Shown: positions 1 through 64,000 of the stretch, one piece after another
Position numbering within the stretch: the first letter of the stretch is position 1
Layout: every line of letters begins with the position of its first letter
Origin: a virus
Length of the DNA stretch: 64,000 nt
IMG/VR virus record: IMGVR_UViG_3300021138_000014
Coordinates: 1 to 64,000 of that record
Reading direction: 5' to 3' (one strand)
Notes under the pieces: model-generated
Told to the model about the DNA's origin: nothing
What the model saw: only the letters and a program-made list of their open reading frames with translations
Database searches by the model: none
Translations under genes and position numbers: made by a program

Positions 1-35
1 GACCTACGCCATAGCATTCGCCAAGGGAGAGAAGA

Positions 36-326
36 ATGTCTGAGATCCAGGGACTCATAGAAGAACGCAACGCACAAGTGCTCGCCATTACGGACGAAAA
101 CCGGGAGAAGGGGGACGACTCGAACCCGATTCTGTACGCTGAGCAGGGACCGAACCGATTCGCACTCATGTCCCTATTCTTCACCGATACGGACGGCGTG
201 CAGATTCAAGAAGATATAGAAGAACGCGAGATAGCCGTAAAATTCTTCACCGACACTGAAGAAATTGAACTAACCGAAGGCGCACTGTATTCATGGGCGC
301 TCGATTTCTACAAGAACAACTACTAG
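36..326 (+). CDS. hypothetical protein
   Basis: ORF with GGGAGAG RBS; acidic; part of a tightly packed + strand series. Confidence 0.7.
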   Translation: MSEIQGLIEERNAQVLAITDENREKGDDSNPILYAEQGPNRFALMSLFFTDTDGVQIQEDIEEREIAVKFFTDTEEIELTEGALYSWALDFYKNNY

Positions 327-336
327 GGAGAATGCA

Positions 337-651
337 ATGACTAATGACAACGTGTTGAGAGAAATGCTTGCGAGCGCCAAGGGGATTGCATGGGACACCT
401 GCCATAAGATTTATGTCCTCATGACTGACGAGCAGGTCGAGAAGATGAGGGAGTATGAGTATGATCCAATTCACACCGACCTGGATCCACAAGAGATGTA
501 CGCCACGGTCATGGATTGGTGGGACAACTCCTGCAGCTTGAGATTCATTCAAGGAGTGGGCAACGCAATTGGTGGGGGTAATGAAGCAGACTTCTACTCC
601 ATTGTCCCACAAGGGGAGAACCTGTTCGACCGGGCTGAGGTAGACGCATGA
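337..651 (+). CDS. hypothetical phage protein
   Basis: GGGAG RBS; IAWDTCHKIY motif; ATGA overlap with next ORF. Confidence 0.75.
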   Translation: MTNDNVLREMLASAKGIAWDTCHKIYVLMTDEQVEKMREYEYDPIHTDLDPQEMYATVMDWWDNSCSLRFIQGVGNAIGGGNEADFYSIVPQGENLFDRAEVDA

Positions 652-740
652 ACGAATACGAGGAGTACGAAAAGGCGCGAGCTGAGGGCAAAGAGTACCT
701 AGAGCTTTTACCGCATGAGACAGACGAAAGCCACGCCTAA
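648..740 (+). CDS. 30-aa hypothetical protein (MNEYEEYEKARAEG...)
   Basis: Read manually; ATGA overlap, GAGG RBS, ends just before terminator. Confidence 0.5.
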   Translation: MNEYEEYEKARAEGKEYLELLPHETDESHA

Positions 741-751
741 AGATTGTCAAG

Positions 752-794
752 TAACCGCTCGTGTGAGATACATCACGCGGGCGGTTATTTTTTT
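752..794 (+). terminator. intrinsic terminator whose upper stem/loop is a CRP-like box
   Basis: TAACCGCTCGTGTGA-GATACA-TCACGCGGGCGGTTA followed by a T tract. Confidence 0.8.
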
Positions 795-823
795 ATAAGG
801 GGAATGCCATTACCCAAAGCCAG

Positions 824-870
824 AATGTTTGTGTTGACCCTCCCACCCCTCATCCCTTCGGGATAGGGTG
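824..870. repeat. 47-bp repeat copy 1 with C(UUCG)G hairpin
   Basis: 44/47 identical to 2264-2310; ATCCC-TTCG-GGAT core. Confidence 0.9.
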
Positions 871-948
871 TGAGAGAGATCACATGTGATTTATCTCACA
901 TTGTGAGGCCGGTCACAGTGAGCTGCGTCACATGAGATCCAGGTCACA
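869..948. promoter_or_regulatory. tandem array of five CRP/GlxR-type boxes (TGTGA-N6-TCACA)
   Basis: Boxes at 869-884, 885-900, 902-917 (perfect), 917-932 and 933-948 (one mismatch each). Confidence 0.85.
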
Positions 949-964
949 CCAGCTCGGGAGAGAG

Positions 965-1031
965 TGTGACTAGTATCACGTGCAGAATGGTAGGAATTGG
1001 AGAGAGAGAGTGAGAGACTTCTCTTACTAGG
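965..1031 (+). promoter_or_regulatory. putative promoter copy 1 (CRP-like box, AATGGTA, -10-like GAGACT, ACTAGG)
   Basis: Same elements and exact spacing as 2584-2650. Confidence 0.6.
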
Positions 1032-1064
1032 TACTCTCCTAGTTATTAGATATGGGGGCAAGAT

Positions 1065-1769
1065 ATGGACATGGCACTGAAGCCTAGTAAGGACAGGAAA
1101 GTTGCTAACTCACTCACACCGTCGGGAGGGGTACGCATTGCGAACTCTTTCGGATTACCTGCAGGATTAAATTATTCATGCCCTAGCGCCACAAGTGTAT
1201 GCTCGAAAGTCTGCTACGCGGGCAAGTTGGAGAAGATATATAAAGGGGTCAAGATTAATCTCACGCATAATTGGGATTTGGTTAAGGACGCCGATATGGA
1301 TCACGTCACTAATCTACTTAACAGCATGATTATTGATTTCATTACTGAATGCGAGCGAAAGGGTTCGGCTAAGTTATTCCGTATCCATTGGGACGGCGAT
1401 TTCTTCTCAGACACCTATATTGGCGCATGGCGTCATGTTATTGAAAGTCATCCCGACGTCCGCTTTTGGGTGTATACCCGCGTGATTCGCGCGACGGTAT
1501 TACTTAAGGGGATTGATAATCTCGCGCTCTATTTCTCCACTGATAAGGATAATTTCGCGCTCGCTAAGATTGCGCTTAAGAATGGCGCACGATTGGCGAT
1601 GTTAGATGAGACTTTCGAAGCAGGACGCGAGCGCCTAGCGTCGATTGGTGAGCGTGGCGCGATGTGTCCTGAACAGCGTGGTCAGATAGATCTAAACGGC
1701 GCGTGCGTCGCGTGCGGGTTATGTATTAAAGGTAAGACTAATATTCTATTTTCAATTACTAAGAAATAA
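1065..1769 (+). CDS. GP88-like protein (Cys-motif, radical-SAM-related)
   Basis: SFGLPAG, CPSATSVCSKVCYA, FRIHWDGDF, FWVYTR, C-terminal CPE..CVACGLC. Confidence 0.75.
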   Translation: MDMALKPSKDRKVANSLTPSGGVRIANSFGLPAGLNYSCPSATSVCSKVCYAGKLEKIYKGVKINLTHNWDLVKDADMDHVTNLLNSMIIDFITECERKGSAKLFRIHWDGDFFSDTYIGAWRHVIESHPDVRFWVYTRVIRATVLLKGIDNLALYFSTDKDNFALAKIALKNGARLAMLDETFEAGRERLASIGERGAMCPEQRGQIDLNGACVACGLCIKGKTNILFSITKK

Positions 1770-1779
1770 GGAGAAGATC

Positions 1780-2064
1780 ATGGGACGTATTTTTGCAGAA
1801 GAATTGGCAAGCGGTATTGGTGGCATTACCTTAGAAAGAGGGGTTGCCATTCATATGGCGGGTAATCTCTACCCTCCTCCTCCTTCTTACATGGTTCCCG
1901 TCGCGATCGAAGCGCTAAATTCGATCTTAATCGAAGATGATTGGGAGAAGGAGATTGATCTTCCCGACGGCGTGGAATGGCGTGGGGAGAAGAAGGTTCC
2001 CGCTCGATTCGTAATCGACGCGTTCCGGTTAGAAGCTTTTCTAGATGGGGAGGATGAAGAATGA
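1780..2064 (+). CDS. hypothetical phage protein
   Basis: AGGAG RBS; HMAGNLYPPPP motif. Confidence 0.75.
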   Translation: MGRIFAEELASGIGGITLERGVAIHMAGNLYPPPPSYMVPVAIEALNSILIEDDWEKEIDLPDGVEWRGEKKVPARFVIDAFRLEAFLDGEDEE

Positions 2065-2183
2065 CCAAGCCTAAGAATGAATTTGAAGAGGCTATGAATA
2101 ACGTACTGATCGAAGGCTTGAAGAGAATTGATAGGTTGACGATCATCCCAGTAGGATTCGACGAGGATCCTCCCAAAGAATAG
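2061..2183 (+). CDS. 40-aa hypothetical protein (MTKPKNEFEEAM...)
   Basis: Read manually; ATGA overlap, GGAGG upstream, ends before terminator. Confidence 0.55.
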   Translation: MTKPKNEFEEAMNNVLIEGLKRIDRLTIIPVGFDEDPPKE

Positions 2184-2211
2184 ATTTCCTTGCCCCCGCT
2201 CGGAAAACGAG

Positions 2212-2243
2212 AACCCTCAGCGCCGATCCGCTGGGGGTTTTTT
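2212..2243 (+). terminator. intrinsic terminator
   Basis: AACCCTCAGCG-CCGATC-CGCTGGGGGTT plus T tract. Confidence 0.8.
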
Positions 2244-2244
2244 A

Positions 2245-2262
2245 TTCGAACACGTGTTCGAA
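2245..2262. promoter_or_regulatory. LexA SOS box (actinobacterial/Gram-positive type)
   Basis: Perfect palindrome TTCGAACACGTGTTCGAA = TCGAAC-N4-GTTCGA. Confidence 0.8.
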
Positions 2263-2263
2263 A

Positions 2264-2310
2264 AATGTTTGTGTTGACCCACCCTCCCCTTATCCCTTCG
2301 GGATAGGGTG
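2264..2310. repeat. 47-bp repeat copy 2 with C(UUCG)G hairpin
   Basis: 44/47 identical to 824-870. Confidence 0.9.
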
Positions 2311-2345
2311 GAGAGACTTGTCAACTCGACACGCCCGGAGCTGCA

Positions 2346-2387
2346 TGTGAGATTCGTCACACTGCGGCCGGTGTGATCCAGGTCACA
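2346..2387. promoter_or_regulatory. two perfect CRP/GlxR-type boxes
   Basis: TGTGA-GATTCG-TCACA 2346-2361; TGTGA-TCCAGG-TCACA 2372-2387. Confidence 0.8.
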
Positions 2388-2388
2388 C

Positions 2389-2404
2389 TGTTTCACGTGA
2401 AACA
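2389..2404. promoter_or_regulatory. parS: parS site (ParB/Spo0J loading site)
   Basis: Exact match to the bacterial consensus TGTTTCACGTGAAACA. Confidence 0.85.
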
Positions 2405-2551
2405 AATTGTCGACAAATCTACAAAATCAATGCCCCTGGAAATGTCGACAAAGCGATAAGGCTACTATGGAGAGAGAGAAGAGAGAGAGCAGTCGCGTAA
2501 CCAGATGAGAGACGCCTTCGGCGATCTCCTATCATGATGAGAGAGTTCAGC

Positions 2552-2567
2552 TGTGATGCAGATCACA
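2552..2567. promoter_or_regulatory. perfect CRP/GlxR-type box
   Basis: TGTGA-TGCAGA-TCACA. Confidence 0.75.
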
Positions 2568-2583
2568 TGACTAAATGGGGGTA

Positions 2584-2650
2584 TGTGACCTATATCACGC
2601 TCTAAATGGTATCTATTCACCTATACATAAATTAGGCTTGCCTCACTAGG
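2584..2650 (+). promoter_or_regulatory. putative promoter copy 2 (CRP-like box, AATGGTA, -10 TAGGCT, ACTAGG)
   Basis: Identical spacing to 965-1031; upstream of AGGAGG RBS and ORF 2685. Confidence 0.65.
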
Positions 2651-2684
2651 GAATCCTCTATCCCTCTCTAGTAGGAGGCATTAA

Positions 2685-3140
2685 ATGACGAATCTATCGG
2701 GCGCAGTTTCCCCTACAAAAGACGTCGTAGAAGTGCAAGGAGTGGAGTATCACGTTACTTCTGCACCTTGCTTGAATTTCGTTGAACATCCCCACATCGT
2801 AGACGGTCAGGGTTGCTATACCTGCCGATCTTCTTCATCCGCATTGGGCGAAACTAACTCAATTGCAGTCGCTCTCGCTAAGGAGGGTATTGAGTGCCAT
2901 GTCGCCCAGACTGGCGGTTTCTGCATGGTGGTATATGTCGTCTCAGAAGATAAGACTCGCGCAATTGGTGCGAACGCTGAGTGCGTTGTATTCGAATCTG
3001 ACTGGCAGGAGGGTGGCGAAGATCAAGAAACACTTCTTGCCTCGACTGACTGGGATGGTGGCGACCTCACACCTGAGCAAGTTGCCGAAATTGTTGAAGT
3101 CTTCAAGTCTAATCTCTACCGTTTGGAGGTCACCAAGTGA
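2685..3140 (+). CDS. hypothetical protein
   Basis: AGGAGG RBS; QTGGFCMV motif. Confidence 0.75.
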   Translation: MTNLSGAVSPTKDVVEVQGVEYHVTSAPCLNFVEHPHIVDGQGCYTCRSSSSALGETNSIAVALAKEGIECHVAQTGGFCMVVYVVSEDKTRAIGANAECVVFESDWQEGGEDQETLLASTDWDGGDLTPEQVAEIVEVFKSNLYRLEVTK

Positions 3141-3580
3141 TCCAATGCAAGAAGTGCCTATCAGAAGTTATCTGGGACGGAATTCAGAACATCTGCCCAA
3201 CCTGTAACGAGACGGATGCAAAGCCAGAGAATCACTACGAGTGGTTTGACAAGAAGGGCAAGAATCATGTCTCTCTTACTGAGATCTTGCTTGCCCTACG
3301 TGCCTCATCGCCCGCCGAATGCGAAGGGGTTGCCTATGGATGGACATCACATCTGGATATCTATTACAAGTTTCCAGAGTCTTTCGGTTATGCCGAAGAT
3401 GAGAAATGGATTGGTTTCGGAGTCGACCAAGAGACTGATATCGGATACACCTACAACGGTGTACATAACGATTTCGTCGGAGACATTCCGAATCTAGAAA
3501 CTGCTGGAGAAATCGCTCAGGAGTTCTGGGCGCAATTGAAGAATCGGATCAATGAATTGGAGACACATAATGCCCGCTAA
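3137..3580 (+). CDS. hypothetical protein with N-terminal zinc ribbon
   Basis: GGAGG RBS, GTGA overlap; CKKC...CPTC. Confidence 0.7.
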   Translation: MIQCKKCLSEVIWDGIQNICPTCNETDAKPENHYEWFDKKGKNHVSLTEILLALRASSPAECEGVAYGWTSHLDIYYKFPESFGYAEDEKWIGFGVDQETDIGYTYNGVHNDFVGDIPNLETAGEIAQEFWAQLKNRINELETHNAR

Positions 3581-3758
3581 ATACACAATCACACTCTCGT
3601 TCTTCGCTGATCGGGGACTCACATCCTCAGAGAAGAAGGATCTTATGGACACGATCATGCTCCAATTGGAAGAACCGTATGTCCAAACCGAGGACGGATT
3701 TTACGAAAGTGCAGAATATTCAACAAGTCAGATTGAAGGAGATATTACAAATGGATAA
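3570..3758 (+). CDS. hypothetical protein
   Basis: Probable start MPAKY after GGAG. Confidence 0.6.
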   Translation: MPAKYTITLSFFADRGLTSSEKKDLMDTIMLQLEEPYVQTEDGFYESAEYSTSQIEGDITNG

Positions 3759-3999
3759 TGAGACAAAAGCTGCGGAAATGTACACATACGACACCGCCGA
3801 TATAGAAAGCATTACCTGCCTGATGTGCAACCACGTAATCAATGACCGCTTCAACATGGAGACGCTCAATTACTACTCACTTAATTGTTTCAAGTGCGAC
3901 GAGGATCTATTCCTCTGGAAGCGCTATGACGGCACTGTATTCATAACCGCCGAAGACGGAGAGAAGAGAATCGATTACAAGGAGGAGATCAATGAATAA
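3751..3999 (+). CDS. zinc-ribbon hypothetical protein
   Basis: Probable start MDNETK after AAGGAG; CLMC...CFKC. Confidence 0.65.
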   Translation: MDNETKAAEMYTYDTADIESITCLMCNHVINDRFNMETLNYYSLNCFKCDEDLFLWKRYDGTVFITAEDGEKRIDYKEEINE

Positions 4000-4258
4000 G
4001 AAGATGTACATCGGGCTGGAGTTACCAGTAGCCACCGCGCCGAAAGTGTTGGCGTTCAATGAAACCTTAAAAAAGGGAGAGGGTTCATATGACTCATGGC
4101 TGGTGCTTGCGGTAAGGGAGAGAACTATTCACCCGTTCGCCGTTTGGTTGGTTGCTGATCGTCCCGAGGGGTTGTACGTTTACTCAGGGACTTATTGCCA
4201 GACGCTTGAAGAGGCTCGCGAGTCCTTCATGTATCGCGGAGGAGTGTTGACCGCATGA
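3992..4258 (+). CDS. hypothetical protein
   Basis: AGGAGG RBS; overlapping neighbours. Confidence 0.7.
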   Translation: MNKKMYIGLELPVATAPKVLAFNETLKKGEGSYDSWLVLAVRERTIHPFAVWLVADRPEGLYVYSGTYCQTLEEARESFMYRGGVLTA

Positions 4259-4413
4259 CTTACGGATGTGGGGCAGAGAGTTGTTTAGTCTGTTATCCGT
4301 ATCAGTATGCCTGTGCGGATTGTGGAACTCGATGGGAGAAACCTATCGAGAATGGCGTCACTCATGAGTGCGATGAGTGCGCTTACATTAATAACAATAA
4401 GGAGATGGCATGA
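4255..4413 (+). CDS. Cys-rich 52-aa protein (MTYGCGAESCLVCYP...)
   Basis: Read manually; ATGA overlaps at both ends; GGAGG RBS. Confidence 0.65.
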   Translation: MTYGCGAESCLVCYPYQYACADCGTRWEKPIENGVTHECDECAYINNNKEMA

Positions 4414-4556
4414 AGCAGTGCATTATTCATGAGGCAAGAGACGTTCGGATCCAAAACCGGGCGGGCAAGTGGTTCGTTCATCACGTGTGTGACAAGTGTG
4501 ACTATCACATGTGCCCGCCGAATTGCGAGATTGCAGCTGAGAGGAGAAAAGCATGA
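4410..4556 (+). CDS. Cys/His-rich 48-aa protein (MKQCIIHE...)
   Basis: Read manually; ATGA overlaps; AAGGAG RBS. Confidence 0.6.
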   Translation: MKQCIIHEARDVRIQNRAGKWFVHHVCDKCDYHMCPPNCEIAAERRKA

Positions 4557-4885
4557 GCATTACAACATATTACGAGTTCACCTACAACGGTGAAGAGATC
4601 TATTACCCATCCCAGATTGTAGACAGCGAACTAGTCCGGTGTTTGGATGTTGAGCAGACTTTTATCTCTAATGAGATGAAGTACTACCAAGTCTTGCAAG
4701 AGGCAGAGACTGCCGTCGAGATCATTACTGAACATGGGATCACTACCCAAGCAATTGGAGAGTGCTGGAAGTGGGCAGAGGTTTGGGCGATGGTGTTCCT
4801 AGCCAGAGGTACAACCATGTACAACGAATATGGAAATAAGATTGACGCAGAGAAACTTGACGTCACAGTAAAGGAGAGAGACTGA
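4553..4885 (+). CDS. hypothetical protein
   Basis: AGGAG RBS; coupled start/stop. Confidence 0.7.
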   Translation: MSITTYYEFTYNGEEIYYPSQIVDSELVRCLDVEQTFISNEMKYYQVLQEAETAVEIITEHGITTQAIGECWKWAEVWAMVFLARGTTMYNEYGNKIDAEKLDVTVKERD

Positions 4886-5100
4886 TGAGTGACCTAGAGA
4901 TTGCATTCCTTAACACAGAGAACAATGGATTGACCGTAGATCAAATGGAAGAGATCACTGACGCCATAGATCTTGCCAACACAAACCGCGGGTTTGAGGA
5001 GGCTTGGGAGGCTATTCGAGTCTTATCACGAGCCTTGGATATAGATCTTTACTTCCCCGCTAGTGACGTTTACCCCAAGCCAAAGGAGATAGAAGTATGA
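4885..5100 (+). CDS. hypothetical protein
   Basis: AAGGAG RBS; TGATG coupling. Confidence 0.7.
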   Translation: MSDLEIAFLNTENNGLTVDQMEEITDAIDLANTNRGFEEAWEAIRVLSRALDIDLYFPASDVYPKPKEIEV

Positions 5101-5480
5101 AGCGCTGGTTACCTGTAGGAATTCGTGTTAGCACTGAATCTGATCGATCAGACAGCCTGATTGGGTTAAACTTTGAAAAATGGCGAATGCATACCCCATT
5201 TGGGTACGAGCTTCATAAAGAAAACATTTATGAACCCTCAATTAACGTAATGTGGCGTAAATACTCTTTGTGTATCGAATTTCGATACATAAAAGAATCA
5301 GAACGTTGGGCGTGGCTCAACTCTGATGAAGATCCAGAGTTATTCAATTACGTATTGAAGAAGGTTTTTGGACCTAAAAAGGGGATTGAGGAAAGCATCG
5401 ACCCTGGAATTGAATATGAATACGAAGAGGAGGAGGAGGAGGAGGAGGAGGAGGAGGAGTCAAATGACCCACTTGAATGA
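5097..5480 (+). CDS. hypothetical protein with poly-Glu tail
   Basis: AAGGAG RBS; ATGA overlap. Confidence 0.65.
   Translation: MKRWLPVGIRVSTESDRSDSLIGLNFEKWRMHTPFGYELHKENIYEPSINVMWRKYSLCIEFRYIKESERWAWLNSDEDPELFNYVLKKVFGPKKGIEESIDPGIEYEYEEEEEEEEEEEESNDPLE
5427..5459. repeat. (GAG)11 perfect microsatellite
   Basis: Direct reading. Confidence 0.95.
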
Positions 5481-5661
5481 AAATACTAAAATGAAACCAG
5501 ATCCCTGCATTATGTGCGGGGCCGAAGCCCGGCGCGTCAGTTTCAAAGCCGAGATCTACGAATACTTTGCCGAGGGCAAATGCTTTACCTGTTACATGAA
5601 ATTCGATACCGTTGCTTGGACACCCAAGCACGCCAAGGGCACCGCTGGTAGCTGGAACTAG
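5464..5661 (+). CDS. zinc-finger hypothetical protein
   Basis: Probable start MTHLNE after the GGAG repeats; CIMC...CFTC. Confidence 0.6.
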   Translation: MTHLNENTKMKPDPCIMCGAEARRVSFKAEIYEYFAEGKCFTCYMKFDTVAWTPKHAKGTAGSWN

Positions 5662-5677
5662 AAAAGAGAGATAGGAT

Positions 5678-5845
5678 ATGACACAGAACGGATGGACGGA
5701 AAACGATGGGTTCTTGTACGCGGATTGCCTAAAGTGCAATGATCGTACGGTACACATTGTGCTTAAACCAAAGGAAGGTTTTCCACCGTACGAGTGTGTG
5801 CAGTGCACATTCAACTGGGAGAGAGTAGAGAGTGAGGGTCGATGA
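5678..5845 (+). CDS. 55-aa zinc-ribbon protein (MTQNGWTENDG...)
   Basis: Read manually; CLKC...CVQC; ATGA overlap with MTase. Confidence 0.6.
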   Translation: MTQNGWTENDGFLYADCLKCNDRTVHIVLKPKEGFPPYECVQCTFNWERVESEGR

Positions 5846-6567
5846 AAGCCGTTTCATTATTTGCTGGTGTAGGTGGGTTTGATCTTGCGCTGCACCGAGC
5901 AGGTGTTGAAGTTGTTGCGTCATGCGAAATTGATAAGCATGCACGCGCTGTATTAGAAAAGCAATTCCCAAACGTTCCACTAATCAACGATGTAAAGGAT
6001 GTGACAGGTGATCAACTTAGAGAACTCGGATTCGAAGGTTCTAACGGAATTATTGTCGGAGGATTTCCATGCCAAGATTTGTCCGTTGCAGGAAAGAGAG
6101 CCGGACTTGCTGGAGCTCGATCTGGACTCTTCTGGGAAATCTGCCGTATCCTCGAAGAAACGCAAACGAAGTGGTTCGTCCTCGAAAATGTCCCTGGATT
6201 GTTGTCATCCAACAACGGAGCAGACATGGGAACCGTTATCCAAGCGTTGGTTGAGCTCGGGTATGGGATCGCCTACAGGATTCTTGACGCTCAGTTCTTC
6301 GGAGTCCCCCAGCGTCGCCGTCGAGTCTTCATTGTTGGATGTCTTGGAGACGACGGGCGATCACCTGCAGAAGTACTTGCTCTCATCGAAGGCATGCGAG
6401 GGCATTCTGAGAAGAGCGACAAATCGCGGAAAAACTCTACCTTCGCAACTCCACTCAGCACTTCAGGCGAGGGCAGAGATGTAGCGAACACGATCTCGGC
6501 TGAGTTGTATCACCGATCAACGATCGTCAATCAGGATATTAATAATGGTCACCTCGTGGTGGGTTAA
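5842..6567 (+). CDS. C5 cytosine DNA methyltransferase, N-terminal polypeptide (motifs I-VIII)
   Basis: SLFAGVGG, GGFPCQDLS, ENVPGL, PQRRRRVFIVG. Confidence 0.92.
   Translation: MKAVSLFAGVGGFDLALHRAGVEVVASCEIDKHARAVLEKQFPNVPLINDVKDVTGDQLRELGFEGSNGIIVGGFPCQDLSVAGKRAGLAGARSGLFWEICRILEETQTKWFVLENVPGLLSSNNGADMGTVIQALVELGYGIAYRILDAQFFGVPQRRRRVFIVGCLGDDGRSPAEVLALIEGMRGHSEKSDKSRKNSTFATPLSTSGEGRDVANTISAELYHRSTIVNQDINNGHLVVG
6008..6484 (+). CDS. nested out-of-frame MTase beta-type polypeptide (M.EcoHK31I beta-like)
   Basis: GTG start with AAGGA RBS inside the MTase gene, +1 frame; C-terminal SSLLDVLE...KYLLSSKACEGILRRATNRGKTLP. Confidence 0.7.
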   Translation: MINLENSDSKVLTELLSEDFHAKICPLQEREPDLLELDLDSSGKSAVSSKKRKRSGSSSKMSLDCCHPTTEQTWEPLSKRWLSSGMGSPTGFLTLSSSESPSVAVESSLLDVLETTGDHLQKYLLSSKACEGILRRATNRGKTLPSQLHSALQARAEM

Positions 6568-7285
6568 AAGTCGGAGAGCGCAAAGCGTTCACGACTTTGA
6601 GACATGGGTAGCGGAAGGAGTAGTGCCGACATTGAATGCATTCGAGAATAACGGAGACACACGAGCAACAGTTCTTGTGTTTTACAGCGGTACGTTTGGT
6701 GAAGTAAGAATTCAGGGAAAGGTGATTAATACGTTGCCAGCAAAAATGGGTACAGGCGGTAATAACACACCGATGGCTGTCTATCCGATTCAGGATGGTC
6801 GCGAGATGGAGAAGAAACAAAACGGTCTTGGTTTAGGAGAAGATTCTGCACCTGCTTACACAGTTGATACAACTGGTGGGCAAGCGGTAGCGTATCCAAT
6901 CCAAGGAACGATGGTTGGTCGTAGTGATACGGCTGGCCCTAATGGAAAAGGTTATGGGGATGTTCAAGATCCCATGTTCACTATGGATACTGTTGGAGGT
7001 AATGCTGTGGCAATGGTTGGTAACTTTGAGCTTTACGACTTTCCAAAGGAAGAAGTATCACCAAGCCTCAACGCCCGGCGGGCAAAGGACACGATGGTAT
7101 ATGAAGATGTGCCGTCAATGGTTCGCCGCCTAACTCCTATGGAGTGCGAACGCCTTCAAGGATTCCCAGATAACTGGACAGAAATCGGATCCGATTCTCA
7201 ACGTTACAAGCAAATGGGTAATGCTGTTGCTGTGCCTGTTGTTGAGTGGATCATTAATCGGTTAGTGGAGGTCAATAACAGATGA
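6545..7285 (+). CDS. C5 cytosine DNA methyltransferase, C-terminal polypeptide (TRD-like repeats, motifs IX-X)
   Basis: RRLTPMECERLQGFPD, RYKQMGNAVAVPVV; AGGA RBS. Confidence 0.88.
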   Translation: MVTSWWVKSRRAQSVHDFETWVAEGVVPTLNAFENNGDTRATVLVFYSGTFGEVRIQGKVINTLPAKMGTGGNNTPMAVYPIQDGREMEKKQNGLGLGEDSAPAYTVDTTGGQAVAYPIQGTMVGRSDTAGPNGKGYGDVQDPMFTMDTVGGNAVAMVGNFELYDFPKEEVSPSLNARRAKDTMVYEDVPSMVRRLTPMECERLQGFPDNWTEIGSDSQRYKQMGNAVAVPVVEWIINRLVEVNNR

Positions 7286-7431
7286 CACTAGCAACATTTA
7301 TTTACTGGACGATCCTGTTGGGAACGTACTACATCTTTGCAATTGGAATTTACATAATCTTGCGATTAACTGGTATTACCAAGTTATTCCCTCAACCAGT
7401 ACAGGCGGTGCTACATGATCTCTTCTTCTAA
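7282..7431 (+). CDS. 49-aa membrane peptide (MTLATFIYWTILLG...)
   Basis: Read manually; GGAGG RBS, ATGA overlap, hydrophobic. Confidence 0.6.
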   Translation: MTLATFIYWTILLGTYYIFAIGIYIILRLTGITKLFPQPVQAVLHDLFF

Positions 7432-7771
7432 ATACGATTACGCAGTTCATGATCTATTGGGTAAACCGATCACTATTGCTGAATGGGTCAAACTTACCAA
7501 AAACCCATGGAGCAAGGAAAACTACGTGGGACCTAATCGCGTTCTCACTATATGGACAGGTGTGGATGCCCCAGATTATGATCCAAACAATGAGCGCATG
7601 ACTAAGACCAGCCGGGTACCTGAGATCCCCATGATCTATGTAACTTACGCGTGGAATGCTGACCTTCGGATCACCCATAGCAAGCGCTACAAGAGTATGC
7701 ATGATGCCGAACTTGGACACGCACGAGTGCTCGAACTATTGAGCAAGTCGCTAGCACTAGTGACAGTCTGA
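7415..7771 (+). CDS. hypothetical protein
   Basis: ORF; VLTIWTGVD...RYKS..DAELGH pattern. Confidence 0.65.
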   Translation: MISSSKYDYAVHDLLGKPITIAEWVKLTKNPWSKENYVGPNRVLTIWTGVDAPDYDPNNERMTKTSRVPEIPMIYVTYAWNADLRITHSKRYKSMHDAELGHARVLELLSKSLALVTV

Positions 7772-7786
7772 TAAACTCCGACCATG
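7772..7786 (+). promoter_or_regulatory. leaderless promoter (-10 TAAACT-N6-ATG)
   Basis: TAAACT CCGACC ATG, no SD. Confidence 0.55.
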
Positions 7787-8179
7787 GCTAATCTAAATAC
7801 TAATCATCTAAACATCACATTCAAGTTGCCAGCACGTGAGGATAACGACAACCGTCGCCTCTTTACCTTTAACGTGATCCGCAACGATGAGCGCAATGGT
7901 AAATGGCTCGCTGCTGTTATCGCTGCTGACGTTGACAATCGTCCTGAAACTATTGGTGCATCTTCATGGTCTAACGCAGCTCCAGCAAAGCGTTGGTGTG
8001 AGAATATTGTAGGACGTAAAATCGACTGGGTATCCAGCGACGACGGTAAGTTCGCCACCGCTAGCGTAGAACTTGACTACGAGCATGCCCCACTTATGGA
8101 AAACGTATCAATCCCAGAATCAGAAGGAACTGCGTACCAAGAAAATGTAATCGAAGACGCAGAAATAGTGGAGGAATAA
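7784..8179 (+). CDS. hypothetical protein (paralog of 8179-8394)
   Basis: Shared SW..A..AK.....VG.K..WV motif. Confidence 0.75.
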   Translation: MANLNTNHLNITFKLPAREDNDNRRLFTFNVIRNDERNGKWLAAVIAADVDNRPETIGASSWSNAAPAKRWCENIVGRKIDWVSSDDGKFATASVELDYEHAPLMENVSIPESEGTAYQENVIEDAEIVEE

Positions 8180-8394
8180 TGGCTAAGAAAATATACACAT
8201 TCAAACTCGATAAGAACCCACTTGATGGTGGAGGCTTCATGCTTCATATCCATGTGGATGGCGTAGAAAACACAACAGCATGGAAGTCTGCACCAAAGGC
8301 TAAGAAGCACGCGGCGGCCGCTGTTGGTAAGAAATTCGTTCGTTGGGTAGAAGTAACTGAGGGCGAGAAGTTCACCGCTGAGGGTTCTTTCTAG
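8179..8394 (+). CDS. hypothetical protein (paralog of 7784-8179)
   Basis: GGAGG RBS, TAATG coupling. Confidence 0.75.
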   Translation: MAKKIYTFKLDKNPLDGGGFMLHIHVDGVENTTAWKSAPKAKKHAAAAVGKKFVRWVEVTEGEKFTAEGSF

Positions 8395-8400
8395 TACTTA

Positions 8401-9243
8401 ATGAACATGCAAGATTGGTTTCTTTATGGAACCAAAAGAAAATTTATTAGCACCGAGGTCGATTACAGTCTCTGTAATATGGGGATTAGATTAGTCGAAG
8501 ACCCCGGTGCTAATTCTTTTTACACCCTGGATCCAAGTGATTCTACGTATACAGCTATTCGTGGATCACGTAAGTGGGCATCTTATGGTGCAGAGCGGGG
8601 CTGGTTACTTCAAGTCGGCTGCATGAAACATGAGTTACTTGAATGCCATGGACGAGTGTTGCAAAGCGAAAGCGAAATCGTACCAATGGATTTGGATTAT
8701 GTATCTGATGTGTTCCTTGCCGAGTATGAACGTGAAGCTGAGGAACTTGGTATTAAAACTGGTGGTTGGTCTAATTCAGTAAACAAGAATGAGGTTGGGT
8801 ATCTTGCCTCACACATAGCTGATGCTCAACGCCTGATCGATGAAGCATGGTCTATGCGTGTGGCTCATACGTTTATTGATATTGGTTGCGGACTTGGGTT
8901 GCCTTTAGCGCTAGCACAAGAGGATGGTCGTTATGCTGCGATTGTTGGTGTGGAACATGATATTAATATTCTCAGCAATTGCGTGGATAATGCTCCGTAT
9001 GCTGAGTTACTTCGTGAAGATGCGAGCACATTTAAATTGCGTGGCAATTACCCAAAGCATATATATTTGTATAGCCCGTTTAGCAATCAAGTATTTATTA
9101 ATTTTATGGACAACAATGTGAATCATATAAAGTCTACTGGTTCCATTATTTTGTACAACAACAGTTACGCCGTCAATCATTTGATGCCATTGTACGGTTT
9201 CAATTCCCGTCATATCGATGGGATATCTAGCATTTATTATTGA
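8401..9243 (+). CDS. class I SAM-dependent methyltransferase-domain protein
   Basis: FIDIGCGLG, IVGVEHD, EDAST, YLYSPF in C-terminal half. Confidence 0.7.
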   Translation: MNMQDWFLYGTKRKFISTEVDYSLCNMGIRLVEDPGANSFYTLDPSDSTYTAIRGSRKWASYGAERGWLLQVGCMKHELLECHGRVLQSESEIVPMDLDYVSDVFLAEYEREAEELGIKTGGWSNSVNKNEVGYLASHIADAQRLIDEAWSMRVAHTFIDIGCGLGLPLALAQEDGRYAAIVGVEHDINILSNCVDNAPYAELLREDASTFKLRGNYPKHIYLYSPFSNQVFINFMDNNVNHIKSTGSIILYNNSYAVNHLMPLYGFNSRHIDGISSIYY

Positions 9244-9356
9244 TCGTTGTCTACCTGCGAAACTTCACCACGACAGATGAAACAAAAGTTCTGGTTAGAC
9301 TCATACTCAGCCTCAACCTCAATAGCATCTTTACAAATAAAGCAGTGTGTTGTCAT
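9237..9356 (-). CDS. 39-aa zinc-finger protein (MTTHCFICKD...FCFICRG)
   Basis: Read manually; two CFIC motifs; ATGA overlap with oxygenase stop. Confidence 0.6.
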   Translation of the reverse strand: MTTHCFICKDAIEVEAEYESNQNFCFICRGEVSQVDNDQ

Positions 9357-9943
9357 TTTGCGCTCCTTGAATAGTAGTCCCGAGACTTATCAGTAGTAAA
9401 GCATAGATTAAGTAAAAACTTTTCGCCCTTAGTAACTTTGCGAGCGCCATGGTTATACGCGTAGTTCTTGGGTGGAAACATCACTATGGATCCGCGCTTG
9501 TTCTTTTGCTCTAGCCCCAACTCTGGAAAGTAAAGCTCTCCGCCCTCAAAGTCGTCGTTGAAGTAGGCGACAATTACCAACTCATCTGAAACATGGTTAG
9601 CGGTGACTATGTCTGAATGTGCTTCTAGATCCGACCCGGTAAGGGAGTGGGTCGCATAGATCTCATGAAGGTACAGTCCAGTTGTATAGGGGGCAACCAG
9701 TTTTACTACGTCGTCTATGGCGTCAGAAAATAGTAGGCTTTTAGGGGAGTTATAAATAAACCTCAACCCGTTTTTAGTTTTGAAATCAAATAGTTCTTCT
9801 GCTTGACCATGCTTGAACCAACGAACGAATAGCTCGCACAGTTCTGGTGGTACAACGTTATCTACGGTAACAACACGATTGACCCCATCCCAATTTGAGA
9901 CGGGGTCAACCCATTGTTGATAACTGTATTCGATGATTACTAT
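9353..9943 (-). CDS. 2OG-Fe(II) oxygenase (prolyl-4-hydroxylase-like); start uncertain
   Basis: HSD...YFNDDFEGGELYF...NHGARKV..GEK; frame is open upstream of the TTG at 9766 as far as the nrdJ stop. Confidence 0.75.
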   Translation of the reverse strand: MVIIEYSYQQWVDPVSNWDGVNRVVTVDNVVPPELCELFVRWFKHGQAEELFDFKTKNGLRFIYNSPKSLLFSDAIDDVVKLVAPYTTGLYLHEIYATHSLTGSDLEAHSDIVTANHVSDELVIVAYFNDDFEGGELYFPELGLEQKNKRGSIVMFPPKNYAYNHGARKVTKGEKFLLNLCFTTDKSRDYYSRSAK

Positions 9944-11970
9944 GCGTTCTTGATTAGTTTGATTTCACAAGCATCGGTTGTGCAGTATGCCTCTCCGATA
10001 GCATCGGATGCCATTCCTGCGTACACTCCAGCGAAATCGATTGGGAATAACTTCATAGTAGCGTCTTCATATTCTTCTGCGGTGATCTGCGTATATGGCA
10101 TTTGCAGGTAGGTCTCGTTCCCCATCGGTAGGAAGGAAACGGTTTTGAGCTTCCCGTCAAACATATGTAAGGTTTTTCCAACTGCGTTTTTTTCCGTCTT
10201 TGCGTTAAAGGATACAGTTACAGAAACCGAGTTGTCTGACCATTCGTACTGAGCGGTCGCCGCAAGATTAACCTTTTCATAAATGGAAACGTCTTTCTCT
10301 GAGCGCTTAGCCATCGACTTGATCGGGAAGAACACGACAGAGGTTGTCTCTGGTGATTCTGCAGCTGGCTCTACACGATAGTTAGCCATCTTAAATAGCG
10401 GAAGCATAGGATCGTCGTTTCCAAAACGAATTGCACGATCGAAGTACTCTCCACCCGGTGTCCAATGAACCCCTGGACTTTCACCTGCAAGGATCGATAC
10501 TGTTCCTGAAGGCTTGATGGTTGTGGTTTTAATTGATTCACGAATTCCAAGCCACTCTGAGTAACCCTGATCGTAATTCTTAATAACCTTGTAACCGTCA
10601 TCCATCCACTTACGAAGTACTGGCAAACCATGGATATCTGAGAAGTTAGCAACTCCAGACATCGAAGTTCCAATACGACGGTTTCGTTGCATGATCGCGT
10701 TGGTTTCTTCCCAGTGAGTAGGAAGCAAGGTGACAGTCTTTGCGTATAGATAAGCAAATTTCAATGTGCGCTTGTAGTCTTCAATGCTTTCGTGACGATT
10801 GAGGTATGTCTCAACGAGCGTACACATTTCGTAGGACTCTAGTGACTGCTCAGCGCAAGGGTTGTATCCCGATACACGCCAGTCCTTGTTATTGACTGGA
10901 TCCTTGAGGCGACCATAGGCACGAGTAACGTCCATCCAAACCACACCCGGCTCACCGTTGATCGAGATGTTGTCAACGATCTTGGATAGGTCATCGCCCA
11001 CGTTAGCAATAACAGAGTTATTGGACATCCATGCCCAACCCGGCTCCTTCTTACTGTATGAGTTGCGCTCTGGGAACACCTTGGCGTTCTTGAGGTTGAG
11101 GAAGTTCTCGTCGTCTAAACGACCAAGCAACAGTTCAGCCGAACGGCGCACGTTACCTGAAACCACGCAGACACCGATCATGTTTCCAATATCAGCGATG
11201 TCTACTCGAGTCAGTGTTGTACCAGCGCGACCCTTGAACATCTTGCGTATATGGTTATGAAGTTTTAAGAGGGGTTCGTGTCCTGCGGCTGTTCCGCCGA
11301 AGGTTTTGATTGGGGTGCCTGCTGGCCTAATTTCGCTGTAACTATAGACTGGAGCCTTCGTATCTGGCTTGAGGTGAGCATTGATGAGAGCTCCGACGGA
11401 ATCAACCCATCCTTCTCTGGTGTCGGGGATGACATATGTTTCTCCTTCTGTAGGTTCGTAAATAGTGAAGTCTTTGTCTGCGCCCTTATCGTCGAACCCG
11501 ACGCCGACGCCCAACATGGAGGCTTCCATGAGGAATTCAAATGGCTTGGCTGGATCGTTCTTAGTCATCGAACCAGTCGATACGAACGCACAGTTCTGAA
11601 GCGCCGCTGAGTTCTTTTGCTCATTAACAATCTGGGTACCCATGACCCAAAGCCCACGACCGGGAGGTGACCACTTCAGGTGGAACAGGCGATCGAATGC
11701 TTCCTTGGCTGAGGCTTGAGCCTTCGAGTCATTCCAAGGTAGGCGGTTAGATTTACAGTGATCCTTCTGCAGGGAGTACATGCCGTTGATCACTCGCTCG
11801 CAAACGTCTACCCAAGTCTCCTTGGTTCCGTCCTGCTTGAGCCGGGAATAGGTTCTTAAAAATGTAATCTCGCCGACTGAATTACCAGCGGCGTCTTGAT
11901 AACCCCAAGGTACTTTCTTTGACTTGTAACCTGAAACAAATTCTTCTGCCAAACGAAAGCTGAGGTTCAT
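9940..11970 (-). CDS. nrdJ: class II (B12-dependent) ribonucleoside-triphosphate reductase
   Basis: RTYSR, PPGRGLW, NCAF, GNVRRSA, NPCAEQ, KPSGTVS, C-terminal CTTDAC. Confidence 0.95.
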   Translation of the reverse strand: MNLSFRLAEEFVSGYKSKKVPWGYQDAAGNSVGEITFLRTYSRLKQDGTKETWVDVCERVINGMYSLQKDHCKSNRLPWNDSKAQASAKEAFDRLFHLKWSPPGRGLWVMGTQIVNEQKNSAALQNCAFVSTGSMTKNDPAKPFEFLMEASMLGVGVGFDDKGADKDFTIYEPTEGETYVIPDTREGWVDSVGALINAHLKPDTKAPVYSYSEIRPAGTPIKTFGGTAAGHEPLLKLHNHIRKMFKGRAGTTLTRVDIADIGNMIGVCVVSGNVRRSAELLLGRLDDENFLNLKNAKVFPERNSYSKKEPGWAWMSNNSVIANVGDDLSKIVDNISINGEPGVVWMDVTRAYGRLKDPVNNKDWRVSGYNPCAEQSLESYEMCTLVETYLNRHESIEDYKRTLKFAYLYAKTVTLLPTHWEETNAIMQRNRRIGTSMSGVANFSDIHGLPVLRKWMDDGYKVIKNYDQGYSEWLGIRESIKTTTIKPSGTVSILAGESPGVHWTPGGEYFDRAIRFGNDDPMLPLFKMANYRVEPAAESPETTSVVFFPIKSMAKRSEKDVSIYEKVNLAATAQYEWSDNSVSVTVSFNAKTEKNAVGKTLHMFDGKLKTVSFLPMGNETYLQMPYTQITAEEYEDATMKLFPIDFAGVYAGMASDAIGEAYCTTDACEIKLIKNA

Positions 11971-11990
11971 GTGTGCTCCTAAATTAAAAT

Positions 11991-12006
11991 TCCCGCTTTG
12001 GCGGGA
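11991..12006. other. hairpin in nrdJ leader
   Basis: TCCCGC-TTTG-GCGGGA inverted repeat. Confidence 0.5.
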
Positions 12007-12083
12007 GGACGATTAGTTTACTGAAACGTAGTCTGCTGGGGGAAGTCAATCCAAGTGGGTTTTACCACTTCTATAATATATAA

Positions 12084-13535
12084 CTACTCTTCTATAACTC
12101 CTTTAATTATCTGGGTAGTTTGCTCTTCTGTTAGTCCTCCATTAGGTATTTCGTTTAGATTTTTAGCCTTCTCTCCAAAGATCTGTGACAGTACGCCAGC
12201 ACTTCCCTGACGTTCAACAGTCATCCTAATAAACTCTCTTGAATCGTCCAATTCCTTAACAATTTTGAGTAACTTAAAGAGGCGATCAACCTCTTGGGAA
12301 AGGTTTGGATCAGCGTAGCCGCCGTTCAGTTCTTCCGCAAACCGCATAAAAGCAACGCGCTGGGCTTGCATTTCAACCATTGCATTGATTAAACTCTTAA
12401 GTTGATCTTTAGTCTTTACCGCAACTGGTAATTTAAATGAGCACACAGATTGAGGTTTAAAAGCGGGGCAATTAGCTGCAACAAAACATGTATCGCATAC
12501 ACGCAAACTGACCTGCTGTGAGTGTACGGTCTGTACATCTTTGATGGTTCCGTCTTCATCAATTTCAGTTTTTACTTCGTAACCGAATACTGGTAAGTTG
12601 CCCATTTCAGCCTCTTCACGAGCCAAAAGTTTCCGCATCTCTACCCCTTTCCTATCATGTATTTGAGGGGTAGTTTCCACATAATCCTCACCTAGTGGAT
12701 CATCAAAACTATCATGATAGGAGTTCTTATCCATGGTCATCCTTTGTTCTAATTGGTCAAATGACCATAGTGCCAAACGACAAACCTCTTGGGCGTCGTC
12801 TTCCATAATCAAATCAAAATTTAAACCCGCTTTTTCAATTGTATTTTTATGTCTAGATCGGGCTTGCTCTTTCATGTCTTTTGGGTACCGTACAAGGCGG
12901 TTGTTATCCCAAAGAATAGTTTCCCCGTTCATCATAGGCGATAGCCATGACAGGGTTGTAGCGCTCTGTAGGGGCACCTGACGGGTGTTATCTGGGCGGG
13001 CTATACCCAACCCATGAAAACGCGTCCCGTCGACTCTAGCGTGCGTCTGAGTGGCTCCAGCAAGCCATGTAGCGCTCTCTAGGGAGTCTCCTGAGATGCC
13101 AATGTCTAGGTACTTGGATGTAAGATCAGCAAGACCTCGTTGCCCAGTTTCTGGGCGCCAAACGGGAAGGAACTTTGACGGGGGGAGTTCTGCCCAAACT
13201 GTGTCTCGTTGGTTCTGGACAAAGTCTTTGCTTATCTGTGAGTGATCAACCTCGGTGTAACGATAAATGGCGTCGATATTCTCAACCACAAACTCTTCGT
13301 AATTGGCGGCAAATTCTTCCAATTCATCCTTACCAAGTAGTTGCTTGCGAGGAATTCCAGGGTGTACAAAGACCTTTACCTCTGGCTCAAAATAGTTTTC
13401 AATTAAGTATGCCTTGGTTTTTGGTAAACCACGCTTCACTAAACGCCAATAACTCAATCCCATATATTGGACATTGGCTGATCCTAGAAGTAGGCGATTA
13501 GAGGGTACCTCAGCACCCAAGTAAATAAATTCCAT
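12084..13535 (-). CDS. TGT/DpdA-like TIM-barrel (degenerate active site) fused to Cys4 and helical C-terminal region
   Basis: PVWR, IGISG, RFHGLG, SATTLSW..P..NGET pattern; CDTC-x5-C-x8-C. Confidence 0.5.
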   Translation of the reverse strand: MEFIYLGAEVPSNRLLLGSANVQYMGLSYWRLVKRGLPKTKAYLIENYFEPEVKVFVHPGIPRKQLLGKDELEEFAANYEEFVVENIDAIYRYTEVDHSQISKDFVQNQRDTVWAELPPSKFLPVWRPETGQRGLADLTSKYLDIGISGDSLESATWLAGATQTHARVDGTRFHGLGIARPDNTRQVPLQSATTLSWLSPMMNGETILWDNNRLVRYPKDMKEQARSRHKNTIEKAGLNFDLIMEDDAQEVCRLALWSFDQLEQRMTMDKNSYHDSFDDPLGEDYVETTPQIHDRKGVEMRKLLAREEAEMGNLPVFGYEVKTEIDEDGTIKDVQTVHSQQVSLRVCDTCFVAANCPAFKPQSVCSFKLPVAVKTKDQLKSLINAMVEMQAQRVAFMRFAEELNGGYADPNLSQEVDRLFKLLKIVKELDDSREFIRMTVERQGSAGVLSQIFGEKAKNLNEIPNGGLTEEQTTQIIKGVIEE

Positions 13536-13994
13536 TTATTGAACGCGCTTGTCTTCTAACAGTAGATCATCTTGGCGATCAAGTTCTGCCTTGATATCCG
13601 CCCAACTTTTTTTGCCCTCTCGACTATCAGGACGAAACTTGTGATCCAAATAGGTTGGCTCCAAAAACATTAAAACCCTGAAACCAGCATTGAGTAACCG
13701 GGTGGATAGATCTAAGTCTGCTGTGATTACATAGTCAACGGGACCTTGCGAACGAATGTAATCCGCCGCACGAAATTCCCAATCAGCTGCGGGGGCTGGG
13801 ACATTTTTGTCTACAATGTTGTCAATCTTGCCAAGTTTATTTTCACGCAACCACTGATCGGTTAAGGCTTTGTCTTCACCAATAATAACAACGCTTTGAA
13901 CTTGCTGTAGTACACGGAACAACTTTAACCCAGAAGGAATTGCGACGCGCTTTTGATTTCTCAATACGCCATCCATGTATAAAACAATTGCCAC
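13536..13994 (-). CDS. HAD-like fold protein (degenerate motif I)
   Basis: IVLYMDGVL (DxD first Asp replaced), QWLREN. Confidence 0.5.
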   Translation of the reverse strand: MAIVLYMDGVLRNQKRVAIPSGLKLFRVLQQVQSVVIIGEDKALTDQWLRENKLGKIDNIVDKNVPAPAADWEFRAADYIRSQGPVDYVITADLDLSTRLLNAGFRVLMFLEPTYLDHKFRPDSREGKKSWADIKAELDRQDDLLLEDKRVQ

Positions 13995-14020
13995 GATTTA
14001 ATTCTCCAGTATCTCTAAGA

Positions 14021-14953
14021 TTAAAAGTCTCTAGTTGCTGCTCTTCTGATTAAGGTGGATACGTCCGGTAACTCTATACCATATGTGGCTGACGCAAAAT
14101 CCTTTTGAGCGGCGTCCTCCAGCTCCTTTAACTTGGCGAGCGCTTGAACCACACCTGAGGCTTTGCCCTCTTGCCAACGGTAGTTTGCGTAATCTAAGTA
14201 ACCCTCGCCAGATTCACTAAACGCGTAACTTCTACTTCCATGGATATCGTTATATAGTGCTACGCCTTGACTGATTGCAAGTTTTAATGCGCGTTCCGCA
14301 TTAACTCTTGCTGCTGGATTAGTAGCGTTATGGATCTGATCAAGAGCTACGCCGTAGCGAACTATAATTTCAGCCGCCATAGTTTTATCGCGGTCAATCT
14401 TTTTATCGAACTCTGGATTAGGGAGTGCTTCATCCATAGTAGGCGCCACCGACCAATCATCGCTGATTAATGAATACGCAGCATAAGGCTTGATCTTTCT
14501 GATGTCTGTTTGGACATTCACATAAAATGTAAGTTCGAAGGCGCCCATGTAGTCAGCCGTTTGTGGCCATAATGACAAACGGAATAACTGGTTGAACATG
14601 CTGGAAATTTCTTTATCGCTCAAACCTTTGTAAAGTTCGTTAGCCATTCTAAACTTTGGATATTGAATACCTACTAGGCAGTCTAGATCTCCCGGTGTGC
14701 GATCGGCGGCCCATTGGTGTGAAACTCCAGAACCTGCTAGCCAAACGTAAGACCAGTCAGCGGGTGACGTAAAGTGCTCTTCTAAAAAGTTAAACAGGGT
14801 TGCAAGTATTCCCTCGCGAACTGAGGGAATTAACTTTTGATTGCGAAATAAGCGGGGGTCAAGTATTACCTGAGGCTTACTAAAATATGAGGTGGATGAA
14901 GGACTTATACCGACAGGTTGAGCCTTAGAGGCAAGGGCGTCGTATAGATCCAT
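14021..14953 (-). CDS. nucleotidyltransferase (Pol-beta superfamily)
   Basis: LAGSGVS...GDLDCLV, ELTFYV, AYSL..DDW. Confidence 0.7.
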   Translation of the reverse strand: MDLYDALASKAQPVGISPSSTSYFSKPQVILDPRLFRNQKLIPSVREGILATLFNFLEEHFTSPADWSYVWLAGSGVSHQWAADRTPGDLDCLVGIQYPKFRMANELYKGLSDKEISSMFNQLFRLSLWPQTADYMGAFELTFYVNVQTDIRKIKPYAAYSLISDDWSVAPTMDEALPNPEFDKKIDRDKTMAAEIIVRYGVALDQIHNATNPAARVNAERALKLAISQGVALYNDIHGSRSYAFSESGEGYLDYANYRWQEGKASGVVQALAKLKELEDAAQKDFASATYGIELPDVSTLIRRAATRDF

Positions 14954-14965
14954 ACACCTATTGTA
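14951..14965 (-). promoter_or_regulatory. leaderless promoter (-10 TACAAT-N6-ATG)
   Basis: TACAAT AGGTGT ATG on minus strand. Confidence 0.6.
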
Positions 14966-14969
14966 TTAC

Positions 14970-15515
14970 TTATTCGGCGTACTGTTCTAGCGTAATGAAA
15001 GGACCTGAGGTATAAACATCAAGTTTAGAAGCAATGTCCAAAGCTTTGTTTATTTTTGCTCCTGCATGAAGGGCACCAAGTGCATACGCCGCACCATTTC
15101 CAACCCCGTAAAATCCTGAATCTGTTCGACAAACTGAAAGGTCATCTCCTACGTCAAATAATTGACCATTTACAGCAATAATAAAGTTAAAACGCTGACC
15201 TGAATCCGACTCTTGCTTTTCATCAAAATTATATCCTCCTGCTTTTAAACACTCACGAAGTGACGGCATGGCTTTAGTAATCATAAAATGATGAATGTCT
15301 AATTTATCTTTGGCGGTAACACGTGGCGGGATCCACGTGTGCTGAGCAAGATCGCATGGTTGAACCTCTCCACTGCCCGCAATTAAAAATGCACCGCGTT
15401 CACTTATTTTTGCCATATCCTTGTGACGATAGATGCGACCAGTCTCGCTGGTAACTTGGTTATCTGCCCCAATTACGCAATGATCTTCGTATTGCACTGC
15501 TACGATTGTGGTCAT
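14970..15515 (-). CDS. Ntn-hydrolase threonine peptidase (HslV/proteasome-beta-like)
   Basis: MTTIVAV, GADNQVT, KI, GVGNGAAYALGAL, DVYTSG. Confidence 0.85.
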   Translation of the reverse strand: MTTIVAVQYEDHCVIGADNQVTSETGRIYRHKDMAKISERGAFLIAGSGEVQPCDLAQHTWIPPRVTAKDKLDIHHFMITKAMPSLRECLKAGGYNFDEKQESDSGQRFNFIIAVNGQLFDVGDDLSVCRTDSGFYGVGNGAAYALGALHAGAKINKALDIASKLDVYTSGPFITLEQYAE

Positions 15516-15516
15516 T

Positions 15517-15807
15517 TTAATCCTCTGTAGTTACGGGGGCTTTTCTCTCTTGCAAAGCATGCCTTACTGCCTCGGCGGTGCGCTCGCTATCCGTCTTGCG
15601 ACTTTCAGATAACTTGGAAACAATGAGGTTTGATAGGTCATCTTCAGCCAGAAAATCTGTCATTTCTTTGGTACCAGTACGAATGTCAGTACGGGAGGCT
15701 AAACGATCGACAGTAAATACTTTGTCTAGTTCAACAACGGCACGCCAAGTACCATCCCATTCTTTAACCATAATAAAAGCGGTCTGAGCATCCGCACGAT
15801 CTGTCAT
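15517..15807 (-). CDS. hypothetical protein
   Basis: ATGA overlap in operon. Confidence 0.7.
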   Translation of the reverse strand: MTDRADAQTAFIMVKEWDGTWRAVVELDKVFTVDRLASRTDIRTGTKEMTDFLAEDDLSNLIVSKLSESRKTDSERTAEAVRHALQERKAPVTTED

Positions 15808-16358
15808 GTGTAAAGTTTTTTCGCTTGGTTTGATTTCATCATGTTAAAGCTCTTTACTGGGCAGAAATCGCACAAATAAAATGAAGGTAGTTCTGAGGTT
15901 GATAATCCAGCCTCTCGACGTTCTTCTTTCATCACTTCAATCTTGATTAACTTTGGACCTGACTTATAGTCTGGGCAAGCGCCTTCTGGACGTAAGTGTG
16001 TTTGGAAACACTTCATAGCATCGGCAGAGTAGTTATCTTTAGCGGCGTAAACTTCTGGACCAAGACCCTCTGATTGTGTGAACAATTCTGCGGACATCCT
16101 CCTCTTACCACTGTCGCTGTTCCATACGGCAAAGTCAACGTCTACAAGCAAACCCATGTGAGGTTGCGGACGTTGGTGTGCTTCAAGTGCGCGCTTAAGG
16201 AAAAGGTTTTGTTCTTGATGATTGATTGGCCAACGTTCATCAACTGGGATCTCTTCAAATGAACGGCAAGTTTTACATGCCAAAATAAGGACCTTATGTT
16301 CGTCCTTTTTAGTTGCTAATTGGGACAGGTCAAACGCTTTATAGGGATCGATAGCCAT
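15804..16358 (-). CDS. Cys-rich hypothetical protein
   Basis: CKTC, C..H..P...C, LCDFCP. Confidence 0.75.
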   Translation of the reverse strand: MAIDPYKAFDLSQLATKKDEHKVLILACKTCRSFEEIPVDERWPINHQEQNLFLKRALEAHQRPQPHMGLLVDVDFAVWNSDSGKRRMSAELFTQSEGLGPEVYAAKDNYSADAMKCFQTHLRPEGACPDYKSGPKLIKIEVMKEERREAGLSTSELPSFYLCDFCPVKSFNMMKSNQAKKLYT

Positions 16359-16391
16359 GCCCAGATCCTACCCTATGTGAGGTAGGTCACA
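16356..16391 (-). promoter_or_regulatory. leaderless promoter (TAGGAT-N6-ATG) overlapped by a perfect CRP-type box
   Basis: TGTGA-GGTAGG-TCACA at 16376-16391; -10 at 16365-16370. Confidence 0.65.
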
Positions 16392-16400
16392 AAATCGGGA

Positions 16401-16589
16401 TTAGTCCCCTGCGGCGTTAGTGGTATTAATTCCTGAATCTTTTTTATCGGCTAAAGCCTGCTTGTAAGACTCGGACAAAGGCTGTGAAGCTTCCCAACTG
16501 CCGGGACCGTTCCATGTAGGAACCTTATCCCAATTCATTTTAGGCTGACGTTTTGGATTGGTTGAGCGATCTGGATTTCCTGATGCCAT
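16401..16589 (-). CDS. small hypothetical protein
   Basis: GGAGG RBS, TAATG coupling. Confidence 0.65.
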   Translation of the reverse strand: MASGNPDRSTNPKRQPKMNWDKVPTWNGPGSWEASQPLSESYKQALADKKDSGINTTNAAGD

Positions 16590-17062
16590 TATGCGCGTCC
16601 TCCTGGTTTGCTTGAATCAATTTTAATAACTTGGACAGGCTTGTAATTAGGATTACCTTTTAAGGCTTCCTCACGAGAAGTCTTTATCCACTCGTTATCT
16701 GCAGGGTTACCTTTGCCAAACTCACCGCTTTTTAATCCTTCAGTTCGCTTAGTTGAAGCGTTATTAAATGCTTCTTTATAAGTTTTACCTTTACCAATAG
16801 CGACATGAGTACCGTGTCCTGCAACACCTCGGTTATCAATTTTATTATTTTTATCTGGAACTTTTGCAACGGCTGTAAATCCGTTACCTCTATGAACATA
16901 CGTGTTGCTGATGTCCGCTATTCCTGATGAGTCTTTGCCGCCAGTTTGCATAGTTGTACCCATAACAGTCGTTTGGCGCACTTTGTTAACGTGGCTGATT
17001 GGCTCGCTAATACCTAAAGAAGGTACGCGCTTTGGGTCTTTTTCTCTGCGGCGAACCCCCAT
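16589..17062 (-). CDS. basic hypothetical protein
   Basis: ORF in coupled series. Confidence 0.7.
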   Translation of the reverse strand: MGVRRREKDPKRVPSLGISEPISHVNKVRQTTVMGTTMQTGGKDSSGIADISNTYVHRGNGFTAVAKVPDKNNKIDNRGVAGHGTHVAIGKGKTYKEAFNNASTKRTEGLKSGEFGKGNPADNEWIKTSREEALKGNPNYKPVQVIKIDSSKPGGRA

Positions 17063-17063
17063 G

Positions 17064-17273
17064 TTAGTTACCTGCTGGGTTAACTTGATCAGCCTCTTCA
17101 GAATTGATAAAGCCGTAGTTCATGTATGGATGTAGTCCAGCGCGATTCTTCTTAACTAACTGATCTCCCATGCCGGGAGCAACCTCTGTGTTAGGGCGTG
17201 AACGACGGTACTTGCCGTCTGTTGCACCCTTTTCGAGTGACTCTACGTTTGAGCGAACTTTACGAACTGTCAT
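17064..17273 (-). CDS. small basic hypothetical protein
   Basis: ATGA overlap; GATDGKYRRSRP. Confidence 0.7.
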   Translation of the reverse strand: MTVRKVRSNVESLEKGATDGKYRRSRPNTEVAPGMGDQLVKKNRAGLHPYMNYGFINSEEADQVNPAGN

Positions 17274-17509
17274 TTGTTTACCACCTTGACGTTGTTGGAA
17301 TCTGAAGATATACCCGTTTCACCCTCAACGCTCTTAGCGGCATGGTGAAATACTTCTTTGCGTGACATATTAGGGAGGTAACCTTTAATCTCAGACGCTA
17401 CCTTTACAGTTTGCTCACGCTCCTGAACATTGCTGTCGGATGCTTTGTACTTTGACTTAGCCTTTGAAGCTTTAAGCGCACGCTTGTTTGCGCGATCTTC
17501 TTTAGCCAT
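17270..17509 (-). CDS. small basic hypothetical protein
   Basis: TAATG coupling. Confidence 0.65.
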   Translation of the reverse strand: MAKEDRANKRALKASKAKSKYKASDSNVQEREQTVKVASEIKGYLPNMSRKEVFHHAAKSVEGETGISSDSNNVKVVNK

Positions 17510-17742
17510 TATGCCATCCCACCCTTCACAATGTTGGTCTGCTTGCGACGGGTACAGTTGGGGCAGTAACCGTTAGAAAACAGAGCCTCAGCGGGGTTCA
17601 TGGTGAGTCCACAATCGACGCAAGGCTTAGACCCATTGTAATACGTTTTCTTCAACTTTTGTTGTGTTTCTAGCGATACATCTGTGGCGCCGGACATGCC
17701 GTCTCCTGTTGCATCTGTTAATAATCCTGGGTCATATGCCAT
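17509..17742 (-). CDS. zinc-finger hypothetical protein
   Basis: CVDC...CPNC; TAATG coupling. Confidence 0.7.
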   Translation of the reverse strand: MAYDPGLLTDATGDGMSGATDVSLETQQKLKKTYYNGSKPCVDCGLTMNPAEALFSNGYCPNCTRRKQTNIVKGGMA

Positions 17743-18101
17743 TAGATTGTGGTTCCTAACGTGTTTCGGCTCGATGATTCCTGTGTATTAGGAGTCTGTG
17801 AGTAGTCGGCTTCGTTGCGCTGGGCTGGGCGACCCTTCATTTCAACGATATCTTTAATTCCATATTGTTCTTTTACGTACCCAAATCGTGAAGGGAATAG
17901 GTTCTTTACCTGAGGCATAGGTGGGCGAACGTGTTGTTGGATCTCAGCACCTGTCATAGTATGAACAGCCAGTGATTGACTGAGCAAGCGCTCTTGATTA
18001 CTTTGGAAGGGTCCAATGTATGCCTGTGGTGGATAAGCGGCTTGTGGAGCTGCTTGCCAAGGCTTACGTGAGTAAACGCCGTCTGCAAATTTACCGGGCA
18101 T
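17742..18101 (-). CDS. Pro/Gln-rich hypothetical protein
   Basis: Probable start MPGKFADG, coupled (TAATG) to upstream micro-ORF. Confidence 0.7.
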   Translation of the reverse strand: MPGKFADGVYSRKPWQAAPQAAYPPQAYIGPFQSNQERLLSQSLAVHTMTGAEIQQHVRPPMPQVKNLFPSRFGYVKEQYGIKDIVEMKGRPAQRNEADYSQTPNTQESSSRNTLGTTI

Positions 18102-18223
18102 TACTGGCAATCCTCTGTCGGGTGATCCCCCGCCCCACAACGCTCACAAGAATGTGGGCTTAATGGAATAGGGTATTTAGATACCGTTTTTACAGGAGCA
18201 AATTGATCTTTATTTTTATCCAT
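18101..18223 (-). CDS. 40-aa CCHC zinc-knuckle protein
   Basis: Read manually: MDKNKDQF...CERCGAGDHPTEDCQ (C-x2-C-x4-H-x4-C); fills the gap exactly. Confidence 0.65.
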   Translation of the reverse strand: MDKNKDQFAPVKTVSKYPIPLSPHSCERCGAGDHPTEDCQ

Positions 18224-18224
18224 A

Positions 18225-18764
18225 TTACTGCCATCCTGGTTTCATGCGTTGCATCTGACTGACGCGACGACCGTTGATCAACATTGGTGAATCGCTTCGT
18301 ACGTTTGGACCAGCCTTACCATCATTAGGAAGGTGAGGTGCTGGTGCAAACTTTGACTTATCTGCGTTGCGTCGAGTAACAATAGTGCTACCCACTTGAA
18401 CGCCTTTCATCTGACGCTTGATACCGCGGTCGGCTTCAAACCCTGAAGGATAGTAGTAATCACTTGGATCAATGCGCTCGCCGCGGTGAACACCACGTTG
18501 GTAGGAACGCTGTCCTACACGTGACTTCATGCTGTCTAATACTTTTTCCGATGTACCGTTTGGACGACCGCGATCATCACGACGTGTACGAATGGTTCCT
18601 AAATAACCATCCGGATATTCTGCGCTAGGTTCCCGACCAACGCCCATGCGTAGGAAATCGAGCTCGGAACGTGCGGTAGGTTGACCACCTGCGCCATAAG
18701 CGGCGTAGGTTCCATACATACCATTCGCACCGAGCGACTGGACGTTTTGATGTGGACCTGGCAT
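18225..18764 (-). CDS. Arg/Gly-rich hypothetical protein
   Basis: PSAEYPDGYLGTI, YQRGVHRGERI; leaderless promoter upstream. Confidence 0.8.
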   Translation of the reverse strand: MPGPHQNVQSLGANGMYGTYAAYGAGGQPTARSELDFLRMGVGREPSAEYPDGYLGTIRTRRDDRGRPNGTSEKVLDSMKSRVGQRSYQRGVHRGERIDPSDYYYPSGFEADRGIKRQMKGVQVGSTIVTRRNADKSKFAPAPHLPNDGKAGPNVRSDSPMLINGRRVSQMQRMKPGWQ

Positions 18765-18776
18765 ACCTACATTGTA
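18762..18776 (-). promoter_or_regulatory. leaderless promoter (-10 TACAAT-N6-ATG)
   Basis: TACAAT GTAGGT ATG. Confidence 0.6.
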
Positions 18777-18778
18777 GG

Positions 18779-19954
18779 CTAGCGAGTACCTGCTAGCACA
18801 GTTAACTCTCTACGAGGGTCAAAACCTTGACCAATTAACATAGAAACAATACCTGGATCGCTTTCTAAGCCCGCTTTGTCGCGCCACCAACTAGAACCGT
18901 TGTCCATTGCTGGGTTTTGTACAAATAAACGACGACCTACATTTTGAGTGTGGTAATGGTGTAGGTGACCAACGTTAAGGATATCTGCGTTAGCGACTGA
19001 ACAACGACCCATTACTTGACCGTTCCACCACTTAATCATGTTAGGCGCCTGATGTCCGTGAGCCATTCCGTACAAAACACCGCTTAATTCAACAGCCAAG
19101 GTGCTGTCATCTGCTGCTGGGTAGCGAAACTCAACACGATCTTTGAGAAAATCATTAAGCAGTACTGCGTCCTCTGCTTGACGAACGATGTCAATCTGCC
19201 ATGAATCTTCAGGACGACTTACTAGAAAACGTTGAACCTCGTCATGGTTACCGGGAACAACTGGAATAATTAACTTAGAGGTAAGCGGAGCCAACTCTTT
19301 GATCCACGTAAGTAGCATACGGCGACCGACCTGTACTTGCTCTGAAACGCCAATATCATGGCGACCCATTACCTTTCCCTTTTGGCTGGTCATTCCTTCA
19401 ATGCAATCGCCAAGTTGAGGTAACGCAATCTGTGCAATGTCATACCGCTTTGACATGCGTTCATAATGAGCAATAACTTCTTCAAGTGCGCGATGCATAC
19501 GATCTACAATTGCTGGGGTATCGTCTTTACCATATTGAGTATCACCTACACTGTAAACAGCGGTTAGGTTTCCTGCAGTCTCTTTAACCTTGCCCGGCTT
19601 CCACTTTTCCATGGACTTCTTAAGGGAATCTAAATCATAATCACGTGTTGCGTTCCCAGCTGCGGGCTGTAAGTTAACACGAAGGGACTCTAACCATTCA
19701 CCGTCAAACTTTTGCCAACGACCTCGACGAATGGATAGGACTTCCCACTCATCTGCGTTTAATCCCGCCTCTTCAATTGCTTCGCGAGCGCCCGGTAAGT
19801 TACCGTCCTTGCGTGGGGTTGTGATAACAAAACCGCCGTCGGTGCCAACCTCTGATCGGGGGCGCCATGTATCTGGAATATCTTTTGTAACATCATCTGA
19901 TCCACGATTTGTTTTAATAAAAGAATTAAAATCGTCTTTTATGGACATGAACAT
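18779..19954 (-). CDS. calcineurin-like metallophosphoesterase/nuclease
   Basis: GDTQ, LGDCIEG, PGNHD, HGH, GHLHH. Confidence 0.85.
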   Translation of the reverse strand: MFMSIKDDFNSFIKTNRGSDDVTKDIPDTWRPRSEVGTDGGFVITTPRKDGNLPGAREAIEEAGLNADEWEVLSIRRGRWQKFDGEWLESLRVNLQPAAGNATRDYDLDSLKKSMEKWKPGKVKETAGNLTAVYSVGDTQYGKDDTPAIVDRMHRALEEVIAHYERMSKRYDIAQIALPQLGDCIEGMTSQKGKVMGRHDIGVSEQVQVGRRMLLTWIKELAPLTSKLIIPVVPGNHDEVQRFLVSRPEDSWQIDIVRQAEDAVLLNDFLKDRVEFRYPAADDSTLAVELSGVLYGMAHGHQAPNMIKWWNGQVMGRCSVANADILNVGHLHHYHTQNVGRRLFVQNPAMDNGSSWWRDKAGLESDPGIVSMLIGQGFDPRRELTVLAGTR

Positions 19955-20184
19955 CTTCCTAATCTGTGCATTCGGAATGTAGTTAACCCGAACTCGACGT
20001 CAGGATAACTTTGATCTATGAATTCGTACAGCCTTAACGTGGAAACTTTTTCATCCGCAAGTAATTCTAAAAACTCTTGTACAAACTTGTCGTCCTTGGA
20101 CTTAAGCCACCATCCTACAAAACAGGTGCCCCGTTTGTTATAAGGTTTGTCTTCTGGAATTACCATGGTGTTATTCAACCACAT
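19939..20184 (-). CDS. hypothetical protein
   Basis: ORF overlapping phosphoesterase start; C..H...RCSC. Confidence 0.55.
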   Translation of the reverse strand: MWLNNTMVIPEDKPYNKRGTCFVGWWLKSKDDKFVQEFLELLADEKVSTLRLYEFIDQSYPDVEFGLTTFRMHRLGRCSCP

Positions 20185-20197
20185 ATGACCAAATAGT

Positions 20198-20238
20198 GCA
20201 AAAAGGAAAACCTCCCAGCGCGTGCTTGGGAGGCTTCC
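20198..20238 (-). terminator. intrinsic terminator
   Basis: GGAAGCCTCCCAAGCACGCGCTGGGAGGTTTTCC followed by TTTTT on minus strand. Confidence 0.7.
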
Positions 20239-20251
20239 GTTTTGGTAAAAG

Positions 20252-20557
20252 TTAGCGAGATAGGTCGCTTACGCCAGCCTTGAAGTTAGGGCGGGTACGA
20301 TTAACAGATGCAGGGACGATCTTACCGTTGCTCTGTGTGGCGCCAGCTTCTGGGGCTATTTGCTTTTGGAACTTGACCTTAACGCCGTAGGAGGCGCCAG
20401 CCTTTTCAGTAACGTTTGAACGATGCTCGGTTGAGCCTGTAGCTCCACCTGAAGCGGTGTTCTTCTTCTTTACTAATGTTCCTTTTTCAACGCCTGCAAC
20501 CTTTGGGTGTGCGGCGTTCTTTCCCATTGTAGGGAACTTGCTCTTTGGTTCTGACAT
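20252..20557 (-). CDS. basic, low-complexity hypothetical protein
   Basis: Probable start MSEPKSK after AAAGGA. Confidence 0.7.
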   Translation of the reverse strand: MSEPKSKFPTMGKNAAHPKVAGVEKGTLVKKKNTASGGATGSTEHRSNVTEKAGASYGVKVKFQKQIAPEAGATQSNGKIVPASVNRTRPNFKAGVSDLSR

Positions 20558-20608
20558 ATTTAAATCCTTTGGCCGAAGGTGAATTACAGGATACTGTGTA
20601 ATCAAGCG

Positions 20609-20884
20609 TTACAGTGCCTTAACATCAAAAACGATGGCAGAAATCTGACCATCATGGCTTTCAATGTTAGTAAACCCAGTAACAAAAACAAGGTCGATAC
20701 CTCGTGGAGCGGTATAACCGCGGGCAATAGTGATGGCTTTTACAGCCTGATTTACAGCTCCAGCACCCACCGCACGCAATTTTGCTGAGCGTGTTTCGTA
20801 CATGCTGTGGGCAATTGCGGATGCTACGGATTGTGGGTTGGATCCAGCGCCGACGCGCAGGATTCCTTCTTCTTTTTCTGACAT
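20609..20884 (-). CDS. spoVS: SpoVS-family protein
   Basis: LRV...SNPQSVASAIA...AVGAGAVNQAVKAITIARG...GIDL...F...I. Confidence 0.9.
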   Translation of the reverse strand: MSEKEEGILRVGAGSNPQSVASAIAHSMYETRSAKLRAVGAGAVNQAVKAITIARGYTAPRGIDLVFVTGFTNIESHDGQISAIVFDVKAL

Positions 20885-20927
20885 ATTTTAGACCTCGGGT
20901 TACGTGTGTTGGGATCTCCCTACGTAA

Positions 20928-20956
20928 AGTATGCGGGTCTAAAAGTTGGGTGTAAG
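20928..20956 (-). promoter_or_regulatory. sigma70/SigA-like promoter
   Basis: CTTACA-N17-CATACT upstream of spoVS. Confidence 0.5.
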
Positions 20957-20957
20957 G

Positions 20958-21173
20958 CTAAACTAGCCGATCTAATGGGGTAGGAGCAATGGCAAAAGTG
21001 CCACAAATAGCGCACTCCATCTCCAATAAGTATTGGGCGATTTCGTAGTCTGCAAAGGACACCTTTAAATTCCACAAGTTTGATTCGCAGTGTGGGCACT
21101 CTTGGCAGACCTGATCCGCGTAATCTAAAGTACCTGTGTAATCAGGTTTCAGTTCTCGTATTGATCTCGGCAT
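20958..21173 (-). CDS. zinc-ribbon hypothetical protein
   Basis: CPHC...CAIC..APTP. Confidence 0.75.
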   Translation of the reverse strand: MPRSIRELKPDYTGTLDYADQVCQECPHCESNLWNLKVSFADYEIAQYLLEMECAICGTFAIAPTPLDRLV

Positions 21174-21397
21174 TTTTCCATAAAATCTGATAGAACGTGA
21201 CCACCAATTTCAAAATACGTTTGAGTATTCATCATAAGATCCATTGGGTGCAACAGTTGTTGCTTATCTTTACCCCAGTTATGCCCAAGGTATTCTTTTA
21301 ATCCAGGGGTAAACGTGTCAACAAATTCCTCCGCTGTCATGTACCCAAGATTGCGGTTATCCCGTTTTGTAAACTTATCCTTGGCCACCCCAACCAC
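21149..21397 (-). CDS. hypothetical protein
   Basis: ORF filling gap in operon. Confidence 0.6.
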   Translation of the reverse strand: MVGVAKDKFTKRDNRNLGYMTAEEFVDTFTPGLKEYLGHNWGKDKQQLLHPMDLMMNTQTYFEIGGHVLSDFMEKCRDQYEN

Positions 21398-21545
21398 CCC
21401 CTTTAAAATGTGCTGGGTTGGCTTGAAATACCTTAATCATCTGGTTACCGCAATGCTCGCATTCAACACGGTGATTTTCTTCAAAAGTAAAGTACCGTTC
21501 GATTTGAGTGTCGCATGCTACACAGGCAAAGTCATAACTAGGCAT
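21375..21545 (-). CDS. FmdB-family zinc-ribbon protein
   Basis: MPSYDFACVAC...CEHCG..M.KVF....HFKGGGW. Confidence 0.8.
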   Translation of the reverse strand: MPSYDFACVACDTQIERYFTFEENHRVECEHCGNQMIKVFQANPAHFKGGGWGGQG

Positions 21546-22128
21546 AAACGTCAATCTCTCTATATTCAGGGGACTGAAGTTTATCGTAAACTTCCTTTTC
21601 GTACTCAAGGCTTGCGTTTCCAGATATCAACTGAGCAAGCGCAAAGGAGTCAGCTGCGTTGTCGTCTTTAAATTCCACGCCCCACTTCTTGTATACCTGC
21701 AAGAGCATCTGATTCTTTTGAACGTTTCCCTTGCCTGTGGCGTACTTCTTAAGCATGCTTGGGCTAACTATGTATGGGTAGCACGCATTTTCTGCCATAT
21801 ATGCACGCGCTTTAACTAATGACAACTTAACAGTGCCACCCAATTCTCCTAACATATTAGCCATCTGCGAACCGTAAGCGTACCCTTCGATCGCAGTGGC
21901 TTGAATAACATGACCCGTTGAGCGCTTGACCATGATGTTTTCAATAATATAATTTTGAATGTTTAATAACCGGGTAACCCCCATAGAATCAAACTTAGCA
22001 ACGCTAGTTTGGTAGGAACCATCTTCCCCTAGGAAAGTCATACCAAAGCCTGTGTAAGATTGATCTATACCAAGGTATACGTTAGTTGAAGTAAGTTCTC
22101 CTCCAACTAATTTAACACGTGCGGTCAT
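21538..22128 (-). CDS. RuvC-like Holliday junction resolvase
   Basis: LGIDQSYTGFG, IEGYAYG, LKKYATGKGN, DNAADSFAL. Confidence 0.85.
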   Translation of the reverse strand: MTARVKLVGGELTSTNVYLGIDQSYTGFGMTFLGEDGSYQTSVAKFDSMGVTRLLNIQNYIIENIMVKRSTGHVIQATAIEGYAYGSQMANMLGELGGTVKLSLVKARAYMAENACYPYIVSPSMLKKYATGKGNVQKNQMLLQVYKKWGVEFKDDNAADSFALAQLISGNASLEYEKEVYDKLQSPEYREIDVYA

Positions 22129-22628
22129 GCAAATAACCGATTGTTTCCACGAGTAGTAGCGCTTTGTCCACCAATTCTTCGACTTAACTCTCGGCTAATC
22201 AAGGCGGTATCCTTTTCTACATTGTTGGTCATTACTTCAATGATCTTGCGGTAGGCATACTTCTCACTAAACTCCGCTTGCAACCTCATTACTTTAGGAT
22301 CTGTTTTAATGCGTGCTTTAATAAGGGCTACAGTTTCTTTTTTACCCGCAGAACTTGAGTCAATGTAACTTAGGCTTTCTTCAAACTCAAGGCTGTTTTC
22401 CGCGTTGCGCTCATCAATAAAAGCGCAAGCAAGTTGGGCGCTAAGGAAGTTGCTGTAAGCGGTTAACTTTGCAAATAAATGCATTAAACCATTGTCATCT
22501 AATTCTGTTACATCCTCAGGTATCTCTGGAATGTCTAACTCTTTAGAGGTTTGAAATAAAAATCCTTGCAAACTTACTGATTGAATTAATGGTTGGCTTG
22601 CGCCTTGTTTAATCTGAAGTTCGCTCAT
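22125..22628 (-). CDS. helical hypothetical protein (possible UvsY-like recombination mediator)
   Basis: Long helices, DP.V motif, ISRELSRR end; recombination-gene context. Confidence 0.5.
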   Translation of the reverse strand: MSELQIKQGASQPLIQSVSLQGFLFQTSKELDIPEIPEDVTELDDNGLMHLFAKLTAYSNFLSAQLACAFIDERNAENSLEFEESLSYIDSSSAGKKETVALIKARIKTDPKVMRLQAEFSEKYAYRKIIEVMTNNVEKDTALISRELSRRIGGQSATTRGNNRLFA

Positions 22629-23478
22629 TTACCTGCTCCTCTGTATAGGATCTGCACTTCGTGCAACCTGCGGTACCGTTAATATTACACAGAGGGGGCG
22701 TGTTTTGCGAAATCGCGTCAAGGATTGACTGGGCTTGAGCAAACTTATCAAGCACTGAAAAATCATTTTTCTTAACAACAAATTCTTTAAGAGCATGGCT
22801 ACCCTTTGCCTCGTAAAGCAGTAGGGCTTCCTGTGGTGCATTTTTCATACCCATAAGTTCCATAAGTTTCATATAAATCTGAGCTTGGTTGATGTGATCA
22901 GAAAATGGGTGCTCTAAAGAATCAAAGGCTTTATCAAAATTATTGTTATGTTCGATCAAACGACCCCGATCATACCAACCTAGGGTTCCTACCCCCACTG
23001 ATTTGATCTCTAGTAGTAGGGGATCACCGAAGCCAAGCAATAGCCCATCTGCACTTCCGCTAATGCGGAGTGGTTCATGGCTTAATGGGATTTCATTGTA
23101 ATGAAGGTGTCGTGGATCTACCTTATGGTCACTGGGTAAACCTGTGAAAGTCTCCCGGCAATCGTCGCAATAGTATTTGCCGTACAACTTGTTCATATCT
23201 TTAAACCAGTTTTGCCAGCGATCATGAATCATGTGTCCAGTAGCAAACACAATTTCTCGTTGTAGGCTAGTTACTTCCGGGGCTTTAGGAGCACCTTGTA
23301 ATAAAAAGTATTGTTCTCTATGGCACCACTTGTTGCTTGCCATTGCTGAGGGGTGAATGACGTCTTGACGACGTGAGGTATCTTTTTCTTTAGCAATAAG
23401 CCATCGTTCAACTGGGCCAATTACTCTGGTGCTTTTGTCAACATTTAAAAACGCTTTCAGTGCACCAGTTGGCTTCAT
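22609..23478 (-). CDS. Cas4-like PD-(D/E)XK exonuclease
   Basis: HPS..C, G..IH, GSADG, LEIKS, QAQIY, C-terminal C..C..C. Confidence 0.8.
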   Translation of the reverse strand: MKPTGALKAFLNVDKSTRVIGPVERWLIAKEKDTSRRQDVIHPSAMASNKWCHREQYFLLQGAPKAPEVTSLQREIVFATGHMIHDRWQNWFKDMNKLYGKYYCDDCRETFTGLPSDHKVDPRHLHYNEIPLSHEPLRISGSADGLLLGFGDPLLLEIKSVGVGTLGWYDRGRLIEHNNNFDKAFDSLEHPFSDHINQAQIYMKLMELMGMKNAPQEALLLYEAKGSHALKEFVVKKNDFSVLDKFAQAQSILDAISQNTPPLCNINGTAGCTKCRSYTEEQVNERTSD

Positions 23479-23789
23479 CTTTTCCTAACCCACTCTTCCA
23501 ATGTCTTATCGTTCTTCTTGGCTTTACGCTTAAGAGCATTGCGTTCACGATGGCTGAGTCCTCCCCAGATACCGTGTTGCTCGTTGTTGCCTTCGGCGTA
23601 CAACATGCACTCAATTCGTACGGGACATTCTGCCTTACCGTCTTTGCCAAAGCAAATCGCTTTAGCCTTGTCGGCAATCAGTTTGTATTTGGCTTTATCG
23701 CGTGGGGGAAACCAAAGTTCTGTGTCCATAGATCGACACTTGGCTTTGTGGCGCCAACCTTCTATTCCTTCGTCTTCGTACAAGAACAC
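23475..23789 (-). CDS. whiB: WhiB-family transcription factor
   Basis: W...AKC....LWFP, AKAIC, CPVRIEC, GIWGG.S.RER. Confidence 0.9.
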   Translation of the reverse strand: MFLYEDEGIEGWRHKAKCRSMDTELWFPPRDKAKYKLIADKAKAICFGKDGKAECPVRIECMLYAEGNNEQHGIWGGLSHRERNALKRKAKKNDKTLEEWVRKR

Positions 23790-24100
23790 TCCTGGAGTCT
23801 GTGGCGCAGCTCCAGAAAGTCATCCTCCGTTAACATTATGTAATTCTCACCGTTAAGGTGGAAACCGAGGACAGGCATACGATTGTCAAGAATCGCTTCA
23901 GTAACAATCTTCTCTAGAACCGCAGCCTTTACGGATACGGATTGCTTGCCAGTCCACTTGTGTTCTACAAGTAAATCGCTACTTCTGACGTCGCCTTTAC
24001 GGCTCCAAAAAGCACCGCTAGCCGCGTTACGCTGACCACCGATAGCTTTTGCAAGCCTATCCTCATGCTTCCTTGACTCTTGCTGTCCTTTACTCCTCAT
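23762..24100 (-). CDS. PD-(D/E)XK nuclease/Holliday junction resolvase-like
   Basis: HE.RLAK, ASGA, KGDV, LVEHK. Confidence 0.75.
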   Translation of the reverse strand: MRSKGQQESRKHEDRLAKAIGGQRNAASGAFWSRKGDVRSSDLLVEHKWTGKQSVSVKAAVLEKIVTEAILDNRMPVLGFHLNGENYIMLTEDDFLELRHRLQECSCTKTKE

Positions 24101-25163
24101 CGGTGGTGGCTTCAACAATGTACTTTGAGCCAGCCTTGATGGTTTCTAGGACGTCCTTCTCCAGACGCTCTCGGAGGTCGATCTCCTCCTTGATAGAGCT
24201 AACCATAGCATCTCCTCCTTGCCATTTTCTATCGCCGTAACTATAGAAGGCACCAGCACGAGTAATAACCTTGTTAAGGACCCCAAGTGAAGCAATCTGC
24301 TTAGCAAAGTCGTATTCACCGGGAGGAACTGATCCCCCGTCAGCAAAATAAAAGTCTAGGTATGCCACTTGCGATGGTGGGGCAACCTTGTTCTTGAGGG
24401 TACGAACCTTGATAGTCTGACCGATACGGCGCTTGCTATCTCCTGAACCAACCTCTAACCACTCATCACGCTTGATCTCAAGACGAGTAAAGAAGGCATA
24501 GTCTTTGCCTAATCCGCCGGGGGTGGTTCGTGGATCTCCGTACATGACGCCGATCTTTGAGCGCCACTGATTGATGATCAAACCAATAAAAGGTCGTTCC
24601 TGTTCAGTAAGTGAACGCTTGCTAGCGGGACCTACCTTACGGAAAAACTTATTAGTTAGGAGCGCTCCCTTTCCGACGGTGAACTCATCCATGTCTTTCT
24701 CATCTTCTGCACCTGGAACCAGAGCAGGCAAGGAATCAACAACAATACAATCGATAGACTTACTTTCAGCAATTTTGATAACTGTTTCAAATGCTTCCTC
24801 CATAATATTCGTGGATACTACGTAAACGCGTGATAGATCCACTCCGCATAATTCTGCATAAGAAGGAACCCATTGTTCTGCAGCTACCCAAACTGCTGTA
24901 AAATCTGGATCTTTTTCTTGATTGGCTGCAATAGTTTTTAGGGCAATAGCGGTTTTACCATTACTGGCTTCTCCTACTAACTCTGCCCATTGGTTGGTCG
25001 GCCATCCGCCACCCAAAATTACATCAAGTGATAATGAACCTGTTGTCATGTGAGAAATTAGATCTTCTCTAATCTCTGATCCTAGGACAATAGCCCCTGG
25101 ATTCTTCTTATTAACTAATGCGATGGTTTTTAAAAGTTCTTTGTTCTTCTCCGCTGTTGTCAT
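24090..25163 (-). CDS. recA: RecA-like recombinase
   Basis: TGSLSLD.ILGGG, GEASNGKT, VVDSL.AL, INQ.R.KIGVMYGDP.TTPGG, KNKVAPP. Confidence 0.95.
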   Translation of the reverse strand: MTTAEKNKELLKTIALVNKKNPGAIVLGSEIREDLISHMTTGSLSLDVILGGGWPTNQWAELVGEASNGKTAIALKTIAANQEKDPDFTAVWVAAEQWVPSYAELCGVDLSRVYVVSTNIMEEAFETVIKIAESKSIDCIVVDSLPALVPGAEDEKDMDEFTVGKGALLTNKFFRKVGPASKRSLTEQERPFIGLIINQWRSKIGVMYGDPRTTPGGLGKDYAFFTRLEIKRDEWLEVGSGDSKRRIGQTIKVRTLKNKVAPPSQVAYLDFYFADGGSVPPGEYDFAKQIASLGVLNKVITRAGAFYSYGDRKWQGGDAMVSSIKEEIDLRERLEKDVLETIKAGSKYIVEATTDEE

Positions 25164-25546
25164 TATTCGAGTTTACCAATAATCGTCGTAGGATTCCAAC
25201 CGCCAGTTGGCACTTGAAAGGCTTTCTGTGTAGGACCTGCGGATGGGATATTTACTCCACCTGCACCACTACCTGATTGAACTTTAGGGTACCCACAGTC
25301 ATAGCACCGCCATGCATCTTGTGGACCGTTCTGCGTGGCAATTGAACCCACTTTCATGTAATTTCCACTACGGCATTCTGGGCAAGCGCCTGAACTAGAA
25401 ACACTTCCCATTGGACGACCAGTAGGTTGTTGTTGTGGTTGTTGATATGTATCCATAGGTCGTTGCGAGGGAGCCAACGGCAGATCGGATGACCGTGTTG
25501 TGGGCGTAGCATTACCACCCGCATGTTTAGACCAGAAGTTACTCAT
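25163..25546 (-). CDS. zinc-ribbon hypothetical protein
   Basis: CPEC.SGNY...RCYDCGYP. Confidence 0.75.
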   Translation of the reverse strand: MSNFWSKHAGGNATPTTRSSDLPLAPSQRPMDTYQQPQQQPTGRPMGSVSSSGACPECRSGNYMKVGSIATQNGPQDAWRCYDCGYPKVQSGSGAGGVNIPSAGPTQKAFQVPTGGWNPTTIIGKLE

Positions 25547-25985
25547 CTCTTATTATTCCTCCTATAGCGTTTATATCTATTAAGCCCAATTCTACTCCTG
25601 AGGACAGGGTAGAAATAATCCCAGACATAGAAATCATCTTGTAAATATCTTCTATCTTATGGTATTCAGAGTGAAGGTCTTCAGAATCTAAATCTATTCC
25701 TGCCTCACGCATTCTTTCAAATTGAACGGCGGCCATAGCTTGAGAATTAATATCGGCCATTGCCTCGATAAAGGGAAGTAACCCCATGATCTCCGATAGT
25801 CGATCTTCGCTACCCTGTAGTTCGGTTTGCTTACCCTCTTCACTAACCGGAAGCATTCCTACGGCTTTGGCAACATAGTTTGGATCTTCTATAGAAGCGT
25901 CATAAAAATACCAGCGAAGTAAGGTGGCAACAGACACCTCAATAATTTGAGGTTCAAATTTAGGTTGCCAAAATTTCCAACTCAT
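25539..25985 (-). CDS. hypothetical protein
   Basis: ATGA overlap with polA stop. Confidence 0.75.
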   Translation of the reverse strand: MSWKFWQPKFEPQIIEVSVATLLRWYFYDASIEDPNYVAKAVGMLPVSEEGKQTELQGSEDRLSEIMGLLPFIEAMADINSQAMAAVQFERMREAGIDLDSEDLHSEYHKIEDIYKMISMSGIISTLSSGVELGLIDINAIGGIIRDE

Positions 25986-27988
25986 TGATCTTTAGCCTCT
26001 CCCCACCGCTCTACAACTTTAATATCTGCAATTAAAGGAACCTCTAAAAGATCAATATCTTCCATGGCTCTTCTAATAGCGGATACAGTTTCCTCCACCA
26101 GATTGTCTGGGGCTAGGGTAACCAATTCATCGTGAACTGTGAGGATTAGTTTAGCCTCTTTAGGCAAAAACTCATAAGCGCGAACCATAGCCCACTTAAT
26201 AATGTCGGCCGCAGTTCCTTGAATACGTGTATTAAAGGCTTGACGCTCCGCCCCAGCCCGCTCTCCTTTATCCGAGGAGTTTAATTCTGGCAAAAACCGT
26301 TTACGTCCTAGGCGGGTCTTGATGTACGGGATAGGCTCCTTTTGCCGGGCGTATTGAATAACGGTTTTCTTATACGACAAGATGGCGGGGAACTCTTTAC
26401 CAAAGTCTTCTAGTAGTTGCCGAGCCTCGGGAACCGTCTTATTAATCTTCTTAGCAATCTTTTCGGCTCCAACACCATAAGCAATTGATAACACTAATTC
26501 TTTTCCCGCCTTGCGATCCACGCCAACTCTATCGCCTACGGTGGTGTACAAATCACGCTTCTCTTTATACGAAAGTATCATGGTTTCTTCTTTAGCCAAA
26601 GAAGCAATAACTCTAGGTTCAATTTGACTGTAGTCCGCTACAATTAATTTGTAACCTTCGGGAGCAATAAATAGGTTTCTAATCGCCTTGCCGTTAGGGG
26701 TATGCGGTGCTGGAACATTTTGAAGGTTTGGGTTACGGCTGGAAAAACGACCTGTCTCGGCCCCGTGCTGAATAAAGTCACAGTGCAATCGACCATTGAT
26801 AAGCATGCTGTCTTTGGTTTCTAATTTAGCTTTGCCGCCTGTGGTACGAACTACCTCACCACCCAAGTATGGAATAACATACGTGCTACGCAATTTATTT
26901 AAATCAGAGTAATTAAGTAGGGCATTTACTAAAGGATCTTCTTCTCTAAACTCTTCTAATGCTTCGGCTGATACAGAGTAGTCACTAATACTACGTTCCT
27001 TTGCCAATTTTCCTTTACCCTTACCCGTCAATAACTTTGGCTTAAGTCCCCGGTTTCCGTCTTTTACTGACCCGTATAAAAGCTCTTGCTTCTCGGGGTT
27101 TGAGTTTAAATTAAATTGACGACCAGCAATCCGAAAAATATTTGCCTTTGCTTCTTCAATATCCGCGTCTAAACGCTTGTCTAATTCAAAAAGCGCTTCT
27201 AGATCCAAGGGTGCACCTGTAAGTTTCATGTCACAAAGTACTCGGAGCACCTTCATCTCAAGGTTCATTGTGGCTTGAACATCAGCCTCAATGACCTTCT
27301 TACTAATAATCTTCCACAATTCCCATGTGTACTTGGCATCAAGTTTGGCATATAGGGCTACCTCTTGAAAAGAGTACTTCTCTACTTCTGCTCCCACACC
27401 CTTTTCCATCTCAAAACCCATTTCTCGCTTTAAGCAATCCGCTAAACCACAACGATTCTTGTTACGGTTGTCGGATATAAAAGAAGCAATCATGGTGTCA
27501 AAATAAGGCTCAGCTGGTACGCGACCACCGTAGTACTTAGCAACGGAGGTTAAATCAAAAATAAGGTTGTGACCTACTTTTAAAATATTTTCGTTAAACA
27601 TCAAAGGCTCTAACGCTGCAAATACTTCTGCGGGGTATAATTGCTTTGGTGGATCAGTAAAAACCTTAGTTGCTAATTTGGATGAGCGTGAATAATCAGC
27701 ATCTCTAATGGTCAACCCAGAGTCCGCACGCTTCTGTCCTTGCCCAGTTAAGGGCTTCACAACCTCTTTTAAATCACCGTTTGGATGACCCATAGGAATA
27801 ACATCCGAACGCCCCCAAGTAGAAAAACTAATCCAAAGCACCTCATTAACAGGCGTGTCTCCGCGTCGATCGCCAACGGTTTCTACGTCATAAGCAAAGG
27901 CATCTTGCTTCATGTAATAAGCGATCATCTCATCAAGCGCTTCTTTAGTTGTAATTGCTTTTACTTCGTGTATCAACTTATCCCCCAA
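25982..27988 (-). CDS. polA: family A DNA polymerase with 3'-5' exonuclease
   Basis: YDVET, HNLIFD, YAKLDA; TGRFSS.NPNLQN, ADYSQIE, RKAGK....IAYG, VHDE. Confidence 0.95.
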   Translation of the reverse strand: MGDKLIHEVKAITTKEALDEMIAYYMKQDAFAYDVETVGDRRGDTPVNEVLWISFSTWGRSDVIPMGHPNGDLKEVVKPLTGQGQKRADSGLTIRDADYSRSSKLATKVFTDPPKQLYPAEVFAALEPLMFNENILKVGHNLIFDLTSVAKYYGGRVPAEPYFDTMIASFISDNRNKNRCGLADCLKREMGFEMEKGVGAEVEKYSFQEVALYAKLDAKYTWELWKIISKKVIEADVQATMNLEMKVLRVLCDMKLTGAPLDLEALFELDKRLDADIEEAKANIFRIAGRQFNLNSNPEKQELLYGSVKDGNRGLKPKLLTGKGKGKLAKERSISDYSVSAEALEEFREEDPLVNALLNYSDLNKLRSTYVIPYLGGEVVRTTGGKAKLETKDSMLINGRLHCDFIQHGAETGRFSSRNPNLQNVPAPHTPNGKAIRNLFIAPEGYKLIVADYSQIEPRVIASLAKEETMILSYKEKRDLYTTVGDRVGVDRKAGKELVLSIAYGVGAEKIAKKINKTVPEARQLLEDFGKEFPAILSYKKTVIQYARQKEPIPYIKTRLGRKRFLPELNSSDKGERAGAERQAFNTRIQGTAADIIKWAMVRAYEFLPKEAKLILTVHDELVTLAPDNLVEETVSAIRRAMEDIDLLEVPLIADIKVVERWGEAKDQ

Positions 27989-28038
27989 TGAGTAGAGGCG
28001 CTAGCCTATAAGTACTAGCGCCCCCACGTCCAATTTGA

Positions 28039-28701
28039 TTACTTAAGCTTGTCAGCCAACTCTTGAAGATCCTTTAAGCTAGAACGTGAAATCAAACGCT
28101 CTGAACTGTATGGGGTGATGGTCTTTGCAAACGCCTGAACGTCTGCTTCGTTGACACCAAAGTCTTCCTGAAGGTCGCGCGCCTTCACTGGAATCATTTG
28201 ATAGCTTGTATTCTGCTTAACGCCTGTACGGGAAAGTGTCCAGTATCCGGCGCTCAATGGACCAAAGCTGCCTGATGCGTGCTGTTGCAAAGTTTCGTAA
28301 AAACGAACAGACGATACGGTCATTACTTGATGGAGGAAAGGCTTAACTCCGAGGTTGATAACGTTGAACTTATGCTTTGAGACTGGCTTATGAACAACAT
28401 CAAGACAGAGTGGGCAATTACTGCCGAGACAGACGAATGTTCGACGACCCTCAGTGATTTCGTTGATCCAGTGCTCTTTATAGTTAACGACTGGTGCGTC
28501 GTCGATAAAACGGACAAGCGTACGAGTTTCTGAGTATTTGAAGTCATCTGGATATTCTCCTCCTGAGCGCTCTTCTGTTTGCCAGCCTGATGTGATGCCA
28601 ATTGAAGAAGCATCTACTGTTGTTGCTGGACGAGCATCTACTGAGAACTCGTCGTCTTCTGTTACGAAGCTTGTTGCATCTAGATTTTGGTTGATTCCCA
28701 T
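28039..28701 (-). CDS. single-stranded DNA-binding protein (T4 gp32-like)
   Basis: LVRF, EHW, TFVC...CPLC, SRTG....TSY; upstream of polA. Confidence 0.65.
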   Translation of the reverse strand: MGINQNLDATSFVTEDDEFSVDARPATTVDASSIGITSGWQTEERSGGEYPDDFKYSETRTLVRFIDDAPVVNYKEHWINEITEGRRTFVCLGSNCPLCLDVVHKPVSKHKFNVINLGVKPFLHQVMTVSSVRFYETLQQHASGSFGPLSAGYWTLSRTGVKQNTSYQMIPVKARDLQEDFGVNEADVQAFAKTITPYSSERLISRSSLKDLQELADKLK

Positions 28702-28742
28702 TTATTTTTATCCTTAGTTTATTTATGGTTATTTATGGTTAT

Positions 28743-29198
28743 TTAGTTTTGTTCGTGCTGTCTTATCTCTTCCCACGTTTCCGTGAGTTTTGATGTTATA
28801 CCCCTGTGCTTAGCCCACTCTATACGGTTAGCGTGTAAAACACCAGCCTTGGCAAAGATATTAATCGCCGCCTCAATCATGGCCCGTGTATATAAACGCC
28901 GACCTTCTCTCATCTCACCGTTCTTGTCAGGTTTGGCTGGCAAGCGGTAAGGCGACAGAGGAATGTAGCCTTCCTTCATCCACAATCGTATCGTAATGAT
29001 CGGCCGATTCAAAGCCGACGCGAGCGCCCCAATTGTGAACATTTCTATGTCCTTGCCGTTGGGCAGGGTCCGCATCTTGGGGTGCTTATCCCAAGCAACT
29101 TTTTCTGGAGTTTCTTTTACTGGGGGAGTTTTGATCTTTTTTTTGCTTCCCGGATAAAAAAGGTCTCCAAAGGAGTCTTCAATAAAATCTGAGGTCAT
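28743..29198 (-). CDS. MerR-like HTH DNA-binding protein
   Basis: FTIGALA.ALNR...TIR.W...G.IP....R...RRLYT. Confidence 0.8.
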   Translation of the reverse strand: MTSDFIEDSFGDLFYPGSKKKIKTPPVKETPEKVAWDKHPKMRTLPNGKDIEMFTIGALASALNRPIITIRLWMKEGYIPLSPYRLPAKPDKNGEMREGRRLYTRAMIEAAINIFAKAGVLHANRIEWAKHRGITSKLTETWEEIRQHEQN

Positions 29199-29581
29199 AG
29201 TATGAAAGCGTACGTTACCTTAGTATCAACAAGCGAATCGATCTCTTCTTCAGTGATCTGACCCTTGTAATGGGCCGCCATAATGGCGTCGTCTTTAATA
29301 ACAGGTACGTATTCAACGCAGTCTTCCCAGATACCCTTAGCCTTAAGCATTTCCTCAGCTTCTTCGAGCTTAATGGATTTACTTTCTTTACGCTGGTATG
29401 TGAGTTTAAGATCGTCGTTAAGTTCTAAGCGGAGGTGACCGCTATCGTCCTCTGTGCCTTCAGCTTGCAACACAGCGACTAATTTGTCGCGCAAAAGTTT
29501 CTTGCGATCAGCAAGTAATTTTTCTTGATCTTTAATGGCTCGGTACTGTCGAGCGTCTTCTACATAGTCTTGAAGTGCCAT
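29195..29581 (-). CDS. hypothetical coiled-coil protein
   Basis: GGGAGG RBS; first gene after promoter. Confidence 0.75.
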   Translation of the reverse strand: MALQDYVEDARQYRAIKDQEKLLADRKKLLRDKLVAVLQAEGTEDDSGHLRLELNDDLKLTYQRKESKSIKLEEAEEMLKAKGIWEDCVEYVPVIKDDAIMAAHYKGQITEEEIDSLVDTKVTYAFIL

Positions 29582-29602
29582 GTAAGCCTCCCTTTTGGGA
29601 GT

Positions 29603-29632
29603 AACTTAGGGCTTAGTTGTGGGTCTTGTCAA
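29603..29632 (-). promoter_or_regulatory. SigA-like promoter of the SSB/PolA/RecA operon
   Basis: TTGACA-N18-TAAGTT. Confidence 0.6.
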
Positions 29633-29771
29633 CTTTAATGTAGTGCTCAAGCGCCTTGATAATCACGCTTGTGACGGTAACCTTTTCAGCAGCAGCTTTC
29701 TTCTGCACAGCAAGCCAGAGGTCATCGGAGACCCGGATTGTGCGCGTAGGCGTCTTAGGTGCGTTAGGCAT
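29613..29771 (-). CDS. 52-aa ribbon-helix-helix protein
   Basis: Read manually: MPNAPKTPTRTIRVSDDLW.AVQKKA.....TVTSVIIKALEHY; leaderless TAGACT-N6-ATG. Confidence 0.8.
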   Translation of the reverse strand: MPNAPKTPTRTIRVSDDLWLAVQKKAAAEKVTVTSVIIKALEHYIKVDKTHN

Positions 29772-29780
29772 TAGATAAGT

Positions 29781-30020
29781 CTACCCGTTTGGGCGCTCTT
29801 CTAGGTTCGAAACGTAGGGTGTTTGTATGTGAGAATCTGGGGCTACATTTGGCTTGTTCTGTGAATTTGATGGCATAGCCAACCCAGCCGTTGCTGCCGT
29901 TACCGCCATGCCTATGTGCATTGGATCGGTAGCAAAGTTACTTGATTTCCAAGCGGCTAGTCCAGCCAAGGAAGACAAGATAACTGATTTAGGATCTTTG
30001 ATCGGGAATTTGAAGGACAT
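29781..30020 (-). CDS. putative holin
   Basis: Two hydrophobic segments, downstream of endolysin. Confidence 0.55.
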   Translation of the reverse strand: MSFKFPIKDPKSVILSSLAGLAAWKSSNFATDPMHIGMAVTAATAGLAMPSNSQNKPNVAPDSHIQTPYVSNLEERPNG

Positions 30021-30348
30021 TCATAATCTCCTTTACATTGCGACGAATCTCCTCAAGATGGTCATGAGACGCTTGATCCAGTTTAAGATCTTTTTCAATA
30101 ATGCGTCGGTCTTCATTTCCAGATCTATTGGTTGCATTAAGAATTAACCCAGAAAGCAAAATAGATTCTAAAGAAACAATAAGTGTTAAAAGCCCATAAG
30201 GAAACGCTTCAAACCTAAACGCTACCCAAGATCCCCACCAAACAGCGTGAAAAAGCATAAACCAGTAAGAAGCAAAAGCCGTTGATGCCCAGTCCGAAAC
30301 AGCCTGAAACTTAACAGCAATTCCTTTTTTCTTTCTATACTTTGTCAT
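29989..30348 (-). CDS. DUF1003-like membrane protein (lysis cassette)
   Basis: FPYGLLTLIVSLESILL..LIL.A.NR. Confidence 0.75.
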   Translation of the reverse strand: MTKYRKKKGIAVKFQAVSDWASTAFASYWFMLFHAVWWGSWVAFRFEAFPYGLLTLIVSLESILLSGLILNATNRSGNEDRRIIEKDLKLDQASHDHLEEIRRNVKEIMNVLQIPDQRS

Positions 30349-31211
30349 GAACCCGCCTTAGCTGTCATAGATGTGTATGTCCAAACGTCAATGCCTTTTC
30401 CTATAGAGGCTTTTAATCCTGGGTATTGTTTTTGATACACAGGTATGAGAGCAATCTCTTCTGCTGTTAAAACATTAGATACAAGATTTGCTGGGAGTAG
30501 TCCTGCATTAGCCAGTGCTCTAGCAACAATGAGTTCTGCTGTTCCCTTTGCGCCAACTTTAAAAGCCGAAGATCCTGGAAAAGGTGGAGCAACAATCACG
30601 GTTGTTTTTGTTGCAGGAGGTGTTGTAGAAGACGTGTGAGTTGCTAAAGCTGCCCCGCCTCCACCTAAAGCAGTTACAGCGGCGGTTCCAACAGCAACTG
30701 GCTTAGTAGCAAGTTTGCTGACGGCGGGTGCGTGAACTGCGGCATAGGCTGGACGAACGATAGCCATAACGCCTAGGTAAGGGCGATGTCTACGGAATAC
30801 GCCAATACCATCTGCCTGTGATCCAACAGCATGATCGGCGCTTGTGTTTGCCTCAATAGTTGTTATGCCGTCTGCGGAAGCGCCCTCAATAATACCCACG
30901 TGTTGGGGAACGCCTGTACCGTCCCAGCAAAAGAACACGATGTCGCCGGGCATACCTTTGTACTTGTCTACAACAGCGCCCTTTTTCTGAAACCAGCGAA
31001 GGCCTTCTGGGCAGTAACTAAAACCTTTAGCGGTAGACGCCGCTACTAAACTTGACGCCCCAGCTTGGTCAAATACCCAGCTAACAAACATCGCACAGTA
31101 AGGATCGTTATCTAGACCATACCACTGCCCGTACTTTGTCTCGTTGTTTGGACCCTCTACATAGCCAATTTCTTTGGCGGCAATATTTACTATATCTAAA
31201 CCTGTTGCCAT
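30345..31211 (-). CDS. endolysin, CHAP amidase domain
   Basis: IGY.EG.NN.TKYG.WYG, YCAMFVSW, PGDIVFF, HVGI, TIEANT. Confidence 0.88.
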   Translation of the reverse strand: MATGLDIVNIAAKEIGYVEGPNNETKYGQWYGLDNDPYCAMFVSWVFDQAGASSLVAASTAKGFSYCPEGLRWFQKKGAVVDKYKGMPGDIVFFCWDGTGVPQHVGIIEGASADGITTIEANTSADHAVGSQADGIGVFRRHRPYLGVMAIVRPAYAAVHAPAVSKLATKPVAVGTAAVTALGGGGAALATHTSSTTPPATKTTVIVAPPFPGSSAFKVGAKGTAELIVARALANAGLLPANLVSNVLTAEEIALIPVYQKQYPGLKASIGKGIDVWTYTSMTAKAGS

Positions 31212-31295
31212 TATTACCCCCTATATTTTCAAGATACAACAAAAAGGCAAAAAGTTCAGCACATATGTAGTTACTGTGTTTGTAATACTGTGCTA

Positions 31296-31778
31296 ATGGC
31301 TTATACACCTGCACCCGGCGATTATGGCGTCGTACACACAAATGGATTCTTTGGCAAGTTAATTAGACTTGGAACATTGAGTCGTTGGAACCATGCTTTT
31401 GTTTACATCGGTAACGGACAGATCGTTGAAGCAAACCCGTCTGGCGTTGCTATTAGCCCAGTTGATAAGTACCCAGCCTATTATGTAGCGTGGAACCAGC
31501 ACGAAAAACTAAACGAAGAACAGCGGATGCAAATTGTTGCTCACGCTAAATCTATGGTTGGTGTGTCTTATGGTTTTGTTGATATTGCTAATCTAGCATT
31601 TCGTATTCTTGGTTTAAAAGTTATTGCTAATACAAAAATATTTAAAACTGCAAGTAAGCGCTATGGAGTTATTTGCTCTGAATTAGTAGCGGAATGTTAC
31701 GGAGCTGCTGGTATTGACTTTGGTAGCCCAATTTCGGTTACGCCGGGCGACTTGGCTTACCGCCTTGTTTACCAGTGA
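31296..31778 (+). CDS. permuted papain-like NlpC/P60 hydrolase (YiiX/YebB-like)
   Basis: PGD, WNHAFVY, IVEA, ICSELVA..Y, VTPGDL (His before Cys). Confidence 0.8.
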   Translation: MAYTPAPGDYGVVHTNGFFGKLIRLGTLSRWNHAFVYIGNGQIVEANPSGVAISPVDKYPAYYVAWNQHEKLNEEQRMQIVAHAKSMVGVSYGFVDIANLAFRILGLKVIANTKIFKTASKRYGVICSELVAECYGAAGIDFGSPISVTPGDLAYRLVYQ

Positions 31779-33374
31779 TCAAACGTAAGTATTAACCATA
31801 AACTGACGAAGGCTTCCCAAAGTCAGGTTAAGTTCTCCCTCTTTATCAATACCCTCACCGTCCACGATAGCGGCAGCTACTGAGTTCTTTTGCTGAAGCA
31901 TCTCGTGTTGACGTTGTTCAATTGAGCCAGCAATTAAAATATCTTGAATAACTATTGATGGCCATTTGGACGAGGCTCGTTTGATTCGACCGTTTCGTTG
32001 AACCGCGCCTCCCGACGACCAAGGTAGGTCATAATTAATAAGAAGATTAGCCGCTGGCAAATCAACACCATAGCCACCGGCATCAGAACTAACAAGAACG
32101 CGTACATCAGGTTCGGTATTGAAAGCAATTTTATTATCTTCTTTCGTCCTAGCGTTAAGACGACCAGTGTACGTCCGACACCCATACGATTTCAGTGCTT
32201 CTGAGATCTTATCTACCATCTCAATGTATGTTGCAAAAATTACAACTTTATTTTCTGGATCCGTGTCAAGGAAATCCTTAACGTACTCGTCAAGCACCTT
32301 TAATTTAATACCCTCTGGCAAGTTATCGAGAAGACCTTGCTCCTGCAAACCAGCTGCATAAGAGGAACCTTCTCCCGTATCCCCAGCTATGTACTTTTTA
32401 GCACTGCTAATTAGCAAGTCTGGGTGCGAGGAAAGCATCTTTAAAGCGCCAACTCGTGACATGATTTTTCCACGCCATTCGTTTTCTAAGTAGTTATTAT
32501 CGCCTTTATCTAAACCATAGTGAGTAAAGACATTAAAGTTTGATCCAAATAGGTTTTGTGCTTCGTCAAGTTCTCGAATCAAATCATCTTTAATGTGCTC
32601 GTATAACTTTGCGGTCTTCTTGTCTAAAGTTACATATAGAGGTTCCGCATGAAGAGAGTCTGGCAAAAAGGGAGCCACATCTGGGTCTTTTTGGGCTTTG
32701 CGTACGCAGGCTTCCGCTAACCGCTCGTGAAGAACAGGTAAATTACGATAGCGGGAAACACCACCAAAGTTATTTCTAACAATAAAAGCCTTATCAAAGA
32801 TATCAAAACGACCAAGAACTGAGTCATCTACAAATTGCATGATGCTGAAGAGTTCTTCTGGTTTACCGTTCTCAATTGGGGTTCCTGTAAGGGCAAACTT
32901 GTATTGAACGTTGCTGAGTCGCTTTACAGCCTTTGAACGTTTAGATCTAAAGGATTTGATAGCGGTGGCTTCGTCAAGTACTACAAACCCCCGTGGAAGT
33001 CTTTTAACGCTCTCCCAGTCGTTTACTACCTGCTCGTAGTTCATAATCACGTAATCAACGTGTGATTCTTTCCAGTTGTACGCCTCCTCGTATTGAGCGG
33101 CGCGTTGCTTAGGGGTTCCATCAATAACTATAGTTTTAGAGGATCCCTCAGTAAACTTATCAATCTGGTTAGCCCATTGATATTTAAGGCTGGAAAGACA
33201 GATAACCATTCCCGGCTCCCGGATAGATCCTCTGTCCATCAGCTTCTCAAGCGCAGCAATAGTAATTACTGTCTTTCCTAGCCCTAAATCGTAAGCAACA
33301 AGAATCTTATTACGAGCAATCATCTTGTCAACTGCGTAGGGTTGGTAAGGAAGCAGGGAGCCTTTAAATGTCAT
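31779..33374 (-). CDS. SNF2-family helicase
   Basis: DLGLGKT, VLDEAT, LTGTPIEN, GYGVDL, QRNGRI.R. Confidence 0.9.
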   Translation of the reverse strand: MTFKGSLLPYQPYAVDKMIARNKILVAYDLGLGKTVITIAALEKLMDRGSIREPGMVICLSSLKYQWANQIDKFTEGSSKTIVIDGTPKQRAAQYEEAYNWKESHVDYVIMNYEQVVNDWESVKRLPRGFVVLDEATAIKSFRSKRSKAVKRLSNVQYKFALTGTPIENGKPEELFSIMQFVDDSVLGRFDIFDKAFIVRNNFGGVSRYRNLPVLHERLAEACVRKAQKDPDVAPFLPDSLHAEPLYVTLDKKTAKLYEHIKDDLIRELDEAQNLFGSNFNVFTHYGLDKGDNNYLENEWRGKIMSRVGALKMLSSHPDLLISSAKKYIAGDTGEGSSYAAGLQEQGLLDNLPEGIKLKVLDEYVKDFLDTDPENKVVIFATYIEMVDKISEALKSYGCRTYTGRLNARTKEDNKIAFNTEPDVRVLVSSDAGGYGVDLPAANLLINYDLPWSSGGAVQRNGRIKRASSKWPSIVIQDILIAGSIEQRQHEMLQQKNSVAAAIVDGEGIDKEGELNLTLGSLRQFMVNTYV

Positions 33375-33579
33375 TTCCTTTTCTCCAATGCAGATAGGAG
33401 CGTATGTATACAGCACTATAGGCTAGGGAGGCAAATATGAAGCCGTACTGGTGGGAAGTAACAGCATAGATAGACCAAAGGCACTCATTAAACAGTAACA
33501 AAAACCAACCCCAAATAGTCTTGCTACCTACGACAAAGATGCCTGTGGTTCCTACAATAGCAAGTACCCATGACCACAT
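33364..33579 (-). CDS. small PnuC-like membrane protein
   Basis: Three hydrophobic helices, IWGW, W..YA....QYGF. Confidence 0.6.
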   Translation of the reverse strand: MWSWVLAIVGTTGIFVVGSKTIWGWFLLLFNECLWSIYAVTSHQYGFIFASLAYSAVYIRSYLHWRKGNDI

Positions 33580-34109
33580 TAGTTTTGCGCCGCCAAAGTA
33601 AAAGACGTAATTTTTTCTTTGAGGTCTTCAATGGAACCATCGTTAACAATAATCTGGCTAAACCCATGATTATCCAAAGCCGATTCTGATATGTGACTGT
33701 TGGTAGCAATAACTTCGGGGCGTTCTACTCTCCAAAGTTGACCCTCAAATTGATCAATCATGTTTGCTTCGTTAAGGAACCGGACATCACTAATAACGTA
33801 ATTCTTTCCGTATTCCATTTTGCGTAAAGCCGTTTCAATCCAAATCTCGGAATCAACAACCTCTCGCATGGAAACTCCAAGGGACTGAAGTAAGCGTCGA
33901 ACTTCTGGGTGCGCCTTTGCTAACTCCCAACCGTTTTCTTCAACGTAGTCGTAAATACGAGTATTATCAATAACAAAAGGATTGATTTGTAAAAGTAATT
34001 CTCTAATAGGATCAGCAAACGCTATGCGTTCAAACGCATAATCTTCTACAAGGATATTTGCTACTGTATCTTTTCCGGAACGTGCATAACCAGATAATCC
34101 AATAATCAT
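33579..34109 (-). CDS. deoxynucleoside monophosphate kinase
   Basis: IIGLSGYARSGKDT, FADPIR, R.LLQ.LG, ISDVRF.NE, HISE. Confidence 0.9.
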   Translation of the reverse strand: MIIGLSGYARSGKDTVANILVEDYAFERIAFADPIRELLLQINPFVIDNTRIYDYVEENGWELAKAHPEVRRLLQSLGVSMREVVDSEIWIETALRKMEYGKNYVISDVRFLNEANMIDQFEGQLWRVERPEVIATNSHISESALDNHGFSQIIVNDGSIEDLKEKITSFTLAAQN

Positions 34110-35032
34110 AATAGTGCTCTTCTCCCGTGTAGTGAATGCTTAGCGTTTGCTAAACCTATCTCAATCTCTTCCTTGCTCATACCACCTACGTCTTTCTGAT
34201 CAGTGTGGCGGTAGTTAAAAAACCAACATTCAAAATTAAACTCTTTAGACTTCTTCAGCATTTCCTCAGACGAGGCTTTACCAGCGTCGTCGTTGTCTAA
34301 AGCAAAAATAATCTTGCCTGCCCCACGAATAAGGTTTAATTGATCAATAGAAATAATTGAGCCGTAGGTGGACACGCCCCCGTGCACACCTACGGACATC
34401 AACCTGGCCGCATCGAGTGGGGACTCGACAACTACCATCTGATCAAACTGTTGAACGTTCTTGTAACCAAAAAGAGCTTTGCTTTTATGGATACCTGCGG
34501 GAAAATTTTTAAAGTAACGATTAAAGACCCCCTTCTCTTGCCAACCCCACAACTTATTAGTATGCGGGTCGCGTATAGGAAGGATCCATGACTCTTTCTG
34601 ATTGTCGTAAAGGATCTCGTAAAAAGTTGTTGCGGAGGCAGTTAAGCCTCGTGACTTCCGAAGTTCTAGGGGTACGTCAACAAATGCTGCAAGGTTTGCC
34701 TCAGTCAAAGAAAAATATTCTTCTTTGGGCTTTGGCTTAGGTTTTAACGCTGCTTCTAATCGCTTGCCTAATGTGGATGTCACCCAATCGTCTGATTGCT
34801 CTATCGGTGTTCCATTGAGGTAAGCGATTAGAAAGTTAAGTCCGCCTTTAAAGCCACATGAAAAACAAATATGTGCTCCAGTATCGGCGTTGATCCACCA
34901 TGAGGGATTACGATCTATATGACCTGTACGACCCAAGTGACCGGGGCAATAGCCATTGACCTCAGACCCTCTGGTATTGGTAGTTTCAATATTAAGGGTG
35001 TCAAGGATGCGGATTAGTTCGTCGGTGGTCAA
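34106..35032 (-). CDS. DNA primase (Zn finger + TOPRIM)
   Basis: CP.H...CFSCG, VVESPLD, ALDNDDAG, KDVG. Confidence 0.88.
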   Translation of the reverse strand: MTTDELIRILDTLNIETTNTRGSEVNGYCPGHLGRTGHIDRNPSWWINADTGAHICFSCGFKGGLNFLIAYLNGTPIEQSDDWVTSTLGKRLEAALKPKPKPKEEYFSLTEANLAAFVDVPLELRKSRGLTASATTFYEILYDNQKESWILPIRDPHTNKLWGWQEKGVFNRYFKNFPAGIHKSKALFGYKNVQQFDQMVVVESPLDAARLMSVGVHGGVSTYGSIISIDQLNLIRGAGKIIFALDNDDAGKASSEEMLKKSKEFNFECWFFNYRHTDQKDVGGMSKEEIEIGLANAKHSLHGRRALL

Positions 35033-36264
35033 ATGTCGTCCTCTTCAATAACCAACTCACGGAACGTTGCGTTCGCCCAGTCCCAACGGAGGTCAACCTC
35101 CCCAGGTCCTGAGTTACGGCTTGCCACAATAGAAAGTTTGCGGGTGGTATCTGCCCATGTATCGTCTACTTCAAGGGCAAAGACAACGTCGGCGTCTTGG
35201 AAAAACGATGAAGAGTAACCAATTGAGTTAGCGGTAACGCGACCGTTCTCTTTCTTCTTCTCTAGCGCCTGAGTAGTCAAAATAATCGGAACTTTATACT
35301 TTTGAGCAAGCAATTTAAACCCACGAGTCAAGGCAGTTAATGCACGTGGAGTGTCACGTTCTCCGCTTATTTCGTCTGTCATCAAGTAAACACCGTCAAT
35401 GACAACAATGTCTGGTCGGTGGATTTGCATCTTTGCAACTACCCCGGACAAGGTTGTGCCAGAAGCAGAACCCACCAACCAGAACCCGTTGTGAAAGCGA
35501 GACGCTGTGTCATAGGTTCGCTTTAATCGCGCTTCGTCAGGAGCGTTAAGATCACCCGTAAGTAAACGAGATTGAGAAACACGAGCTGCAATAGCGTCAT
35601 ATCGATCGGCCTGCTCGTTGTTATTCATTTCAAAAGAATAAAACATAGGAACCATTTCAGTAGTTCTATGGATGTTATATGCCATCTGCATAGCCAAGGT
35701 TGACTTACCTGTTTTAGGTGTAGCAGTAATAACAATCAACTGACCGGGTTGTAGACCAAGAGTCGCCTTATCAATTGTAGGAAAACCTGTTGGAAGACCT
35801 AGAAGCCCGCCGGGATTCTTCTTTCGATCTAAGTAACGTTGCCAACGAGCCTCGCCAGTCTTTGTAATATCTACGTCATCGGTTTTACTTAGTCCATCAA
35901 GTTCCAACTTGATAAGGGAATTCTGCATTGCGTTAAGGGCGTTTGCATAATCTTTACCTTCAATACTGCTAACGATCTCTCCAGCGGCTGAAGCAATGAC
36001 GTTTTCGCGTCGACGTTGTAATAGGGTGTCCAAAAGATAGTGAATGGAGTCTTCGCCCGGTACGGGGGTATAAGTAGGAAAGTTAGTATTAATTACTTCG
36101 AGGCTTGGTGATTCACCATATGTAGAAAAGTGTTGCTTAACAAAAATCCAAATCTTCTTGTCGGTCTCATCGTTAAACCAACTAGTTCCTACACCGCGTT
36201 CAAACAGCGTTGTTAGGTCGCGATCAATAATCGCTTTACTGAGTAATCTGCTTTCAATATTCAT
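35029..36264 (-). CDS. dnaB: DnaB-like replicative helicase
   Basis: TGFPTID..T.GLQPGQL, PKTGKS, SFEM, VIDGVYLM, QDADVV, SRN. Confidence 0.9.
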   Translation of the reverse strand: MNIESRLLSKAIIDRDLTTLFERGVGTSWFNDETDKKIWIFVKQHFSTYGESPSLEVINTNFPTYTPVPGEDSIHYLLDTLLQRRRENVIASAAGEIVSSIEGKDYANALNAMQNSLIKLELDGLSKTDDVDITKTGEARWQRYLDRKKNPGGLLGLPTGFPTIDKATLGLQPGQLIVITATPKTGKSTLAMQMAYNIHRTTEMVPMFYSFEMNNNEQADRYDAIAARVSQSRLLTGDLNAPDEARLKRTYDTASRFHNGFWLVGSASGTTLSGVVAKMQIHRPDIVVIDGVYLMTDEISGERDTPRALTALTRGFKLLAQKYKVPIILTTQALEKKKENGRVTANSIGYSSSFFQDADVVFALEVDDTWADTTRKLSIVASRNSGPGEVDLRWDWANATFRELVIEEDDI

Positions 36265-36677
36265 AAACGTGTCATATCCATTCCCCAGTGTCCGTATCTG
36301 AGCAATCTATCAGGTTTATCTATCACCCCCAAAACTTCTGGTCTATATGGGAGGGTCTTGATTAACTGATCCATTGAACTGTAGGACGTAAAGTACCTGA
36401 AAGGATTGGTTCCTGCAACATCGAGTTGTTCTTCTAGTTTTATCATCTGCTCGGCGTCAAACGTGTAGGAGACGCACTCGAGCGTGTAAGGTGTGCGATC
36501 GTTATAAAGCCATAAACGGCTTAGAAGGTCGGCTCGTACTTGAGCATGGGTTTTGCGTGTGATCTTTGTTTTAAAAAGTTTTTTTTCTTTTACGTCTGAA
36601 ATCTGCGTGTCAATAAATAGATCGGTTGTTACTAGTACACGCATGGGGATTTCATTGCTTATATCCCCCTTGTACAT
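36261..36677 (-). CDS. hypothetical protein
   Basis: GDISNE..P; LPYRPEV..VID; coupled. Confidence 0.75.
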   Translation of the reverse strand: MYKGDISNEIPMRVLVTTDLFIDTQISDVKEKKLFKTKITRKTHAQVRADLLSRLWLYNDRTPYTLECVSYTFDAEQMIKLEEQLDVAGTNPFRYFTSYSSMDQLIKTLPYRPEVLGVIDKPDRLLRYGHWGMDMTRL

Positions 36678-36991
36678 TAGAACACCTCTATTTTTCCAAA
36701 TTTAATAATGAAGTCCCTAAACGCTTCGTCAGAGTCCTCTGCTTTTTGTGCATCTTCTGGAGTTGTGCGCGTAGAAATCTCGTGAGGATAAGTTCCTCCG
36801 TGTGAATCTATCCTACTCTGAACAAAACGGGTGTGCTTACATGTCTTTCTACCGTTGTAACCTGAGCATGTACAGGTTAAAGCACCGCCGGGTTTAATAC
36901 AAACCTCAAAGATTCCAGGGCCAGGATTACCTGTTGGACTTAAAAAGATCTGTAACAGGCGTATGCCCTCTTCCACAGGTACTCCCCTCAT
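36677..36991 (-). CDS. SWIM zinc-finger protein
   Basis: CTC.......CKH. Confidence 0.7.
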   Translation of the reverse strand: MRGVPVEEGIRLLQIFLSPTGNPGPGIFEVCIKPGGALTCTCSGYNGRKTCKHTRFVQSRIDSHGGTYPHEISTRTTPEDAQKAEDSDEAFRDFIIKFGKIEVF

Positions 36992-37668
36992 CGCGCTCGT
37001 AGATCTCCTTGCGTAGATTTTACCTGAATATTGACAAACGCTTCTTGTGCAAAGCTAGCCAGTGCTGAATTATATTTCACCCACTCAGCCGTTGGAAGAT
37101 TTGAAGTAATAATTGTTGGAAGACAGTTTGAGTATCTAGAACGAAGAACCTCATCTATGATGGAACGTTGCCACCCAGATGCAGATTGAAATTCTTTTCC
37201 GAGGTCATCAATAACAAGAACTTTAATGTTTCTAGACTCTGTTTTTGACTCACCCATAATGCTTTCCCATAGGGCTTCTTTAGTACCCTCAACGTAGTCG
37301 CTCATCAAATACCCGCGAAGGTTTACTAACTTAACGTAAGTAGTAAAAAACACTGGTTGGGTAGCATTAAACGGGAATACATCAAGGCTAACGGTACGCA
37401 TAAGATCTTGAACAAGGGCGGCCGCTACGGTCGTCTTTCCTTGACCGGGCGCTCCAAAAAGCGCAAGCCCTTTACCCGCAAGATCGGTGCCCATAACATC
37501 AATAACTTTCCCTGACTTAACAAGATCCATCCATGTCAAAATGTCATCCATGTCGTTGGGAGAAATCTCGGTGCAGTCGCTTAGTTCTCTGCCAATGTAC
37601 TTTGGAGGAATCTGAGAAGACTGTACCCATGATTGTCTACGAAACTTTAGATCGTCAAGGTTATACAT
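36988..37668 (-). CDS. DnaC/IstB-like AAA+ helicase loader
   Basis: GAPGQGKT, LVIDDLGKE, R.RY....PTIITSN. Confidence 0.85.
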   Translation of the reverse strand: MYNLDDLKFRRQSWVQSSQIPPKYIGRELSDCTEISPNDMDDILTWMDLVKSGKVIDVMGTDLAGKGLALFGAPGQGKTTVAAALVQDLMRTVSLDVFPFNATQPVFFTTYVKLVNLRGYLMSDYVEGTKEALWESIMGESKTESRNIKVLVIDDLGKEFQSASGWQRSIIDEVLRSRYSNCLPTIITSNLPTAEWVKYNSALASFAQEAFVNIQVKSTQGDLRAR

Positions 37669-38614
37669 TTTCTCCCCGTGCCTTCGCTAGTTCTGCCTTC
37701 AACTTCTTAGATTGAATCTCGCGCAAGCGATCATACTCAACCTGTTGATCAGGGGAAATGTACTCGTCTTTAGCCATAGACGCTAGTTGGCTGAACTGAT
37801 AAATGAAAAACTTCCAAACAGCATCCGCGGTCTTAAATTGATCGATCTCGATTTGGGTAAACAGAATTTCCAGCATTCTGCATTCGATTTCTCCGTTAGT
37901 GCTGTACTTAGTACGGGCTAGGCGTAGCGCTGAAACAAAGCCAGTTTTGTTAACTTCAGTGATGCTAATGTTGAAATGGTTTCGACATTCATCCATGAAG
38001 TGGTAGAAAATATCCTGGGTTCCCCAAGTGTTTCGTGGTTTCTTATAACGCGTGTCTTTTGCGCTTTCGTGCTGTCGCTCTTGCTTATACCGCCATGCAT
38101 CCGCTTTCTCCTTTTCACGTTGCAAAGCCGACTTTTTAAAAGAATCCTCCTGCTCAAGTTGCCAGTCGGATTTGGCGCGGGCGGAACTTAATAATGGATC
38201 AGGCATGAATCGCACCTCGAATTCGTCGTTTTCCTCATCGCGAACTTCGTTCGCGTGCTTTTTCTTTATAGATTCATAAGAACTATAAAGTTCTATAGAC
38301 CCCATTGAACCTATCGGTTGGTTTTGAACATTTGCAACAAGTTCGGAAACTTCCACAGGTTGAAAGATCACCTCGGCCGTTCCAAACAAAATCTCCGTGG
38401 CTTGAGTAAAAATGTTTTGCCGGATAAACCCATCATTGACTTTATTGGTCAAAAGTTTAATGTAACCCTTTTCTCGGATCCCCTTAAGCAGCTTCCTCGC
38501 CTTGTAGGTAGAAAGCTCATACTCCTTGCTAACAGAAAACTCGTTGATCACCGTGGGCTTATCCGCCCATAGGAGATGGAGAAGTCCATGCTCCTCTACG
38601 GTAAGTCTGCTCAC
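37661..38614 (-). CDS. putative replication initiator (N-terminal wHTH)
   Basis: N-terminal wHTH-like segment; directly upstream of DnaC-like/DnaB/primase. Confidence 0.5.
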   Translation of the reverse strand: MSRLTVEEHGLLHLLWADKPTVINEFSVSKEYELSTYKARKLLKGIREKGYIKLLTNKVNDGFIRQNIFTQATEILFGTAEVIFQPVEVSELVANVQNQPIGSMGSIELYSSYESIKKKHANEVRDEENDEFEVRFMPDPLLSSARAKSDWQLEQEDSFKKSALQREKEKADAWRYKQERQHESAKDTRYKKPRNTWGTQDIFYHFMDECRNHFNISITEVNKTGFVSALRLARTKYSTNGEIECRMLEILFTQIEIDQFKTADAVWKFFIYQFSQLASMAKDEYISPDQQVEYDRLREIQSKKLKAELAKARGENV

Positions 38615-39219
38615 AGGGCCTCTTCGATTTCCTTAATAGCTTTCTTGATGACCTTCAGGCGCTCGCTGATGTAGTCCATAGCAACTTCTGGGGTGGTCTC
38701 TGGCAGGGCGAAATCTAGCACCTCTGGCTTTGTGAGCGCTTCAGGCTCCTCATCTAGGGTTGGATCCTCAACAGGCTTCTCAAAGGCTTTAACGCCCTCT
38801 ACAGGGCTAATTTCAGCCAAACCTAGGCAAAGGTCTAATGAAGGGATCCCAGCCTCTTGGCACGCGGAAAGGGTGGCTAAGCAATGTGGGTCACTTTCCG
38901 ACCACAGAATAAACGCCTCAGCTTCCTCCCCAGAAAAGTCGTCCACAATGGCTTGGTATGGGTCAGACGTTTCCGACAGGGTCGCCCCGCCGATCTGAGT
39001 CAAGTTGGTATTTGGTTTTGAGAGCACCACGGTTGGGATGTTAAGCCCAGTAGCAATCTGGTGGGCATATATCTGACCTTGGCTTGGTCGATCCTCAAAT
39101 GGCAACACTAAAACGTGCGAACGTTTGTACGCCATGAAATAGTCTTCTAATAAGGCTTCTACGTTAGTTCTGGTTGTTTCCCCATAACCAGCAACAATGA
39201 TGAACTTCTCTTTTGCCAT
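38611..39219 (-). CDS. hypothetical protein (Rossmann-like N-terminus)
   Basis: GAGGAGG RBS; IIVAG.G...R.NVEALL. Confidence 0.7.
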   Translation of the reverse strand: MAKEKFIIVAGYGETTRTNVEALLEDYFMAYKRSHVLVLPFEDRPSQGQIYAHQIATGLNIPTVVLSKPNTNLTQIGGATLSETSDPYQAIVDDFSGEEAEAFILWSESDPHCLATLSACQEAGIPSLDLCLGLAEISPVEGVKAFEKPVEDPTLDEEPEALTKPEVLDFALPETTPEVAMDYISERLKVIKKAIKEIEEAL

Positions 39220-39242
39220 GCTTCCTCCTCTGAGAGGTGGTC

Positions 39243-39271
39243 AGCATACATAGGTCAGCCCATTGCGTCTA
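39243..39271 (-). promoter_or_regulatory. SigA-like promoter of replication operon
   Basis: TAGACG-N17-TATGCT. Confidence 0.6.
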
Positions 39272-39275
39272 ATTC

Positions 39276-41798
39276 TTAGCCTAGGACTCCCGGCTGTGCT
39301 ATCAAAAGGCGGAAAGTAGTGCCATTCATAACATAATTTGGCAAATCCAACTTAAGGCGTCCGTAGGAGGACGTATAGTTCCTGTAATAGTGGCTTCGGC
39401 TGGCCGCCACTGTTCCCTCCCAAAATAGATCCGACGGAGAACTAAATCCGCCTGAACCGTCAAAATAGTCAGACATTACAGACGCTTGTTCAAACAGTAC
39501 TGAGTCAACCCAAAGGTTATTTGCTGGCGAAGTTCCTGTTGTTGGGTTAGACCACACAAGCGCAGCTTTTGCATATGCCGCATTATTCGGAGCTTGCTGG
39601 GAGTAAGAGAACCGAGAAAAATCACCAGTTTTATTTTGGATTAATTCTCCGTTCGTTCCTGTTGTTAAAGGTAGATCTGCGTGAGATACGTACACTGTTA
39701 TGTAGTCAACGGTTGTAGAAACAATGGAGTAATTTCCATTAATACCACTAACAAAATTAATAAGGCTAACTGACATCCCAGCTGCTAGATCATTTTCAAA
39801 GTATATAGTCATCAATCCACCACTAATACTATAAGTAGTAGGCGTGTAGTATTCCGACCAAGGATGAACAGTATCATTTACTGTATTAATAAGCGCATTA
39901 GACGAGTCATACCAAGATATAGACATATACCCAAGTTTGTCAGAGGTATAAATTCCTGTGTAGTTTGTTTGTACATAGGCACTTAGTGTGTAGTACAACC
40001 CACCAAGAATAGGGATGTAATTATCATATTTAAAAGTAAGGGGAGAAGTACTAGTAGCAGTAAGTTTTGCTGATTGATAGCTTGCGCTAGTGTCAGACTC
40101 AAAGTTTGTTAAATCAACAAGCGCAGTGCCGTTAGTTACTGTCCAAGGAGCAATTCCTGATACAAAACTAGGATTAGTTATTTCATTAACTCGGTTTGCT
40201 TTTAGTGTGATCAATAAACCTCGAGCATCTTTAAATGACGTTGCGGATGACCCAAGTTCAAATTGACCCGCGTCAAAGTAATGGTATTCACTTCCGACGC
40301 CGCCGTAGATCTTTATAGAAGGTACGGCGTAGTATGCAGGACTAGTAGTAGCAGAGATAATTACTCCATTAACCGTTTGAGCAGTACTTACTGTGCTAGT
40401 AACTGCATATGAAATAGTATTACTTGTTACAGCAGTAATTGTTTGGGATCCATCAAATGGTGCACCTATAGCACTTACTTTTACAATAGAGCCTACAGTT
40501 AAATTATGGTTTGCTGAAAGCGTAAGCGTAGCAACATTAGTTAGGGTAACGGCAGCTGAAATAACGCTACCCTTGAATCCCGGAGCAACGCCTGTCACGC
40601 TTAGACGAGTTCCCCAATAACCTGTGGTGTTATTGACTTTTACTTCGGAACTAGCGCCCAATGAAACACCGTTTTGATCAAACCAATAGAGCTTTGTTCC
40701 AATGCTTCTTGGGGTTGACCCAGCAAAGGTATACATAGAGAACGTGTAGGTGCTACCAGCAGTAATTGGGATCCCTTGATTTTTTGGATCTGTGTAGCCA
40801 CATGCAAATTCTGCGTCTTCAGGGTAATTAAGTTCTACTTGTAGAACACCCAAATTAGAGTTAGGGCTACCAACAGCAACTAGCGTTCCTTCTTGGAAAG
40901 GTGGTACCGAAGGAGTTTCGTTTGTTATTGGCCACTGATTTAAACTAGGGCCAGTAATACTCGTATCAAAAGCGTTCCAATGTCCGACGCCACTTTCAAA
41001 CGAGGAGTCGTCATAACTAAGCATCAGATTGTTGTTAACATTAATAATTGGTTCATAAGCACTAAAAGTTTTAATGTAATTGCTAATGCCGTTTGTTGAT
41101 CCTTTAAGTTGGTTAATCAACGCCACGTTTGCTAGTTCTGCACGGGAACGCTGGTAACCTAATTCAGGTTCAAACTTTAAACCAAATTGTTGAAACATCA
41201 CTGGAAGCAACGGGTAATATGTACTATTAATATCATACGTATTCCATGCAAAATCAGCATGCGTGTGTAAAAAGTCTAAATAAAAATCAAAGATATTTAA
41301 GTAACTTTGCAAGTCTGTATTATCTACCCCGCCTAATCCAGACGTCAGATCTGTTGTTTTGTAAATATTTGGCAACATGTCATAACTTGATTGACCGTTA
41401 TACTGTTTTACCGAAACACCAGAAACTTGACCGGATAATTGCCACTGCTTTAGGGTAGTCGAATAAACAAAAATACTATAGTAATACGCAGCGCCAGACT
41501 GTAAACCAACATTATTTGGCACCTGACCTTTATCAGTATACGTATTTGGAGTTCCTGATTTAGTGGCAGTAAGAATCACATCACCGTCTTCAATAGACAG
41601 TGGAAAACCATATTTGTTTCTTACTAACTTTAAAAGAGACCAATCCGCAGCAGTGCTACTTGTTGGGACGTTCCAACTAAGGTTAATAGTGTTATAACCA
41701 ATAGAAGCAGAGGTAAAAGGCTCAGCACTGTAGGCAACGCTAAAGTTGCTAGTACCGTAAACTCCTGTTCCATAATAGGAAACGCCATAAATTGCCAT
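39276..41798 (-). CDS. baseplate wedge/tail protein (FN3-like + P2 gpI-like + carbohydrate-binding-like domains)
   Basis: LP.IY..D, L..YL..F, KGS..GI; SFE.G...W, NPSF; follows baseplate J. Confidence 0.7.
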   Translation of the reverse strand: MAIYGVSYYGTGVYGTSNFSVAYSAEPFTSASIGYNTINLSWNVPTSSTAADWSLLKLVRNKYGFPLSIEDGDVILTATKSGTPNTYTDKGQVPNNVGLQSGAAYYYSIFVYSTTLKQWQLSGQVSGVSVKQYNGQSSYDMLPNIYKTTDLTSGLGGVDNTDLQSYLNIFDFYLDFLHTHADFAWNTYDINSTYYPLLPVMFQQFGLKFEPELGYQRSRAELANVALINQLKGSTNGISNYIKTFSAYEPIINVNNNLMLSYDDSSFESGVGHWNAFDTSITGPSLNQWPITNETPSVPPFQEGTLVAVGSPNSNLGVLQVELNYPEDAEFACGYTDPKNQGIPITAGSTYTFSMYTFAGSTPRSIGTKLYWFDQNGVSLGASSEVKVNNTTGYWGTRLSVTGVAPGFKGSVISAAVTLTNVATLTLSANHNLTVGSIVKVSAIGAPFDGSQTITAVTSNTISYAVTSTVSTAQTVNGVIISATTSPAYYAVPSIKIYGGVGSEYHYFDAGQFELGSSATSFKDARGLLITLKANRVNEITNPSFVSGIAPWTVTNGTALVDLTNFESDTSASYQSAKLTATSTSPLTFKYDNYIPILGGLYYTLSAYVQTNYTGIYTSDKLGYMSISWYDSSNALINTVNDTVHPWSEYYTPTTYSISGGLMTIYFENDLAAGMSVSLINFVSGINGNYSIVSTTVDYITVYVSHADLPLTTGTNGELIQNKTGDFSRFSYSQQAPNNAAYAKAALVWSNPTTGTSPANNLWVDSVLFEQASVMSDYFDGSGGFSSPSDLFWEGTVAASRSHYYRNYTSSYGRLKLDLPNYVMNGTTFRLLIAQPGVLG

Positions 41799-41801
41799 TT
41801 G

Positions 41802-42290
41802 TTATCCAAAAATTCCAAGAACTAGGGCATTGTTAATATCATTGGAAGTAATTGCAGACGCATATAAAGATCCATTAGCTGAAATGGAAGCAACTACTGT
41901 TCCAGAACTATTTGTCCAGTTTTGCAGGTTTGCAGTCTGACCAGACGCACCAGTAACAGTTAAACCGACATTTGAAGCCGATGAATTAGTAATAACGTCT
42001 CCACCAGTTCGGTGCACGTACTGCGTGTGAACGTCTTGAACAATACCCTGCTCAATATTTGCTAAGCGAGCAGTTAATGATGGGTAAGTAAACGCTGTTG
42101 GGTTATAAACTGGGTTAGATCCTGTTGGATTTGCATATGTGGTAACAGATGTTCCTGGGGTTAAGCCAACAACGCTTTCAATTGCCATAACTTCATTTTG
42201 AATGTTATTAATATCGGCAGCGTAAATGGTTTCAGTGTTGTCTACCTTGGTAGTAAACGGAAATACGGATCCTGGGTATGTGGCTGTCAT
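41802..42290 (-). CDS. minor tail protein
   Basis: A.YP.S...FTTKVD, A.DIN.IQ.EV.AIE. Confidence 0.65.
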   Translation of the reverse strand: MTATYPGSVFPFTTKVDNTETIYAADINNIQNEVMAIESVVGLTPGTSVTTYANPTGSNPVYNPTAFTYPSLTARLANIEQGIVQDVHTQYVHRTGGDVITNSSASNVGLTVTGASGQTANLQNWTNSSGTVVASISANGSLYASAITSNDINNALVLGIFG

Positions 42291-42301
42291 TTATTTATCC
42301 T

Positions 42302-43786
42302 TTACGAGTTGATTCCGCCAGTAGAGACGATATTTAAGGTTCCAGTTTGTGGAATTTCATTTACAGCAAAACTTAGGTCGCCAACACCACTTTGCAGGGA
42401 GGCGTCCGCGCGTACAAGTAGCCCAATATTTGAAGAATACACACCGTCTACTGCTGATAAGACCGCATAAATATCATGAACTGTGATCTTGTCATTAAAC
42501 GTCACATTATCAAAAGCAAGAAGGCTTTGAAGCGCTGCCGTAACACTAGTAACAATAGATGAGTTTCTGTATTGTGGGAGCGCCTGTACGATTACAGTAA
42601 TATTTACGCCAACAAACGTAGGTGGCTGTAAAGTAATAGACACATTTGGAGGAGTTTTTCCTGTAAAGAATGTATTTAATTTAGTTCCTAGGTTTGTAAA
42701 CGCGGTACTCACGTTTCCATAAGCGTCTAAACCAGTGTCACCATTTGGCGCAATAAAAAGGTTGATACTTGAATAAACCGATCCCGAGGCACTAGCCTTT
42801 GCAACACCTGATACCTGAACAGCAAGAGCTGCATAATCGTTGAGTGTCACAGCCCGGTTAACTGCGCTTGTTGCAAGGGGAGCGTTAACTCGAATAGAGT
42901 CTGTGGACTCGGCATCTGCGCCACCTGTTGCCGCTGCTGGGTTAGTTACTGTCACACCAGAAATTGGTGAAATAAAGTTTGTAATTGTTGCAGCATTTAC
43001 GTTACCAAAAGAACCACCGCCATAACGGTAGGTAACAAGGATACTTGAGTTTGCTGGAGGGACTCTACCGCTTACGCCATCACCAAATACAACGCTTGTT
43101 ACACCATTAGCATCTACTGTAGTTGTAAACGCGGGGTCTGTTCCCGCCGATTCAAGGAGGTATTGAACGTAGTTATACTGCGTCCCACTAACATTTACGT
43201 TAATACTTCCTTCAATAACTGGTTGATTCAGTAAAGAGTACGTTTGATCAGCGGTTCCGTCAGATGGCCCGATAGATTCGTTGTATGCAGTTTGACCCTG
43301 CACCGCGGTAACTGAGGCTGATCCAGAAACAATGGTCACACCATCGCCAGCATATGTCGCTGCTGGAATAACCACATCAGAAGAGGTCTCAAAAACTACT
43401 TCCGTGTTAGAACCATTAACAATTGCTGTACTAGATATTTGAGTTCCCAACGGGATATCAACGGCAGAAAAGGTACTATTTGTAAAATACAAAGTGGTAG
43501 ACGCTGGGTTCGTATTTGTTGGCGTATACCCAAGCATTTTGGCAATGGCAAGTACGCTAGTTCTTTGGCTTGCCGTGCTAATAAACGCCTCGTTTGCTGC
43601 ACGGTCAATATAAAAGTTTAATACGTCGCCCATATGAGCAAAAACCTCAAGGATGGCAATAGCCAAATCTGCTGGGTCTCTGGTTGTTAGATTTGGGGCA
43701 AAGATAGGGATCAACGCGTAGAGATCATCGCGAATTGCTGGGTAATCGCGCGAGGTAAAGTCTACTTGCGGGATGTAATTAGCCAT
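42302..43786 (-). CDS. baseplate J-like wedge protein
   Basis: DFTSRDY, FYIDR.ANE, FGDGVSG.VP, GGADAES, RAVT..DY. Confidence 0.9.
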   Translation of the reverse strand: MANYIPQVDFTSRDYPAIRDDLYALIPIFAPNLTTRDPADLAIAILEVFAHMGDVLNFYIDRAANEAFISTASQRTSVLAIAKMLGYTPTNTNPASTTLYFTNSTFSAVDIPLGTQISSTAIVNGSNTEVVFETSSDVVIPAATYAGDGVTIVSGSASVTAVQGQTAYNESIGPSDGTADQTYSLLNQPVIEGSINVNVSGTQYNYVQYLLESAGTDPAFTTTVDANGVTSVVFGDGVSGRVPPANSSILVTYRYGGGSFGNVNAATITNFISPISGVTVTNPAAATGGADAESTDSIRVNAPLATSAVNRAVTLNDYAALAVQVSGVAKASASGSVYSSINLFIAPNGDTGLDAYGNVSTAFTNLGTKLNTFFTGKTPPNVSITLQPPTFVGVNITVIVQALPQYRNSSIVTSVTAALQSLLAFDNVTFNDKITVHDIYAVLSAVDGVYSSNIGLLVRADASLQSGVGDLSFAVNEIPQTGTLNIVSTGGINS

Positions 43787-44193
43787 TACTGGATCTCCTG
43801 AATCAGCGTGCCAGATCGAGTAAACGATCCAACTTTAAGCGTTACTTGGTCATTTACTTTTGTTGGAAGTTTATAGTCTACCGTTATTATAAGAACCATA
43901 TCGTCTGTATTCACAGTATCCATTTTTGTATCTACATGGATCAAAGTAAGGTCAGTTAAAAATGTAGCGAAAGCTGCGGTCACCGCTTCGGTTGCCCTGA
44001 TTAAGGCATCGCTCTCGTTATCAAATACAAGATTTGGAATCTCTGTCCCAAACGTTGGGCGCTGGACGCGTGTTCCTACAGGAGTCATTAAGGTAGCAAT
44101 GACTCGATCCATAACTTGCTTTCGTTCATTGTCAGTGACGTTTGTTCCGCCACCAGAGTTAACTGCAAACGGTAAAGAGAATGCAACACCCAT
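43786..44193 (-). CDS. baseplate wedge gp25/GpW-like
   Basis: SLPF, T.VG.RV.RP.FG. Confidence 0.85.
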   Translation of the reverse strand: MGVAFSLPFAVNSGGGTNVTDNERKQVMDRVIATLMTPVGTRVQRPTFGTEIPNLVFDNESDALIRATEAVTAAFATFLTDLTLIHVDTKMDTVNTDDMVLIITVDYKLPTKVNDQVTLKVGSFTRSGTLIQEIQ

Positions 44194-44690
44194 TAGAAAA
44201 CCCCTAACCAGACGGGATGATTTGGATCTCCGCCTTCAAACATAACCCAAACTCCTTGTTTGAGATCCGGAACAGTTCTATGTGGTGTGTGCTCGTATGT
44301 ATTAGCCGCATCGTTGTACGCTTGCCCTGACGCAGAGTTCCATTTTTTAGACGGGGTTGCCGTAGTTTGATGTGGATGCTTAAGAGTTCCTGCCCCAGCT
44401 TTTGCAACTACCGTTAATGCGGGAATTGAATGCGTATGAGACGGGCTTCCACCAGAGCCTGTATTAGAAACTGATGTTGTAAGCAACGCCGCTACGTCAG
44501 AGGCTAAGTGTGCTACATGGTCAGGGTGATTAGAGTTGTTAGTTACTGGAAGACATGGGTAAGCCCAATCAGTAACGGCCTGTCCCAAAACTTGAGGTAC
44601 TTGTAACTTAATTCTATTTTTAAGTAAAGGATCATTATTTTCTTGACAAATCCCGCGGTAGATACCATAAAAAAGTTTAGATGTATCCAT
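44193..44690 (-). CDS. baseplate spike, gp5/gpV OB-fold with His-rich insertion
   Basis: GIYRG...NNDP...RIKLQVP...WA.P; VP...QGVWVMFEGGDP..PVWLG. Confidence 0.8.
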   Translation of the reverse strand: MDTSKLFYGIYRGICQENNDPLLKNRIKLQVPQVLGQAVTDWAYPCLPVTNNSNHPDHVAHLASDVAALLTTSVSNTGSGGSPSHTHSIPALTVVAKAGAGTLKHPHQTTATPSKKWNSASGQAYNDAANTYEHTPHRTVPDLKQGVWVMFEGGDPNHPVWLGVF

Positions 44691-46014
44691 TGGCTTTTAG
44701 TCTCCTAACTACCGACGCGGGCCTAGAATTTACAACCGTTGTAGTGTTTAAACTTCCAGACGGATTAGTCCATTTGCTTGCCACTACAGCCTGACTTGCA
44801 TTAACAGCAGACCCAGCGTTTCTATTCATAACTTTACCAAAACCAACTGAAGAATTTTTAGAGGGGCTAGGAATTCCTTGCTTAAGCTGGTTAACTGGTT
44901 TAATAGAAGTTTGACGAACCCCAGGAACAATGTTCCTAGCAACCATATTTGTAAAAACGCCACCTTGGTTTGCGGTTTTTCCTAATGAATCTGATCCCAG
45001 TTGCAAAATAGTTGTGTATTGCTGAACGTTGTAGGCTGTAGAAATAAGTTTGTGTTGAACGCCTAGGACAACCCAATAGCCCGAGTAATCTTTTCCAACA
45101 CCATCCATGTAGACAGGTTGATCGGGAGAAAGGTTTGGGGTTCCAATAACTTCGGCTTCTGCACGGTAGGCAAACCTAGTTCTTTCATCTACAGCCTCAG
45201 CCTCAGACTTTGCCATAGCAATATCAGACGCGACGGTGTTATGAGCAAAAGCATCAAAAAATTCTGGTTGAAACCGGGGACGAAGCGGTGTCTTTCTAGC
45301 TTGGTTGGTTACTTGAATAACCTTTGCTGTGTTTCTATCTACACCGCTTACAGCAGTCGCTGCTTTCATTTCCCCCGCTTGATCTAGGGATTCACCAGCA
45401 ATAAGTTTAAAAGAGTAAAGGGTAGATCCTGCAGGGTTAGACTGAGAGCGCATATTAAACGTTGGGGCTGTTATTTTATTTTGATTAAACTGTGTAGTTA
45501 CAGGTTGAAAATGAATAGTTGTATTTTCTACACGGAGTGAATAGCCCGTATGATGAGCCAACTTTTTTAAAAAGTCCCATGCACTAACTCCAGCGTGAGC
45601 AATCTGAGGGAACACCCGAGGATGAGGTACTGTGTTCCAAGCAAAGTTAAAATCCTTAGCAATGCTCTGTACAATTTGATCCGCGGTACCATTTTTGTAA
45701 ACTTTTTGTGAAGGCTGTTTTAACGCATAAGAAGCACTAATAAAAAATACATCGGTGTAGTTTAAACCCGGTGCAAAGTTGTGCTCTATATGGTGAACAT
45801 AACCTACAAATTCCTTAGAAGATGTACGGTCTTTAAAAACTAATTTCATAGGTGAGCCCGGTCGAATGCTGTCATAGGCGGTGTTCCAGTCACGAAAACG
45901 AACACGCGCATAGTCATGCTTAAAGCGCTCTTGAAAAAGATCAACTTCGGCTACACGGGAGGCTGGCATATCCGAAGAAGGAAAGTTAACGGTAAAATAA
46001 TTAGCTGCTGACAC
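44677..46014 (-). CDS. baseplate hub (gp27/GpD-like)
   Basis: F.GYVH, S.W.FL..LA...GY, G.P.L.P..PV...GVG..YSGYW.V..V.H. Confidence 0.8.
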   Translation of the reverse strand: MSAANYFTVNFPSSDMPASRVAEVDLFQERFKHDYARVRFRDWNTAYDSIRPGSPMKLVFKDRTSSKEFVGYVHHIEHNFAPGLNYTDVFFISASYALKQPSQKVYKNGTADQIVQSIAKDFNFAWNTVPHPRVFPQIAHAGVSAWDFLKKLAHHTGYSLRVENTTIHFQPVTTQFNQNKITAPTFNMRSQSNPAGSTLYSFKLIAGESLDQAGEMKAATAVSGVDRNTAKVIQVTNQARKTPLRPRFQPEFFDAFAHNTVASDIAMAKSEAEAVDERTRFAYRAEAEVIGTPNLSPDQPVYMDGVGKDYSGYWVVLGVQHKLISTAYNVQQYTTILQLGSDSLGKTANQGGVFTNMVARNIVPGVRQTSIKPVNQLKQGIPSPSKNSSVGFGKVMNRNAGSAVNASQAVVASKWTNPSGSLNTTTVVNSRPASVVRRLKANGYI

Positions 46015-46288
46015 TTGGAATCCTCAGTACCGTTCCAGCAGGTATGTTGCTTGGGTCTTTTACCTCAGGGTTTGCTTCCATGATGTACCACCAAAGGTCC
46101 GGTCGATGGTAAAACTGGTGGGATACAAGATCAATTCGATCTCCAAAAACCCATGTATATTCTCGATATGAAATCTTTCCAATTGGTTGAAACTCATAGA
46201 AAACAACTGGGTTCTCGTTTCCGCCTTCAGTAACAGAAAAGAAGTCTACTGTGGAGTACTCATATCTAGATCCTTGATAAATAGTCAT
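46001..46288 (-). CDS. LysM/P2 gpX-like tail protein
   Basis: GDRID.VS..FY....LWW.I.EANP......IPAG.VLRIP. Confidence 0.85.
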   Translation of the reverse strand: MTIYQGSRYEYSTVDFFSVTEGGNENPVVFYEFQPIGKISYREYTWVFGDRIDLVSHQFYHRPDLWWYIMEANPEVKDPSNIPAGTVLRIPSVSS

Positions 46289-46297
46289 CGTAACTCC

Positions 46298-47350
46298 TTA
46301 TTTTGTTGGAATAACGTTAGAGGTATTTCCGTTAGCAACGGAAGCAGAAGCCATAATATTGATACCAAGATCAATGTCAGTTCTAATAGGCGTCATGTCT
46401 TGACTAAACGCAGAGTGATTTACGGCTAGAGAGTTAATGTAACCAACATAACTTGCTGGCCCTAGGTCAAAACGAATTAAGGTTGCAGGTAGATATCCAA
46501 TATCTGACGTTTCAACTCCAGCAACGTTAAACCACCCACCACCATTAACTACACGGTATAGGTACTCGATGTCAGCCATGGTTCCACGTTTCATCAAGTC
46601 TAACAACTGATTTTGAACGTCTTCAGCGCTAGCCTGAAAGCCCCCATTGTAATAGGAAGCCATTTTTGAAAGTTCTTGTTTTGCTGTACCTGTTAAATTT
46701 CCAGTTGAATAATCGGCTGTGTACAAAGACCGCATGCAAGCAAAATCGTTTGTTCGATCAAGGCGAAGGCTTAAAGATACTGATTGATTTGCTGGGTATG
46801 CTCCAACAGCACCTGCCCATTGATCCATGGGGGTAGGAGTTACCGAAGTATTTAGGCTAACACTGTTAGACCATGTCTCTGGGTTCCATAAAAACTGAAA
46901 GCCATACTTTCTGTCATTAAGTTGCTCAGAGGCACTGGCACCATGAGAAGTCACATATGGGTCACTTTCACTGTACCACCACCAGATTCGACCACGTCGA
47001 TACTTATCGTCGTTTCCTCCCGGCTTAGCAGTTGGGTTAGAGACTCCCGGGGTATTACTTCCAGAGTTATCCTCAGCAAAGTTATTTATATAAGCGGGTG
47101 TGACAGGAAGACTCCACTGATGGGGCGGAAGGTTCCACTTATAGTTAACATCTGGGGCAGACGGAGGAGTCACCTTACCAGTTCCCGCATTTGCAACCAC
47201 GCTCTTTGAGGTTACAGCTGCAGCCGCTTTTAACGACGCTTGCTTTTTTGCAGCCAAGGATAGCGCAGAAGAGTTTGATGCAACTTTTGTTTTTTTAAGG
47301 TTTGCAGCTCCCGCTGTTGAACTTGTTGTTAAAGTAATTTTGCTAACCAT
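46298..47350 (-). CDS. tail tube initiator-like protein
   Basis: FQFLWNP, GT.ADIEYLYR.VNG, Y.GYI.SL.V.H..F...M.P. Confidence 0.65.
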   Translation of the reverse strand: MVSKITLTTSSTAGAANLKKTKVASNSSALSLAAKKQASLKAAAAVTSKSVVANAGTGKVTPPSAPDVNYKWNLPPHQWSLPVTPAYINNFAEDNSGSNTPGVSNPTAKPGGNDDKYRRGRIWWWYSESDPYVTSHGASASEQLNDRKYGFQFLWNPETWSNSVSLNTSVTPTPMDQWAGAVGAYPANQSVSLSLRLDRTNDFACMRSLYTADYSTGNLTGTAKQELSKMASYYNGGFQASAEDVQNQLLDLMKRGTMADIEYLYRVVNGGGWFNVAGVETSDIGYLPATLIRFDLGPASYVGYINSLAVNHSAFSQDMTPIRTDIDLGINIMASASVANGNTSNVIPTK

Positions 47351-49281
47351 TAATTACCCATTGCCTTTGCTCTAATGTTGTCTGCATCAAGAATTGTTTT
47401 AATATCCGCAGCAAGTTGCTTAGGATCAACTTTCCCTGTTCCATTAATATTGATTGTTACACCACCATAGTTATTAACAACACTTCCAGCCGTAGATTTT
47501 GTTGGGGCTGGTGTTGACTTTCCAGCATGTGGTGCTGGGGTAGTTGCGGCCGCGTGTGCTTGAGGCGTAGCCTTTTCAACGTGTGAAGCAACCGCTGGCG
47601 CAATATGTGCTGTGGCTGCAGGATGGTTTGCTGGCACAGGTACAACATGTGGAGGAGGAGGTGTTACCTTTGGAGTTGCTGGAGGGGTGATGTGTGGCTT
47701 TACTGGGTTTTTAGCCTCAGCAGCTTTTTTCTCAAGATCCTTTTTATGCTTCTTGTCTAACTGTTGTTTTGCAAACCACGCTGCAGTACCAGCAGCAAGT
47801 GCGGTAGCAGCAACGGTTCCTCCACCAAACGTAACCGTATCAGCAACGGCTCCTACGGTCTCTTCACCAGCAATAGCAACGCCTTCTTCAATTGCTGGAA
47901 GCGCTTCTTCCGTAGCGCTAACTCCCTCTTCACCATATTTGGCAACTTCTTTACCAATATTCTTGGCTTCTTTGCCAATTTGTTTGCCTTCTTTTTCAAC
48001 AAGTTTTTCCGCGCTTTTTCCACGATCTTTAAACCAGTTAACAATTCCTTTACCCGCTTTAAAGATTCCCCCGGCACCGAGCGCTAATGCAGCGCCACCA
48101 GCAGCAATAAGTCCGCCACCACCGTTGGCTCCCATGGTATCCATAAAGCCCTTGCCTTCAAGAAGCATCTTTACAAGAGGATTTTTAGAAAGTTTTTCAA
48201 AGGCATTATTGATATCAGAAATAGCAGTATTTGCTTTACGATATCCAGACAAAATATCTGATCCAGCGCCACCAGAACCGGATCCATATTTAGAAGCTTC
48301 TCGAGCAGCGCCAGATTCAAGATTAGCGTTGTTAATACCAGATTTCATAGCGCCAGCCTTAGTTAGTGGCGCACCCATAGCCTTGGCACGTAACATGTTA
48401 ACAATGGCTGTTCTGGTGTTAGCGTCTGTTCCGCTAAAATAAGTATTAAGGATAGAGTCAAGTGCTCCACCCGGTTGAAGAGACTCATCTAAATCAAACG
48501 GGGTGATTGCTCCAGCAGATCTTTTATTTGCCTCTAAGTACTTCCACAGATCATTAACAATGTCTGGGATTGGGCGCATCATGCCCTTTTTATCACGGAT
48601 GTTAATTCCAATAATGCGCGCCATGTTAACGTTGGCGCCTTGATTCATTCCCGTTACAGTAGACGCCATCTGCCCACCAGACATGCCGGGGCTAAATAAA
48701 GATAATGCGTTATAACTTTTAGCAGCATTTCCATACGCCATACTTTGACCGTATGCTCCACCAGACATAGCAGCTTGAGCAGCGTCGTTCATGTTCATGT
48801 AGGTTCCTTGACCCATCATTTGCATGATTCGACTACGCGCACCACCGTAACCGCCACCCATAGCAGCGCCTACTTGACCAGTTAAAGTCTGGGCATCAAG
48901 TGTGTCATTGACGCTTGGGAGAACTCCCATAGCACCCATGGTAAGACCGCCAGCGATCTTTCCAATGCCGCCAATAATTTTGGCAACCGCGCCCAATTTT
49001 CCAAGAATGTTGGAACTACCATTATTGGTATCACCCTCAGGAGTTTGAGTTCCCGTAGATTGTTGCAGGGAATTTTCAAGAAGGTTTCCACCATCTCCAC
49101 CGCCACCGGGAAATGAACCCTTCATGTTCTTTGCTATTTGAGCAGAAAGATCACGAGTCTTTGTAAGTTCTGCGTTTAGTGTTTTAAAGGCAGAAGTGAG
49201 GTCGGCAACAAGCTCGGTCTTACGGCTAAATAAGCCGCCCGAGCCACCGATACCCATTGCTGAGCCAACGTCACCAGCCAT
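47350..49281 (-). CDS. tape measure protein
   Basis: Long Ala/Gly-rich protein between tail chaperones and baseplate genes. Confidence 0.75.
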   Translation of the reverse strand: MAGDVGSAMGIGGSGGLFSRKTELVADLTSAFKTLNAELTKTRDLSAQIAKNMKGSFPGGGGDGGNLLENSLQQSTGTQTPEGDTNNGSSNILGKLGAVAKIIGGIGKIAGGLTMGAMGVLPSVNDTLDAQTLTGQVGAAMGGGYGGARSRIMQMMGQGTYMNMNDAAQAAMSGGAYGQSMAYGNAAKSYNALSLFSPGMSGGQMASTVTGMNQGANVNMARIIGINIRDKKGMMRPIPDIVNDLWKYLEANKRSAGAITPFDLDESLQPGGALDSILNTYFSGTDANTRTAIVNMLRAKAMGAPLTKAGAMKSGINNANLESGAAREASKYGSGSGGAGSDILSGYRKANTAISDINNAFEKLSKNPLVKMLLEGKGFMDTMGANGGGGLIAAGGAALALGAGGIFKAGKGIVNWFKDRGKSAEKLVEKEGKQIGKEAKNIGKEVAKYGEEGVSATEEALPAIEEGVAIAGEETVGAVADTVTFGGGTVAATALAAGTAAWFAKQQLDKKHKKDLEKKAAEAKNPVKPHITPPATPKVTPPPPHVVPVPANHPAATAHIAPAVASHVEKATPQAHAAATTPAPHAGKSTPAPTKSTAGSVVNNYGGVTININGTGKVDPKQLAADIKTILDADNIRAKAMGN

Positions 49282-49287
49282 TTAAAA

Positions 49288-49434
49288 TCACCTACGTCCC
49301 GTTCGTTGAATCCAGTTTTTACGTTCTCTACTTGACAATGATCGGATATCCGTCAATGTCCATCCTGTATAGCTCCGTGTTAGTGCTTCAAATTGGTCCA
49401 ATAGGTTTACGTAATCTGCTTCGCTATACGCGAA
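49288..49434 (-). CDS. tail assembly chaperone C-terminal (frameshift) extension
   Basis: +1 frame after TTT-CGC: FAYSEADYVNLLDQFEALTRSYTGWTLTDIRSLSSRERKNWIQR; no good own RBS. Confidence 0.6.
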   Translation of the reverse strand, partial: FAYSEADYVNLLDQFEALTRSYTGWTLTDIRSLSSRERKNWIQRTGRR

Positions 49435-50230
49435 ACATTGCGGCTAGGGTCAACGACAAAGTAATATCCTCGCCGCATGACTCACAGCCCTTTTTCACCT
49501 CCCCAAGTCGTGGACCTGGGTTGCGTTCTAAGATTTGATCTACGATCATTTCTCGATCTTTCCAGCCAAGCTTTAGCACAGTTGAAGCGCCCATCGAAGG
49601 GGTAGTTCCAACTGATGTAATACATCCCGCTAGTAAAATTGTATTAAGTTCCGCTGCAGTTTTCTCGGAATTCTCTAACAACTTACGTTGTGTGACTCCA
49701 TTAGGAAGGCTAACGCGAACAGGTCCCCACTTTGAGGATTCATGAATCCAAGAACGATCTTCAATAGGATCTTTAAGTTCTTTAACTGGGATGTCCTTGC
49801 TGATATCCACTTCTACTGGTTGACGGATACTGCAATGTGGGCAAGTGACCTCAAACGTAATATCCTTACCAAAAGTAGCGCGTCGAATACCTAGGAGGAT
49901 TGCATCACGGTCTCCCGCAAGCAACGTATCTAAGTCTTCCTTTGTAGTTGGTTCTTGACCAAGCGCGATAAGTCCTCGCTGAAGCATCACCGATAAGGCG
50001 CGTCCAGTAGTTCCTGCTCGTGCAATAGTCTCTTCGTCTGCACCGTTTAATTCTCGAACTTCTGCATACTTGACTAAAGCACCCTCCCGGTTAATAAAAC
50101 CACCGGGTAGGGCAACTTCAGTATCAGAAGGCGTTTCAGTTATTACGGATTGAACTACGATTTCTTCGGACTCTAAAGCCTTTACCGCTGCGTTAATAGC
50201 GGCGGCGCTTGAGTTTAATTCTTCTGCCAC
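49424..50230 (-). CDS. tail assembly chaperone
   Basis: VRELNG.DEE, GDRDA.LLGIR..TFG, CPHC, PGP...C..CG; between tube and TMP. Confidence 0.8.
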   Translation of the reverse strand: MAEELNSSAAAINAAVKALESEEIVVQSVITETPSDTEVALPGGFINREGALVKYAEVRELNGADEETIARAGTTGRALSVMLQRGLIALGQEPTTKEDLDTLLAGDRDAILLGIRRATFGKDITFEVTCPHCSIRQPVEVDISKDIPVKELKDPIEDRSWIHESSKWGPVRVSLPNGVTQRKLLENSEKTAAELNTILLAGCITSVGTTPSMGASTVLKLGWKDREMIVDQILERNPGPRLGEVKKGCESCGEDITLSLTLAAMFRV

Positions 50231-50255
50231 GTTTTATGCTCCTTGTTTGTGTTGG

Positions 50256-50888
50256 TTACGCTAGTGCGATTGGCTTGTAATCTGAGGTTGTATAGAATAC
50301 GGACAAGCCCTCGTGAACTAAGCCCATGGTTTCTACCATGATGCTATTGCCACCTGCGTCAAGATCTGAGTAGTTCAATGTTGAGATCCACGCGTTGTGT
50401 ACGTAGAAGCCCATCATTGGCTTATTACCATCAGAAGATGTTGCTCCCGCGACTTCGGTATTTGCAGTAGATCCTGCTGCGTTTGGGTGATCCAAAACGT
50501 AGATCTTAAGGTCGCAACGGAAGTCCGTATTGGTTGTAGTATCCAAGTTTAGACCATCTCCTGCAGCCGCTGCGAAGAGGTACTTCATCCAGCGGATTGC
50601 TTGATCATTCTTGTAGACAACTCCACGACCCAAAGTAATTGGGTTAAAGGTTGTCATGCCAGGGATCTGATGGATAGTGGTGTTGTAGCCACCTTCACGG
50701 TAAGCGATTGCCTGGGTGTTGATTCCCAAACCGCTAACGTTCACAAAGCCTCCGCTGAAGTCAGCGATCTTTGAATCCGCTTTTCCGCCGCCGCTGGCAT
50801 TGTTGAAGAACTCTACATAGAACCTAAACGAGCGTAGCGGATCTGTAGCTGCGGACGAGAAGCGATTAATTACGCTATCTGTTGCCAT
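50256..50888 (-). CDS. tail tube protein (T4 gp19-like)
   Basis: DPLR.FRF.V, GF..VSGL, YREGG.N, PG...F.PITL.RG, NAW. Confidence 0.92.
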   Translation of the reverse strand: MATDSVINRFSSAATDPLRSFRFYVEFFNNASGGGKADSKIADFSGGFVNVSGLGINTQAIAYREGGYNTTIHQIPGMTTFNPITLGRGVVYKNDQAIRWMKYLFAAAAGDGLNLDTTTNTDFRCDLKIYVLDHPNAAGSTANTEVAGATSSDGNKPMMGFYVHNAWISTLNYSDLDAGGNSIMVETMGLVHEGLSVFYTTSDYKPIALA

Positions 50889-50903
50889 TATTTATTTCCT
50901 TCC

Positions 50904-52427
50904 TTAGGAGACAGTAACGGTGGCGCCACCGTCGAACTGACCGATTTTGATGATTACGAATTCAGCAGGACGCTGTAGTGCCACGCCAATTTCAATATTA
51001 AGCTGACCAGCATCAACCAAAGAGATTGGGTTAAGTTCTGCGTCGCACTTTACAAAGAACGCCGTTGATGGAGTTGATCCATTAAGACCACCTTGACGCC
51101 AGAAGTCTGTTAAGAAACTTGCTACTGTTGCTTCAACTTTACGCCACAACTTTGCGTCGTTAGGCTCAAAGATGGCAAACTGAGTAAGATCCTTAAGTGC
51201 TTTTTCCAAGTAGATAAGTGTGCGACGAACAGGTACATACTTAGCAACTGTTCCTGGAAGCAATGTGCGAGCGCCCATTACAACTACACCAGAACCTGGA
51301 ATATAACGAATTGCGTTAACAGGTACGGCCGCTGAGTTCAAGGAATCTAGGTCAGCGTTCTTGATTGGGGCTACACCAATTGTTCCAGCAATTCGAGCCT
51401 GAAGACCCGCAGGAGCCTTGAACACGCCACGTGAAGCATCCGTATTCATATAAAGACCAGCAACAGCAGCACCATTACCTACAGTTAGGGTCGCTCCAGC
51501 AACTGAAGTTGTTGGATCCTTAATGTAAAGGGGTGGGTAATAAACAGCACCGTAATTAGTTGCTGTGTATTGCTGAGCAAGTGCTATTTGATTTGCAGGT
51601 GTGTCGTTGATTCCATCAATAACGACAAACACATCTCCTCGATTTGAAGCATAACTAAGAGCAGAGTTGACATCTACATAATCAGTTACGCCCGGAATGT
51701 TAAGAACCAAAGAGCTGTTAATAATATCCAACTTAGACAAAGCATTTGTAATATCAGATGCTGTAGGCATTGCTCCACCTGTGTTGTAATCCAAGCCTCC
51801 AGCCAAGAAGATATTGCTGGCTGTAACAGGGTTACGAAGGTTAGTAGGTGACAATGGTGCAGAGGAACCATTATCAATAGCAACAATATAGTTAGATTGA
51901 GAATTAATAACTTGAATAATGTAACGATTATCGGTTGAATCCATGCTTAAATCTGTGTAATACTCAAGAACTGTTACGGCTGTTCCGATTGTTTGAGCAA
52001 CTGTAAGGTTTACATACCCTGTTGTAACAGAGTTAGTAATCGTTACAGAAAGGGTATTTCCCCATGCGCCGGGGTTAGCGGCTTGAATGGTAAGGGTAGT
52101 TGCAGGTGATCCATTACGGTCATTAAATGAACGCGTTGCAATTCCTGTGCTGCCGCTTAGTGATGGAGAAACAACACGAAGAACGTAGCACTGGCTTCCA
52201 CCATTTGAGAAAAAGAGTAGTACTGCATAGTGCAAAGTGTTGTTAGTTGTCCAGCCACCGTAAAGTGAAAGGTATTGACTCCATGATGTTACAAGAGTCG
52301 GAGTTGTTGGACCCTGATAGGTAGCGCCGATGAATGCAGCGACAGACTGTGATGAGGTGCCAGCAACGGATGGAATAGGGTTCAGGGTTTCCTGAACGTA
52401 TACTCCTGGGCGTAAATATGTTGCCAT
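50904..52427 (-). CDS. tail sheath protein
   Basis: RPGVYVQE, FF.NGG, RGVFKAPAG, GARTL, FEPN...LW, PAEFVII. Confidence 0.95.
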   Translation of the reverse strand: MATYLRPGVYVQETLNPIPSVAGTSSQSVAAFIGATYQGPTTPTLVTSWSQYLSLYGGWTTNNTLHYAVLLFFSNGGSQCYVLRVVSPSLSGSTGIATRSFNDRNGSPATTLTIQAANPGAWGNTLSVTITNSVTTGYVNLTVAQTIGTAVTVLEYYTDLSMDSTDNRYIIQVINSQSNYIVAIDNGSSAPLSPTNLRNPVTASNIFLAGGLDYNTGGAMPTASDITNALSKLDIINSSLVLNIPGVTDYVDVNSALSYASNRGDVFVVIDGINDTPANQIALAQQYTATNYGAVYYPPLYIKDPTTSVAGATLTVGNGAAVAGLYMNTDASRGVFKAPAGLQARIAGTIGVAPIKNADLDSLNSAAVPVNAIRYIPGSGVVVMGARTLLPGTVAKYVPVRRTLIYLEKALKDLTQFAIFEPNDAKLWRKVEATVASFLTDFWRQGGLNGSTPSTAFFVKCDAELNPISLVDAGQLNIEIGVALQRPAEFVIIKIGQFDGGATVTVS

Positions 52428-52459
52428 AAGTTAATCTCCTTGGTAGATGTTAAATTGAA

Positions 52460-53092
52460 TTACAACGACTGTAAGCCCGAGGGGATATCCCCATTATTGA
52501 TAATGTTGACCTGTTCGACTGGCGAACTGGCGTCTGCAACTTGTGCAGGAGTCATTTCGCTCATCACTCTAACGCTGAAGACGTTTTGAAATACTCGTCT
52601 CCCATCCTCGATACGGTCGCGCTTGACGAACCCTTCGAGAAACATATGTCGGACAACGGTTGTTCCGTCGCCATTAGCACTCGGGATAGGTAGGAACCCA
52701 TACTTACCCGGGATCTTTTCATTTAAAACTGAGTAGATGATTGCACGATCGTGGCGTGGGTGACGTGAATAAGAAGTTAGTTGATAAAATAAATCATAAA
52801 CAACAGGAGCGTAATACTCGTAAGTTGTAGATCCGTCAGATACAACTGTTCCACGGTTAGTGTCATCTATCCACATACCCGAACTTTGACGATCAGTAGC
52901 TTGCTTAATGTCATAAAGTTCCATAACCATGTATGGGTAATCTTGTGTACGAAGCTCTACGTCTGGGTATCCGTAGTAAACCTTTAATGGTCGTTGAGCT
53001 GATCCAAAATCAGATATTGTAATACCCTGCATTAAAGTCTTAAGTGCCTTATCCTCGGCAAAAATAAAGGCGTTATCAAGATTAGTTGTCAT
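52460..53092 (-). CDS. putative tail terminator/neck protein
   Basis: Directly upstream of sheath; ED.ALK, PD.E.R.Q.YP, R.PRHDR. Confidence 0.6.
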   Translation of the reverse strand: MTTNLDNAFIFAEDKALKTLMQGITISDFGSAQRPLKVYYGYPDVELRTQDYPYMVMELYDIKQATDRQSSGMWIDDTNRGTVVSDGSTTYEYYAPVVYDLFYQLTSYSRHPRHDRAIIYSVLNEKIPGKYGFLPIPSANGDGTTVVRHMFLEGFVKRDRIEDGRRVFQNVFSVRVMSEMTPAQVADASSPVEQVNIINNGDIPSGLQSL

Positions 53093-53403
53093 GGCAAGAT
53101 CCCCGTATCAAAGAGATGATTAATAGCGGCCTCGGCAATAGAATCAGCAAGCGCTGCCTGAGAACCAGAAATGAAAGGGCGTATTACAGAATTAGGTGAA
53201 ACGTCTTTGTTGCCGTACTCGACGTCAAATATGTCACCCTCTTGCTCTTCTTGATAAGAGATCATGACTTTGCCATCTTTTGCAACAACATCAATTTCAT
53301 GATGCCAGCCTTTAGCCATGGCAGACTGTTTTAGTTTTGGATCAAGTTTATCTGCGGCTTGTTTTGCGGCCGCTGGTGCTAGTGAAGCAAAGTCAGTTGA
53401 CAT
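53089..53403 (-). CDS. hypothetical virion-region protein
   Basis: Probable start MSTDF after AGGAGGAG; D.EYG.....P..VIRPF. Confidence 0.7.
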   Translation of the reverse strand: MSTDFASLAPAAAKQAADKLDPKLKQSAMAKGWHHEIDVVAKDGKVMISYQEEQEGDIFDVEYGNKDVSPNSVIRPFISGSQAALADSIAEAAINHLFDTGILP

Positions 53404-53551
53404 ATGTGACTCCTCCTGCGGCAATGCATGCTAAATGACCTTGTGACTTACGCAAGGTAGCAGACATCGCAAAGGCTCCTTTCGGAGTGGCAGGTACTTC
53501 TAGCAAGGGTGGTGCTTTGCCCCCCGCATGGGGACACTACAAGGGTAAATG

Positions 53552-53573
53552 AAAAAGCCCCCTTGCGGGGGCT
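53552..53573 (-). terminator. intrinsic terminator
   Basis: AGCCCCC-GCAA-GGGGGCT-TTTT. Confidence 0.85.
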
Positions 53574-53579
53574 AAGTCA

Positions 53580-53771
53580 TTACTTCTTTTTGATCTTCTT
53601 GGCTAATGCCGCATCTTTTTTGGCATCTTCTTTAGCAGATGGCTTTTTTGCATCCATCTTCTTATCTTCTTTTTTAAATGCTTCTTTTTGCTTAGGGGAC
53701 ATACCTTTCATAAATTTTTGATCGGCTTTTTCGTCCTCTTTCTTAGTAAGTTTTTTCTTGTGGTGCGTCAA
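53580..53771 (-). CDS. Lys/Asp/Glu-rich small protein
   Basis: Probable TTG start just after upstream stop. Confidence 0.6.
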   Translation of the reverse strand: MTHHKKKLTKKEDEKADQKFMKGMSPKQKEAFKKEDKKMDAKKPSAKEDAKKDAALAKKIKKK

Positions 53772-53772
53772 C

Positions 53773-53907
53773 TTACTTCTTCTTTCCCATTTTCTTAAGG
53801 CCAGCAGCTGGCTTAGCAGCACCCTTCATATTTGCTGGTGCAGACTTCTTACCCTTGCCGTATCCAGCTTCGCCTTTTTTCTTATTGCAACCGCATGACA
53901 TGCACAT
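53773..53907 (-). CDS. 44-aa Lys-rich protein (MCMSCGCNKKKG...)
   Basis: Read manually; GAAAGG RBS. Confidence 0.65.
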   Translation of the reverse strand: MCMSCGCNKKKGEAGYGKGKKSAPANMKGAAKPAAGLKKMGKKK

Positions 53908-53920
53908 AGTATTGCCTTTC

Positions 53921-54190
53921 TTAGTTAATAAGCCCCGTAGTATTGTTACGGATCGCTTCGAGTGGATTTAGATCAGCTTCTGTAGGGGCATCTGCTTTAA
54001 GGTCTTCAAGTTCCTGTTCAGCCTTCTTGCCCGCTTCAATAGTTGGTTCGACTTCGGCAGCTAGTTTATCAGCAGCTTCCATCTGTGCGAGGCGTGCTGC
54101 CTCAAGTTCAGGATCCGCACCTAGTAGTTCAAAATGGATGTGATCATGACTAGGAGTTGTTTCACCCTCAATAGGTAGTAGATCTGACAT
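53921..54190 (-). CDS. acidic hypothetical protein
   Basis: TAATG coupling. Confidence 0.7.
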   Translation of the reverse strand: MSDLLPIEGETTPSHDHIHFELLGADPELEAARLAQMEAADKLAAEVEPTIEAGKKAEQELEDLKADAPTEADLNPLEAIRNNTTGLIN

Positions 54191-54324
54191 TACTTTTTCT
54201 TCGCTTTCTTCTTGACCTTAGGGGGGAGTTTCTTTCCTTTGGGAGTTTTATTCTCCCACTCTTTTACCATCTCTGGGTGCTGTGAGTACATAAATTGTCT
54301 CTGGGCTTGGGACTTAAACGGCAT
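54190..54324 (-). CDS. 44-aa basic protein (MPFKSQAQRQFMYSQHPEM...)
   Basis: Read manually; TAATG coupling at both ends. Confidence 0.7.
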   Translation of the reverse strand: MPFKSQAQRQFMYSQHPEMVKEWENKTPKGKKLPPKVKKKAKKK

Positions 54325-54833
54325 TATCCAACACTCCAGATGCTTAAGTTTACACTTGCTGTTTCAGGTCTGGCTGGGTTGGTTCCGGCAGCCGTATTAA
54401 GTAATTGAGGATAGGTATTAGTCGATGCCCACCAATAAAGTTGGATGTAGTCGCCAGCATTAAAGACAGCAATGTCTTGCATGCTTGCTAGGTTTTGTGC
54501 ACCAGAAACTGCCAAGCTATATGTATATGAAGAGACAGTTGCGTTGTTTCCATTTACCGCATACCAAAATGTAAAGTTAGTTCCACCGCCACCACCATTA
54601 AGAAACATCTGGGCGTCTAAATTTATAGCGTATGCCCCAGCATTAGCAACGATGATTTTTCCACTTAATGCAGATGTTCCCCCAGAAATGCCTTTTGCAA
54701 CGTCTGTTGTATTAAACGTAATAAGGTTTGCTGTAGAAGTTCCACCAGTAGTTTGAGTAGTTGTATCGTAAAACTCACCATAGTAAAGAACGGCTGGTGC
54801 ATTGTTACTAATGTTATTTACTTTAATGCTCAT
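54324..54833 (-). CDS. beta-sandwich (C1q/BclA-C-like) virion protein
   Basis: YG.FYDTTTQ, I.V..AG.Y.I, AGDYIQLYW. Confidence 0.6.
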   Translation of the reverse strand: MSIKVNNISNNAPAVLYYGEFYDTTTQTTGGTSTANLITFNTTDVAKGISGGTSALSGKIIVANAGAYAINLDAQMFLNGGGGGTNFTFWYAVNGNNATVSSYTYSLAVSGAQNLASMQDIAVFNAGDYIQLYWWASTNTYPQLLNTAAGTNPARPETASVNLSIWSVG

Positions 54834-55141
54834 GCTGTTGTTACCATCAGTACAGCAACATTTGAAGACCCAGTTGAGATAGCGTATAACGCTGAACTTT
54901 GGCTTAGGCTATCGATAGTTACAGAAGATCCAGCAATAAGTTTCACTCCGTAAGAGGAGGAGGTCACTGTTGATGCTCCCAAATAAACGGTAGCTGAAGG
55001 ATCAACATTTTGCACGGATATAGTTCCGTATGCCCAAGTAGGATTTTTTTCTCCTGTTACGGAATCAGTAATAGTTGGATCTACGTTAAGTTGTACTGCT
55101 GTTGAACTGTTAAGCGCAACAACTGAATGGGTGAGTGCCAT
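54830..55141 (-). CDS. small beta-rich virion protein
   Basis: VQN......VYLG...VT.SSYG..L..G. Confidence 0.6.
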   Translation of the reverse strand: MALTHSVVALNSSTAVQLNVDPTITDSVTGEKNPTWAYGTISVQNVDPSATVYLGASTVTSSSYGVKLIAGSSVTIDSLSQSSALYAISTGSSNVAVLMVTTA

Positions 55142-55149
55142 TTGTCTCC

Positions 55150-55710
55150 TTAGTTATTATGTTCTGGAAGTAGGTCATTTGTAAGAGGCGCCTGACTGTA
55201 CAACCCAGCGTACTGCTGGAACTGCGGATCATTAACCATTTCTTCACTCATTACCTGAATACATTCAACAGACAAGAGCGCATATCGATCTTTAACAATT
55301 CCCCGTTGTTGAACCTTGATAGGTCTCCATATCTGATTCAACCACTCTATTCTCCCACGACCTTCTAATTGTGGGTTGCCAACTACATTTGGCATTATTC
55401 TTTCTACTTGCTCAGCGTCTAGGGTAAGGTGCAAGGTGTTCCCTGCATAGAAACCACGCTCAGACATATCGATTTCGCCCTGTGTAATAACGGCTCGGAC
55501 AACAGGTAGATCGAACGGACCAAGCCACATACGACCGCCCGTGGCAGCGCCTACGTCATAGACTGGATCTTCTACTGTATGTACGGGATCAAAGACCCAC
55601 CATTTTGCGAGCGTTCCTGCTGGGCTTTGCACGTCTGAAGCAATGCCATCAAGAATAGCGTTAGTTTCAAAGTCGGAGTCGAAGCGACCGCCGGGGTTAT
55701 AAGCTCGCAC
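55150..55710 (-). CDS. putative head-tail connector protein
   Basis: GAGG RBS, GTG start; DPVYDVG, RGFY, EEMVNDPQF; structural context. Confidence 0.55.
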   Translation of the reverse strand: MRAYNPGGRFDSDFETNAILDGIASDVQSPAGTLAKWWVFDPVHTVEDPVYDVGAATGGRMWLGPFDLPVVRAVITQGEIDMSERGFYAGNTLHLTLDAEQVERIMPNVVGNPQLEGRGRIEWLNQIWRPIKVQQRGIVKDRYALLSVECIQVMSEEMVNDPQFQQYAGLYSQAPLTNDLLPEHNN

Positions 55711-55718
55711 AACGCCTC

Positions 55719-56762
55719 CTACATACGATTATAAAATACAAGGTTACTCTGTAAACGAGCGTCTGAACTGTCAAGCGCTGAGGCTTTTTGCCCGTACTCT
55801 AGTGCTTTGTCTTTAATACCTAAGTTGTACGCAGCAATTGCCGCTAAATCCCACGGCCAAAAGTTCCAAGCCCATGGCTCATTAAGATACTCCAAAGGTT
55901 TTTCTGTAATTGCCAACGCCTTTTCCGCGTATTCCAAAACCTTATCCCAAGATTGCTCTTTGTAATAGTAGTTAGCAAGTTCAACAAGAGGCTCACGAAG
56001 TCGGGGGCACTCTTCATGCGCTTTTACTAGCCACTGAACTCGTTCATCTCCAGCACAGCAGTTAGCCATATTCCTATAAGCCGCAGATCTTTCAGCATCC
56101 CATGTAGCGGTAGGTAGAGCCAAGAAATTTTTAAACGCCTCTTTTGCTTTGTCATATTGCTGGTGAAAGAACAACTCCCGCGCGTAATAGTAGGCATTAC
56201 GATCACCCATAGGATCTTCCTCTACAGCCAAAGCAAGCAGTGGTAAATATTGACCACGAGACTTCGTGTTATCTGGGTGATGGTGAATTTCAAGTGCTAG
56301 TTGCTCTTGCGTCTCCTGAATACGATCTGGGTAAAGGCTTTCATGAACAGGGTGGCGCCAACGGTAATTATGTCGCTTATGAATATGATCCCCAGCAAAT
56401 TGAACTCCGGGCTTACCATTAGGCTGCCAACTCCATGTATAAAGATAACGGGGACGAGTAGTAGTGGCGGTCTCCATGATAGGGCGCCAGCCGGGCATAA
56501 GCATTTCGTCCATGTCTACAGAAATACAATAGTCAATATCATCTGGGAGAAGTGCTAAGGCAGTGTTGCGGGCGTCGTCAAACCGCCACGGCTTTATAGA
56601 AATAGAGACGACATTAATACCTAAGGCTTTTGCTTTTTCCACGGTGTTATCGGTGGATCCAGTATCAGCAATAAGTAGGTAATCGGCTTCTTTATTAGCG
56701 TTGTACCAACGCTCTACAAACTGCTCCTCATTTAGAGCGATTGTATAAACAGCAATTTTCAC
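55719..56762 (-). CDS. GT2 glycosyltransferase with C-terminal TPR repeats
   Basis: IA.NEE, DTGSTD.T, FDDARN, VDMDE (DxD), HE; TPR helices; leaderless TATACT-N6-GTG. Confidence 0.88.
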   Translation of the reverse strand: MKIAVYTIALNEEQFVERWYNANKEADYLLIADTGSTDNTVEKAKALGINVVSISIKPWRFDDARNTALALLPDDIDYCISVDMDEMLMPGWRPIMETATTTRPRYLYTWSWQPNGKPGVQFAGDHIHKRHNYRWRHPVHESLYPDRIQETQEQLALEIHHHPDNTKSRGQYLPLLALAVEEDPMGDRNAYYYARELFFHQQYDKAKEAFKNFLALPTATWDAERSAAYRNMANCCAGDERVQWLVKAHEECPRLREPLVELANYYYKEQSWDKVLEYAEKALAITEKPLEYLNEPWAWNFWPWDLAAIAAYNLGIKDKALEYGQKASALDSSDARLQSNLVFYNRM

Positions 56763-56779
56763 TTGCTAAGTATAGAGGA

Positions 56780-57205
56780 TTATGCTCCAGCTAAAGATGT
56801 CATGATCTGGCGACCGTAGATTGTGATGCCAGAGTCTGGAGTGTAGAACTGATAAATGCTACGAGCATTACCTGTGGCTTGAGTTGGGGCAACTCCGCCT
56901 GGCCATGAGATACCTGTCCATGTCACTGTATATGTAGATGGGTTAGATATTTCTGCGTACCAGATGTGACCGTACTTTGTAGAAAATGAACTTGCTGCGT
57001 TCCAAGAAAGGGTAGCATTACCCGATAGTACGTACTTGGCGTAGCCACTGCCCGAGGTCAAAGATCCAATAACGTTAGCCATAGGCGCAACCAAGGCAAC
57101 AGTTCCTGTTATGTTTGACTGCAGGGAACCGTAATAGGTGATTCCAGCATTAATATATGCTGAGGAGTTCTTCTGAAGTACTCCGGGATATTCTGTAATT
57201 GGCAT
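56780..57205 (-). CDS. tail fibre tip-like protein (paralog 1)
   Basis: TVTW.GI.WPGG.APT...YQFYT.D.G.TI.G. Confidence 0.65.
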   Translation of the reverse strand: MPITEYPGVLQKNSSAYINAGITYYGSLQSNITGTVALVAPMANVIGSLTSGSGYAKYVLSGNATLSWNAASSFSTKYGHIWYAEISNPSTYTVTWTGISWPGGVAPTQATGNARSIYQFYTPDSGITIYGRQIMTSLAGA

Positions 57206-57666
57206 TAGTTTTGCACCCAAACTCTTCCTTTTACGTTAACACCATCGACTGTATAAAATTGAAAAACGTTATAGTTATTAGTCCAAGTAGGGGTTCCGCC
57301 ATCCCAGATGACAACACCTGTTCCCCCACCAAAGGCTAAAGTTACAGCAAAATTTAATTGTTGCGCTGCGGTAAAAGATCCAAATATTGATGAGTTAGGT
57401 ATGTATTCAACAAACCATGTATATCCATGGGTTGCAGTAGTGTTGCCGTTAGAAAGCGTCTGTGGACCAACAAAGTTTGTGTTGAGATCAAAGTTAAGGG
57501 TAACCTGAGTAGAAGGTTGGTACACCTTAATTGTAGGTGTAGCAATAGGGTTAGCCGTTTGGTTAGTCGACGGAGACGTGATCAATAGTTTATTACTAGC
57601 CGCAGACGCGTTTGTATAAGCAAGCGTTGCAGGCTTAATGATATCTGGTACAGATGATAGAGTCAC
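57205..57666 (-). CDS. tail fibre tip-like protein (paralog 2)
   Basis: WDGGTPT...FQFYT.DG....G. Confidence 0.65.
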   Translation of the reverse strand: MTLSSVPDIIKPATLAYTNASAASNKLLITSPSTNQTANPIATPTIKVYQPSTQVTLNFDLNTNFVGPQTLSNGNTTATHGYTWFVEYIPNSSIFGSFTAAQQLNFAVTLAFGGGTGVVIWDGGTPTWTNNYNVFQFYTVDGVNVKGRVWVQN

Positions 57667-57674
57667 GGTACTCC

Positions 57675-58097
57675 TTAGGAAACTAGGTTAGCGTAAAGTA
57701 GTTTACCGTTAATGGTTGTGCCATCAAAGCTAGTAAACATAATGGTGCTCTTACCGGATGCGGTAGAGACTAGTGTAGGAGCGGTTCCACCATCCCAAGT
57801 AACACCGCTAAATGTCACAGTGTAAGTAGCTCCCTGCTGGATTTCTACATACCAGATGGTTGGCTGGTACATAACAACTCCGTATGGATCTGTAAATGTT
57901 CCAGGAAGACCTGTAAAAGAAACAGTGACGTTTCTTGTTAACTGGTTGATCTGAGCAATTCCACCATTAGTTGGATTAATGGTTAGGGTAGTTACGCCAT
58001 TAGCGTATGACAACGTCTGTACTCTTGTTGCTTGTGCGGAGTTAATTGCATAATCATTAGATTGCTCGAGCAACTGCGGGACAGATGAAATGGCCAT
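57675..58097 (-). CDS. tail fibre tip-like protein (paralog 3)
   Basis: TVTF.GV.WDGG.APT...F.S.DG.TI.G. Confidence 0.65.
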   Translation of the reverse strand: MAISSVPQLLEQSNDYAINSAQATRVQTLSYANGVTTLTINPTNGGIAQINQLTRNVTVSFTGLPGTFTDPYGVVMYQPTIWYVEIQQGATYTVTFSGVTWDGGTAPTLVSTASGKSTIMFTSFDGTTINGKLLYANLVS

Positions 58098-58099
58098 TG

Positions 58100-58420
58100 T
58101 TAGTTCTTTCCGCTAAATAATGCTTTTAAACCAGAAGGCTTATCTTCAATTTCTTTGGTAGATGCTATTTCTTCAGCCTCAATGACGTCTTCATCAGAGG
58201 GGTTAAATCCAACACCATTCCAATTAGCTGCGGCTCCACCAAGATCCGCTGGCTGGAACACGCCATTAATGCGCTTCCACCCAATGCTTGGCTGAGGACG
58301 GAAGTTGGTGGTCTCGACAATCTCATAGAGACTGCCGAGTACACCAATATCTTCTGCCTTATCCGCCACAAGATGGTGCTGAACAACACCATTGTTATCA
58401 ACAAGAGCGAATTTAGCCAT
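58100..58420 (-). CDS. small fibre-associated protein (chaperone-like)
   Basis: AGGAG RBS; FALVD..GVV....VAD...IGW....G.F; follows Gly-rich fibre. Confidence 0.6.
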   Translation of the reverse strand: MAKFALVDNNGVVQHHLVADKAEDIGVLGSLYEIVETTNFRPQPSIGWKRINGVFQPADLGGAAANWNGVGFNPSDEDVIEAEEIASTKEIEDKPSGLKALFSGKN

Positions 58421-58441
58421 TTGTTATATCTCCTAGTATTT

Positions 58442-61400
58442 TTAGAATACAGCCTTGTCGAACCAGCGGACGATAGCAAGACCGTCAGCGCCGTTTCCAC
58501 CAAAGCTTGAGTATGGGAAGTATACAAGGCTGTTAAAGTCAACGTCAATAACGTCTCCAGCATCCAAGTATAGTGCTTCCCATGTTACATCGAAGTAGGC
58601 TGCGTTAACAGGAGCCTGAAGATCCTGCCATGCACCGACTGCTGTAGTCTGACCAGCAATGTTGTTGAGGTAAGTAACTGTGTTAACTGCTGTGAACACG
58701 ATGTCATACGCTGGGCGATCTTCACGGATTGTCTGCATATCGTATGTCTTCCAACGGATTGTTGGGCGAATACGCTTAGCAAGACCAGGGAACTGTGTCG
58801 AAGTAACACCCGCAGGAGCAGTTGTTAGACGAGCAGCAACACCTGTGAAGTCAAGCACTGTGCGAGGAAGGATTGGGAACGCGTTAACACCAGTCTGAAC
58901 CTTTGCGTTACCAACGTCTTGGATTGTGATACGAAGACCGTTAGTTGCGTAAATTGCAGCAGCTGCAGTGATAAGAGTTGTACAGTTGTATACAGGGTTC
59001 CACAAGTACTGGTTAGCGTTAGCAGTATCGTAAACGATTGCTGTGTTAGCCAAGTGGTTTGCTGTTACAGATGATGCGTTGTTCTGGTTAGAAGCACCAC
59101 CTCCACCGCCGGAGCCTGTGTTAGCAAGTGCGTCAATACCACGTGAGTAGTAGTTGCTTAGACCTGTGTTAGATACGATCCAGGTACCGCCACCCTTACC
59201 ACCGCCAGCGTTTCCGCGGCCAGGCATGTTGGAGTTCTGTGTAGTTGCTGTAGTCCAACCAGCACCTCCACCACCACCAGCGACAGGGATACCAAGAGGT
59301 GAACCAGAGTTCAAACCTGAAAGTGTTGTACCAAGACCACCGTCTCCGCCGTACGCAGGCACAGAGTTAGCAACGATGTTACCTGAGTGGTAAATCGACA
59401 TTCCGCCTTGATGTCCACGCATTGGGTAAGTTCCTGAAGAAGAACCACCGGATGAGTTGAAACCACCAGCGTAGTTGAATGTTGTGTTACCCGTTGTAGC
59501 AGGTGCGTACATCAATGCGTTTCCGCCAGCCTGAGTTGATCCAGCACCGCCACCTGCAAGGGTAGGCTGTGTGTAAGAACCGTTAGCAGCGTGACCGCCG
59601 TTGTTAGCACCTTCAAGACCATACTGCCACATTGGGTAGTTAGAGTTATAAGTACCTCCACCACCGCCACCTTCAGCAGAAAGCGCCGCAGCAATAACAA
59701 TCTGAGAGTTACCGTATTCGCCAGCGAATGTGTAAGTTCCATCATTTCCACGGTGGAAGTTGGTTGCTGTTGCACCAATTTCAAGCTGTGGTGCGATGAA
59801 CAAGTACTCAATCGCTGATGTTGCCTGAGCTGCCTGATAAGCAGAAGCACCCAAACGGATCCATGTTGTATTGGTTGGTGCAGTTGCTGTAACACCGATA
59901 CGGACTGGGTAGGCTGTCTGAGCCTGTGAGTTGGTCTGAGTAGCAGTTGCTACGCCAGAAATTGGAAGAGCATAACCTGTTCCGTTTGTACGACCCAAAG
60001 AGTTGAAGTCTGCATCGAAGAACTCGAGGAAGGCTGACACTGGGCGATAGACAGAAGAGGTACCGTTGTTAAGGGCAAAGAGCGAGCCGTAGTACTGAGT
60101 ACCTGCGGTAGCCTTAACATGGCGGTGAGCAATTTCGAGGTTACCACCAGTGTTGTTATTTGATGTAGCAAGGATTGCCATATCGTTGTTGTATAGAGGT
60201 GGGTACCAAGTTGTGGCTGTGGAACCAACTTCTAACTGGAGGTTATCGATGAAGAACGAGGTCGAAGCCTGCTCAAGAACAATTGTTGGGTAGATAAACT
60301 GTGGTGTTGAGCCATAACCGTAAACACCGTTTGCAGTTGTTGCAGCAAATGAAGGTGTTGTGAAAGTTGCATAAATACGACGCCATCCGTTTTGACCTGT
60401 GGTGACGTTAGATCCGAGGATCTGAACACCAGTAGGTACTGAGAAGGTAAGAGGTGTTGTAGACAATGCAGAGTTGGTAGCAAGCGACAATGTAACTGTG
60501 GCGTTTGTTGTCTGACCGGACATAGCAGACACAACTGTGTTTGACTGAATGCCAGCACCAGAAACAGCCATACCTACATAAACCTGAGTTGCGTTATCAA
60601 CTGTGATGTTAGTAGCACCATTTCCACCAGTACCGTTAGCAACTACTGTACCTGTATAACCAGCAAGAGGTGTAGGTGTTGCCTGACGGACGAAGAATCC
60701 GTTAGCAGTACCTGCGTCGATTGAGTTAGATGTACCAGAGTTTGTACCACCAAGGTAGTTAGTAGCTGTTGAGGCACCATAAGATGCACCCACTGAACGC
60801 AACTGGAAGAGGAGTGGTGTAGCAGTGTTTACGTTTGTAGTTGTAGAAACGTATGCAGACATTGTATAAGTAGCGCCCGGAATGTAAGGGACACCCTGAT
60901 AGTTAGCTGCAGTGGATGTTGGGGTAGTACCAGTGTTGGTAGACCAGTTGATCCATGTTGGAGCACCCGCAGAAGTACCAGATCCTGTTACAGCCAAGAG
61001 TGAGTACTGACCAACGGTACCTTCGTAAGAGATTGTAAATGAGGCTGCAGTAGCGGCCGCAATTGTTGGTTGGCTGATGGTAACTGTTGTACCGCTGATG
61101 CCGAGAATAACTGTTCCAGAAGATAGATAAGTTGCGTTAGCAATAAACATACCAGTTTGGACGTTAGTAACATCGGTAAGAACAATGGTGGTAGCACCAA
61201 TTGTTGCCTGTGTACCAGTCTTTGTTAGAGGTACAACCATTTCCGCCAACTTGGTTGGAAGACCAGCGTTGGTGATAGAGAAGCTACCAAGCGCGGTACC
61301 AAACTGCTGTACGTAAGAAGAAGATACAAGTGTTGGATCTTCCATCTGAGACAAGCGTGGCTGCATGATGTTGTTTGATAAGTTGTTGGTGTATGGTGAA

Positions 61401-62122
61401 GACGGTTGTCCGACAGCCTGAGTATTTGCAGTGATAGCGCCATATGAAATAGCGTTATAAGACACGTTAGCCTGTGAGGTAACTGCATCAGATACATCGA
61501 AGGTTGCGATTGTATTAACAGTAGATACTGTGTTAGCAACAGAAAGTGAAAGCACGTTACCTGTAATACCTGTGATCTGGGTGTTAGTACCGAGGTTAGT
61601 ACCAGAAACGTACATACCTACGACAAGACCGTTAGCATTAGGGTATACAGTGATGGTTGAAGCAGAAGCGATACCTGTTACCTGACGGTAGATAAGGTTC
61701 TGATCCCATTGAGTGGCGCCATATTCAAAAAATGCGTTAACCAAAAGGTTAGCAATTGTGATTGAACCGAACGATGTAGCACCACCGTTAGCGCCTGGAA
61801 GAGTGTTAACTACGTCAGTTGCAGAGACGAGCGCTCCTTGACCGCCTTGTCCACCAGCACCGATAGTTACTGTGTAGGAAGTGCCGGGAGTAACGTTAAG
61901 GTTCTTAACGATAACCTGACCAGCGCCACCGCCACCACCAGCGACGTCGCGTGAACCGCCACCGCCGCCTCCACCTGCGCCAACAAGAATAACTTGTGCG
62001 CTTGCGACACCTGCGGGAACTGTCCAGGCACCAGAGGATGTGAATGTAGCTTCGTTTACGTAAACTCGACCTGAGTTATCGTTAGGAAAAACTACAAAAT
62101 CTTTATATGAAGAAATTGCCAT
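58442..62122 (-). CDS. large glycine-rich tail fibre/receptor-binding protein
   Basis: FTSSG.WTVP.GV, GGGGGAG, ANTGSGGGG, GG.GADG..IVRW; CBM-like QLE.G..AT repeats. Confidence 0.8.
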   Translation of the reverse strand: MAISSYKDFVVFPNDNSGRVYVNEATFTSSGAWTVPAGVASAQVILVGAGGGGGGGSRDVAGGGGGAGQVIVKNLNVTPGTSYTVTIGAGGQGGQGALVSATDVVNTLPGANGGATSFGSITIANLLVNAFFEYGATQWDQNLIYRQVTGIASASTITVYPNANGLVVGMYVSGTNLGTNTQITGITGNVLSLSVANTVSTVNTIATFDVSDAVTSQANVSYNAISYGAITANTQAVGQPSSPYTNNLSNNIMQPRLSQMEDPTLVSSSYVQQFGTALGSFSITNAGLPTKLAEMVVPLTKTGTQATIGATTIVLTDVTNVQTGMFIANATYLSSGTVILGISGTTVTISQPTIAAATAASFTISYEGTVGQYSLLAVTGSGTSAGAPTWINWSTNTGTTPTSTAANYQGVPYIPGATYTMSAYVSTTTNVNTATPLLFQLRSVGASYGASTATNYLGGTNSGTSNSIDAGTANGFFVRQATPTPLAGYTGTVVANGTGGNGATNITVDNATQVYVGMAVSGAGIQSNTVVSAMSGQTTNATVTLSLATNSALSTTPLTFSVPTGVQILGSNVTTGQNGWRRIYATFTTPSFAATTANGVYGYGSTPQFIYPTIVLEQASTSFFIDNLQLEVGSTATTWYPPLYNNDMAILATSNNNTGGNLEIAHRHVKATAGTQYYGSLFALNNGTSSVYRPVSAFLEFFDADFNSLGRTNGTGYALPISGVATATQTNSQAQTAYPVRIGVTATAPTNTTWIRLGASAYQAAQATSAIEYLFIAPQLEIGATATNFHRGNDGTYTFAGEYGNSQIVIAAALSAEGGGGGGTYNSNYPMWQYGLEGANNGGHAANGSYTQPTLAGGGAGSTQAGGNALMYAPATTGNTTFNYAGGFNSSGGSSSGTYPMRGHQGGMSIYHSGNIVANSVPAYGGDGGLGTTLSGLNSGSPLGIPVAGGGGGAGWTTATTQNSNMPGRGNAGGGKGGGTWIVSNTGLSNYYSRGIDALANTGSGGGGGASNQNNASSVTANHLANTAIVYDTANANQYLWNPVYNCTTLITAAAAIYATNGLRITIQDVGNAKVQTGVNAFPILPRTVLDFTGVAARLTTAPAGVTSTQFPGLAKRIRPTIRWKTYDMQTIREDRPAYDIVFTAVNTVTYLNNIAGQTTAVGAWQDLQAPVNAAYFDVTWEALYLDAGDVIDVDFNSLVYFPYSSFGGNGADGLAIVRWFDKAVF

Positions 62123-62146
62123 TTATAGATACCTGTCCTTTGGTTG

Positions 62147-62449
62147 TTACTGGTAAACGCCGGAGATGAAGAAATCTACTGCTGAAGCCACGTCTGCGGT
62201 GACTACAACAAGATCGCTTGGGTTAGCAACAAGGCGTGAGTCAAAGTTGACTGTACCGTTACCTGAAACCTGAAGCTGAGTGCAGAAAGAATATCCGCCG
62301 ATTGTCACTGTGACATAGCGGGTATTTGCTGTCTTGTTTGACAAGACAATGTTTGTAATAATTGCGGCAGTAGAAGCAGTGATGCTTGTGCCTGCGTCAG
62401 TGGTAGCTGCTGTACCACGACGAATAAGTGTTACTGTAGGTGTAGCCAT
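62147..62449 (-). CDS. small virion protein
   Basis: IITNI.L.N....FFISG; TAATG coupling. Confidence 0.65.
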   Translation of the reverse strand: MATPTVTLIRRGTAATTDAGTSITASTAAIITNIVLSNKTANTRYVTVTIGGYSFCTQLQVSGNGTVNFDSRLVANPSDLVVVTADVASAVDFFISGVYQ

Positions 62450-62787
62450 TATGCTAGAACTCCCATGTATGCGTAGGTGGTTAGATTAGATGCTGTTGAA
62501 TTTACGGCAGCCACCTGCGTGGTTCCAGCCGAGTTAACTGCTGCGACCTGAGTGGTACCAGCAGAGTTGACAAGACCAACTTGAGTTGTTCCAGTCGAAG
62601 TAATTGTTGAAACTTGGTTAGCTGTAGCCGCAACGATATCGTTGACGCCCAACATTGTTCCAAGTTGTACTAGAGCATTTGCATAATATGCATAGTCTGT
62701 AGATGTATATGTACCGCCAGTTAAACTGGTAGTCATATCGTTGCTTAGTTGTGTGATCTGCGAACTAAGCGTTGAGTAACTTGTCAT
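62449..62787 (-). CDS. virion protein with 11-aa repeats (SAGTTQVAAVN)
   Basis: Three near-identical 11-aa units. Confidence 0.7.
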   Translation of the reverse strand: MTSYSTLSSQITQLSNDMTTSLTGGTYTSTDYAYYANALVQLGTMLGVNDIVAATANQVSTITSTGTTQVGLVNSAGTTQVAAVNSAGTTQVAAVNSTASNLTTYAYMGVLA

Positions 62788-62859
62788 TCGTTAGGTTACC
62801 TGCCTTCCAAGGTTTCCACTAGTGTATCTAGATTTATACTGTTTTTGTTTCTATACTTT

Positions 62860-63999
62860 TTAAGCTTGAGCTTCAGTCCATGAAATACGGGCTGAAATCT
62901 GAGAAGAAGCGGAACCGATATTGGTAGCCACAACTACAAGCACGTCTGGACCATTAGGGAATCCAGGGGTAGAAACGTTTCCGTTTCCTGACATGTATGA
63001 GTTTCCAATATCCTTTGCTCCCTGAAGTGAGTACACAGAAGAGTTGAAGTTTGACGCTCCACCACCATTTTCTGAGAAGAAAGAGAAGATAGAGTCACCA
63101 CCAAGAACAATTCCAGAGGGTGCTTGGATCGCTCCAGAACCGTACCCGTTATCAATAAAGATAGCCTGAGCCAAAGATGAAATACCTACGCCGTCACGAG
63201 TCCAGTCATTTGGAATACCAACATAACCAACGCTTGGTGTGAAGGTGATTGTTCCTGACACCGTCGTGGTGTTTGGTGCGCTGAGGGTTACCACGTTACC
63301 GTTTACAGCGGTAATGTAGGCTCCAGTAGCAATACCTGTACCAGAAACTAAGGTGCCGATCTGAAGACCAGTTACGCTCGTTACGTTTAAAGTACCTGTA
63401 TCAGCGACGGTAATAGTGTTCTGACCAGAGGTACCTGTAACTGAGGTACGAGTAGTTGCCAACTGAGCGGTTGTCCAGTTGGTATAACCAAGGTATGAAG
63501 GGTTAAGGATAACGTCGATACGATATGAACCGTTAGTCTGAACAGCCACTGATTGGAGCTGCAAAGCCATTCGGTTGATCAGTTCACGTACACCAAAGTT
63601 ACGGGCAATCGCGTTATCAACTGTTGGAGCAACTCGAATTGCAAGGAGTGGACGTGCGGTACCGGCCGCAATCTGCTGATACTTAGTCATACCAGCGGTA
63701 AAGACTGGTAGCAAGTCATTCTGGAATCCGCCGTCCATAACAACTGATGAACCCCAGTGCTGAATAATAGGAGCACAGTTTTGGTTAATCGGCTGTATAG
63801 ATACCTGAGCGTTTCCGCCAGAACCTGTAAGAGATGAATCAGGGGTAAATGCAACGCTGCTCAATGTACCTGAGTATGTGAATGGCTGATCTGGGTAGTT
63901 CAACGTAATTGATGAACGTCGACCAACAACTGTTACTGGATAACCATTGGCTGTAGAGTTAAATGCACCTACTGCTGAGTACTGAATAATTTCAAGGTT
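62860..63999 (-). CDS. large virion structural protein, 5'-truncated by window edge
   Basis: Frame open to the window end; HWGSSVVMDGGF, PL.AIR.AP.VDN, GPDVL, SW.EAQA. Confidence 0.75.
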   Translation of the reverse strand, partial: NLEIIQYSAVGAFNSTANGYPVTVVGRRSSITLNYPDQPFTYSGTLSSVAFTPDSSLTGSGGNAQVSIQPINQNCAPIIQHWGSSVVMDGGFQNDLLPVFTAGMTKYQQIAAGTARPLLAIRVAPTVDNAIARNFGVRELINRMALQLQSVAVQTNGSYRIDVILNPSYLGYTNWTTAQLATTRTSVTGTSGQNTITVADTGTLNVTSVTGLQIGTLVSGTGIATGAYITAVNGNVVTLSAPNTTTVSGTITFTPSVGYVGIPNDWTRDGVGISSLAQAIFIDNGYGSGAIQAPSGIVLGGDSIFSFFSENGGGASNFNSSVYSLQGAKDIGNSYMSGNGNVSTPGFPNGPDVLVVVATNIGSASSQISARISWTEAQA

Positions 64000-64000
64000 T

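Follow-up and report, generated by a model that had tools for sequence, protein, structure and literature searches.

Two gaps in the small-gene arm of an uncultured lake phage (741–1064 and 2184–2684, hereafter islands 1 and 2) are densely occupied by sequences that resemble binding sites of host regulators, and they raise the question of whether such sites titrate host proteins, as the original prediction proposed, or serve the genes that follow them. The stretch of DNA analyzed here, the window, comprises positions 1–64,000 of an 82-kb record (G000) that is 86% complete and belongs to a myovirus of about 96 kb that infects freshwater actinobacteria. Near-identical sequence was found in 24 runs of freshwater metagenomes, which belong to at least 21 studies, with no RNA run listed for the region; relatives of the phage number in the hundreds, and contigs from four metagenome runs have few variants overall, with none reported inside a TGTGA-N6-TCACA-type site (referred to below as a box). 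A megablast comparison of the first 8 kb of the window with a phage collection matched nothing, and an RNR homology search of genome contigs for the host matched only what is probably a mis-binned phage contig. We conclude that the islands are probably control cassettes for two operons of the small-gene arm, which is presumed to be early. All features are on the plus strand unless stated, apart from the boxes, the SOS box and parS, to which no strand is assigned.

With up to one mismatch allowed, TGTGA-N6-TCACA has 13 matches in the window, compared with 2.6 ± 1.5 in shuffled sequences, and none of 100 shuffles attained 13. Eleven of the matches lie inside the two gaps, six perfect (starting at 869, 885, 902, 2346, 2372, and 2552) and five with one mismatch (762, 917, 933, 965, and 2584). 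This recount gives the same result as the original prediction, whose estimate of about 0.06 perfect boxes expected per 64 kb is also arithmetically right. Beyond the gaps, the window has one perfect box (at 16376) and one match, at 460, that is probably due to chance, and the full record adds a single further match, a one-mismatch site at 65439. Five of the boxes abut one another at 869–948 (starts 869, 885, 902, 917, and 933) with a spacing of 15–17 bp, which is tighter than the approximately 22 bp of the E. coli CRP site. Arrays of two to four boxes fill the same slot in four relatives (G014, G026, G028, and G031), and a pair of perfect boxes in island 2 (2346–2361 and 2372–2387, centers 26 bp apart) is the counterpart of the arrays that follow the leader element (described below) in relatives. 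Abutting perfect pairs were also found in 30 IMG/VR contigs with GC contents of 0.36–0.66, a range that would fit a widely conserved binder. The solitary perfect box at 16376–16391 (minus strand) precedes the ATG of gene 15804–16358 by 17 nt; the arrangement TAGGAT-N6-ATG there suggests a leaderless start, relative to which the box would span roughly −33 to −18. It overlaps the predicted core promoter in a repressor-like position, a geometry unlike that of the islands.

The placement of the island boxes relative to the predicted promoters is informative as to their role. Ten genomes from the family of this phage provide 98 box contexts; in 30 of these, TANNNT begins 33 or 34 nt past the box, with about one case at each other offset, and it is this geometry that P1 and P2 have in common with the relatives. 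The predicted core promoter P1 (987–1026) would consist of a 12-nt block ATGGTAGGAATT (987–998), N15, a −10 element GAGACT (1014–1019), N6 and a start at A1026 within ACTAGG. P2 (2606–2645) has an identical layout, with the block ATGGTATCTATT (2606–2617), N15, a −10 element TAGGCT (2633–2638), N6 and a predicted start at A2645, also within ACTAGG. At P2 the TANNNT is exactly 33 nt past the box, and variants of the form GANNNT-TCTCYT-A recur in G006, G026, and G028. By the relatives' rule, the last box before each promoter (TGTGACTAGTATCACG at 965–980 for P1 and TGTGACCTATATCACG at 2584–2599 for P2) would be centered at −53.5 and the second at −85.5 from the predicted starts. The −85.5 box of P2 is the perfect box at 2552–2567, whose counterpart in three related loci (L005, L007, and L154) is CGTGATGCAGGTCACA, and that of P1 is the last member of the five-box array, the centers of which fall at −149.5, −133.5, −116.5, −101.5, and −85.5 relative to A1026. 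In each island the shared ACTAGG lies 61 nt past the start of the proximal box, consistent with the original description of the promoters as identically spaced. Two boxes at identical positions in both islands point to a regulatory architecture, and in the series −53.5, −85.5, −116.5, −149.5 every other array member is in helical phase with the promoter box. A distant group of box-rich relatives has a comparable arrangement, in which the end of the box is 16, 26, 36, or 46 nt (a 10-bp ladder) from a PafBC-type core promoter. We therefore read the boxes as candidate promoter elements, with the extra copies as arrays. The classical activating positions of CRP in E. coli are −41.5, −61.5, and −71.5, and −53.5 is not among them, so the mode of action at P1 and P2 may differ.

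A sigma70 consensus scan of the islands found no −35/−10 promoter. TAGGAA (991) and TATCTA (2610) were considered as −10 elements and rejected, because relatives place both within the 12-nt block and the −10 element 15 nt downstream. A natural variant, G993T, shifts the block of P1 towards that of P2. Promoters of the PafBC type (tGTCgg-N10-tANNNT without a −35; motif definition checked against PMC8635444) are common in relatives, with 66 matches in 20 of 30 loci. P1 and P2 lack this element, and the TGTCGACA palindromes at 2408 and 2443 are not at the spacing to any −10 that PafBC requires.

The remaining elements bear out the original view that both islands follow one plan, each opened by a terminator that is followed by a shared 47-bp repeat, the sites, and the identically spaced promoter. 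The intrinsic terminator of the upstream operon (749–790; 18-bp stem, U7 tail, z about −8.3) has a one-mismatch box (762–777) as the top of its hairpin, and a box in a hairpin just upstream of the repeat is also present in G031/G032. The corresponding terminator of the GP88 operon (2209–2248) has a 14-bp stem and a U-run (z = −3.8). Rfam yielded no family match, its sole sub-threshold match (ctRNA) being over the first terminator. The repeat, which we term the leader element (824–870 and 2264–2310; 47 nt, 94% identity), comprises TGTTTGTGTTGACCC, a C-tract, a small hairpin and TAGGGT running into a GAGAG tract. Its 49 distinct instances in relatives are always the first element past a terminator and are co-oriented with the small-gene arm. 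We rejected it as a standard promoter, as the gap in TTGRCC-TAGGGA is 11–24 nt and most variants are without TANNNT.

Two nucleotides before the second leader copy is an SOS (LexA) box of the actinobacterial type (TCGAACACGTGTTCGA, 2246–2261), a perfect TCGAAC-N4-GTTCGA as had been claimed. The motif occurs once or twice each in four related genomes (G007, G016, G019, and G028) and in seven related loci (L011, L012, L016, L123, L125, L135, and L154), mostly in the form TCGAACAnnTGTTCGA. It is about 390 nt upstream of P2 in the window and 8 nt before a promoter box in L154. The GACAC motif that was noted beside TTGACA is present as part of a module, TTGTCAA-CT-CGACACGCC (2318–2335), but its interpretation as a WhiA site is weak, the conserved word being the longer CGACACGCC. 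This 9-mer has 103 occurrences in 24 of 30 non-redundant related loci, compared with none for the reversed word, and the whole module also precedes boxes in L009, L013, and L027. The chromosomal-type parS (TGTTTCACGTGAAACA, 2389–2404) is indeed perfect, matching the consensus tGTTtCAcGTGAAAca at 16 of 16 positions. Its 14-nt core is present exactly once in 5 of 15 family genomes (G000, G006, G009, G010, and G016), and the site occupies different island slots in different phages. Following parS, at 2405–2489, are two (A)ATGTCGACAAA palindromes (the predicted TGTCGACA pair, located at 2408–2415 and 2443–2450) and then AAGGCTACTAT with a GA-tract. The order AATGTCGACAAA(T/G)CG, AGGCTACTG, GA-rich tract is kept in seven related loci with long islands (L005, L006, L007, L109, L125, L154, and L171).

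Perfect boxes were identified in 78 of 80 GP88-linked loci, and the sites are conserved while the spacers diverge. With redundancy removed, 100 boxes remain in 28 of 30 loci, compared with one match to the reversed pattern. Within the collinear family, nine genomes have 2–11 perfect boxes and seven complete or near-complete genomes have none or one, an all-or-none distribution that would also fit a lineage-specific phage factor. Sister lineages have DnaA boxes in place of the CRP boxes, clustered in the same cassettes, and across the group the CRP, DnaA, PafBC promoter, SOS box and parS motifs are each strongly enriched relative to reversed controls. No box enrichment was seen in the GP88 arms of the cultured Streptomyces phages Wakanda and Paradiddles.

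We searched for a phage-encoded protein that might bind the boxes. Record G000 has no match to a CRP-type HTH, a cNMP domain, sigma70 region 4, or the ParB or LexA DNA-binding domains, and hence the reported lack of CRP-, ParB-, and LexA-type genes in the window extends to the entire record. No ParB (ParB_N) was found in the complete genomes G006, G009, and G010, and five box-carrying genomes from the distant group, four of them 100% complete, had no CRP-type HTH. The only CRP-type HTH signal among complete G006 and four further family records was sub-threshold (11.7 bits, in G014). The T7-type RNA polymerase family had no match in the record, nor in the control genomes. As the record is incomplete, its missing part could encode a regulator, but for a regulator of the CRP family the complete relative G006 argues against this.

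The operon between the islands (1065–2183) encodes GP88 (1065–1769; PF17338) and two small ORFs (1780–2064 and 2061–2183). GP88 is present in all nine sizeable box-rich records and in two of seven box-free ones, G012 and G018 (Fisher p ~0.005, the lineages not being independent), and no other protein is both shared with the box-rich genomes of the distant group and lacking from the three box-free genomes that were compared. We nevertheless rejected it as the box binder: its structure model is an alpha/beta-barrel with an enzyme-like fold and two Cys clusters, a PDB profile search was empty, and the model suggests that GP88 is not a DNA binder. ORF 7415–7771 was also rejected, being absent from the distant group and present in box-free G012. 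Gene-content profiling of 8 box-rich versus 7 box-free relatives found no protein that tracks the boxes. The lack of matching phage genes and of a tracking protein, together with the enrichment of five host-type motifs, makes a host protein of the Crp/GlxR type the most likely candidate binder.

We lean, with modest confidence, towards the interpretation that the islands are promoter cassettes whose boxes, SOS site, and parS are read by host proteins of the Crp/GlxR, LexA, and ParB types, respectively. Each cassette would be ordered as the terminator of the previous operon, the leader element, variable protein-binding modules, and a core promoter without a −35, the last consisting of the 12-nt block, N15, a (T/G)ANNNT −10 element, N6, and an A start in ACTAGG. 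The box would be the family's upstream promoter element, with one copy ending 33 nt before the −10 element and a second three helical turns higher. A dimeric regulator bound at −53.5 and −85.5 would lie on a single helical face, in contact with RNA polymerase or with a factor that occupies the 12-nt block, and would determine how strong the promoter is. The five-box array, the 2346/2372 pair, and the terminator box may be auxiliary, raising local occupancy, blocking read-through, or buffering the regulator. The single SOS box would be read by host LexA and the single parS by host ParB, so that the first phage genes, and perhaps the fate of the DNA, would be coupled to host physiology, as in phi29 with Spo0A and Spo0J. 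The start sites A1026 and A2645, the binder, and the sign of regulation are what we infer from sequence. It is also conceivable, if unlikely, that the cassettes form a plug-in board for host regulators, with the same slot taken by Crp-type boxes or, in sisters, by DnaA, SOS, or other repeats. The high-affinity arrays would then be a sink that grows with copy number, so that the weaker promoter boxes are turned off as the genome replicates, and the single parS would provide for carriage by host ParB in non-lytic cells.

A possible but rather doubtful alternative is that the boxes are operators of a dimeric early-gene repressor or activator of the phage itself, one too divergent to be recognized or whose gene falls in the 14% absent from the record, with the other operators of sister lineages belonging to a regulator of different specificity. 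Such a regulator would account for the all-or-none boxes among collinear relatives and for the other fillings of the same slot, such as TTATTCTAGCCAAC arrays in L135 and ATCGTTAT repeats. Contiguous arrays and a box over a core promoter, as at 16376, are typical of phage repressors, and most small-arm proteins have no recognizable family. It is harder to reconcile with the finding that no protein is in every box-rich genome and missing from every box-free one, GP88, the sole protein shared with the distant group, having an enzyme-like model and being also in G012 and G018. The complete genomes tested are without a CRP-type HTH, box pairs span the range of GC contents given above, and the model needs a coincidence with five separate host consensus sites.

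The proposal that the islands are mainly a sponge that titrates host Crp, LexA, and ParB upon replication, or that they coat or protect incoming DNA, we consider improbable, although part of its basis stands: the sites match host consensus sequences, are not due to chance, and are conserved. In this phage 11 boxes accompany two promoters, and the non-promoter boxes are mostly perfect whereas the proximal boxes of P1 and P2 each have one mismatch, an ordering that would suit a sink of high affinity. Arrays of tandem boxes are also found in relatives and in other phages. A known analog is the datA-type locus of E. coli, a cluster of high-affinity sites that could lower the free pool of a global DNA-binding protein as copy number rises; the phage arrays instead adjoin promoters and are in phase with them. 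The argument that there are far more sites than the promoters need is not supported by the relatives, which usually have a single box for each promoter at a constant distance and in helical phase; G006, the closest complete relative, has roughly one per cassette. With one copy each, parS and the SOS box would make poor sponges. We conclude that the islands probably let the phage respond to host signals more than they act as a decoy; the extra boxes are compatible with an auxiliary or titrating role. We think it highly improbable that island 2 serves mainly in replication or partition (as an ori- or centromere-like locus) or encodes a structured non-coding RNA, with the promoter features being secondary. 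Its approximately 500 nt without an ORF, the order conserved in at least seven relatives, the parS, the GA-rich and CT-rich tracts able to pair, and the clustered DnaA boxes of sister lineages are consistent with such a role, as is a hairpin after CCAGCTCTACAGCC with paired stem substitutions (GTTTC/GAAAC, GTTCA/TGAAC, and CTCTC/GAGAG). However, Rfam gave no family for it, the slot of parS varies between phages, and the unit of box and promoter that closes island 1 also closes island 2.

The preferred reading, cassettes that respond to host regulators, has parallels in several known systems. Class I CRP promoters (E. coli lac type) and Crp/GlxR sites have the same 16-bp dyad, TGTGA-N6-TCACA, likewise upstream of the core promoter in steps of one helical turn and with tandem in-phase sites. 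The phage differs in that the nearest center, relative to predicted starts, is at −53.5 and not −61.5, in having a core without a −35 but with a lineage-specific 12-nt block (a PafBC-type −26 element in relatives), and in that its boxes, candidate sites on a lytic-type phage, are also found in abutting arrays at 15–17 bp. Relatives have promoters of the PafBC (sigma-adaptation) type (PMC8635444) in the same arm, and P1 and P2 likewise combine a −10 element with an upstream block and no −35, although they lack the −26 element and their block (ATGGTA...) differs.

The closest precedent is phi29, a lytic phage of Bacillus with Spo0A boxes at its early promoters and five host-type parS sites, through which the host's state controls both entry into the lytic cycle and the destination of the genome (PMC2731898). 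Phi29 likewise has no ParB or regulator of its own and combines sites for a host global regulator with host-type parS. The phage described here differs in the phylum of its host, in having Crp-, LexA-, and ParB-type sites instead of those for Spo0A and Spo0J, in its one parS rather than five, and in that no spore is involved, and the functions of its sites are deduced from sequence. In the literature we found host-type parS on ParB-less phages for phi29 alone, and no account of TGTGA-N6-TCACA-type boxes on actinophages.

If our interpretation is correct, lysis in a dominant freshwater bacterial group would be gated by the physiology of the host and not by phage regulators, and infection would start via the cAMP, DNA-damage, and chromosome-partition proteins of the host. 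The fixed −53.5 geometry, the alternation of CRP and DnaA boxes, and the single parS with no ParB offer a concrete model of how actinobacterial Crp might work at promoters, one open to experiment, and may represent an actinobacterial counterpart of the Spo0A/Spo0J strategy of phi29.

The window covers the first 64 kb of a linear IMG/VR virus record of 82,374 bp that is estimated to be 86% complete. Small genes occupy the plus strand from 1 to 9.4 kb and the remainder is encoded on the minus strand, including a class II RNR, DNA polymerase A, SNF2 helicase, WhiB, SpoVS, tail sheath, portal and terminase, a gene set leading us to consider the virus a myovirus-type actinophage. Two long gaps in the plus-strand arm, island 1 (741–1064) and island 2 (2184–2684), lie either side of an operon in which GP88 (PF17338) is accompanied by two small ORFs. 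We confirmed 597 GP88 relatives in IMG/VR; among cultured phages the gene is found chiefly in Mycobacterium and Streptomyces phages, and the complete relatives G006 to G011 (~96 kb with terminal repeats) are collinear with the window. A 106 kb sequence filed in a Cyclobacteriaceae MAG (L213, JBDNFI010000028.1), whose RNR is 74% identical to that of the phage, probably derives from a phage of the same group and was mis-binned. The N- and C-terminal parts of a C-5 cytosine DNA methyltransferase (PF00145) are in overlapping ORFs (5842–6567 and 6545–7285), a split that is probably not an assembly error because it recurs in relatives G006 and G028. A contig in one freshwater run (X13) skips 89 bp at 643–733, removing most of a 30-codon ORF (648–740) just ahead of the island 1 terminator.

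The enrichment of CRP-type boxes (TGTGA-N6-TCACA) proposed in the original prediction was borne out, and the boxes are conserved in relatives. The window has 13 matches with at most one mismatch (2.6 expected), 11 of them inside the two gaps, and the whole 82-kb record beyond the window adds just one further, weak match. Perfect copies were present in 78 of the 80 GP88 loci retained for analysis, several per 8.7 kb, and after removal of redundancy 28 of 30 loci contained 100 boxes, compared to one match to the reversed pattern. Natural variants from four runs were few overall, and none was reported inside any box. Perfect boxes were also seen in abutting pairs or longer runs in 30 unrelated-looking viral contigs of IMG/VR (L255–L283; GC 0.36 to 0.66), some of which (L270, L275) have at least 10 boxes. 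A special unit of a box, TTAACCCTGGGGGGGTC (with variants) and a second box occurs in the related genomes G006 (1901–1955), G020 (locus L126, 11259–11310) and G032 (23445–23497); the G006 copy is where the small-gene arm begins, a region missing from the window's record. The G-rich word TTAACCCTGGGGGGGTC also adjoins an SOS box in loci L123, L125 and L135.

The position of the boxes relative to promoters follows a rule. In the GP88-linked genomes outside the window's own family (the distant group), the box ends 16, 26, 36 or 46 nt, with a further class at 31, before AATGTCAG, which is part of a PafBC-type promoter, tGTCgg-N10-tANNNT (PMC8635444). Within the window's family, 30 of 98 box contexts from ten box-carrying genomes have TANNNT starting 33 or 34 nt past the box, any other offset in the same scan occurring about once. 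The family layout is box, N6, 12-nt block, N15, -10, N6, A, with the block invariant within one genome and different across lineages. Both islands end in a putative core promoter of this layout: P1 has its box at 965–980, block at 987–998, -10 (GAGACT) at 1014–1019 and putative start at A1026, and P2 the corresponding features at 2584–2599, 2606–2617, 2633–2638 (TAGGCT) and A2645. TAGGAA and TATCTA were rejected as -10 boxes, as both are part of the 12-nt block. Variants resembling P1 (GANNNT-TCTCYT-A) were also found in G006, G026 and G028, and a natural variant, G993T, in two freshwater runs brings the P1 block closer to that of P2. A 5' hairpin is possible in both predicted transcripts, those of P1 and P2, which start with ACTAGG. 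Since the islands fit the family layout, the last box of each would be centred at -53.5, and both have a second box 32 bp upstream, at -85.5; in island 1 the latter is the final member of a five-box array whose alternate members (-116.5, -149.5) are on the same helical face.

Other parts of the islands were likewise as originally described. Each gap is headed by a strong intrinsic terminator (in terminator 1 a box forms the top of the hairpin), the shared 47-nt repeat (824–870 and 2264–2310) is real, and the TTGTCAA-CT-CGACACGCC module, two TGTCGACA palindromes, parS (2389–2404) and SOS box (2246–2261) are all present. TTGTCGACAA, like CGACACGCC, is a putative protein-binding site. The repeat belongs to a wider leader element (TGTTTGTGTTGRCCC, a C-tract, a variable insert, (T)AGGGA(A/G)T, then AGAGAG), of which there are 49 distinct copies, each first after the terminator and co-oriented with the small-gene arm. 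The copy in locus L006 is 100% identical to window 824–870, although the flanking proteins are only ~60% identical. The 5' part of the leader element, ATGTTTGTGTTGG, also forms long inverted repeats 45–100 bp apart in loci L101, L133, L144 and L155, which suggests a binding site in its own right or an RNA stem; in L144 the inverted arms are 23 bp and a parS directly follows. The long islands of loci L005, L006, L007, L109, L154 and L170, and the window at about 2490–2550, have a conserved CCAGCTCTACAGCC followed by a hairpin whose stems vary by paired changes (GTTTC/GAAAC, GTTCA/TGAAC, CTCTC/GAGAG, ATTC/GAAT). This region, bordered by GA-rich and CT-rich tracts, may represent a structured RNA or attenuator.

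Exactly one copy of the 14-nt parS core is present in 5 of 15 family genomes (about 0.0004 expected per genome), always in the arm islands and in differing slots. No ParB gene was found in G006, G009 or G010, each of which is complete and has one parS. SOS boxes, mostly TCGAACAnnTGTTCGA, number one or two in each of five genomes and are also present at several more loci; the one in L154 is 8 nt ahead of a promoter box. Because parS and the SOS box are single sites, neither suits titration. The closest case in the literature is phi29, whose early promoters have Spo0A boxes and whose genome has five parS sites of the host type; with both, the phage puts its lytic cycle on hold and enters the spore (PMC2731898).

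Which protein reads the boxes? No CRP-type HTH, cNMP-binding, ParB, LexA DNA-binding or sigma70 region 4 domain was identified in the window's record (86% complete), nor any CRP-type HTH in five box-carrying distant-group genomes (four 100% complete) or in the complete close relative G006. A tblastn comparison of gene content found no protein present in all 8 box-rich and absent from all 7 box-free relatives. The best correlate of the boxes is GP88 (1065–1769), found in every sizeable box-rich genome examined; two box-free genomes, G012 and G018, have it as well. GP88 was modelled (pLDDT 77) as an alpha/beta barrel in which two Cys clusters (C39, C46, C50; C201, C214, C217, C220) are invariant, and hence looks like an enzyme rather than a transcription factor; the clusters on this barrel suggest an Fe-S enzyme.

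The boxes could instead be read by lineage-specific phage regulators, an explanation that fits their distribution. Within one collinear family they are all-or-none, with 2–11 perfect boxes in the window's record (G000), G006, G014, G016, G019, G026, G028, G031 and G032, and 0–1 in G007 to G012 and G018. The box-free genomes have the DnaA box TTATCCACA (11 in G018, 10 in G010, 7 in G007, 6 in G008 and 4 in G009; controls 0–1) or, in G011, 12 copies of CGACACGCC. In G010 a DnaA box directly follows the leader element, the slot of the window's box array. CRP-type and DnaA boxes appear mutually exclusive because box-rich genomes have DnaA boxes at control level only. The DnaA-box sister lineages (G007–G010, G018) comprise loci L180–L194, L233–L237 and L248–L252. 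In three cassettes of L135 (genome G024) the module slot behind the leader element is filled by arrays with as many as ten or so copies of TTATTCTAGCCAAC, which has no match among known host consensus sites. The CRP/DnaA alternation is consistent with lineage-specific phage regulators and with a choice among host regulators alike. Phage regulators are also favored by a solitary box at 16376, which overlaps an apparent leaderless promoter (TAGGAT-N6-ATG) in what would be a repressor-like position. The phage boxes differ from E. coli CRP sites in being 15–17 bp apart, tighter than the CRP footprint, and -53.5 is not known as a classical E. coli CRP activation position. Conversely, five motifs equal to host consensus sites (Crp, DnaA, PafBC promoter, SOS box and parS) occur far above reversed controls. 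Together with the absence of matching phage genes and the widespread box pairs, these motifs make a conserved host protein of Crp/GlxR type, judged on sequence, the most economical candidate binder.

The islands had been proposed to act as a decoy or docking platform for host CRP/GlxR, ParB, LexA and WhiA. The analysis supports both the resemblance of the sites to those of host regulators and the lack of phage genes to match them. A decoy role is not needed to explain the two boxes per promoter that obey the family rule, and may apply only to the extra boxes outside this rule. The promoter-proximal boxes of both islands carry a mismatch whereas most other boxes are perfect, the only property that would be in keeping with a sink. 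New in these phages are the 33–34-nt rule and the 12-nt block that goes with it, the pairing of boxes at -53.5 and -85.5, and the arrays, as well as the alternation of CRP-type and DnaA boxes across sister lineages and the presence of one parS in genomes that lack ParB.

Follow-up and report, generated by a model that had tools for sequence, protein, structure and literature searches.

The region between positions 749 and 1769 of the phage DNA comprises an intrinsic terminator, which closes an upstream operon of small genes, a 47-bp element, an array of five TGTGA-N6-TCACA boxes at 869-948 (starts at 869, 885, 902, 917 and 933) followed by a sixth box, a putative promoter with a leader hairpin, and a gene for a GP88-family protein; a second island of the same layout stands in front of another early-type gene (Table 1). 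The window, by which we mean the whole stretch of 64,000 nucleotides that was analysed, is the first part of a viral record of 82,374 bp estimated to be 86% complete, and a motif scan of the remaining 18 kb added only one weak box. The phage has a GC content of 45% and the gene set of a freshwater myovirus, with tail sheath and baseplate, DNA polymerase, RNR and a DpdA-like transglycosylase, and it is contained in many freshwater metagenomes. Among RNA data sets, none was listed as containing window positions 1-8000. A megablast search with window positions 1-6000 found no match among GenBank phages, the distant relatives are Streptomyces and Bacillus myophages, and no tRNA was found in a tRNA search of the phage DNA. 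Since the phage encodes WhiB, which is a marker of actinobacterial phages, its host is taken to be an actinobacterium. The plus strand carries genes at 36-9396 while nearly all others lie on the minus strand; being small and mostly without an assigned family, the plus-strand genes fit an early-type block, and this 9-kb block holds two promoter islands only. One of its genes, ORF 1780-2064, encodes an acidic product (about 20 D/E against 8 K/R) whose homologues sit inside the box-rich regions of their phages, and the product may act on a host protein or be a DNA mimic.

Table 1. Features of the window referred to in the text, with positions as window coordinates; -10 hexamers and transcript starts are putative.
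Feature	Position	Strand	Detail
Intrinsic terminator closing upstream small-gene operon	749-800	+	18-pair stem, then T run
Box in terminator stem	762-777		One mismatch
47-bp island head element	824-870	+	Second copy at 2264-2310
Array box 1	869-884		Perfect; spacer GAGAGA
Array box 2	885-900		Perfect; spacer TTTATC
Array box 3	902-917		Perfect; spacer GGCCGG
Array box 4	917-932		One mismatch, first base A
Array box 5	933-948		One mismatch, third base A; spacer TCCAGG
Promoter-proximal box	965-980		One mismatch, last base G; 16 bp after array
Putative weak -10 hexamer GAGACT	1014-1019	+	Aligns with TAGGCT at 2633-2638
Putative transcript start A1026 and leader hairpin	1026-1043	+	ACTAGG/CCTAGT
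GP88-family protein gene	1065-1769	+	234 aa; PF17338, phrog_1392
Acidic early-type protein gene, ORF 1780-2064	1780-2064		94 aa; no family; homologues in 12/15 box-bearing phage records
Island 2 distal boxes	2346-2361, 2372-2387		Both perfect; match the array by alignment
Island 2 proximal boxes	2552-2567, 2584-2599		Perfect; one mismatch
Putative -10 hexamer TAGGCT, island 2	2633-2638	+	Before 151-aa gene at 2685-3140
Leader hairpin at putative start A2645, island 2	2645-2672	+	
Lone perfect box	16376-16391	-	In front of minus-strand gene with ATG at 16358
WhiB gene	23532-23756	-	PF02467, 65.1 bits, E 5.7e-19
Initiator-like ORF	37661-38614	-	317 aa; no family; directly before the three genes below
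DnaC-like loader gene	36988-37668		
DnaB helicase gene	35029-36264		
Primase gene	34106-35032		

The five boxes of the array are offset by 16, 17, 15 and 16 bp (mean period 16 bp), neighbouring boxes abutting, leaving a gap of 1 bp or having one base in common, and all five spacers are distinct. The earlier note had described five boxes back to back at about 16 bp, which we confirmed for positions, half-sites and differing spacers, but its coordinates leave out the boxes at 762, 965, 2346, 2372, 2552, 2584 and 16376. The window has seven perfect boxes and altogether 13 sites with at most one mismatch, as against a mean of 2.6 and a maximum of 7 in 100 dinucleotide-preserving shuffles, none of which reached 13 (0/100); 12 of the 13 fall in three short non-coding places. 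Boxes 2372 and 933 have the spacer TCCAGG in common. The array was unchanged in lake metagenome contigs of 2012 and 2016, and the few variants listed for the two islands in such contigs all fall outside the half-sites. Contig breaks in or beside the array, seen in two of the four runs, were rejected as evidence, being an assembly effect of repeats or strain variants. It may be noted that the one-mismatch box at 762-777 forms the top of the terminator hairpin at 749-790, which may be a coincidence or a dual use. The lone box at 16376 abuts TAGGGT/TAGGAT -10-like hexamers that lie 6-11 nt before the ATG at 16358, so that the transcript there is probably leaderless or has a very short leader, and since this box overlies the core promoter, repression would be expected there if Crp binds.

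Both islands follow one plan, namely a terminator, the 47-bp head element, a GA run, boxes, two boxes 32 bp apart and a -10-like hexamer, after which come six bases ending in CTCTT or CCTC and then an A, the first base of the leader hairpin; the downstream gene begins 39-40 nt beyond this A, the putative start, in both islands. Only island 2 carries an insert, which contains a parS-like palindrome, TGTCGACA palindromes and a long GA tract. The head element is made up of TGTTTGTGTTGACCC, a C-rich run and an inverted repeat that has a TTCG cap and TAGGGT at its end, and its 18-bp core was found in 14 IMG/VR stretches (L132-L145) with a GA run after each; one 96-kb phage has five copies. When read on the minus strand, the C-rich run gives four G3-4 tracts, a G-quadruplex-type motif. 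No pair of -10 and -35 hexamers in the head element could be fitted to a sigma-70-type spacing.

Since a scan of the islands with the sigma-70 consensus found no promoter, we placed the promoters by comparison with the relatives. These keep the order of a -10 hexamer, 6-7 nt ending in CTCTT and then an A, together with the hairpin, and changes in the leader stem are compensated in L132 (ACTAG/CTAGT) and L140 (ACTGGG/CTCAGT). The comparison supports, without proving, that transcripts start at A1026 and A2645, and the leader hairpin is probably a 5'-terminal stabilising stem-loop of early-type mRNAs. Relative to the putative +1 at A1026 the centres of the array boxes lie at -149.5, -133.5, -116.5, -101.5 and -85.5 and that of box 965 at -53.5, while the proximal boxes of island 2 are centred at -85.5 and -53.5 from A2645. 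The spacing of 32 bp, the distance to the aligned -10 and that to the start codon are the same for these boxes in the two islands, and the last array box coincides exactly in position with a proximal site of the sister promoter (-85.5 from the putative start). In the putative promoters of L019 and L021, read by eye, the proximal box stands at about the same position as box 965. Boxes 885 and 917 are off-phase with the sites that the putative start would place at -53.5 and -85.5.

Several other elements accompany the boxes in the islands. A LexA-type box, TCGAAC-N4-GTTCGA (2245-2262), heads island 2, and a perfect parS-type palindrome, TGTTTCACGTGAAACA (2389-2404), lies one base after a CRP-type box; the central GTTTCACGTGAAAC of this palindrome is kept in the same place in L020 (about 2415-2430), L133 and L144. 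The motif GACACGCC (2328-2335) recurs in either orientation near boxes or head elements of L022-L098, L132, L136, L137 and L140, and includes GACAC, which we take to be the core reported for WhiA in Streptomyces. Palindromes of the TTGTCGACAA type occur at 2407-2416 and 2443-2450 and are conserved in L019-L021 as AAATGTCGACAAATC, after which come TTAGGCTACTG and a long GA tract; taken together, the palindromes and the GA tract may serve as an internal promoter of a GA-rich RNA. The islands have polypurine (GA)n tracts at 999-1017 and 2469-2489, and in relatives (L019, L021, L142, L143) such tracts reach 30-60 nt.

The set of relatives consisted of 80 viral loci fetched through GP88 homologues (490 kb). 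It contained 223 perfect boxes, or 0.455 per kb, as compared to about 0.001 per kb by chance, an excess of about 400-fold. In most of these loci the box is found upstream of TGTC(A/G)G-N10-TANNNT promoters, which the published PafBC motif, tGTCgg-N10-tA-N3-T, fits (PMC8635444). The gap from box to -10 peaks at 34, 44, 54, 64, 75 and 86 nt in the relatives, and the phasing persists when they are collapsed to 52 promoter groups (Rayleigh R 0.62, period 10-10.5 bp); such dependence on the face of the helix is as expected of an activator that touches RNA polymerase. The phage itself gave two PafBC-type promoters as against 5.4 expected, which is not above chance. The relative G011, a complete genome of 112 kb, has 11 perfect boxes, all of them within a single region of about 10 kb that spans the record ends. 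In the closest relatives (L019, L020, L021 and others) the head element has 0, 1 or 3 abutting boxes behind it; the five seen here are the largest array in that position, and the box totals in G002 and G001 are 10 and 14. Among boxes that are close neighbours, a spacing of 16-17 bp is favoured even in loci not selected for it. Taken together, the comparative evidence points to ordinary promoter control.

In cells such arrangements are very rare. Abutting perfect pairs were found in 18 IMG/VR stretches, and a scan of 596 Gb of cellular genomes, from 185,579 species' genomes, returned only 15 loci, which belong to Chloroflexota, Acidobacteriota, Rhodococcus and a few other lineages, with none in Gammaproteobacteria. 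Five small actinobacterial genomes had no perfect box and barely any enrichment of one-mismatch boxes, while a 4.5-Mb Rhodococcus genome had 13 perfect ones; lacking perfect boxes, the small genomes give no evident sign of a strong Crp regulon with the exact consensus. A conserved palindrome made of two abutting boxes, with the core TGTGA-cacccaTCACATGTGAtgggtg-TCACA, occurs in Rhodococcus genomes and in an Actinomycetes MAG (L119 7303-7334, L122 2504-2535, L128 7549-7580 and L121 945-976). It is perfect over 32 bp in three of these four loci and has a solute-binding-protein gene on one side and pilus-like genes on the other; in Rhodococcus these neighbouring genes gave no lead. The literature that we searched contained no description of such arrays in phages.

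The phage box is equal to the GlxR consensus of Corynebacterium glutamicum, TGTGA-N6-TCACA (PMC7999487), and the motif of M. tuberculosis CRP is also CRP-like (PMC4117774). We located the mismatches in 201 one-mismatch sites of the phage and its relatives, and they fell at position 5 in 95 sites, position 1 in 66, G2 in 23, G4 in 12 and T3 in 5. In CAP, R180 and R185 read G2 and G4, and E181 reads the base paired with G4 (PMC10187061); G2 and G4, the positions that CRP-type proteins read through Arg/Glu/Arg-or-Lys residues of the recognition helix, are among the least variable in our sites. The claim that the array reflects selection on the half-site sequence and not recent duplication was thus borne out, as the spacers differ and the mismatches in the relatives avoid the GTG core. 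The boxes are predicted protein-binding sites of CRP type, and the data support a CRP/GlxR-type protein as the most economical binder.

The same data bear on a fold in RNA, or cruciforms in DNA, as the cause of the palindromes. RNA of 862-985 gives a fold of -46.8 kcal/mol, better than that of shuffled sequence (z -3.15), and the element in front of the array has at its end TAGGGT, a possible -10 hexamer, but repeated inverted half-sites are expected to yield a low free energy by themselves. Hundreds of sites have the same half-site sequence but varying spacers, pairing is broken in 163 of the 201 one-mismatch sites, and of 247 double mismatches 9 are compensatory, the rate expected by chance, most two-mismatch sites probably being background. 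The orthologous arrays of L019 and L021 show differences that are not compensated, as well as an insertion of 1 nt between boxes, and no Rfam family matched. Compensatory changes were therefore not in excess, which speaks against RNA pairing as the cause of the palindromes (the outcome that the earlier note had named as contrary to its proposal), and we regard a functional fold or cruciform as exceedingly improbable.

As regards the identity of the binder, we infer that it is the Crp/GlxR protein of the actinobacterial host, and we hold this to be probable. Of 401 genomes sampled from the class to which Rhodococcus belongs, 379 had a Crp orthologue, a tally that rests partly on genomes flagged as unpublished (G023, G031, G040, G048, G052, G059, G279, G320 and G389), and the Crp recognition helix SRETVNKAL is identical in five actinobacterial genomes of 1.0-1.5 Mb. 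The islands also contain motifs of other host factors, namely the LexA-type box and parS, and such motifs are found with CRP boxes in the unrelated phage G001 and at the bacterial locus L127 as well. WhiB was encoded by 13 of 26 box-bearing viral contigs (11/15 and 2/11), and six WhiB-positive contigs belong to the 18 that were found only by the double-box DNA pattern. Models of HTH_Crp_2 and HTH_3 gave no hit in the phage record, which is 86% complete, the 25 of 35 Pfam families that were listed for the 74 phage ORFs included none of HTH type, and no Crp-type HTH above cut-off was detected in 15 box-bearing phage records, six of them at least 90% complete. Weak HTH_Crp_2 matches in G001, G003 and G006 stayed below cut-off, and those in G001 and G006 look like N-terminal wHTH domains of replication-initiator-like proteins. 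The CRP-type binder proposed from the array thus held up, with WhiB indicating an actinobacterial host and a Crp-type HTH not found in the phage, while the link of the array to cAMP, raised in the same proposal, is an assumption.

The alternative to a host binder is that the boxes are operators of a phage-encoded dimeric protein with a CRP-like specificity, shared or convergent, which as an early or middle regulator would time the early cassettes. The distribution of the boxes would suit it, since they are confined to the early-type block here and to one end region of about 10 kb in G011, the pattern of a temporal class of phage genes, and the phages carry perfect sites at a far higher density than actinobacterial genomes do. 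Most small early ORFs of the phage have no family assignment, such a regulator could be too divergent for Pfam or BLASTP, and, as the record is 86% complete, it could lie in the missing part. Against this, the Crp-type HTH and HTH_3 models were without match, and box-bearing G000, G001, G002 and G011 have no protein in common at BLASTP E 1e-3. Two candidates were set aside as binder. ORF 1780-2064, the only widely shared small early protein, is strongly acidic and absent from G001-G003, which have the largest arrays. ORF 37661-38614, whose L103 homologue has a weak N-terminal wHTH match and which is likely to be the replication initiator, has homologues in only two of the 15 box-bearing records, those of the closest relatives. 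The motif and the mismatches that it tolerates, moreover, match the CRP read-out exactly. We consider a phage-encoded binder unlikely.

With host Crp/GlxR as the probable binder, we put at roughly 55% the reading that the boxes are sites for this protein which form the control region of an early-type promoter, the array being its upstream region. The five boxes would be consensus-strength sites for a dimeric regulator of CRP type, most likely the Crp/GlxR of the actinobacterial host, and the array with box 965 would be the upstream control region for the promoter of the GP88-family gene at 1065. This promoter, with its atypical -10 (GAGACT), is probably aided by Crp at about -53.5 and -85.5 on one helix face, and the sister promoter in island 2 would have the same proximal Crp arrangement. 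The four further boxes would raise the occupancy of the regulator locally; every second box, at steps of about 32 bp, shares the helix face of the proximal sites, and the ones in between lie on the opposite face. As the first box comes directly after the TAGGGT end of the head element, the array may also block transcription from upstream. The earlier note had placed neighbouring boxes on opposite faces of the helix, and this stands, yet a period of 16 bp also sorts the boxes into two interleaved registers with steps of about 32 bp, 869/902/933/965 and 885/917, so that alternate sites share a face.

The number and packing of the boxes set limits on this promoter reading. RNA polymerase has only two alpha C-terminal domains, so that six sites are more than direct activation can use. 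The CAP footprint exceeds 22 bp. As CAP contacts DNA outside its core motif too (PMC10187061), sites 16 bp apart may not be filled together. These points leave some weight for the view that host Crp is bound but that the array is a high-avidity trap titrating the regulator, or a wrapped or zig-zag scaffold, and not a device of promoter control: many Crp dimers loaded on alternating faces would wrap or stiffen the DNA before the promoter or, as a decoy, drain Crp after replication. The surplus of sites over promoter use (six here, and the totals of G002 and G001) agrees with it, as do the consensus quality of the sites, compared with the absence of any perfect site from the five small actinobacterial genomes, and the rarity of abutting perfect pairs in cells. 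So does the stacking of LexA-type boxes beside CRP boxes, several GAAC-N4-GTTC boxes being interleaved with CRP-type boxes in the unrelated phage G001 (6500-6960) and in the bacterial contig L127 (about 7200-7260). However, the box of the relatives is a single site at helically phased promoter distances, the array stops exactly where the sister promoter has a proximal site, and the 0, 1 or 3 boxes behind the head element in relatives imply a freely varying array size, at odds with a conserved device. A trap or scaffold, and likewise the loading of many dimers that it entails, appears to us rather improbable.

A further reading is an iteron-type origin bound by the product of ORF 37661-38614, or a packaging or partition site. 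Five tightly packed dyad repeats in a long non-coding island with a parS-like palindrome and GA tracts could be read in this way, and the phage does have an initiator-like protein encoded before a DnaC-like loader, DnaB and primase. But homologues of this protein accompany the boxes in so few records, the boxes of the relatives are scattered one per promoter and phased to the -10, the perfect box at 16376 overlaps a core promoter, and an AT-rich unwinding stretch was not found beside the array. We therefore think an origin or packaging site very improbable, and both a replication-origin role and an RNA role are disfavoured.

What is new here is the abutting five-box array, the conserved head element before it and the promoter context that is not of PafBC type. 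If host Crp drives, and in places blocks, the first promoters of the phage, infection would be wired to a global host regulator in abundant lake phages, and in uncultivated phages the box would serve as a simple sequence marker for the early gene class and for an actinobacterial host range. The abutting array offers a natural test of how many CRP-type dimers fit at a 16-bp period, and also of stacks as activating scaffolds, insulators or decoys; were the decoy reading true, replicated phage DNA would drain the few Crp molecules of the host from weaker chromosomal sites and thereby reprogram its metabolism.

Among known systems, the closest likeness is to the actinobacterial Crp/GlxR operators, those of C. 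glutamicum GlxR and M. tuberculosis CRP (Rv3676), which have the identical 16-bp palindrome (PMC7999487) and belong to the same phylum as the host; the GTG core is the most constrained part in both these operators and the phage boxes (PMC10187061). For M. tuberculosis CRP, sites upstream of the start are associated with activation and sites near the start with repression, and in its ChIP-seq 14 of 191 sites had more than one motif (PMC4117774). Unlike those operators, the boxes described here are predicted sites that lie in a phage, are at or near the perfect consensus, and abut as five at 16 bp. A phage control region in which several dyad sites of 16-19 bp stand side by side is likewise found in lambda, at OR1-3 and in the iterons of the origin. 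Lambda ori has four dyad-symmetric iterons bound by O protein. The lambda sites have spacers between them, whereas the boxes here abut, no cognate phage repressor or initiator was found to co-occur with them, and those of the relatives are spread over many promoters.

In E. coli class I and tandem (class III) CRP promoters, for example of lac type, the activator site lies upstream on one face, as it does in the relatives (centres about 10.3 bp apart), and the tandem-site promoters resemble both islands in having two sites, here 32 bp apart and predicted at -53.5 and -85.5. The classical CRP site positions are -61.5, -71.5, -82.5 and -92.5, and -53.5, given the putative start, is not a classical class I position in E. 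coli. The phage promoters differ from those of E. coli in these offset positions, which depend on the putative start, in having up to six sites and not one or two, and in that both the RNA polymerase and the activating surfaces are actinobacterial. Finally, the lake actinophage relatives with PafBC-type promoters have the same box, habitat and host phylum, and this phage is set apart from them by the want of PafBC-type promoters above chance, by having two promoter islands only, and by an abutting array placed behind the head element.

Follow-up and report, generated by a model that had tools for sequence, protein, structure and literature searches.

A chromosomal-type parS palindrome in a noncoding early-arm hub of a freshwater actinobacterial myovirus: a predicted docking site for host ParB

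RESULTS

The phage record and the features of the early arm

The analyzed stretch of DNA (the window; 64,000 nt) is the first 64 kb of the 82,374-bp IMG/VR record IMGVR_UViG_3300021138_000014 (G000; CheckV completeness, 86%; GC content, 45%). The records of its relatives are designated G001 to G005. The record encodes tail sheath, baseplate, portal, large terminase, and major head proteins, together with replisome genes of its own (i.e., class II RNR, PolA, SNF2 and DnaB helicases, a DnaC/IstB-like loader, a primase, and a RecA-like protein). By gene content, it looks like an ordinary lytic myovirus. The rightward genes at 1 to 9.4 kb make up an early arm that is hypervariable, and all genes past 9.9 kb point leftward. 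Near and distant DNA searches against GenBank phages gave no match to the record. IMG/VR holds hundreds of relatives, two of which are complete 96-kb genomes with terminal repeats (G001, 96.5 kb; and G005). Core proteins are 50 to 85% identical among the relatives, and the early arms have almost nothing in common. The GP88-family protein is 60 to 65% identical in three relatives (L003, L004, and L005).

A 500-bp noncoding hub (2184 to 2684) lies between the GP88-family gene block and a gene of 151 aa. It contains, in order, a terminator-like hairpin, a LexA box, an element of about 47 nt, two CRP-type boxes, a parS palindrome, two TGTCGACA boxes, GA-rich tracts, and two further CRP-type boxes. 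A search of Rfam gave no RNA family match in the hub, and the window contains no tRNAs. The features considered below are as follows.

752-1064, plus strand: sister hub with a terminator, the 47-nt element, and five or six tandem CRP-type boxes, and without parS
1065-2183, plus strand: upstream genes, i.e., the GP88-family protein (1065-1769) and two small ORFs
2193-2243, plus strand: GC hairpin with a downstream T-run that resembles a terminator and ends the upstream gene block (read directly; the terminator-then-element layout is also found in relatives)
2246-2261, no strand: perfect LexA (SOS) box of the actinobacterial type (TCGAAC-N4-GTTCGA), preceded by the terminator T-run and followed by the promoter-like element
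2263-2312, plus strand: conserved promoter-like element of about 47 nt, made up of TGTTTGTGTTGACCC, a C-rich stretch, an ATCCC-TTC-GGGAT hairpin, and TAGGGT
2346-2361 and 2372-2387, no strand: two perfect CRP/GlxR-type boxes, the second ending 1 bp before parS
2389-2404, no strand: perfect 16-bp chromosomal-type parS palindrome (read directly; counterparts with at most one mismatch in the hub of relatives)
2408-2415 and 2443-2450, no strand: two TGTCGACA-centered boxes directly after parS (region 2405-2455)
2462-2684, plus strand: remainder of the hub, with GA-rich tracts, a GGCTACT motif, two CRP-type boxes (2552, perfect; 2584, one mismatch), and the ribosome-binding region that precedes the 151-aa gene
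2685-3140, plus strand: first gene downstream of the hub (151 aa), without a known family and not conserved in relatives
12084-13535, minus strand: 483-aa protein matching phrog_887 "queuine tRNA-ribosyltransferase" (E = 5e-55), conserved in all relatives
23475-23789, minus strand: WhiB-family gene, a marker of an actinobacterial host

Host-protein sites and a repeated promoter-like element in the hub

The element of about 47 nt is repeated within each genome, and a second copy in the window lies at 826 to 872. It stands downstream of terminators and is codirectional with the genes. Of the 80 related loci, 26 contain its 11-nt core, with 83 occurrences in total, and the element is also present in L202/L205 (G001, five copies), L203, and L204. 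Two spacer forms (i.e., CCCACCCTCCCC and CCCTCCCACCCC) are found side by side in single genomes. The element is probably the early promoter of the family, but the 24-nt gap between its -35-like and -10-like boxes is unusual for a promoter.

LexA and CRP-type boxes flank the promoter-like elements, a placement that might let host regulators suspend the lytic cycle. The LexA box is the only copy in the record. Perfect or near-perfect LexA boxes were also observed in the early arms of all four genomes compared, none of which has an integrase (about 0.006 expected per genome); those of the relatives lie at 84775 in G001, at 16063 and 21780-21903 in G004, and at 2345 and 2712 in G005. The record has seven perfect CRP-type boxes against about 0.08 expected, and six of the seven fall in the two hubs. 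With up to one mismatch allowed, arrays of TGTGA-N6-TCACA are confined to the early arm (14 boxes in G000 and 12 in G005), are dense at 869-980, 2346-2387, and 2552-2599 of the window and at 1.9 to 9.6 kb of G005, and are nearly absent from G001 and G004.

A 12-mer, ATGTCGACAAAT, which we take to be one mismatch from the actinobacterial DnaA-box consensus, is kept in the hubs of relatives (7 loci versus 0.15 expected); the motif was seen in the hubs of L365, L433, L323, L003, and L005. Perfect DnaA boxes (TTATCCACA) are clustered in the hubs of other relatives, with five in L376 (about 16.3 to 16.9 kb) and seven in G001 (positions including 4128/4160 and 83733-83768). The window contains no perfect DnaA box and shows no enrichment of such boxes, and a phage origin with DnaA boxes was rejected as an explanation of its site on these grounds. 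Since some relatives have DnaA boxes and the window has none, lineages differ in the host-protein sites that they carry.

A single perfect parS in the record

The preliminary description had reported a perfect match to chromosomal parS placed 1 bp after a CRP-type box, and both statements were borne out. Direct reading and a motif search show that positions 2389 to 2404 (TGTTTCACGTGAAACA) match the chromosomal-type parS consensus (tGTTNCACGTGAAACa) at 16 of 16 positions, with the single base C2388 between the palindrome and the perfect TGTGA-N6-TCACA box at 2372 to 2387. The composition-based expectation for an exact match was calculated to be about 3e-5 per genome; a shuffle expectation of 0.45 refers to matches with up to three mismatches and not to exact ones. 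The further copies that the description had proposed looking for were sought in the whole 82,374-bp record, and no other perfect site was found. The second-best match (65494-65509; TGTTTCACCAGAAACA) has two mismatches and lies inside a gene of 1,102 aa (62860-66168); it is probably nonfunctional because its CACGTG core is broken. CACGTG itself occurs 15 times, close to expectation, which rules it out as a restriction or avoidance signal. The palindrome also differs from a CRP/GlxR operator (TGTGA-N6-TCACA), with which it has only the ends TGT...ACA in common: it mismatches both CRP half-sites (positions 4-5 and 12-13; four mismatches at key positions).

No partition or integration genes in the record or its complete relatives

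Searches of the full record with the ParB_N and HTH_ParB profiles gave no candidates, and ParB_N was not found in five relatives, including both complete genomes (G001 and G005). For CbiA-type ParA, G000 to G005 yielded only one weak P-loop hit (E = 0.018), which was rejected as ParA, the gene being the DnaC/IstB-like helicase loader. Tyrosine and serine recombinases (integrases) were likewise absent from the record and from the complete relatives G005 and G001. The searches for partition and integration genes covered four to six related records. Thus, the earlier remark that no parAB was in view holds beyond the window, for the full record and two complete relatives. G000 to G005 do not have the layout of a self-contained phage or plasmid parABS system, in which the element's own ParB, usually together with ParA, is encoded beside the centromere.

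Recurrence of parS in the early-arm hub of relatives

An exact 19-mer of the promoter-like element is present in five other viral contigs, and four of the five have a 15/16 parS located 99 to 277 nt downstream. We then surveyed 80 related loci (1.26 Mb) chosen by similarity of the RNR gene, which borders the early arm. A parS with at most one mismatch was found in six of these loci (five nonredundant) against about 0.02 expected (i.e., a >300-fold excess), while the reversed-pattern control gave no site in the 80 relatives. All of the relatives' sites lie 3.6 to 6.5 kb beyond the RNR stop, i.e., in the early-arm hub. A further site in G004, together with the five nonredundant loci and the window, makes seven sequence contexts. 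The variants in the relatives have A or C at position 1 or C at position 5, and G000, G004, and G005 each carry one parS per genome.

The flanks of the seven contexts are unrelated, the distance from parS to the promoter-like element ranges from about -30 to about +300 nt, and the orientation varies. In L417, parS lies between the terminator and the promoter-like element, in the slot that the LexA box occupies in the window. No neighboring protein family is common to more than four of the seven contexts, and the downstream genes are not conserved; a cognate phage gene beside parS was ruled out on this basis.

The preliminary description had held that absence of the site from close relatives would refute its inference, and the outcome on this point is mixed. 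The nearest relatives (L003/G002 and L005) have the same hub without parS, and in the complete genome of G001 the element is present five times and nothing resembles parS, but parS is present at the same place in five or six more distant lineages. Of the 40 loci in which the region is covered, 5 have the site (about 1 in 8). The phages with parS are spread over an RNR tree, on which at least four gains or losses are counted, a number that is approximate because loci not covering the hub were scored as parS negative. Since the nearest relatives are without parS and more distant lineages have it at the same place, the site is an optional accessory cis element of this phage family and not a core one, but it is clearly under selection.

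Chromosomal parS in a candidate host clade

Since the phage encodes a WhiB-family protein, we take its host to be an actinobacterium. This protein is 74% identical to WhiB on a 7.5-kb contig (L324) of a metagenome-assembled genome (MAG) of "uncultured Rhodoluna sp." The contig proves to be a piece of a related phage with conserved gene order (RecA-like gene, 118-aa gene, and WhiB; 64 to 74% identical), and its GC content matches that of the MAG. Because L324 is itself phage DNA, the pointer to Rhodoluna comes from binning only, and a Rhodoluna-like clade is a weak candidate for the host.

The Rhodoluna MAG has two perfect parS sites located 1 to 2 kb from a ParB_N gene. Clustered parS sites with at most one mismatch were found in 25 of the 31 genomes around this MAG (one control hit). 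The natural variants in this clade have A, G, or C at position 1 or C at position 5, and one genome has a core change. The phage variants (A1, C1, and C5) all fall within this set. The phage hub resembles the host parS loci in the 16 bp only, which rules out captured host DNA as its source.

Perfect parS sites across IMG/VR

At least 119 IMG/VR stretches contain a perfect parS, versus 2 for a reversed palindrome of the same composition (i.e., an excess over the control of at least 60-fold). No ParB homologue was detected in 102 fetched IMG/VR parS loci, even at E = 1; the query recovered its own source locus, which shows that the search worked. In 24 of the fetched loci, the number of perfect sites ranged from two to five. 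Arrays of three to five perfect sites occur in unrelated contigs, including L102, L187, and L128, without a ParB homologue in the fetched flanks. The same holds for the flanks of two loci with five perfect sites each: L103 (2657-3444), where the sites lie beside a small-terminase gene, and L142 (10535-11462), which carries a portal gene on the same locus. In a freshwater phage contig with a GP88 gene (L011), a perfect parS at 353 to 368 lies in a small ORF and encodes ...ILFHVKH....

DISCUSSION

Host ParB as the predicted reader of the site

ParB loads at parS as a CTP-dependent clamp, spreads along DNA, and engages ParA and SMC, and the ParB complex of actinobacteria is tied to the cell pole. 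With good confidence, we predict that positions 2389 to 2404 form a ParB site. The fuller reading, in which the 16-mer serves a phage without partition genes as a functional docking site for the chromosomal ParB of the host, is in our judgment probable. A hijack of host ParB, as the preliminary description had suggested, is the most economical account because parS is selected, parAB is absent, the candidate clade uses this very 16-mer, and there is a precedent in phi29. That suggestion is strengthened by a selected parS without parAB, an actinobacterial host (WhiB), and a candidate clade with the identical 16-mer beside parB; the purposes that the description had attached to it lie outside this support. 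Several points count against the docking reading: the single site per genome, the small share of covering relatives that have one (5 of 40, with the nearest relatives and G001 among those without it), the gene content of an ordinary lytic phage that brings its own replisome, the position of parS among transcription-factor sites, the weak link to a host clade, and a possible modification of the phage DNA.

After injection, dimers of host ParB would recognize the phage parS, bind CTP, close into clamps, and slide onto the flanking phage DNA. The resulting partition complex could interact with ParA and SMC of the host and, in actinobacteria, with the polar scaffold; during delayed lysis, the phage genome would then be placed in the cell or passed on in the manner of a mini-chromosome origin. 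We propose positioning or inheritance as the purpose of the site only tentatively; it is favored, for a delayed infection, because parS is accompanied by LexA and CRP-type boxes and the host does not form spores. Lin and Grossman reportedly showed in 1998 that a single parS stabilizes a plasmid through host Spo0J/Soj. The 483-aa product of 12084 to 13535 is predicted to be DpdA-like, and 7-deazaguanine may thus be present in the phage DNA; none of the genes nearby was recognized as one for preQ0 synthesis. The record also encodes a C5 methyltransferase. Given these two enzymes, the phage DNA may be modified, which could alter its recognition by ParB.

Alternative explanations

The data argue against a chance match, a cognate phage protein encoded nearby, and an operator at a fixed position. 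The reading closest to docking for partition accepts that host ParB binds and makes the purpose transcriptional: its clamps would serve the early arm as a repressor, roadblock, or insulator, and ParB would join LexA and CRP/GlxR as a host input. Silencing by KorB and by P1 ParB offers a comparison for such an effect, and a regulatory role also fits the position of parS among transcription-factor sites. In the window, parS abuts a CRP-type box between promoter-like elements; in L417, it immediately precedes the promoter-like element, at the place taken by the LexA box in the window; and the hubs of the family mix LexA, CRP, and DnaA sites. However, an operator would not usually differ so much in orientation and in its spacing from the promoter-like element (about -30 to about +300 nt); a varying place and orientation in the hub would be expected of a centromere-like site instead. 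We also know of no regulator role for chromosomal ParB in actinobacteria, which counts against this explanation, and we consider it unlikely. ParB might alternatively be bound for the sake of depletion, with replicating phage genomes loading many clamps, draining ParB from the host origin, and disturbing segregation or division. The lack of partition genes in the phage, the high copy number that phage DNA reaches, and the catalytic loading of ParB-CTP at parS would all suit such a decoy. Its benefit to a lytic phage is nevertheless hard to see, most relatives are without the site, and one site per genome would be a weak sponge early in infection; we regard the decoy as improbable.

The two remaining explanations dispense with ParB. 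A phage regulator or a host factor that reads CACGTG could bind the palindrome, its likeness to parS being coincidental. The hub is indeed packed with other palindromes, the LexA box has the same CACGTG center, and the ends TGT...ACA resemble those of a CRP box. A coincidence at 16 of 16 positions is very unlikely, though, and the variants in the relatives are exactly natural parS variants; moreover, no phage gene co-occurs with the site, and the four mismatches at key CRP half-site positions are difficult to reconcile with a CRP-type factor. This explanation is very improbable in our view. As for a chance match or a neutral passenger without function, about 250,000 windows were scanned, so that an exact match somewhere is unsurprising on its own, and the nearest relatives are without the site. 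Chance is ruled out because parS recurs in relatives (six sites against about 0.02 expected), in >300-fold excess and with zero control hits. Its location is kept despite complete turnover of the flanks, and no host flank was transferred with it. We therefore give a functionless match next to no credence.

Comparison with known systems

Host-type parS sites read by host Spo0J are described in the virulent Bacillus phages phi29 and Nf. In phi29, five parS sites occur together with Spo0A boxes; the early promoters are shut down by Spo0A, and host Spo0J contributes to entrapment of the phage genome in the spore (PMC2731898, citing Meijer et al. 2005). The phage described here resembles phi29 in that it carries a host-type chromosomal parS, is without parA, parB, and an integrase (as are its two complete relatives), is lytic by gene content, and has parS together with predicted sites for host global regulators near putative early promoters. 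It differs in several respects. Whereas phi29 combines several parS sites with a terminal-protein genome, a sporulating Firmicute host, and entrapment in spores, here a single site (one each in G000, G004, and G005) is found in a myovirus of about 96 kb. The host is to be sought among nonsporulating actinobacteria of freshwater, LexA and CRP-type boxes take the place of Spo0A boxes, and parS is optional within the actinophage family. To our knowledge, loading of host ParB onto phage DNA has so far been shown only for phi29. In the open-access literature, we found no paper describing host-type parS on actinophages.

The site has the 16-bp sequence and the tolerated variants of the chromosomal parS/ParB-CTP complexes of Corynebacterium, Mycobacterium, and Streptomyces. 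Actinobacterial chromosomes, however, have clusters of two to seven parS sites beside parAB and oriC, while the phage has one site and no parAB. As in the plasmid prophages P1 and N15 and the cluster A mycobacteriophages, a centromere-like site could support extrachromosomal inheritance; those phages encode ParA and ParB of their own and have their own nonchromosomal parS, none of which is found here. The parS of Corynebacterium glutamicum and Mycobacterium smegmatis has the same sequence as the phage site, and model actinobacteria are therefore usable for testing the docking reading. Another mobile element that uses the partition system of a different replicon is SGI1, which is reported to hijack the parABS of IncC plasmids (PMC10954446); the pair there is a genomic island and a plasmid, while here it is a phage and a chromosome. 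Taken together, the window most likely presents a phi29-type borrowing of host ParB in a freshwater actinobacterial myovirus, predicted to take place within a hub of host-protein sites.

Implications

Sporadic sites with a conserved position, together with the excess of perfect parS in IMG/VR, suggest that the strategy of phi29 may be widespread and not a curiosity of Bacillus. It is conceivable, although we put this forward as speculation, that the early-arm hubs of this abundant family of freshwater actinophages are modular docking platforms in which lineages mix ParB, LexA, CRP/GlxR, and DnaA sites around a repeated promoter-like element. If so, an integrase-less phage would sense host physiology and ride the chromosome machinery, with a dormant or carrier state that does not depend on sporulation. 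With the at least 60-fold excess of orphan parS sites, modular hubs would also mean that the borrowing of host ParB is a general and as yet undescribed phage strategy. If host ParB does load, a seemingly strictly lytic phage would gain segregation, condensin, and polar-tethering machinery for the price of 16 bp, and the site would provide a molecular handle on pseudolysogeny and carrier states in the slow-growing, abundant, and poorly understood actinobacteria of freshwater.

Follow-up and report, generated by a model that had tools for sequence, protein, structure and literature searches.

The methyltransferase locus of this phage raises the question of how one enzyme could be encoded by three open reading frames, one of which lies entirely inside another in a different frame. 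The window, by which we mean the whole 64-kb stretch of DNA analyzed, belongs to an IMG/VR virus record (82 kb, linear, ~86% complete) of an uncultivated freshwater phage, and it is present in 24 freshwater metagenome runs. Its genes include those for a ribonucleotide reductase, a DNA polymerase, RecA and a baseplate wedge protein, and it has a single C5 methyltransferase locus.

All three frames of this locus are on the + strand. ORF A (5842-6567, 241 aa) would encode the catalytic, large-domain chain: it contains motifs I to VIII, then a poorly conserved linker and, at its C-terminus, one unit resembling the recognition region, and it matches profile positions 1 to 169 of the 324 of Pfam PF00145 (E 2e-57, above the cut-off). 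ORF C (6545-7285, 246 aa, ATG start), which overlaps ORF A by 23 nt in a different frame, would encode the recognition, small-domain chain; it is made of modular recognition-region units followed by motifs IX and X (7085-7267; PF00145 positions 263 to 323, E 1e-16), and it also matches phrog_16528 (E 3e-34). The motif residues are invariant in the alignments of homologues, namely F-x-G-x-G, P-C-Q, E-N-V and Q-x-R-x-R among motifs I to VIII of ORF A, which is 59 to 83% identical to its counterparts in 16 IMG/VR loci, and the blocks R-R-L-T-P-x-E-C-E-R-L-Q-G-F-P and G-N-A-V in motifs IX and X of ORF C. By its PF00145 motifs, the locus is a DNA (cytosine-5) methyltransferase of predicted activity, with motifs I to VIII in A and IX to X in C.

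ORF B (6008-6484, 158 aa) lies entirely within ORF A, in the +1 frame, and runs from a GTG to a TAG; a TGA is read one codon upstream of the GTG. ORFs B and C share a frame, and are separated by that one TAG (6482-6484) and 20 sense codons. Reading of the sequence also shows a Shine-Dalgarno-like AAGGA (5995-5999) placed 8 nt 5' of the GTG of B, and an AGGA (6533-6536) 8 nt 5' of the ATG of C. The coordinates of the three frames, the distribution of motifs between A and C, the two ribosome-binding sites and the 23-nt overlap had all been given by the initial annotation and were found as described, except that it had B end at ...GKTLP, which is wrong, as B extends 14 residues beyond.

Coding in the nested frame

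Interruption of ORF B by stops in homologs, together with its dispensability, had been named by the initial annotation as grounds for discarding it. Such stops were found in none of the relatives examined: the frame is open in all 20 usable loci, over 158 to 162 codons from a conserved GTG, with a stop one codon upstream. Given the amino-acid sequence of A and the codon usage of the window, the probability that the +1 frame is open over 159 codons is 2.7e-4, and the same calculation yields 6e-5 to 6e-2 per lineage. The +1 frame has no stop over 154 to 175 codons in the window, in the IMG/VR loci L014 and L016, in Mycobacterium phage Dove, in Caulobacter phage DMCA, in the dmt gene of coliphage P1 and in Vibrio phage 234P10; the +2 frame of these same seven loci holds 5 to 11 stops each (6 over B in the window), and E. 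coli dcm has 5 in the corresponding part of its +1 frame.

Start signals are retained as well. Among 86 distinct loci, in which the +2 frame is open over a median of only 18 codons, the first start codon of the +1 frame is found a median of 109 codons before the conserved block of B (ATG in 53 loci, GTG in 32 and TTG in 1), and a Shine-Dalgarno-like motif is present in 73 of them. The Shine-Dalgarno sequence of B is kept in all relatives, and takes the form AAAGAGG in L014 and L015, despite the change of an A residue from D to E.

The synonymous third-position difference of A is 0.446 upstream of the overlap and, inside it, 0.401 at codons 57 to 120, 0.304 at codons 121 to 172 and 0.118 at codons 173 to 213, over the last 40 codons of B, so that the constraint imposed by B grows toward its C-terminus, while its first ~65 codons add almost none (0.401 versus 0.446). 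The two frames were also compared directly on the same nucleotides, from motif VIII to the end of the block of B. Mean pairwise identity over this span was 0.587 in the B frame versus 0.432 in the A frame (78 distinct loci), and the B frame was the more conserved one in 97.3% of 3003 pairs, although the A stretch includes motif VIII.

ORF B is also widespread. It matches phrog_16143 (E 7e-9) and 140 predicted proteins of 86 to 277 aa, and a search with its profile gave 7,934 cluster representatives at E<=1e-3, 1,213 of them at E<=1e-30. It has the pattern of the nested-B family represented by phrog_16143, that is, a +1 ORF of about 150 to 170 codons placed over motifs IV/VI to VIII, with a conserved C-terminal block ending in ...L-E...K-Y-x-L-S-x-K-A-C-x-G-I-L-R-R-A-x-x-R-G-K-x-L-P. 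The proposal that B is a selected coding frame is thus supported by the improbability of the open frame, the freezing of synonymous sites, the comparison of frame identities, and the starts with their Shine-Dalgarno motifs. We are confident on these sequence grounds that B is a real gene, and infer that it is translated in this phage.

Natural fusions and the proposed role of ORF B

What the product of B would do is best approached through loci in which it is joined to other parts of the enzyme. A search among longer proteins found P0124, a 354-aa protein composed of B, the recognition region, motif IX and motif X, which is 49% identical to the B of the window over 152 aa (E 3e-34). At another locus, L024, a 430-aa ORF begins with B and runs on in frame through the recognition region, motifs IX and X, and motifs I-II. 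Only motifs IV to VIII are present in the 212-aa ORF with which it overlaps in the +1 frame. This permuted layout is found in ~40 of 80 related gut-phage loci, and a single chain with a nested B in 32 of the 80. The permuted layout implies that both frames must be translated for the enzyme to be complete, with one chain starting at the start codon of B. These in-frame fusions to the recognition region and motifs IX-X are our reason for assigning B to the recognition half and not treating it as an independent protein.

The nested +1 ORF is also present in Dove, DMCA, the P1 dmt gene, 234P10 and a Ruminococcus phage, in whose records it is unannotated, and nested B was seen in phages of Proteobacteria, Actinobacteria and Firmicutes. 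A tblastn search of plasmids with B returned mainly P1-like dmt genes, and no restriction-modification locus similar to that of EcoHK31I was found among them.

AlphaFold2 modeling of B alone gave no predicted structure for residues 1 to 105 (pLDDT 45-53), a stretch that is probably disordered, and a three-helix module for residues ~115 to 158 (pLDDT 94-98; helices 118-123, 127-140 and 146-157). An equal module was obtained in the model of the natural fusion P0124, and the division of B into a structured and an unstructured part agrees with its selection gradient. On the basis of the model, the synonymous-site constraint and the conservation of the B frame, the C-terminal module is placed at residues ~109 to 158 (6332-6481); its conserved block reads LL-D-V-L-E ... 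KY-L-S-x-KAC-x-GILRRA-x-x-RGK-x-LP-x-x-L-x-x-AL. The helical module is basic.

Searches for the identity of B returned little. No Pfam family was found for B alone or for any of the 48 members of its alignment, its profile gave 0 matches at E<=10 against all PDB sequences, a wide fold search with VIA-align and the P0124 model produced helical-hairpin noise only (best Z 4.1, none >=5), and the ESM Atlas gave nothing but unnamed phage clusters. The initial annotation had suggested that the locus carries two motif-IX-like elements. This is unsupported: with hhalign, the B profile gave no motif IX match to the C profile, the sole alignment being 13 unrelated columns (E 0.42), and motif IX is already present in the main frames, in ORF C. 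Against E. coli Dcm, the best hhalign alignment of the B profile, at Dcm 296-338, is not significant (E 0.19, probability 0.3%). This segment of Dcm is the one past motif VIII, where the block of B would be expected, and it is a lead by position only.

Our proposal is that three chains, each translated on its own, make up a single orphan phage DNA (cytosine-5) methyltransferase encoded at this locus. Of these, chain A would be the catalytic large domain with motifs I to VIII, and chain C, initiated at its own ATG, the target-recognition half, with its modular recognition units and motifs IX-X. Translation of chain B would begin at a GTG inside A that is served by a separate ribosome-binding site, and would proceed in the +1 frame across motifs IV to VIII of A and the linker that follows; the chain would consist of a long, weakly constrained N-terminal stretch and the strongly conserved three-helix module. 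This module would belong to the recognition half. Its most likely place is where A meets C and the small domain begins, and it would help to assemble the small domain or to position it on DNA.

Such a three-chain methyltransferase is in our opinion the best explanation of the locus, and a reasonably probable one; we would say much the same of its central element, that B is a chain of the enzyme. Given the fusions of B to the recognition half, the enzyme is most likely a heterotrimer, and we infer that B binds A and/or C and that methylation requires B. Several observations count against the three-chain reading: the weak constraint on the first ~65 codons of B leaves the need for the whole 158-residue protein unexplained, B has neither a Pfam family nor a sequence match to a solved structure, its alignment to Dcm is not significant, and single-chain relatives already have the complete set of motifs in one frame, so that B may be accessory. 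For the subunit swapping that had been suggested for this enzyme, no evidence was found.

In a more ambitious version, the module would be indispensable for docking, and would connect a constant catalytic core, A, to exchangeable C chains built from cassette-like units, the position of B over codons of A tying the amounts of the chains to one another; the overlap would then be ancient, phylum-spanning, and needed by most phage C5 methyltransferases of the subfamily, P1 Dmt included. We put this version forward tentatively, and on balance consider it doubtful.

Among the alternatives, the one that survives best is that B is translated, yet is no structural chain: it may regulate the expression or activity of the methyltransferase, or have a separate job and share its DNA for the sake of co-expression. 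The selection evidence shows coding and not function, and the basic helical module could bind nucleic acid alone. Moreover, the single-chain relatives have motifs I to X without B: P1 Dmt and the IMG/VR loci L016-L020 hold the whole set in one frame, and B may be accessory rather than essential. However, in-frame fusion usually marks the parts of a single machine, and B is fused to the recognition region and motifs IX-X in P0124 as well as in ~40 gut-phage loci. In addition, B occurs only inside C5 methyltransferase genes in every locus examined. We consider a regulatory or separate function unlikely, and keep to B as a chain of the enzyme.

Two further alternatives concern how, or whether, B is translated. 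In the first, the ribosome would reach the block of B by a programmed +1 frameshift from A past motif VIII, yielding an A-B fusion isoform and no free 158-residue protein. This would fit the barely constrained 65 N-terminal codons of B, and five database proteins (P0004, P0022, P0062, P0094 and P0117) do join the N-terminus of A to the C-terminus of B within a single ORF. These proteins are singletons devoid of motifs VII-VIII, however, and look like indel variants. Furthermore, in the 86 loci the +1 frame is kept open over ~109 codons 5' of the block, and has a start codon there and, in most cases, a Shine-Dalgarno motif. In 69 distinct sequences, the stretch from motif VIII to the block has no homopolymer longer than 5, and where the architecture is permuted or fused, only the ATG of B itself can start the chain. 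Frameshifting therefore seems improbable to us.

In the second, B would be untranslated, and its openness and conservation a by-product of the conserved motifs IV to VIII of A or of a constraint at the nucleotide level. The 'motifs' seen in the N-terminal and middle parts of B are indeed the +1 reading of motifs IV, VI and VII-VIII of A, and for that matter say little about the function of B; its recognition score in the ESM Atlas is also low. Nevertheless, the constraint peaks where A is least conserved, 3' of motif VIII, the open frame is improbable given the protein sequence of A and is not open in dcm, and the ~40 loci that have motifs IX, X and I in the frame of B must translate it. We regard an untranslated B as very improbable.

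The split between ORFs A and C

The initial annotation had itself raised the doubt that A and C might be one ORF broken by a sequencing error, and had pointed to positions 6540-6570 as the place where an indel should be sought. Gap-free contigs from three other freshwater metagenome runs, which cover 6297-7227, 6222-7227 and 6242-7074, cross both the stop of B and the A/C junction with no indel.

Recruitment with ORF A alone gave 17 IMG/VR loci. In 11 of the 17 (L005-L015; 64 to 83% identity in A), the methyltransferase has the split of the window and C is in the +1 frame; 5 others (L016-L020), the nearest outgroup, are single chains of 372 to 488 aa, in which the segments corresponding to the tail of A and to the start of C are contiguous. 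Among the split relatives, the length of the tail of A and the position of its stop vary, and every one of them has its own ATG a few codons 5' of the conserved K-S-R-R-A-Q block that opens C. The dN/dS ratio of ORF C against the split relatives is 0.06 to 0.10, with dS saturated. The tail of A past the stop of B (6484-6564), which makes one recognition-region-like unit, is coded by the frame of A only: this frame is conserved across L005-L012, and the B/C frame has stops there in relatives.

Taken together, the indel-free contigs of three runs, the 11 split relatives and the low dN/dS of C indicate that the split is real and old, and exclude both misassembly and a pseudogene of recent origin. 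The variable stops of A, the ATG before the start of C in each split relative and the dN/dS of C favor a separate, coupled initiation of ORF C. That A and C would be a single gene broken by misassembly, or a gene that died recently, could be argued from the single-chain state of the nearest outgroup and from the fact that one 1-nt change suffices for the observed frame relation, but it is already refuted, as far as sequence data reach, by the contigs, by a split common to so many relatives at such divergence, by the selection on C and by the ATG conserved in position just before it.

Read-through of the TAG from B into C was considered too, and rejected. No tRNA gene was found in the 64-kb window, and TAG ends 8 of its 56 long frames; at least two stops separate B and C in most of the split relatives, and the frame conserved in the interval between them is that of A.

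Comparison with known systems and significance

Two described enzymes resemble the locus, each in one respect. In M.EcoHK31I (E. coli, YGGCCR), reported by Lee, Kam and Shaw in 1995, as described in PMC2836561 and PMC3404938, the beta chain is nested in another frame of the alpha gene, and both chains are needed (PMC2836561, PMC3404938). Compared by description only, the window is similar in that the small chain B lies wholly inside the gene of the large chain, in another frame. The small chain of M.EcoHK31I tolerates N-terminal truncation to a degree (PMC2836561), which parallels the weakly constrained N-terminus of B. It is said, however, to be the source of motif IX, absent from the large chain (PMC2836561, PMC3404938), whereas in the window motif IX is in C, and B has no detectable likeness to it; the enzyme of the window is, in addition, split between A and C.

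M.AquI (Agmenellum quadruplicatum, CYCGRG) is encoded by two consecutive genes, of which the first has motifs I to VIII with part of the variable region, and the second the remainder of that region with motifs IX-X (PMC3404938). The window, again compared by description, is likewise split in the variable region, A having motifs I to VIII and one recognition-like unit, and C the further units and motifs IX-X. It differs from M.AquI in that genes A and C overlap by 23 nt in different frames, and in its nested third chain, none being described for M.AquI. As far as layout is concerned, the suggestion that the locus combines an AquI-like split with an EcoHK31I-like nested gene is borne out. Full-text searches yielded no description of this nested gene in phage methyltransferases, and M.EcoHK31I is the only precedent for such a gene that we found in print.

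Sequence relatives are found among phages. P1 Dmt and the C5 methyltransferases of mycobacteriophage cluster J and of Vibrio, Caulobacter and Ruminococcus phages belong to the same subfamily, and have the nested +1 ORF and its C-terminal block as in the window. Unlike in the window, the main frame of the P1, Vibrio, Caulobacter and Ruminococcus phages encodes one undivided chain. Mycobacterium phage Dove has two annotated genes, as in the window, but its two halves are in one frame with a stop between them.

An analogy of gene architecture only, with proteins and a function unrelated to those of B, is offered by the phage spanin genes Rz and Rz1, which occur in embedded, overlapped and separated architectures in related phages (PMC3556154). 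In both cases the second of two interacting chains is encoded in the +1 frame of the first, the binding of B being presumed, and the layouts vary: for B, they comprise the nested form, the fusion into C and the permuted form.

The overlap between A and B spans ~480 nt and has been retained in sequence clusters numbering thousands, yet annotations almost never include the nested gene. Cases of long same-strand overlapping genes with selection on both frames are rare in bacteria and phages, and are usually disputed. Here, the nested gene lies within a textbook enzyme family that includes dmt of the model phage P1, and its role can thus be tested directly through genetics, proteomics and methylome sequencing. 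Should B be required, many phage 'orphan methyltransferases' would be mis-annotated as single-chain enzymes, the annotated ORF expressed alone in a heterologous host could fail or show an altered specificity, and codon optimization or recoding would abolish the second gene unnoticed. The window adds a layout with three chains, A, a nested B and a separate C, to those in which there is a single chain, a B-C fusion or a permuted order, and this series of layouts constitutes natural material for the study of the evolution of overlapping genes and of split enzymes.

Nucleotide conservation of the doubly coded stretch

The freshwater phage of the window, which has a GC content of 45%, shares 72.6% nucleotide identity over 6045-6408 with Mycobacterium phages of cluster J (for example, 1501-1864 of L001), and its nucleotide similarity to the mycobacteriophages is restricted to the stretch in which ORF A, the catalytic chain of the C5 methyltransferase (5842-6567), and the nested ORF B (6008-6484) are both encoded. 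Metagenome contigs reach their maximum depth over 6259-6411. Both the cluster J identity and the depth peak are what would be expected if double coding holds the DNA fixed across distant phages.

Rearranged, fused and variable chains

A permuted two-chain methyltransferase was found in an IMG/VR gut-phage contig (L024:2317-3793), and about 39 more loci within the related set L023-L102 have the same layout. One ORF carries motifs IV-VIII only; an ORF of 430 aa, which overlaps it in the +1 frame, has the order B, recognition region, IX, X and motifs I-II. A complete enzyme requires both frames.

In five database proteins, all singleton ORFs (P0004, P0022, P0062, P0094 and P0117), the N-terminus of A is joined to the C-terminus of B. 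These look like 1-nt deletion variants, although P0004 and P0062, the two distant fusions, share a junction: in both, the frame switches directly after E-N-V-P.

Among relatives of ORF C (6545-7285; alignment A3), the recognition region varies by whole blocks of 20 to 70 residues that are present or absent in the manner of cassettes, while the flanks and motifs IX-X are near-invariant.

Neighboring genes and a possible second modification system

ATGA overlaps couple the methyltransferase genes tightly to both neighbors, a four-cysteine ORF of 55 aa upstream (5678-5845, plus strand; no match in a Pfam search) and a hydrophobic ORF of 49 aa downstream (7282-7431, plus strand). Elsewhere, a 483-aa protein (12084-13535, minus strand), with no Pfam match at E ≤ 1e-3, matches phrog_887, queuine tRNA-ribosyltransferase (E 5e-55). 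This protein is possibly a DpdA-like enzyme that acts in 7-deazaguanine modification of DNA, in which case the phage would have a second DNA-modification system.

At 5097-5661, ORF 5097-5480 (plus strand) contains at least 12 consecutive glutamates, which the overlapping ORF 5368-5661 (plus strand) reads as an arginine run; this is a simple GAA/GAG repeat.
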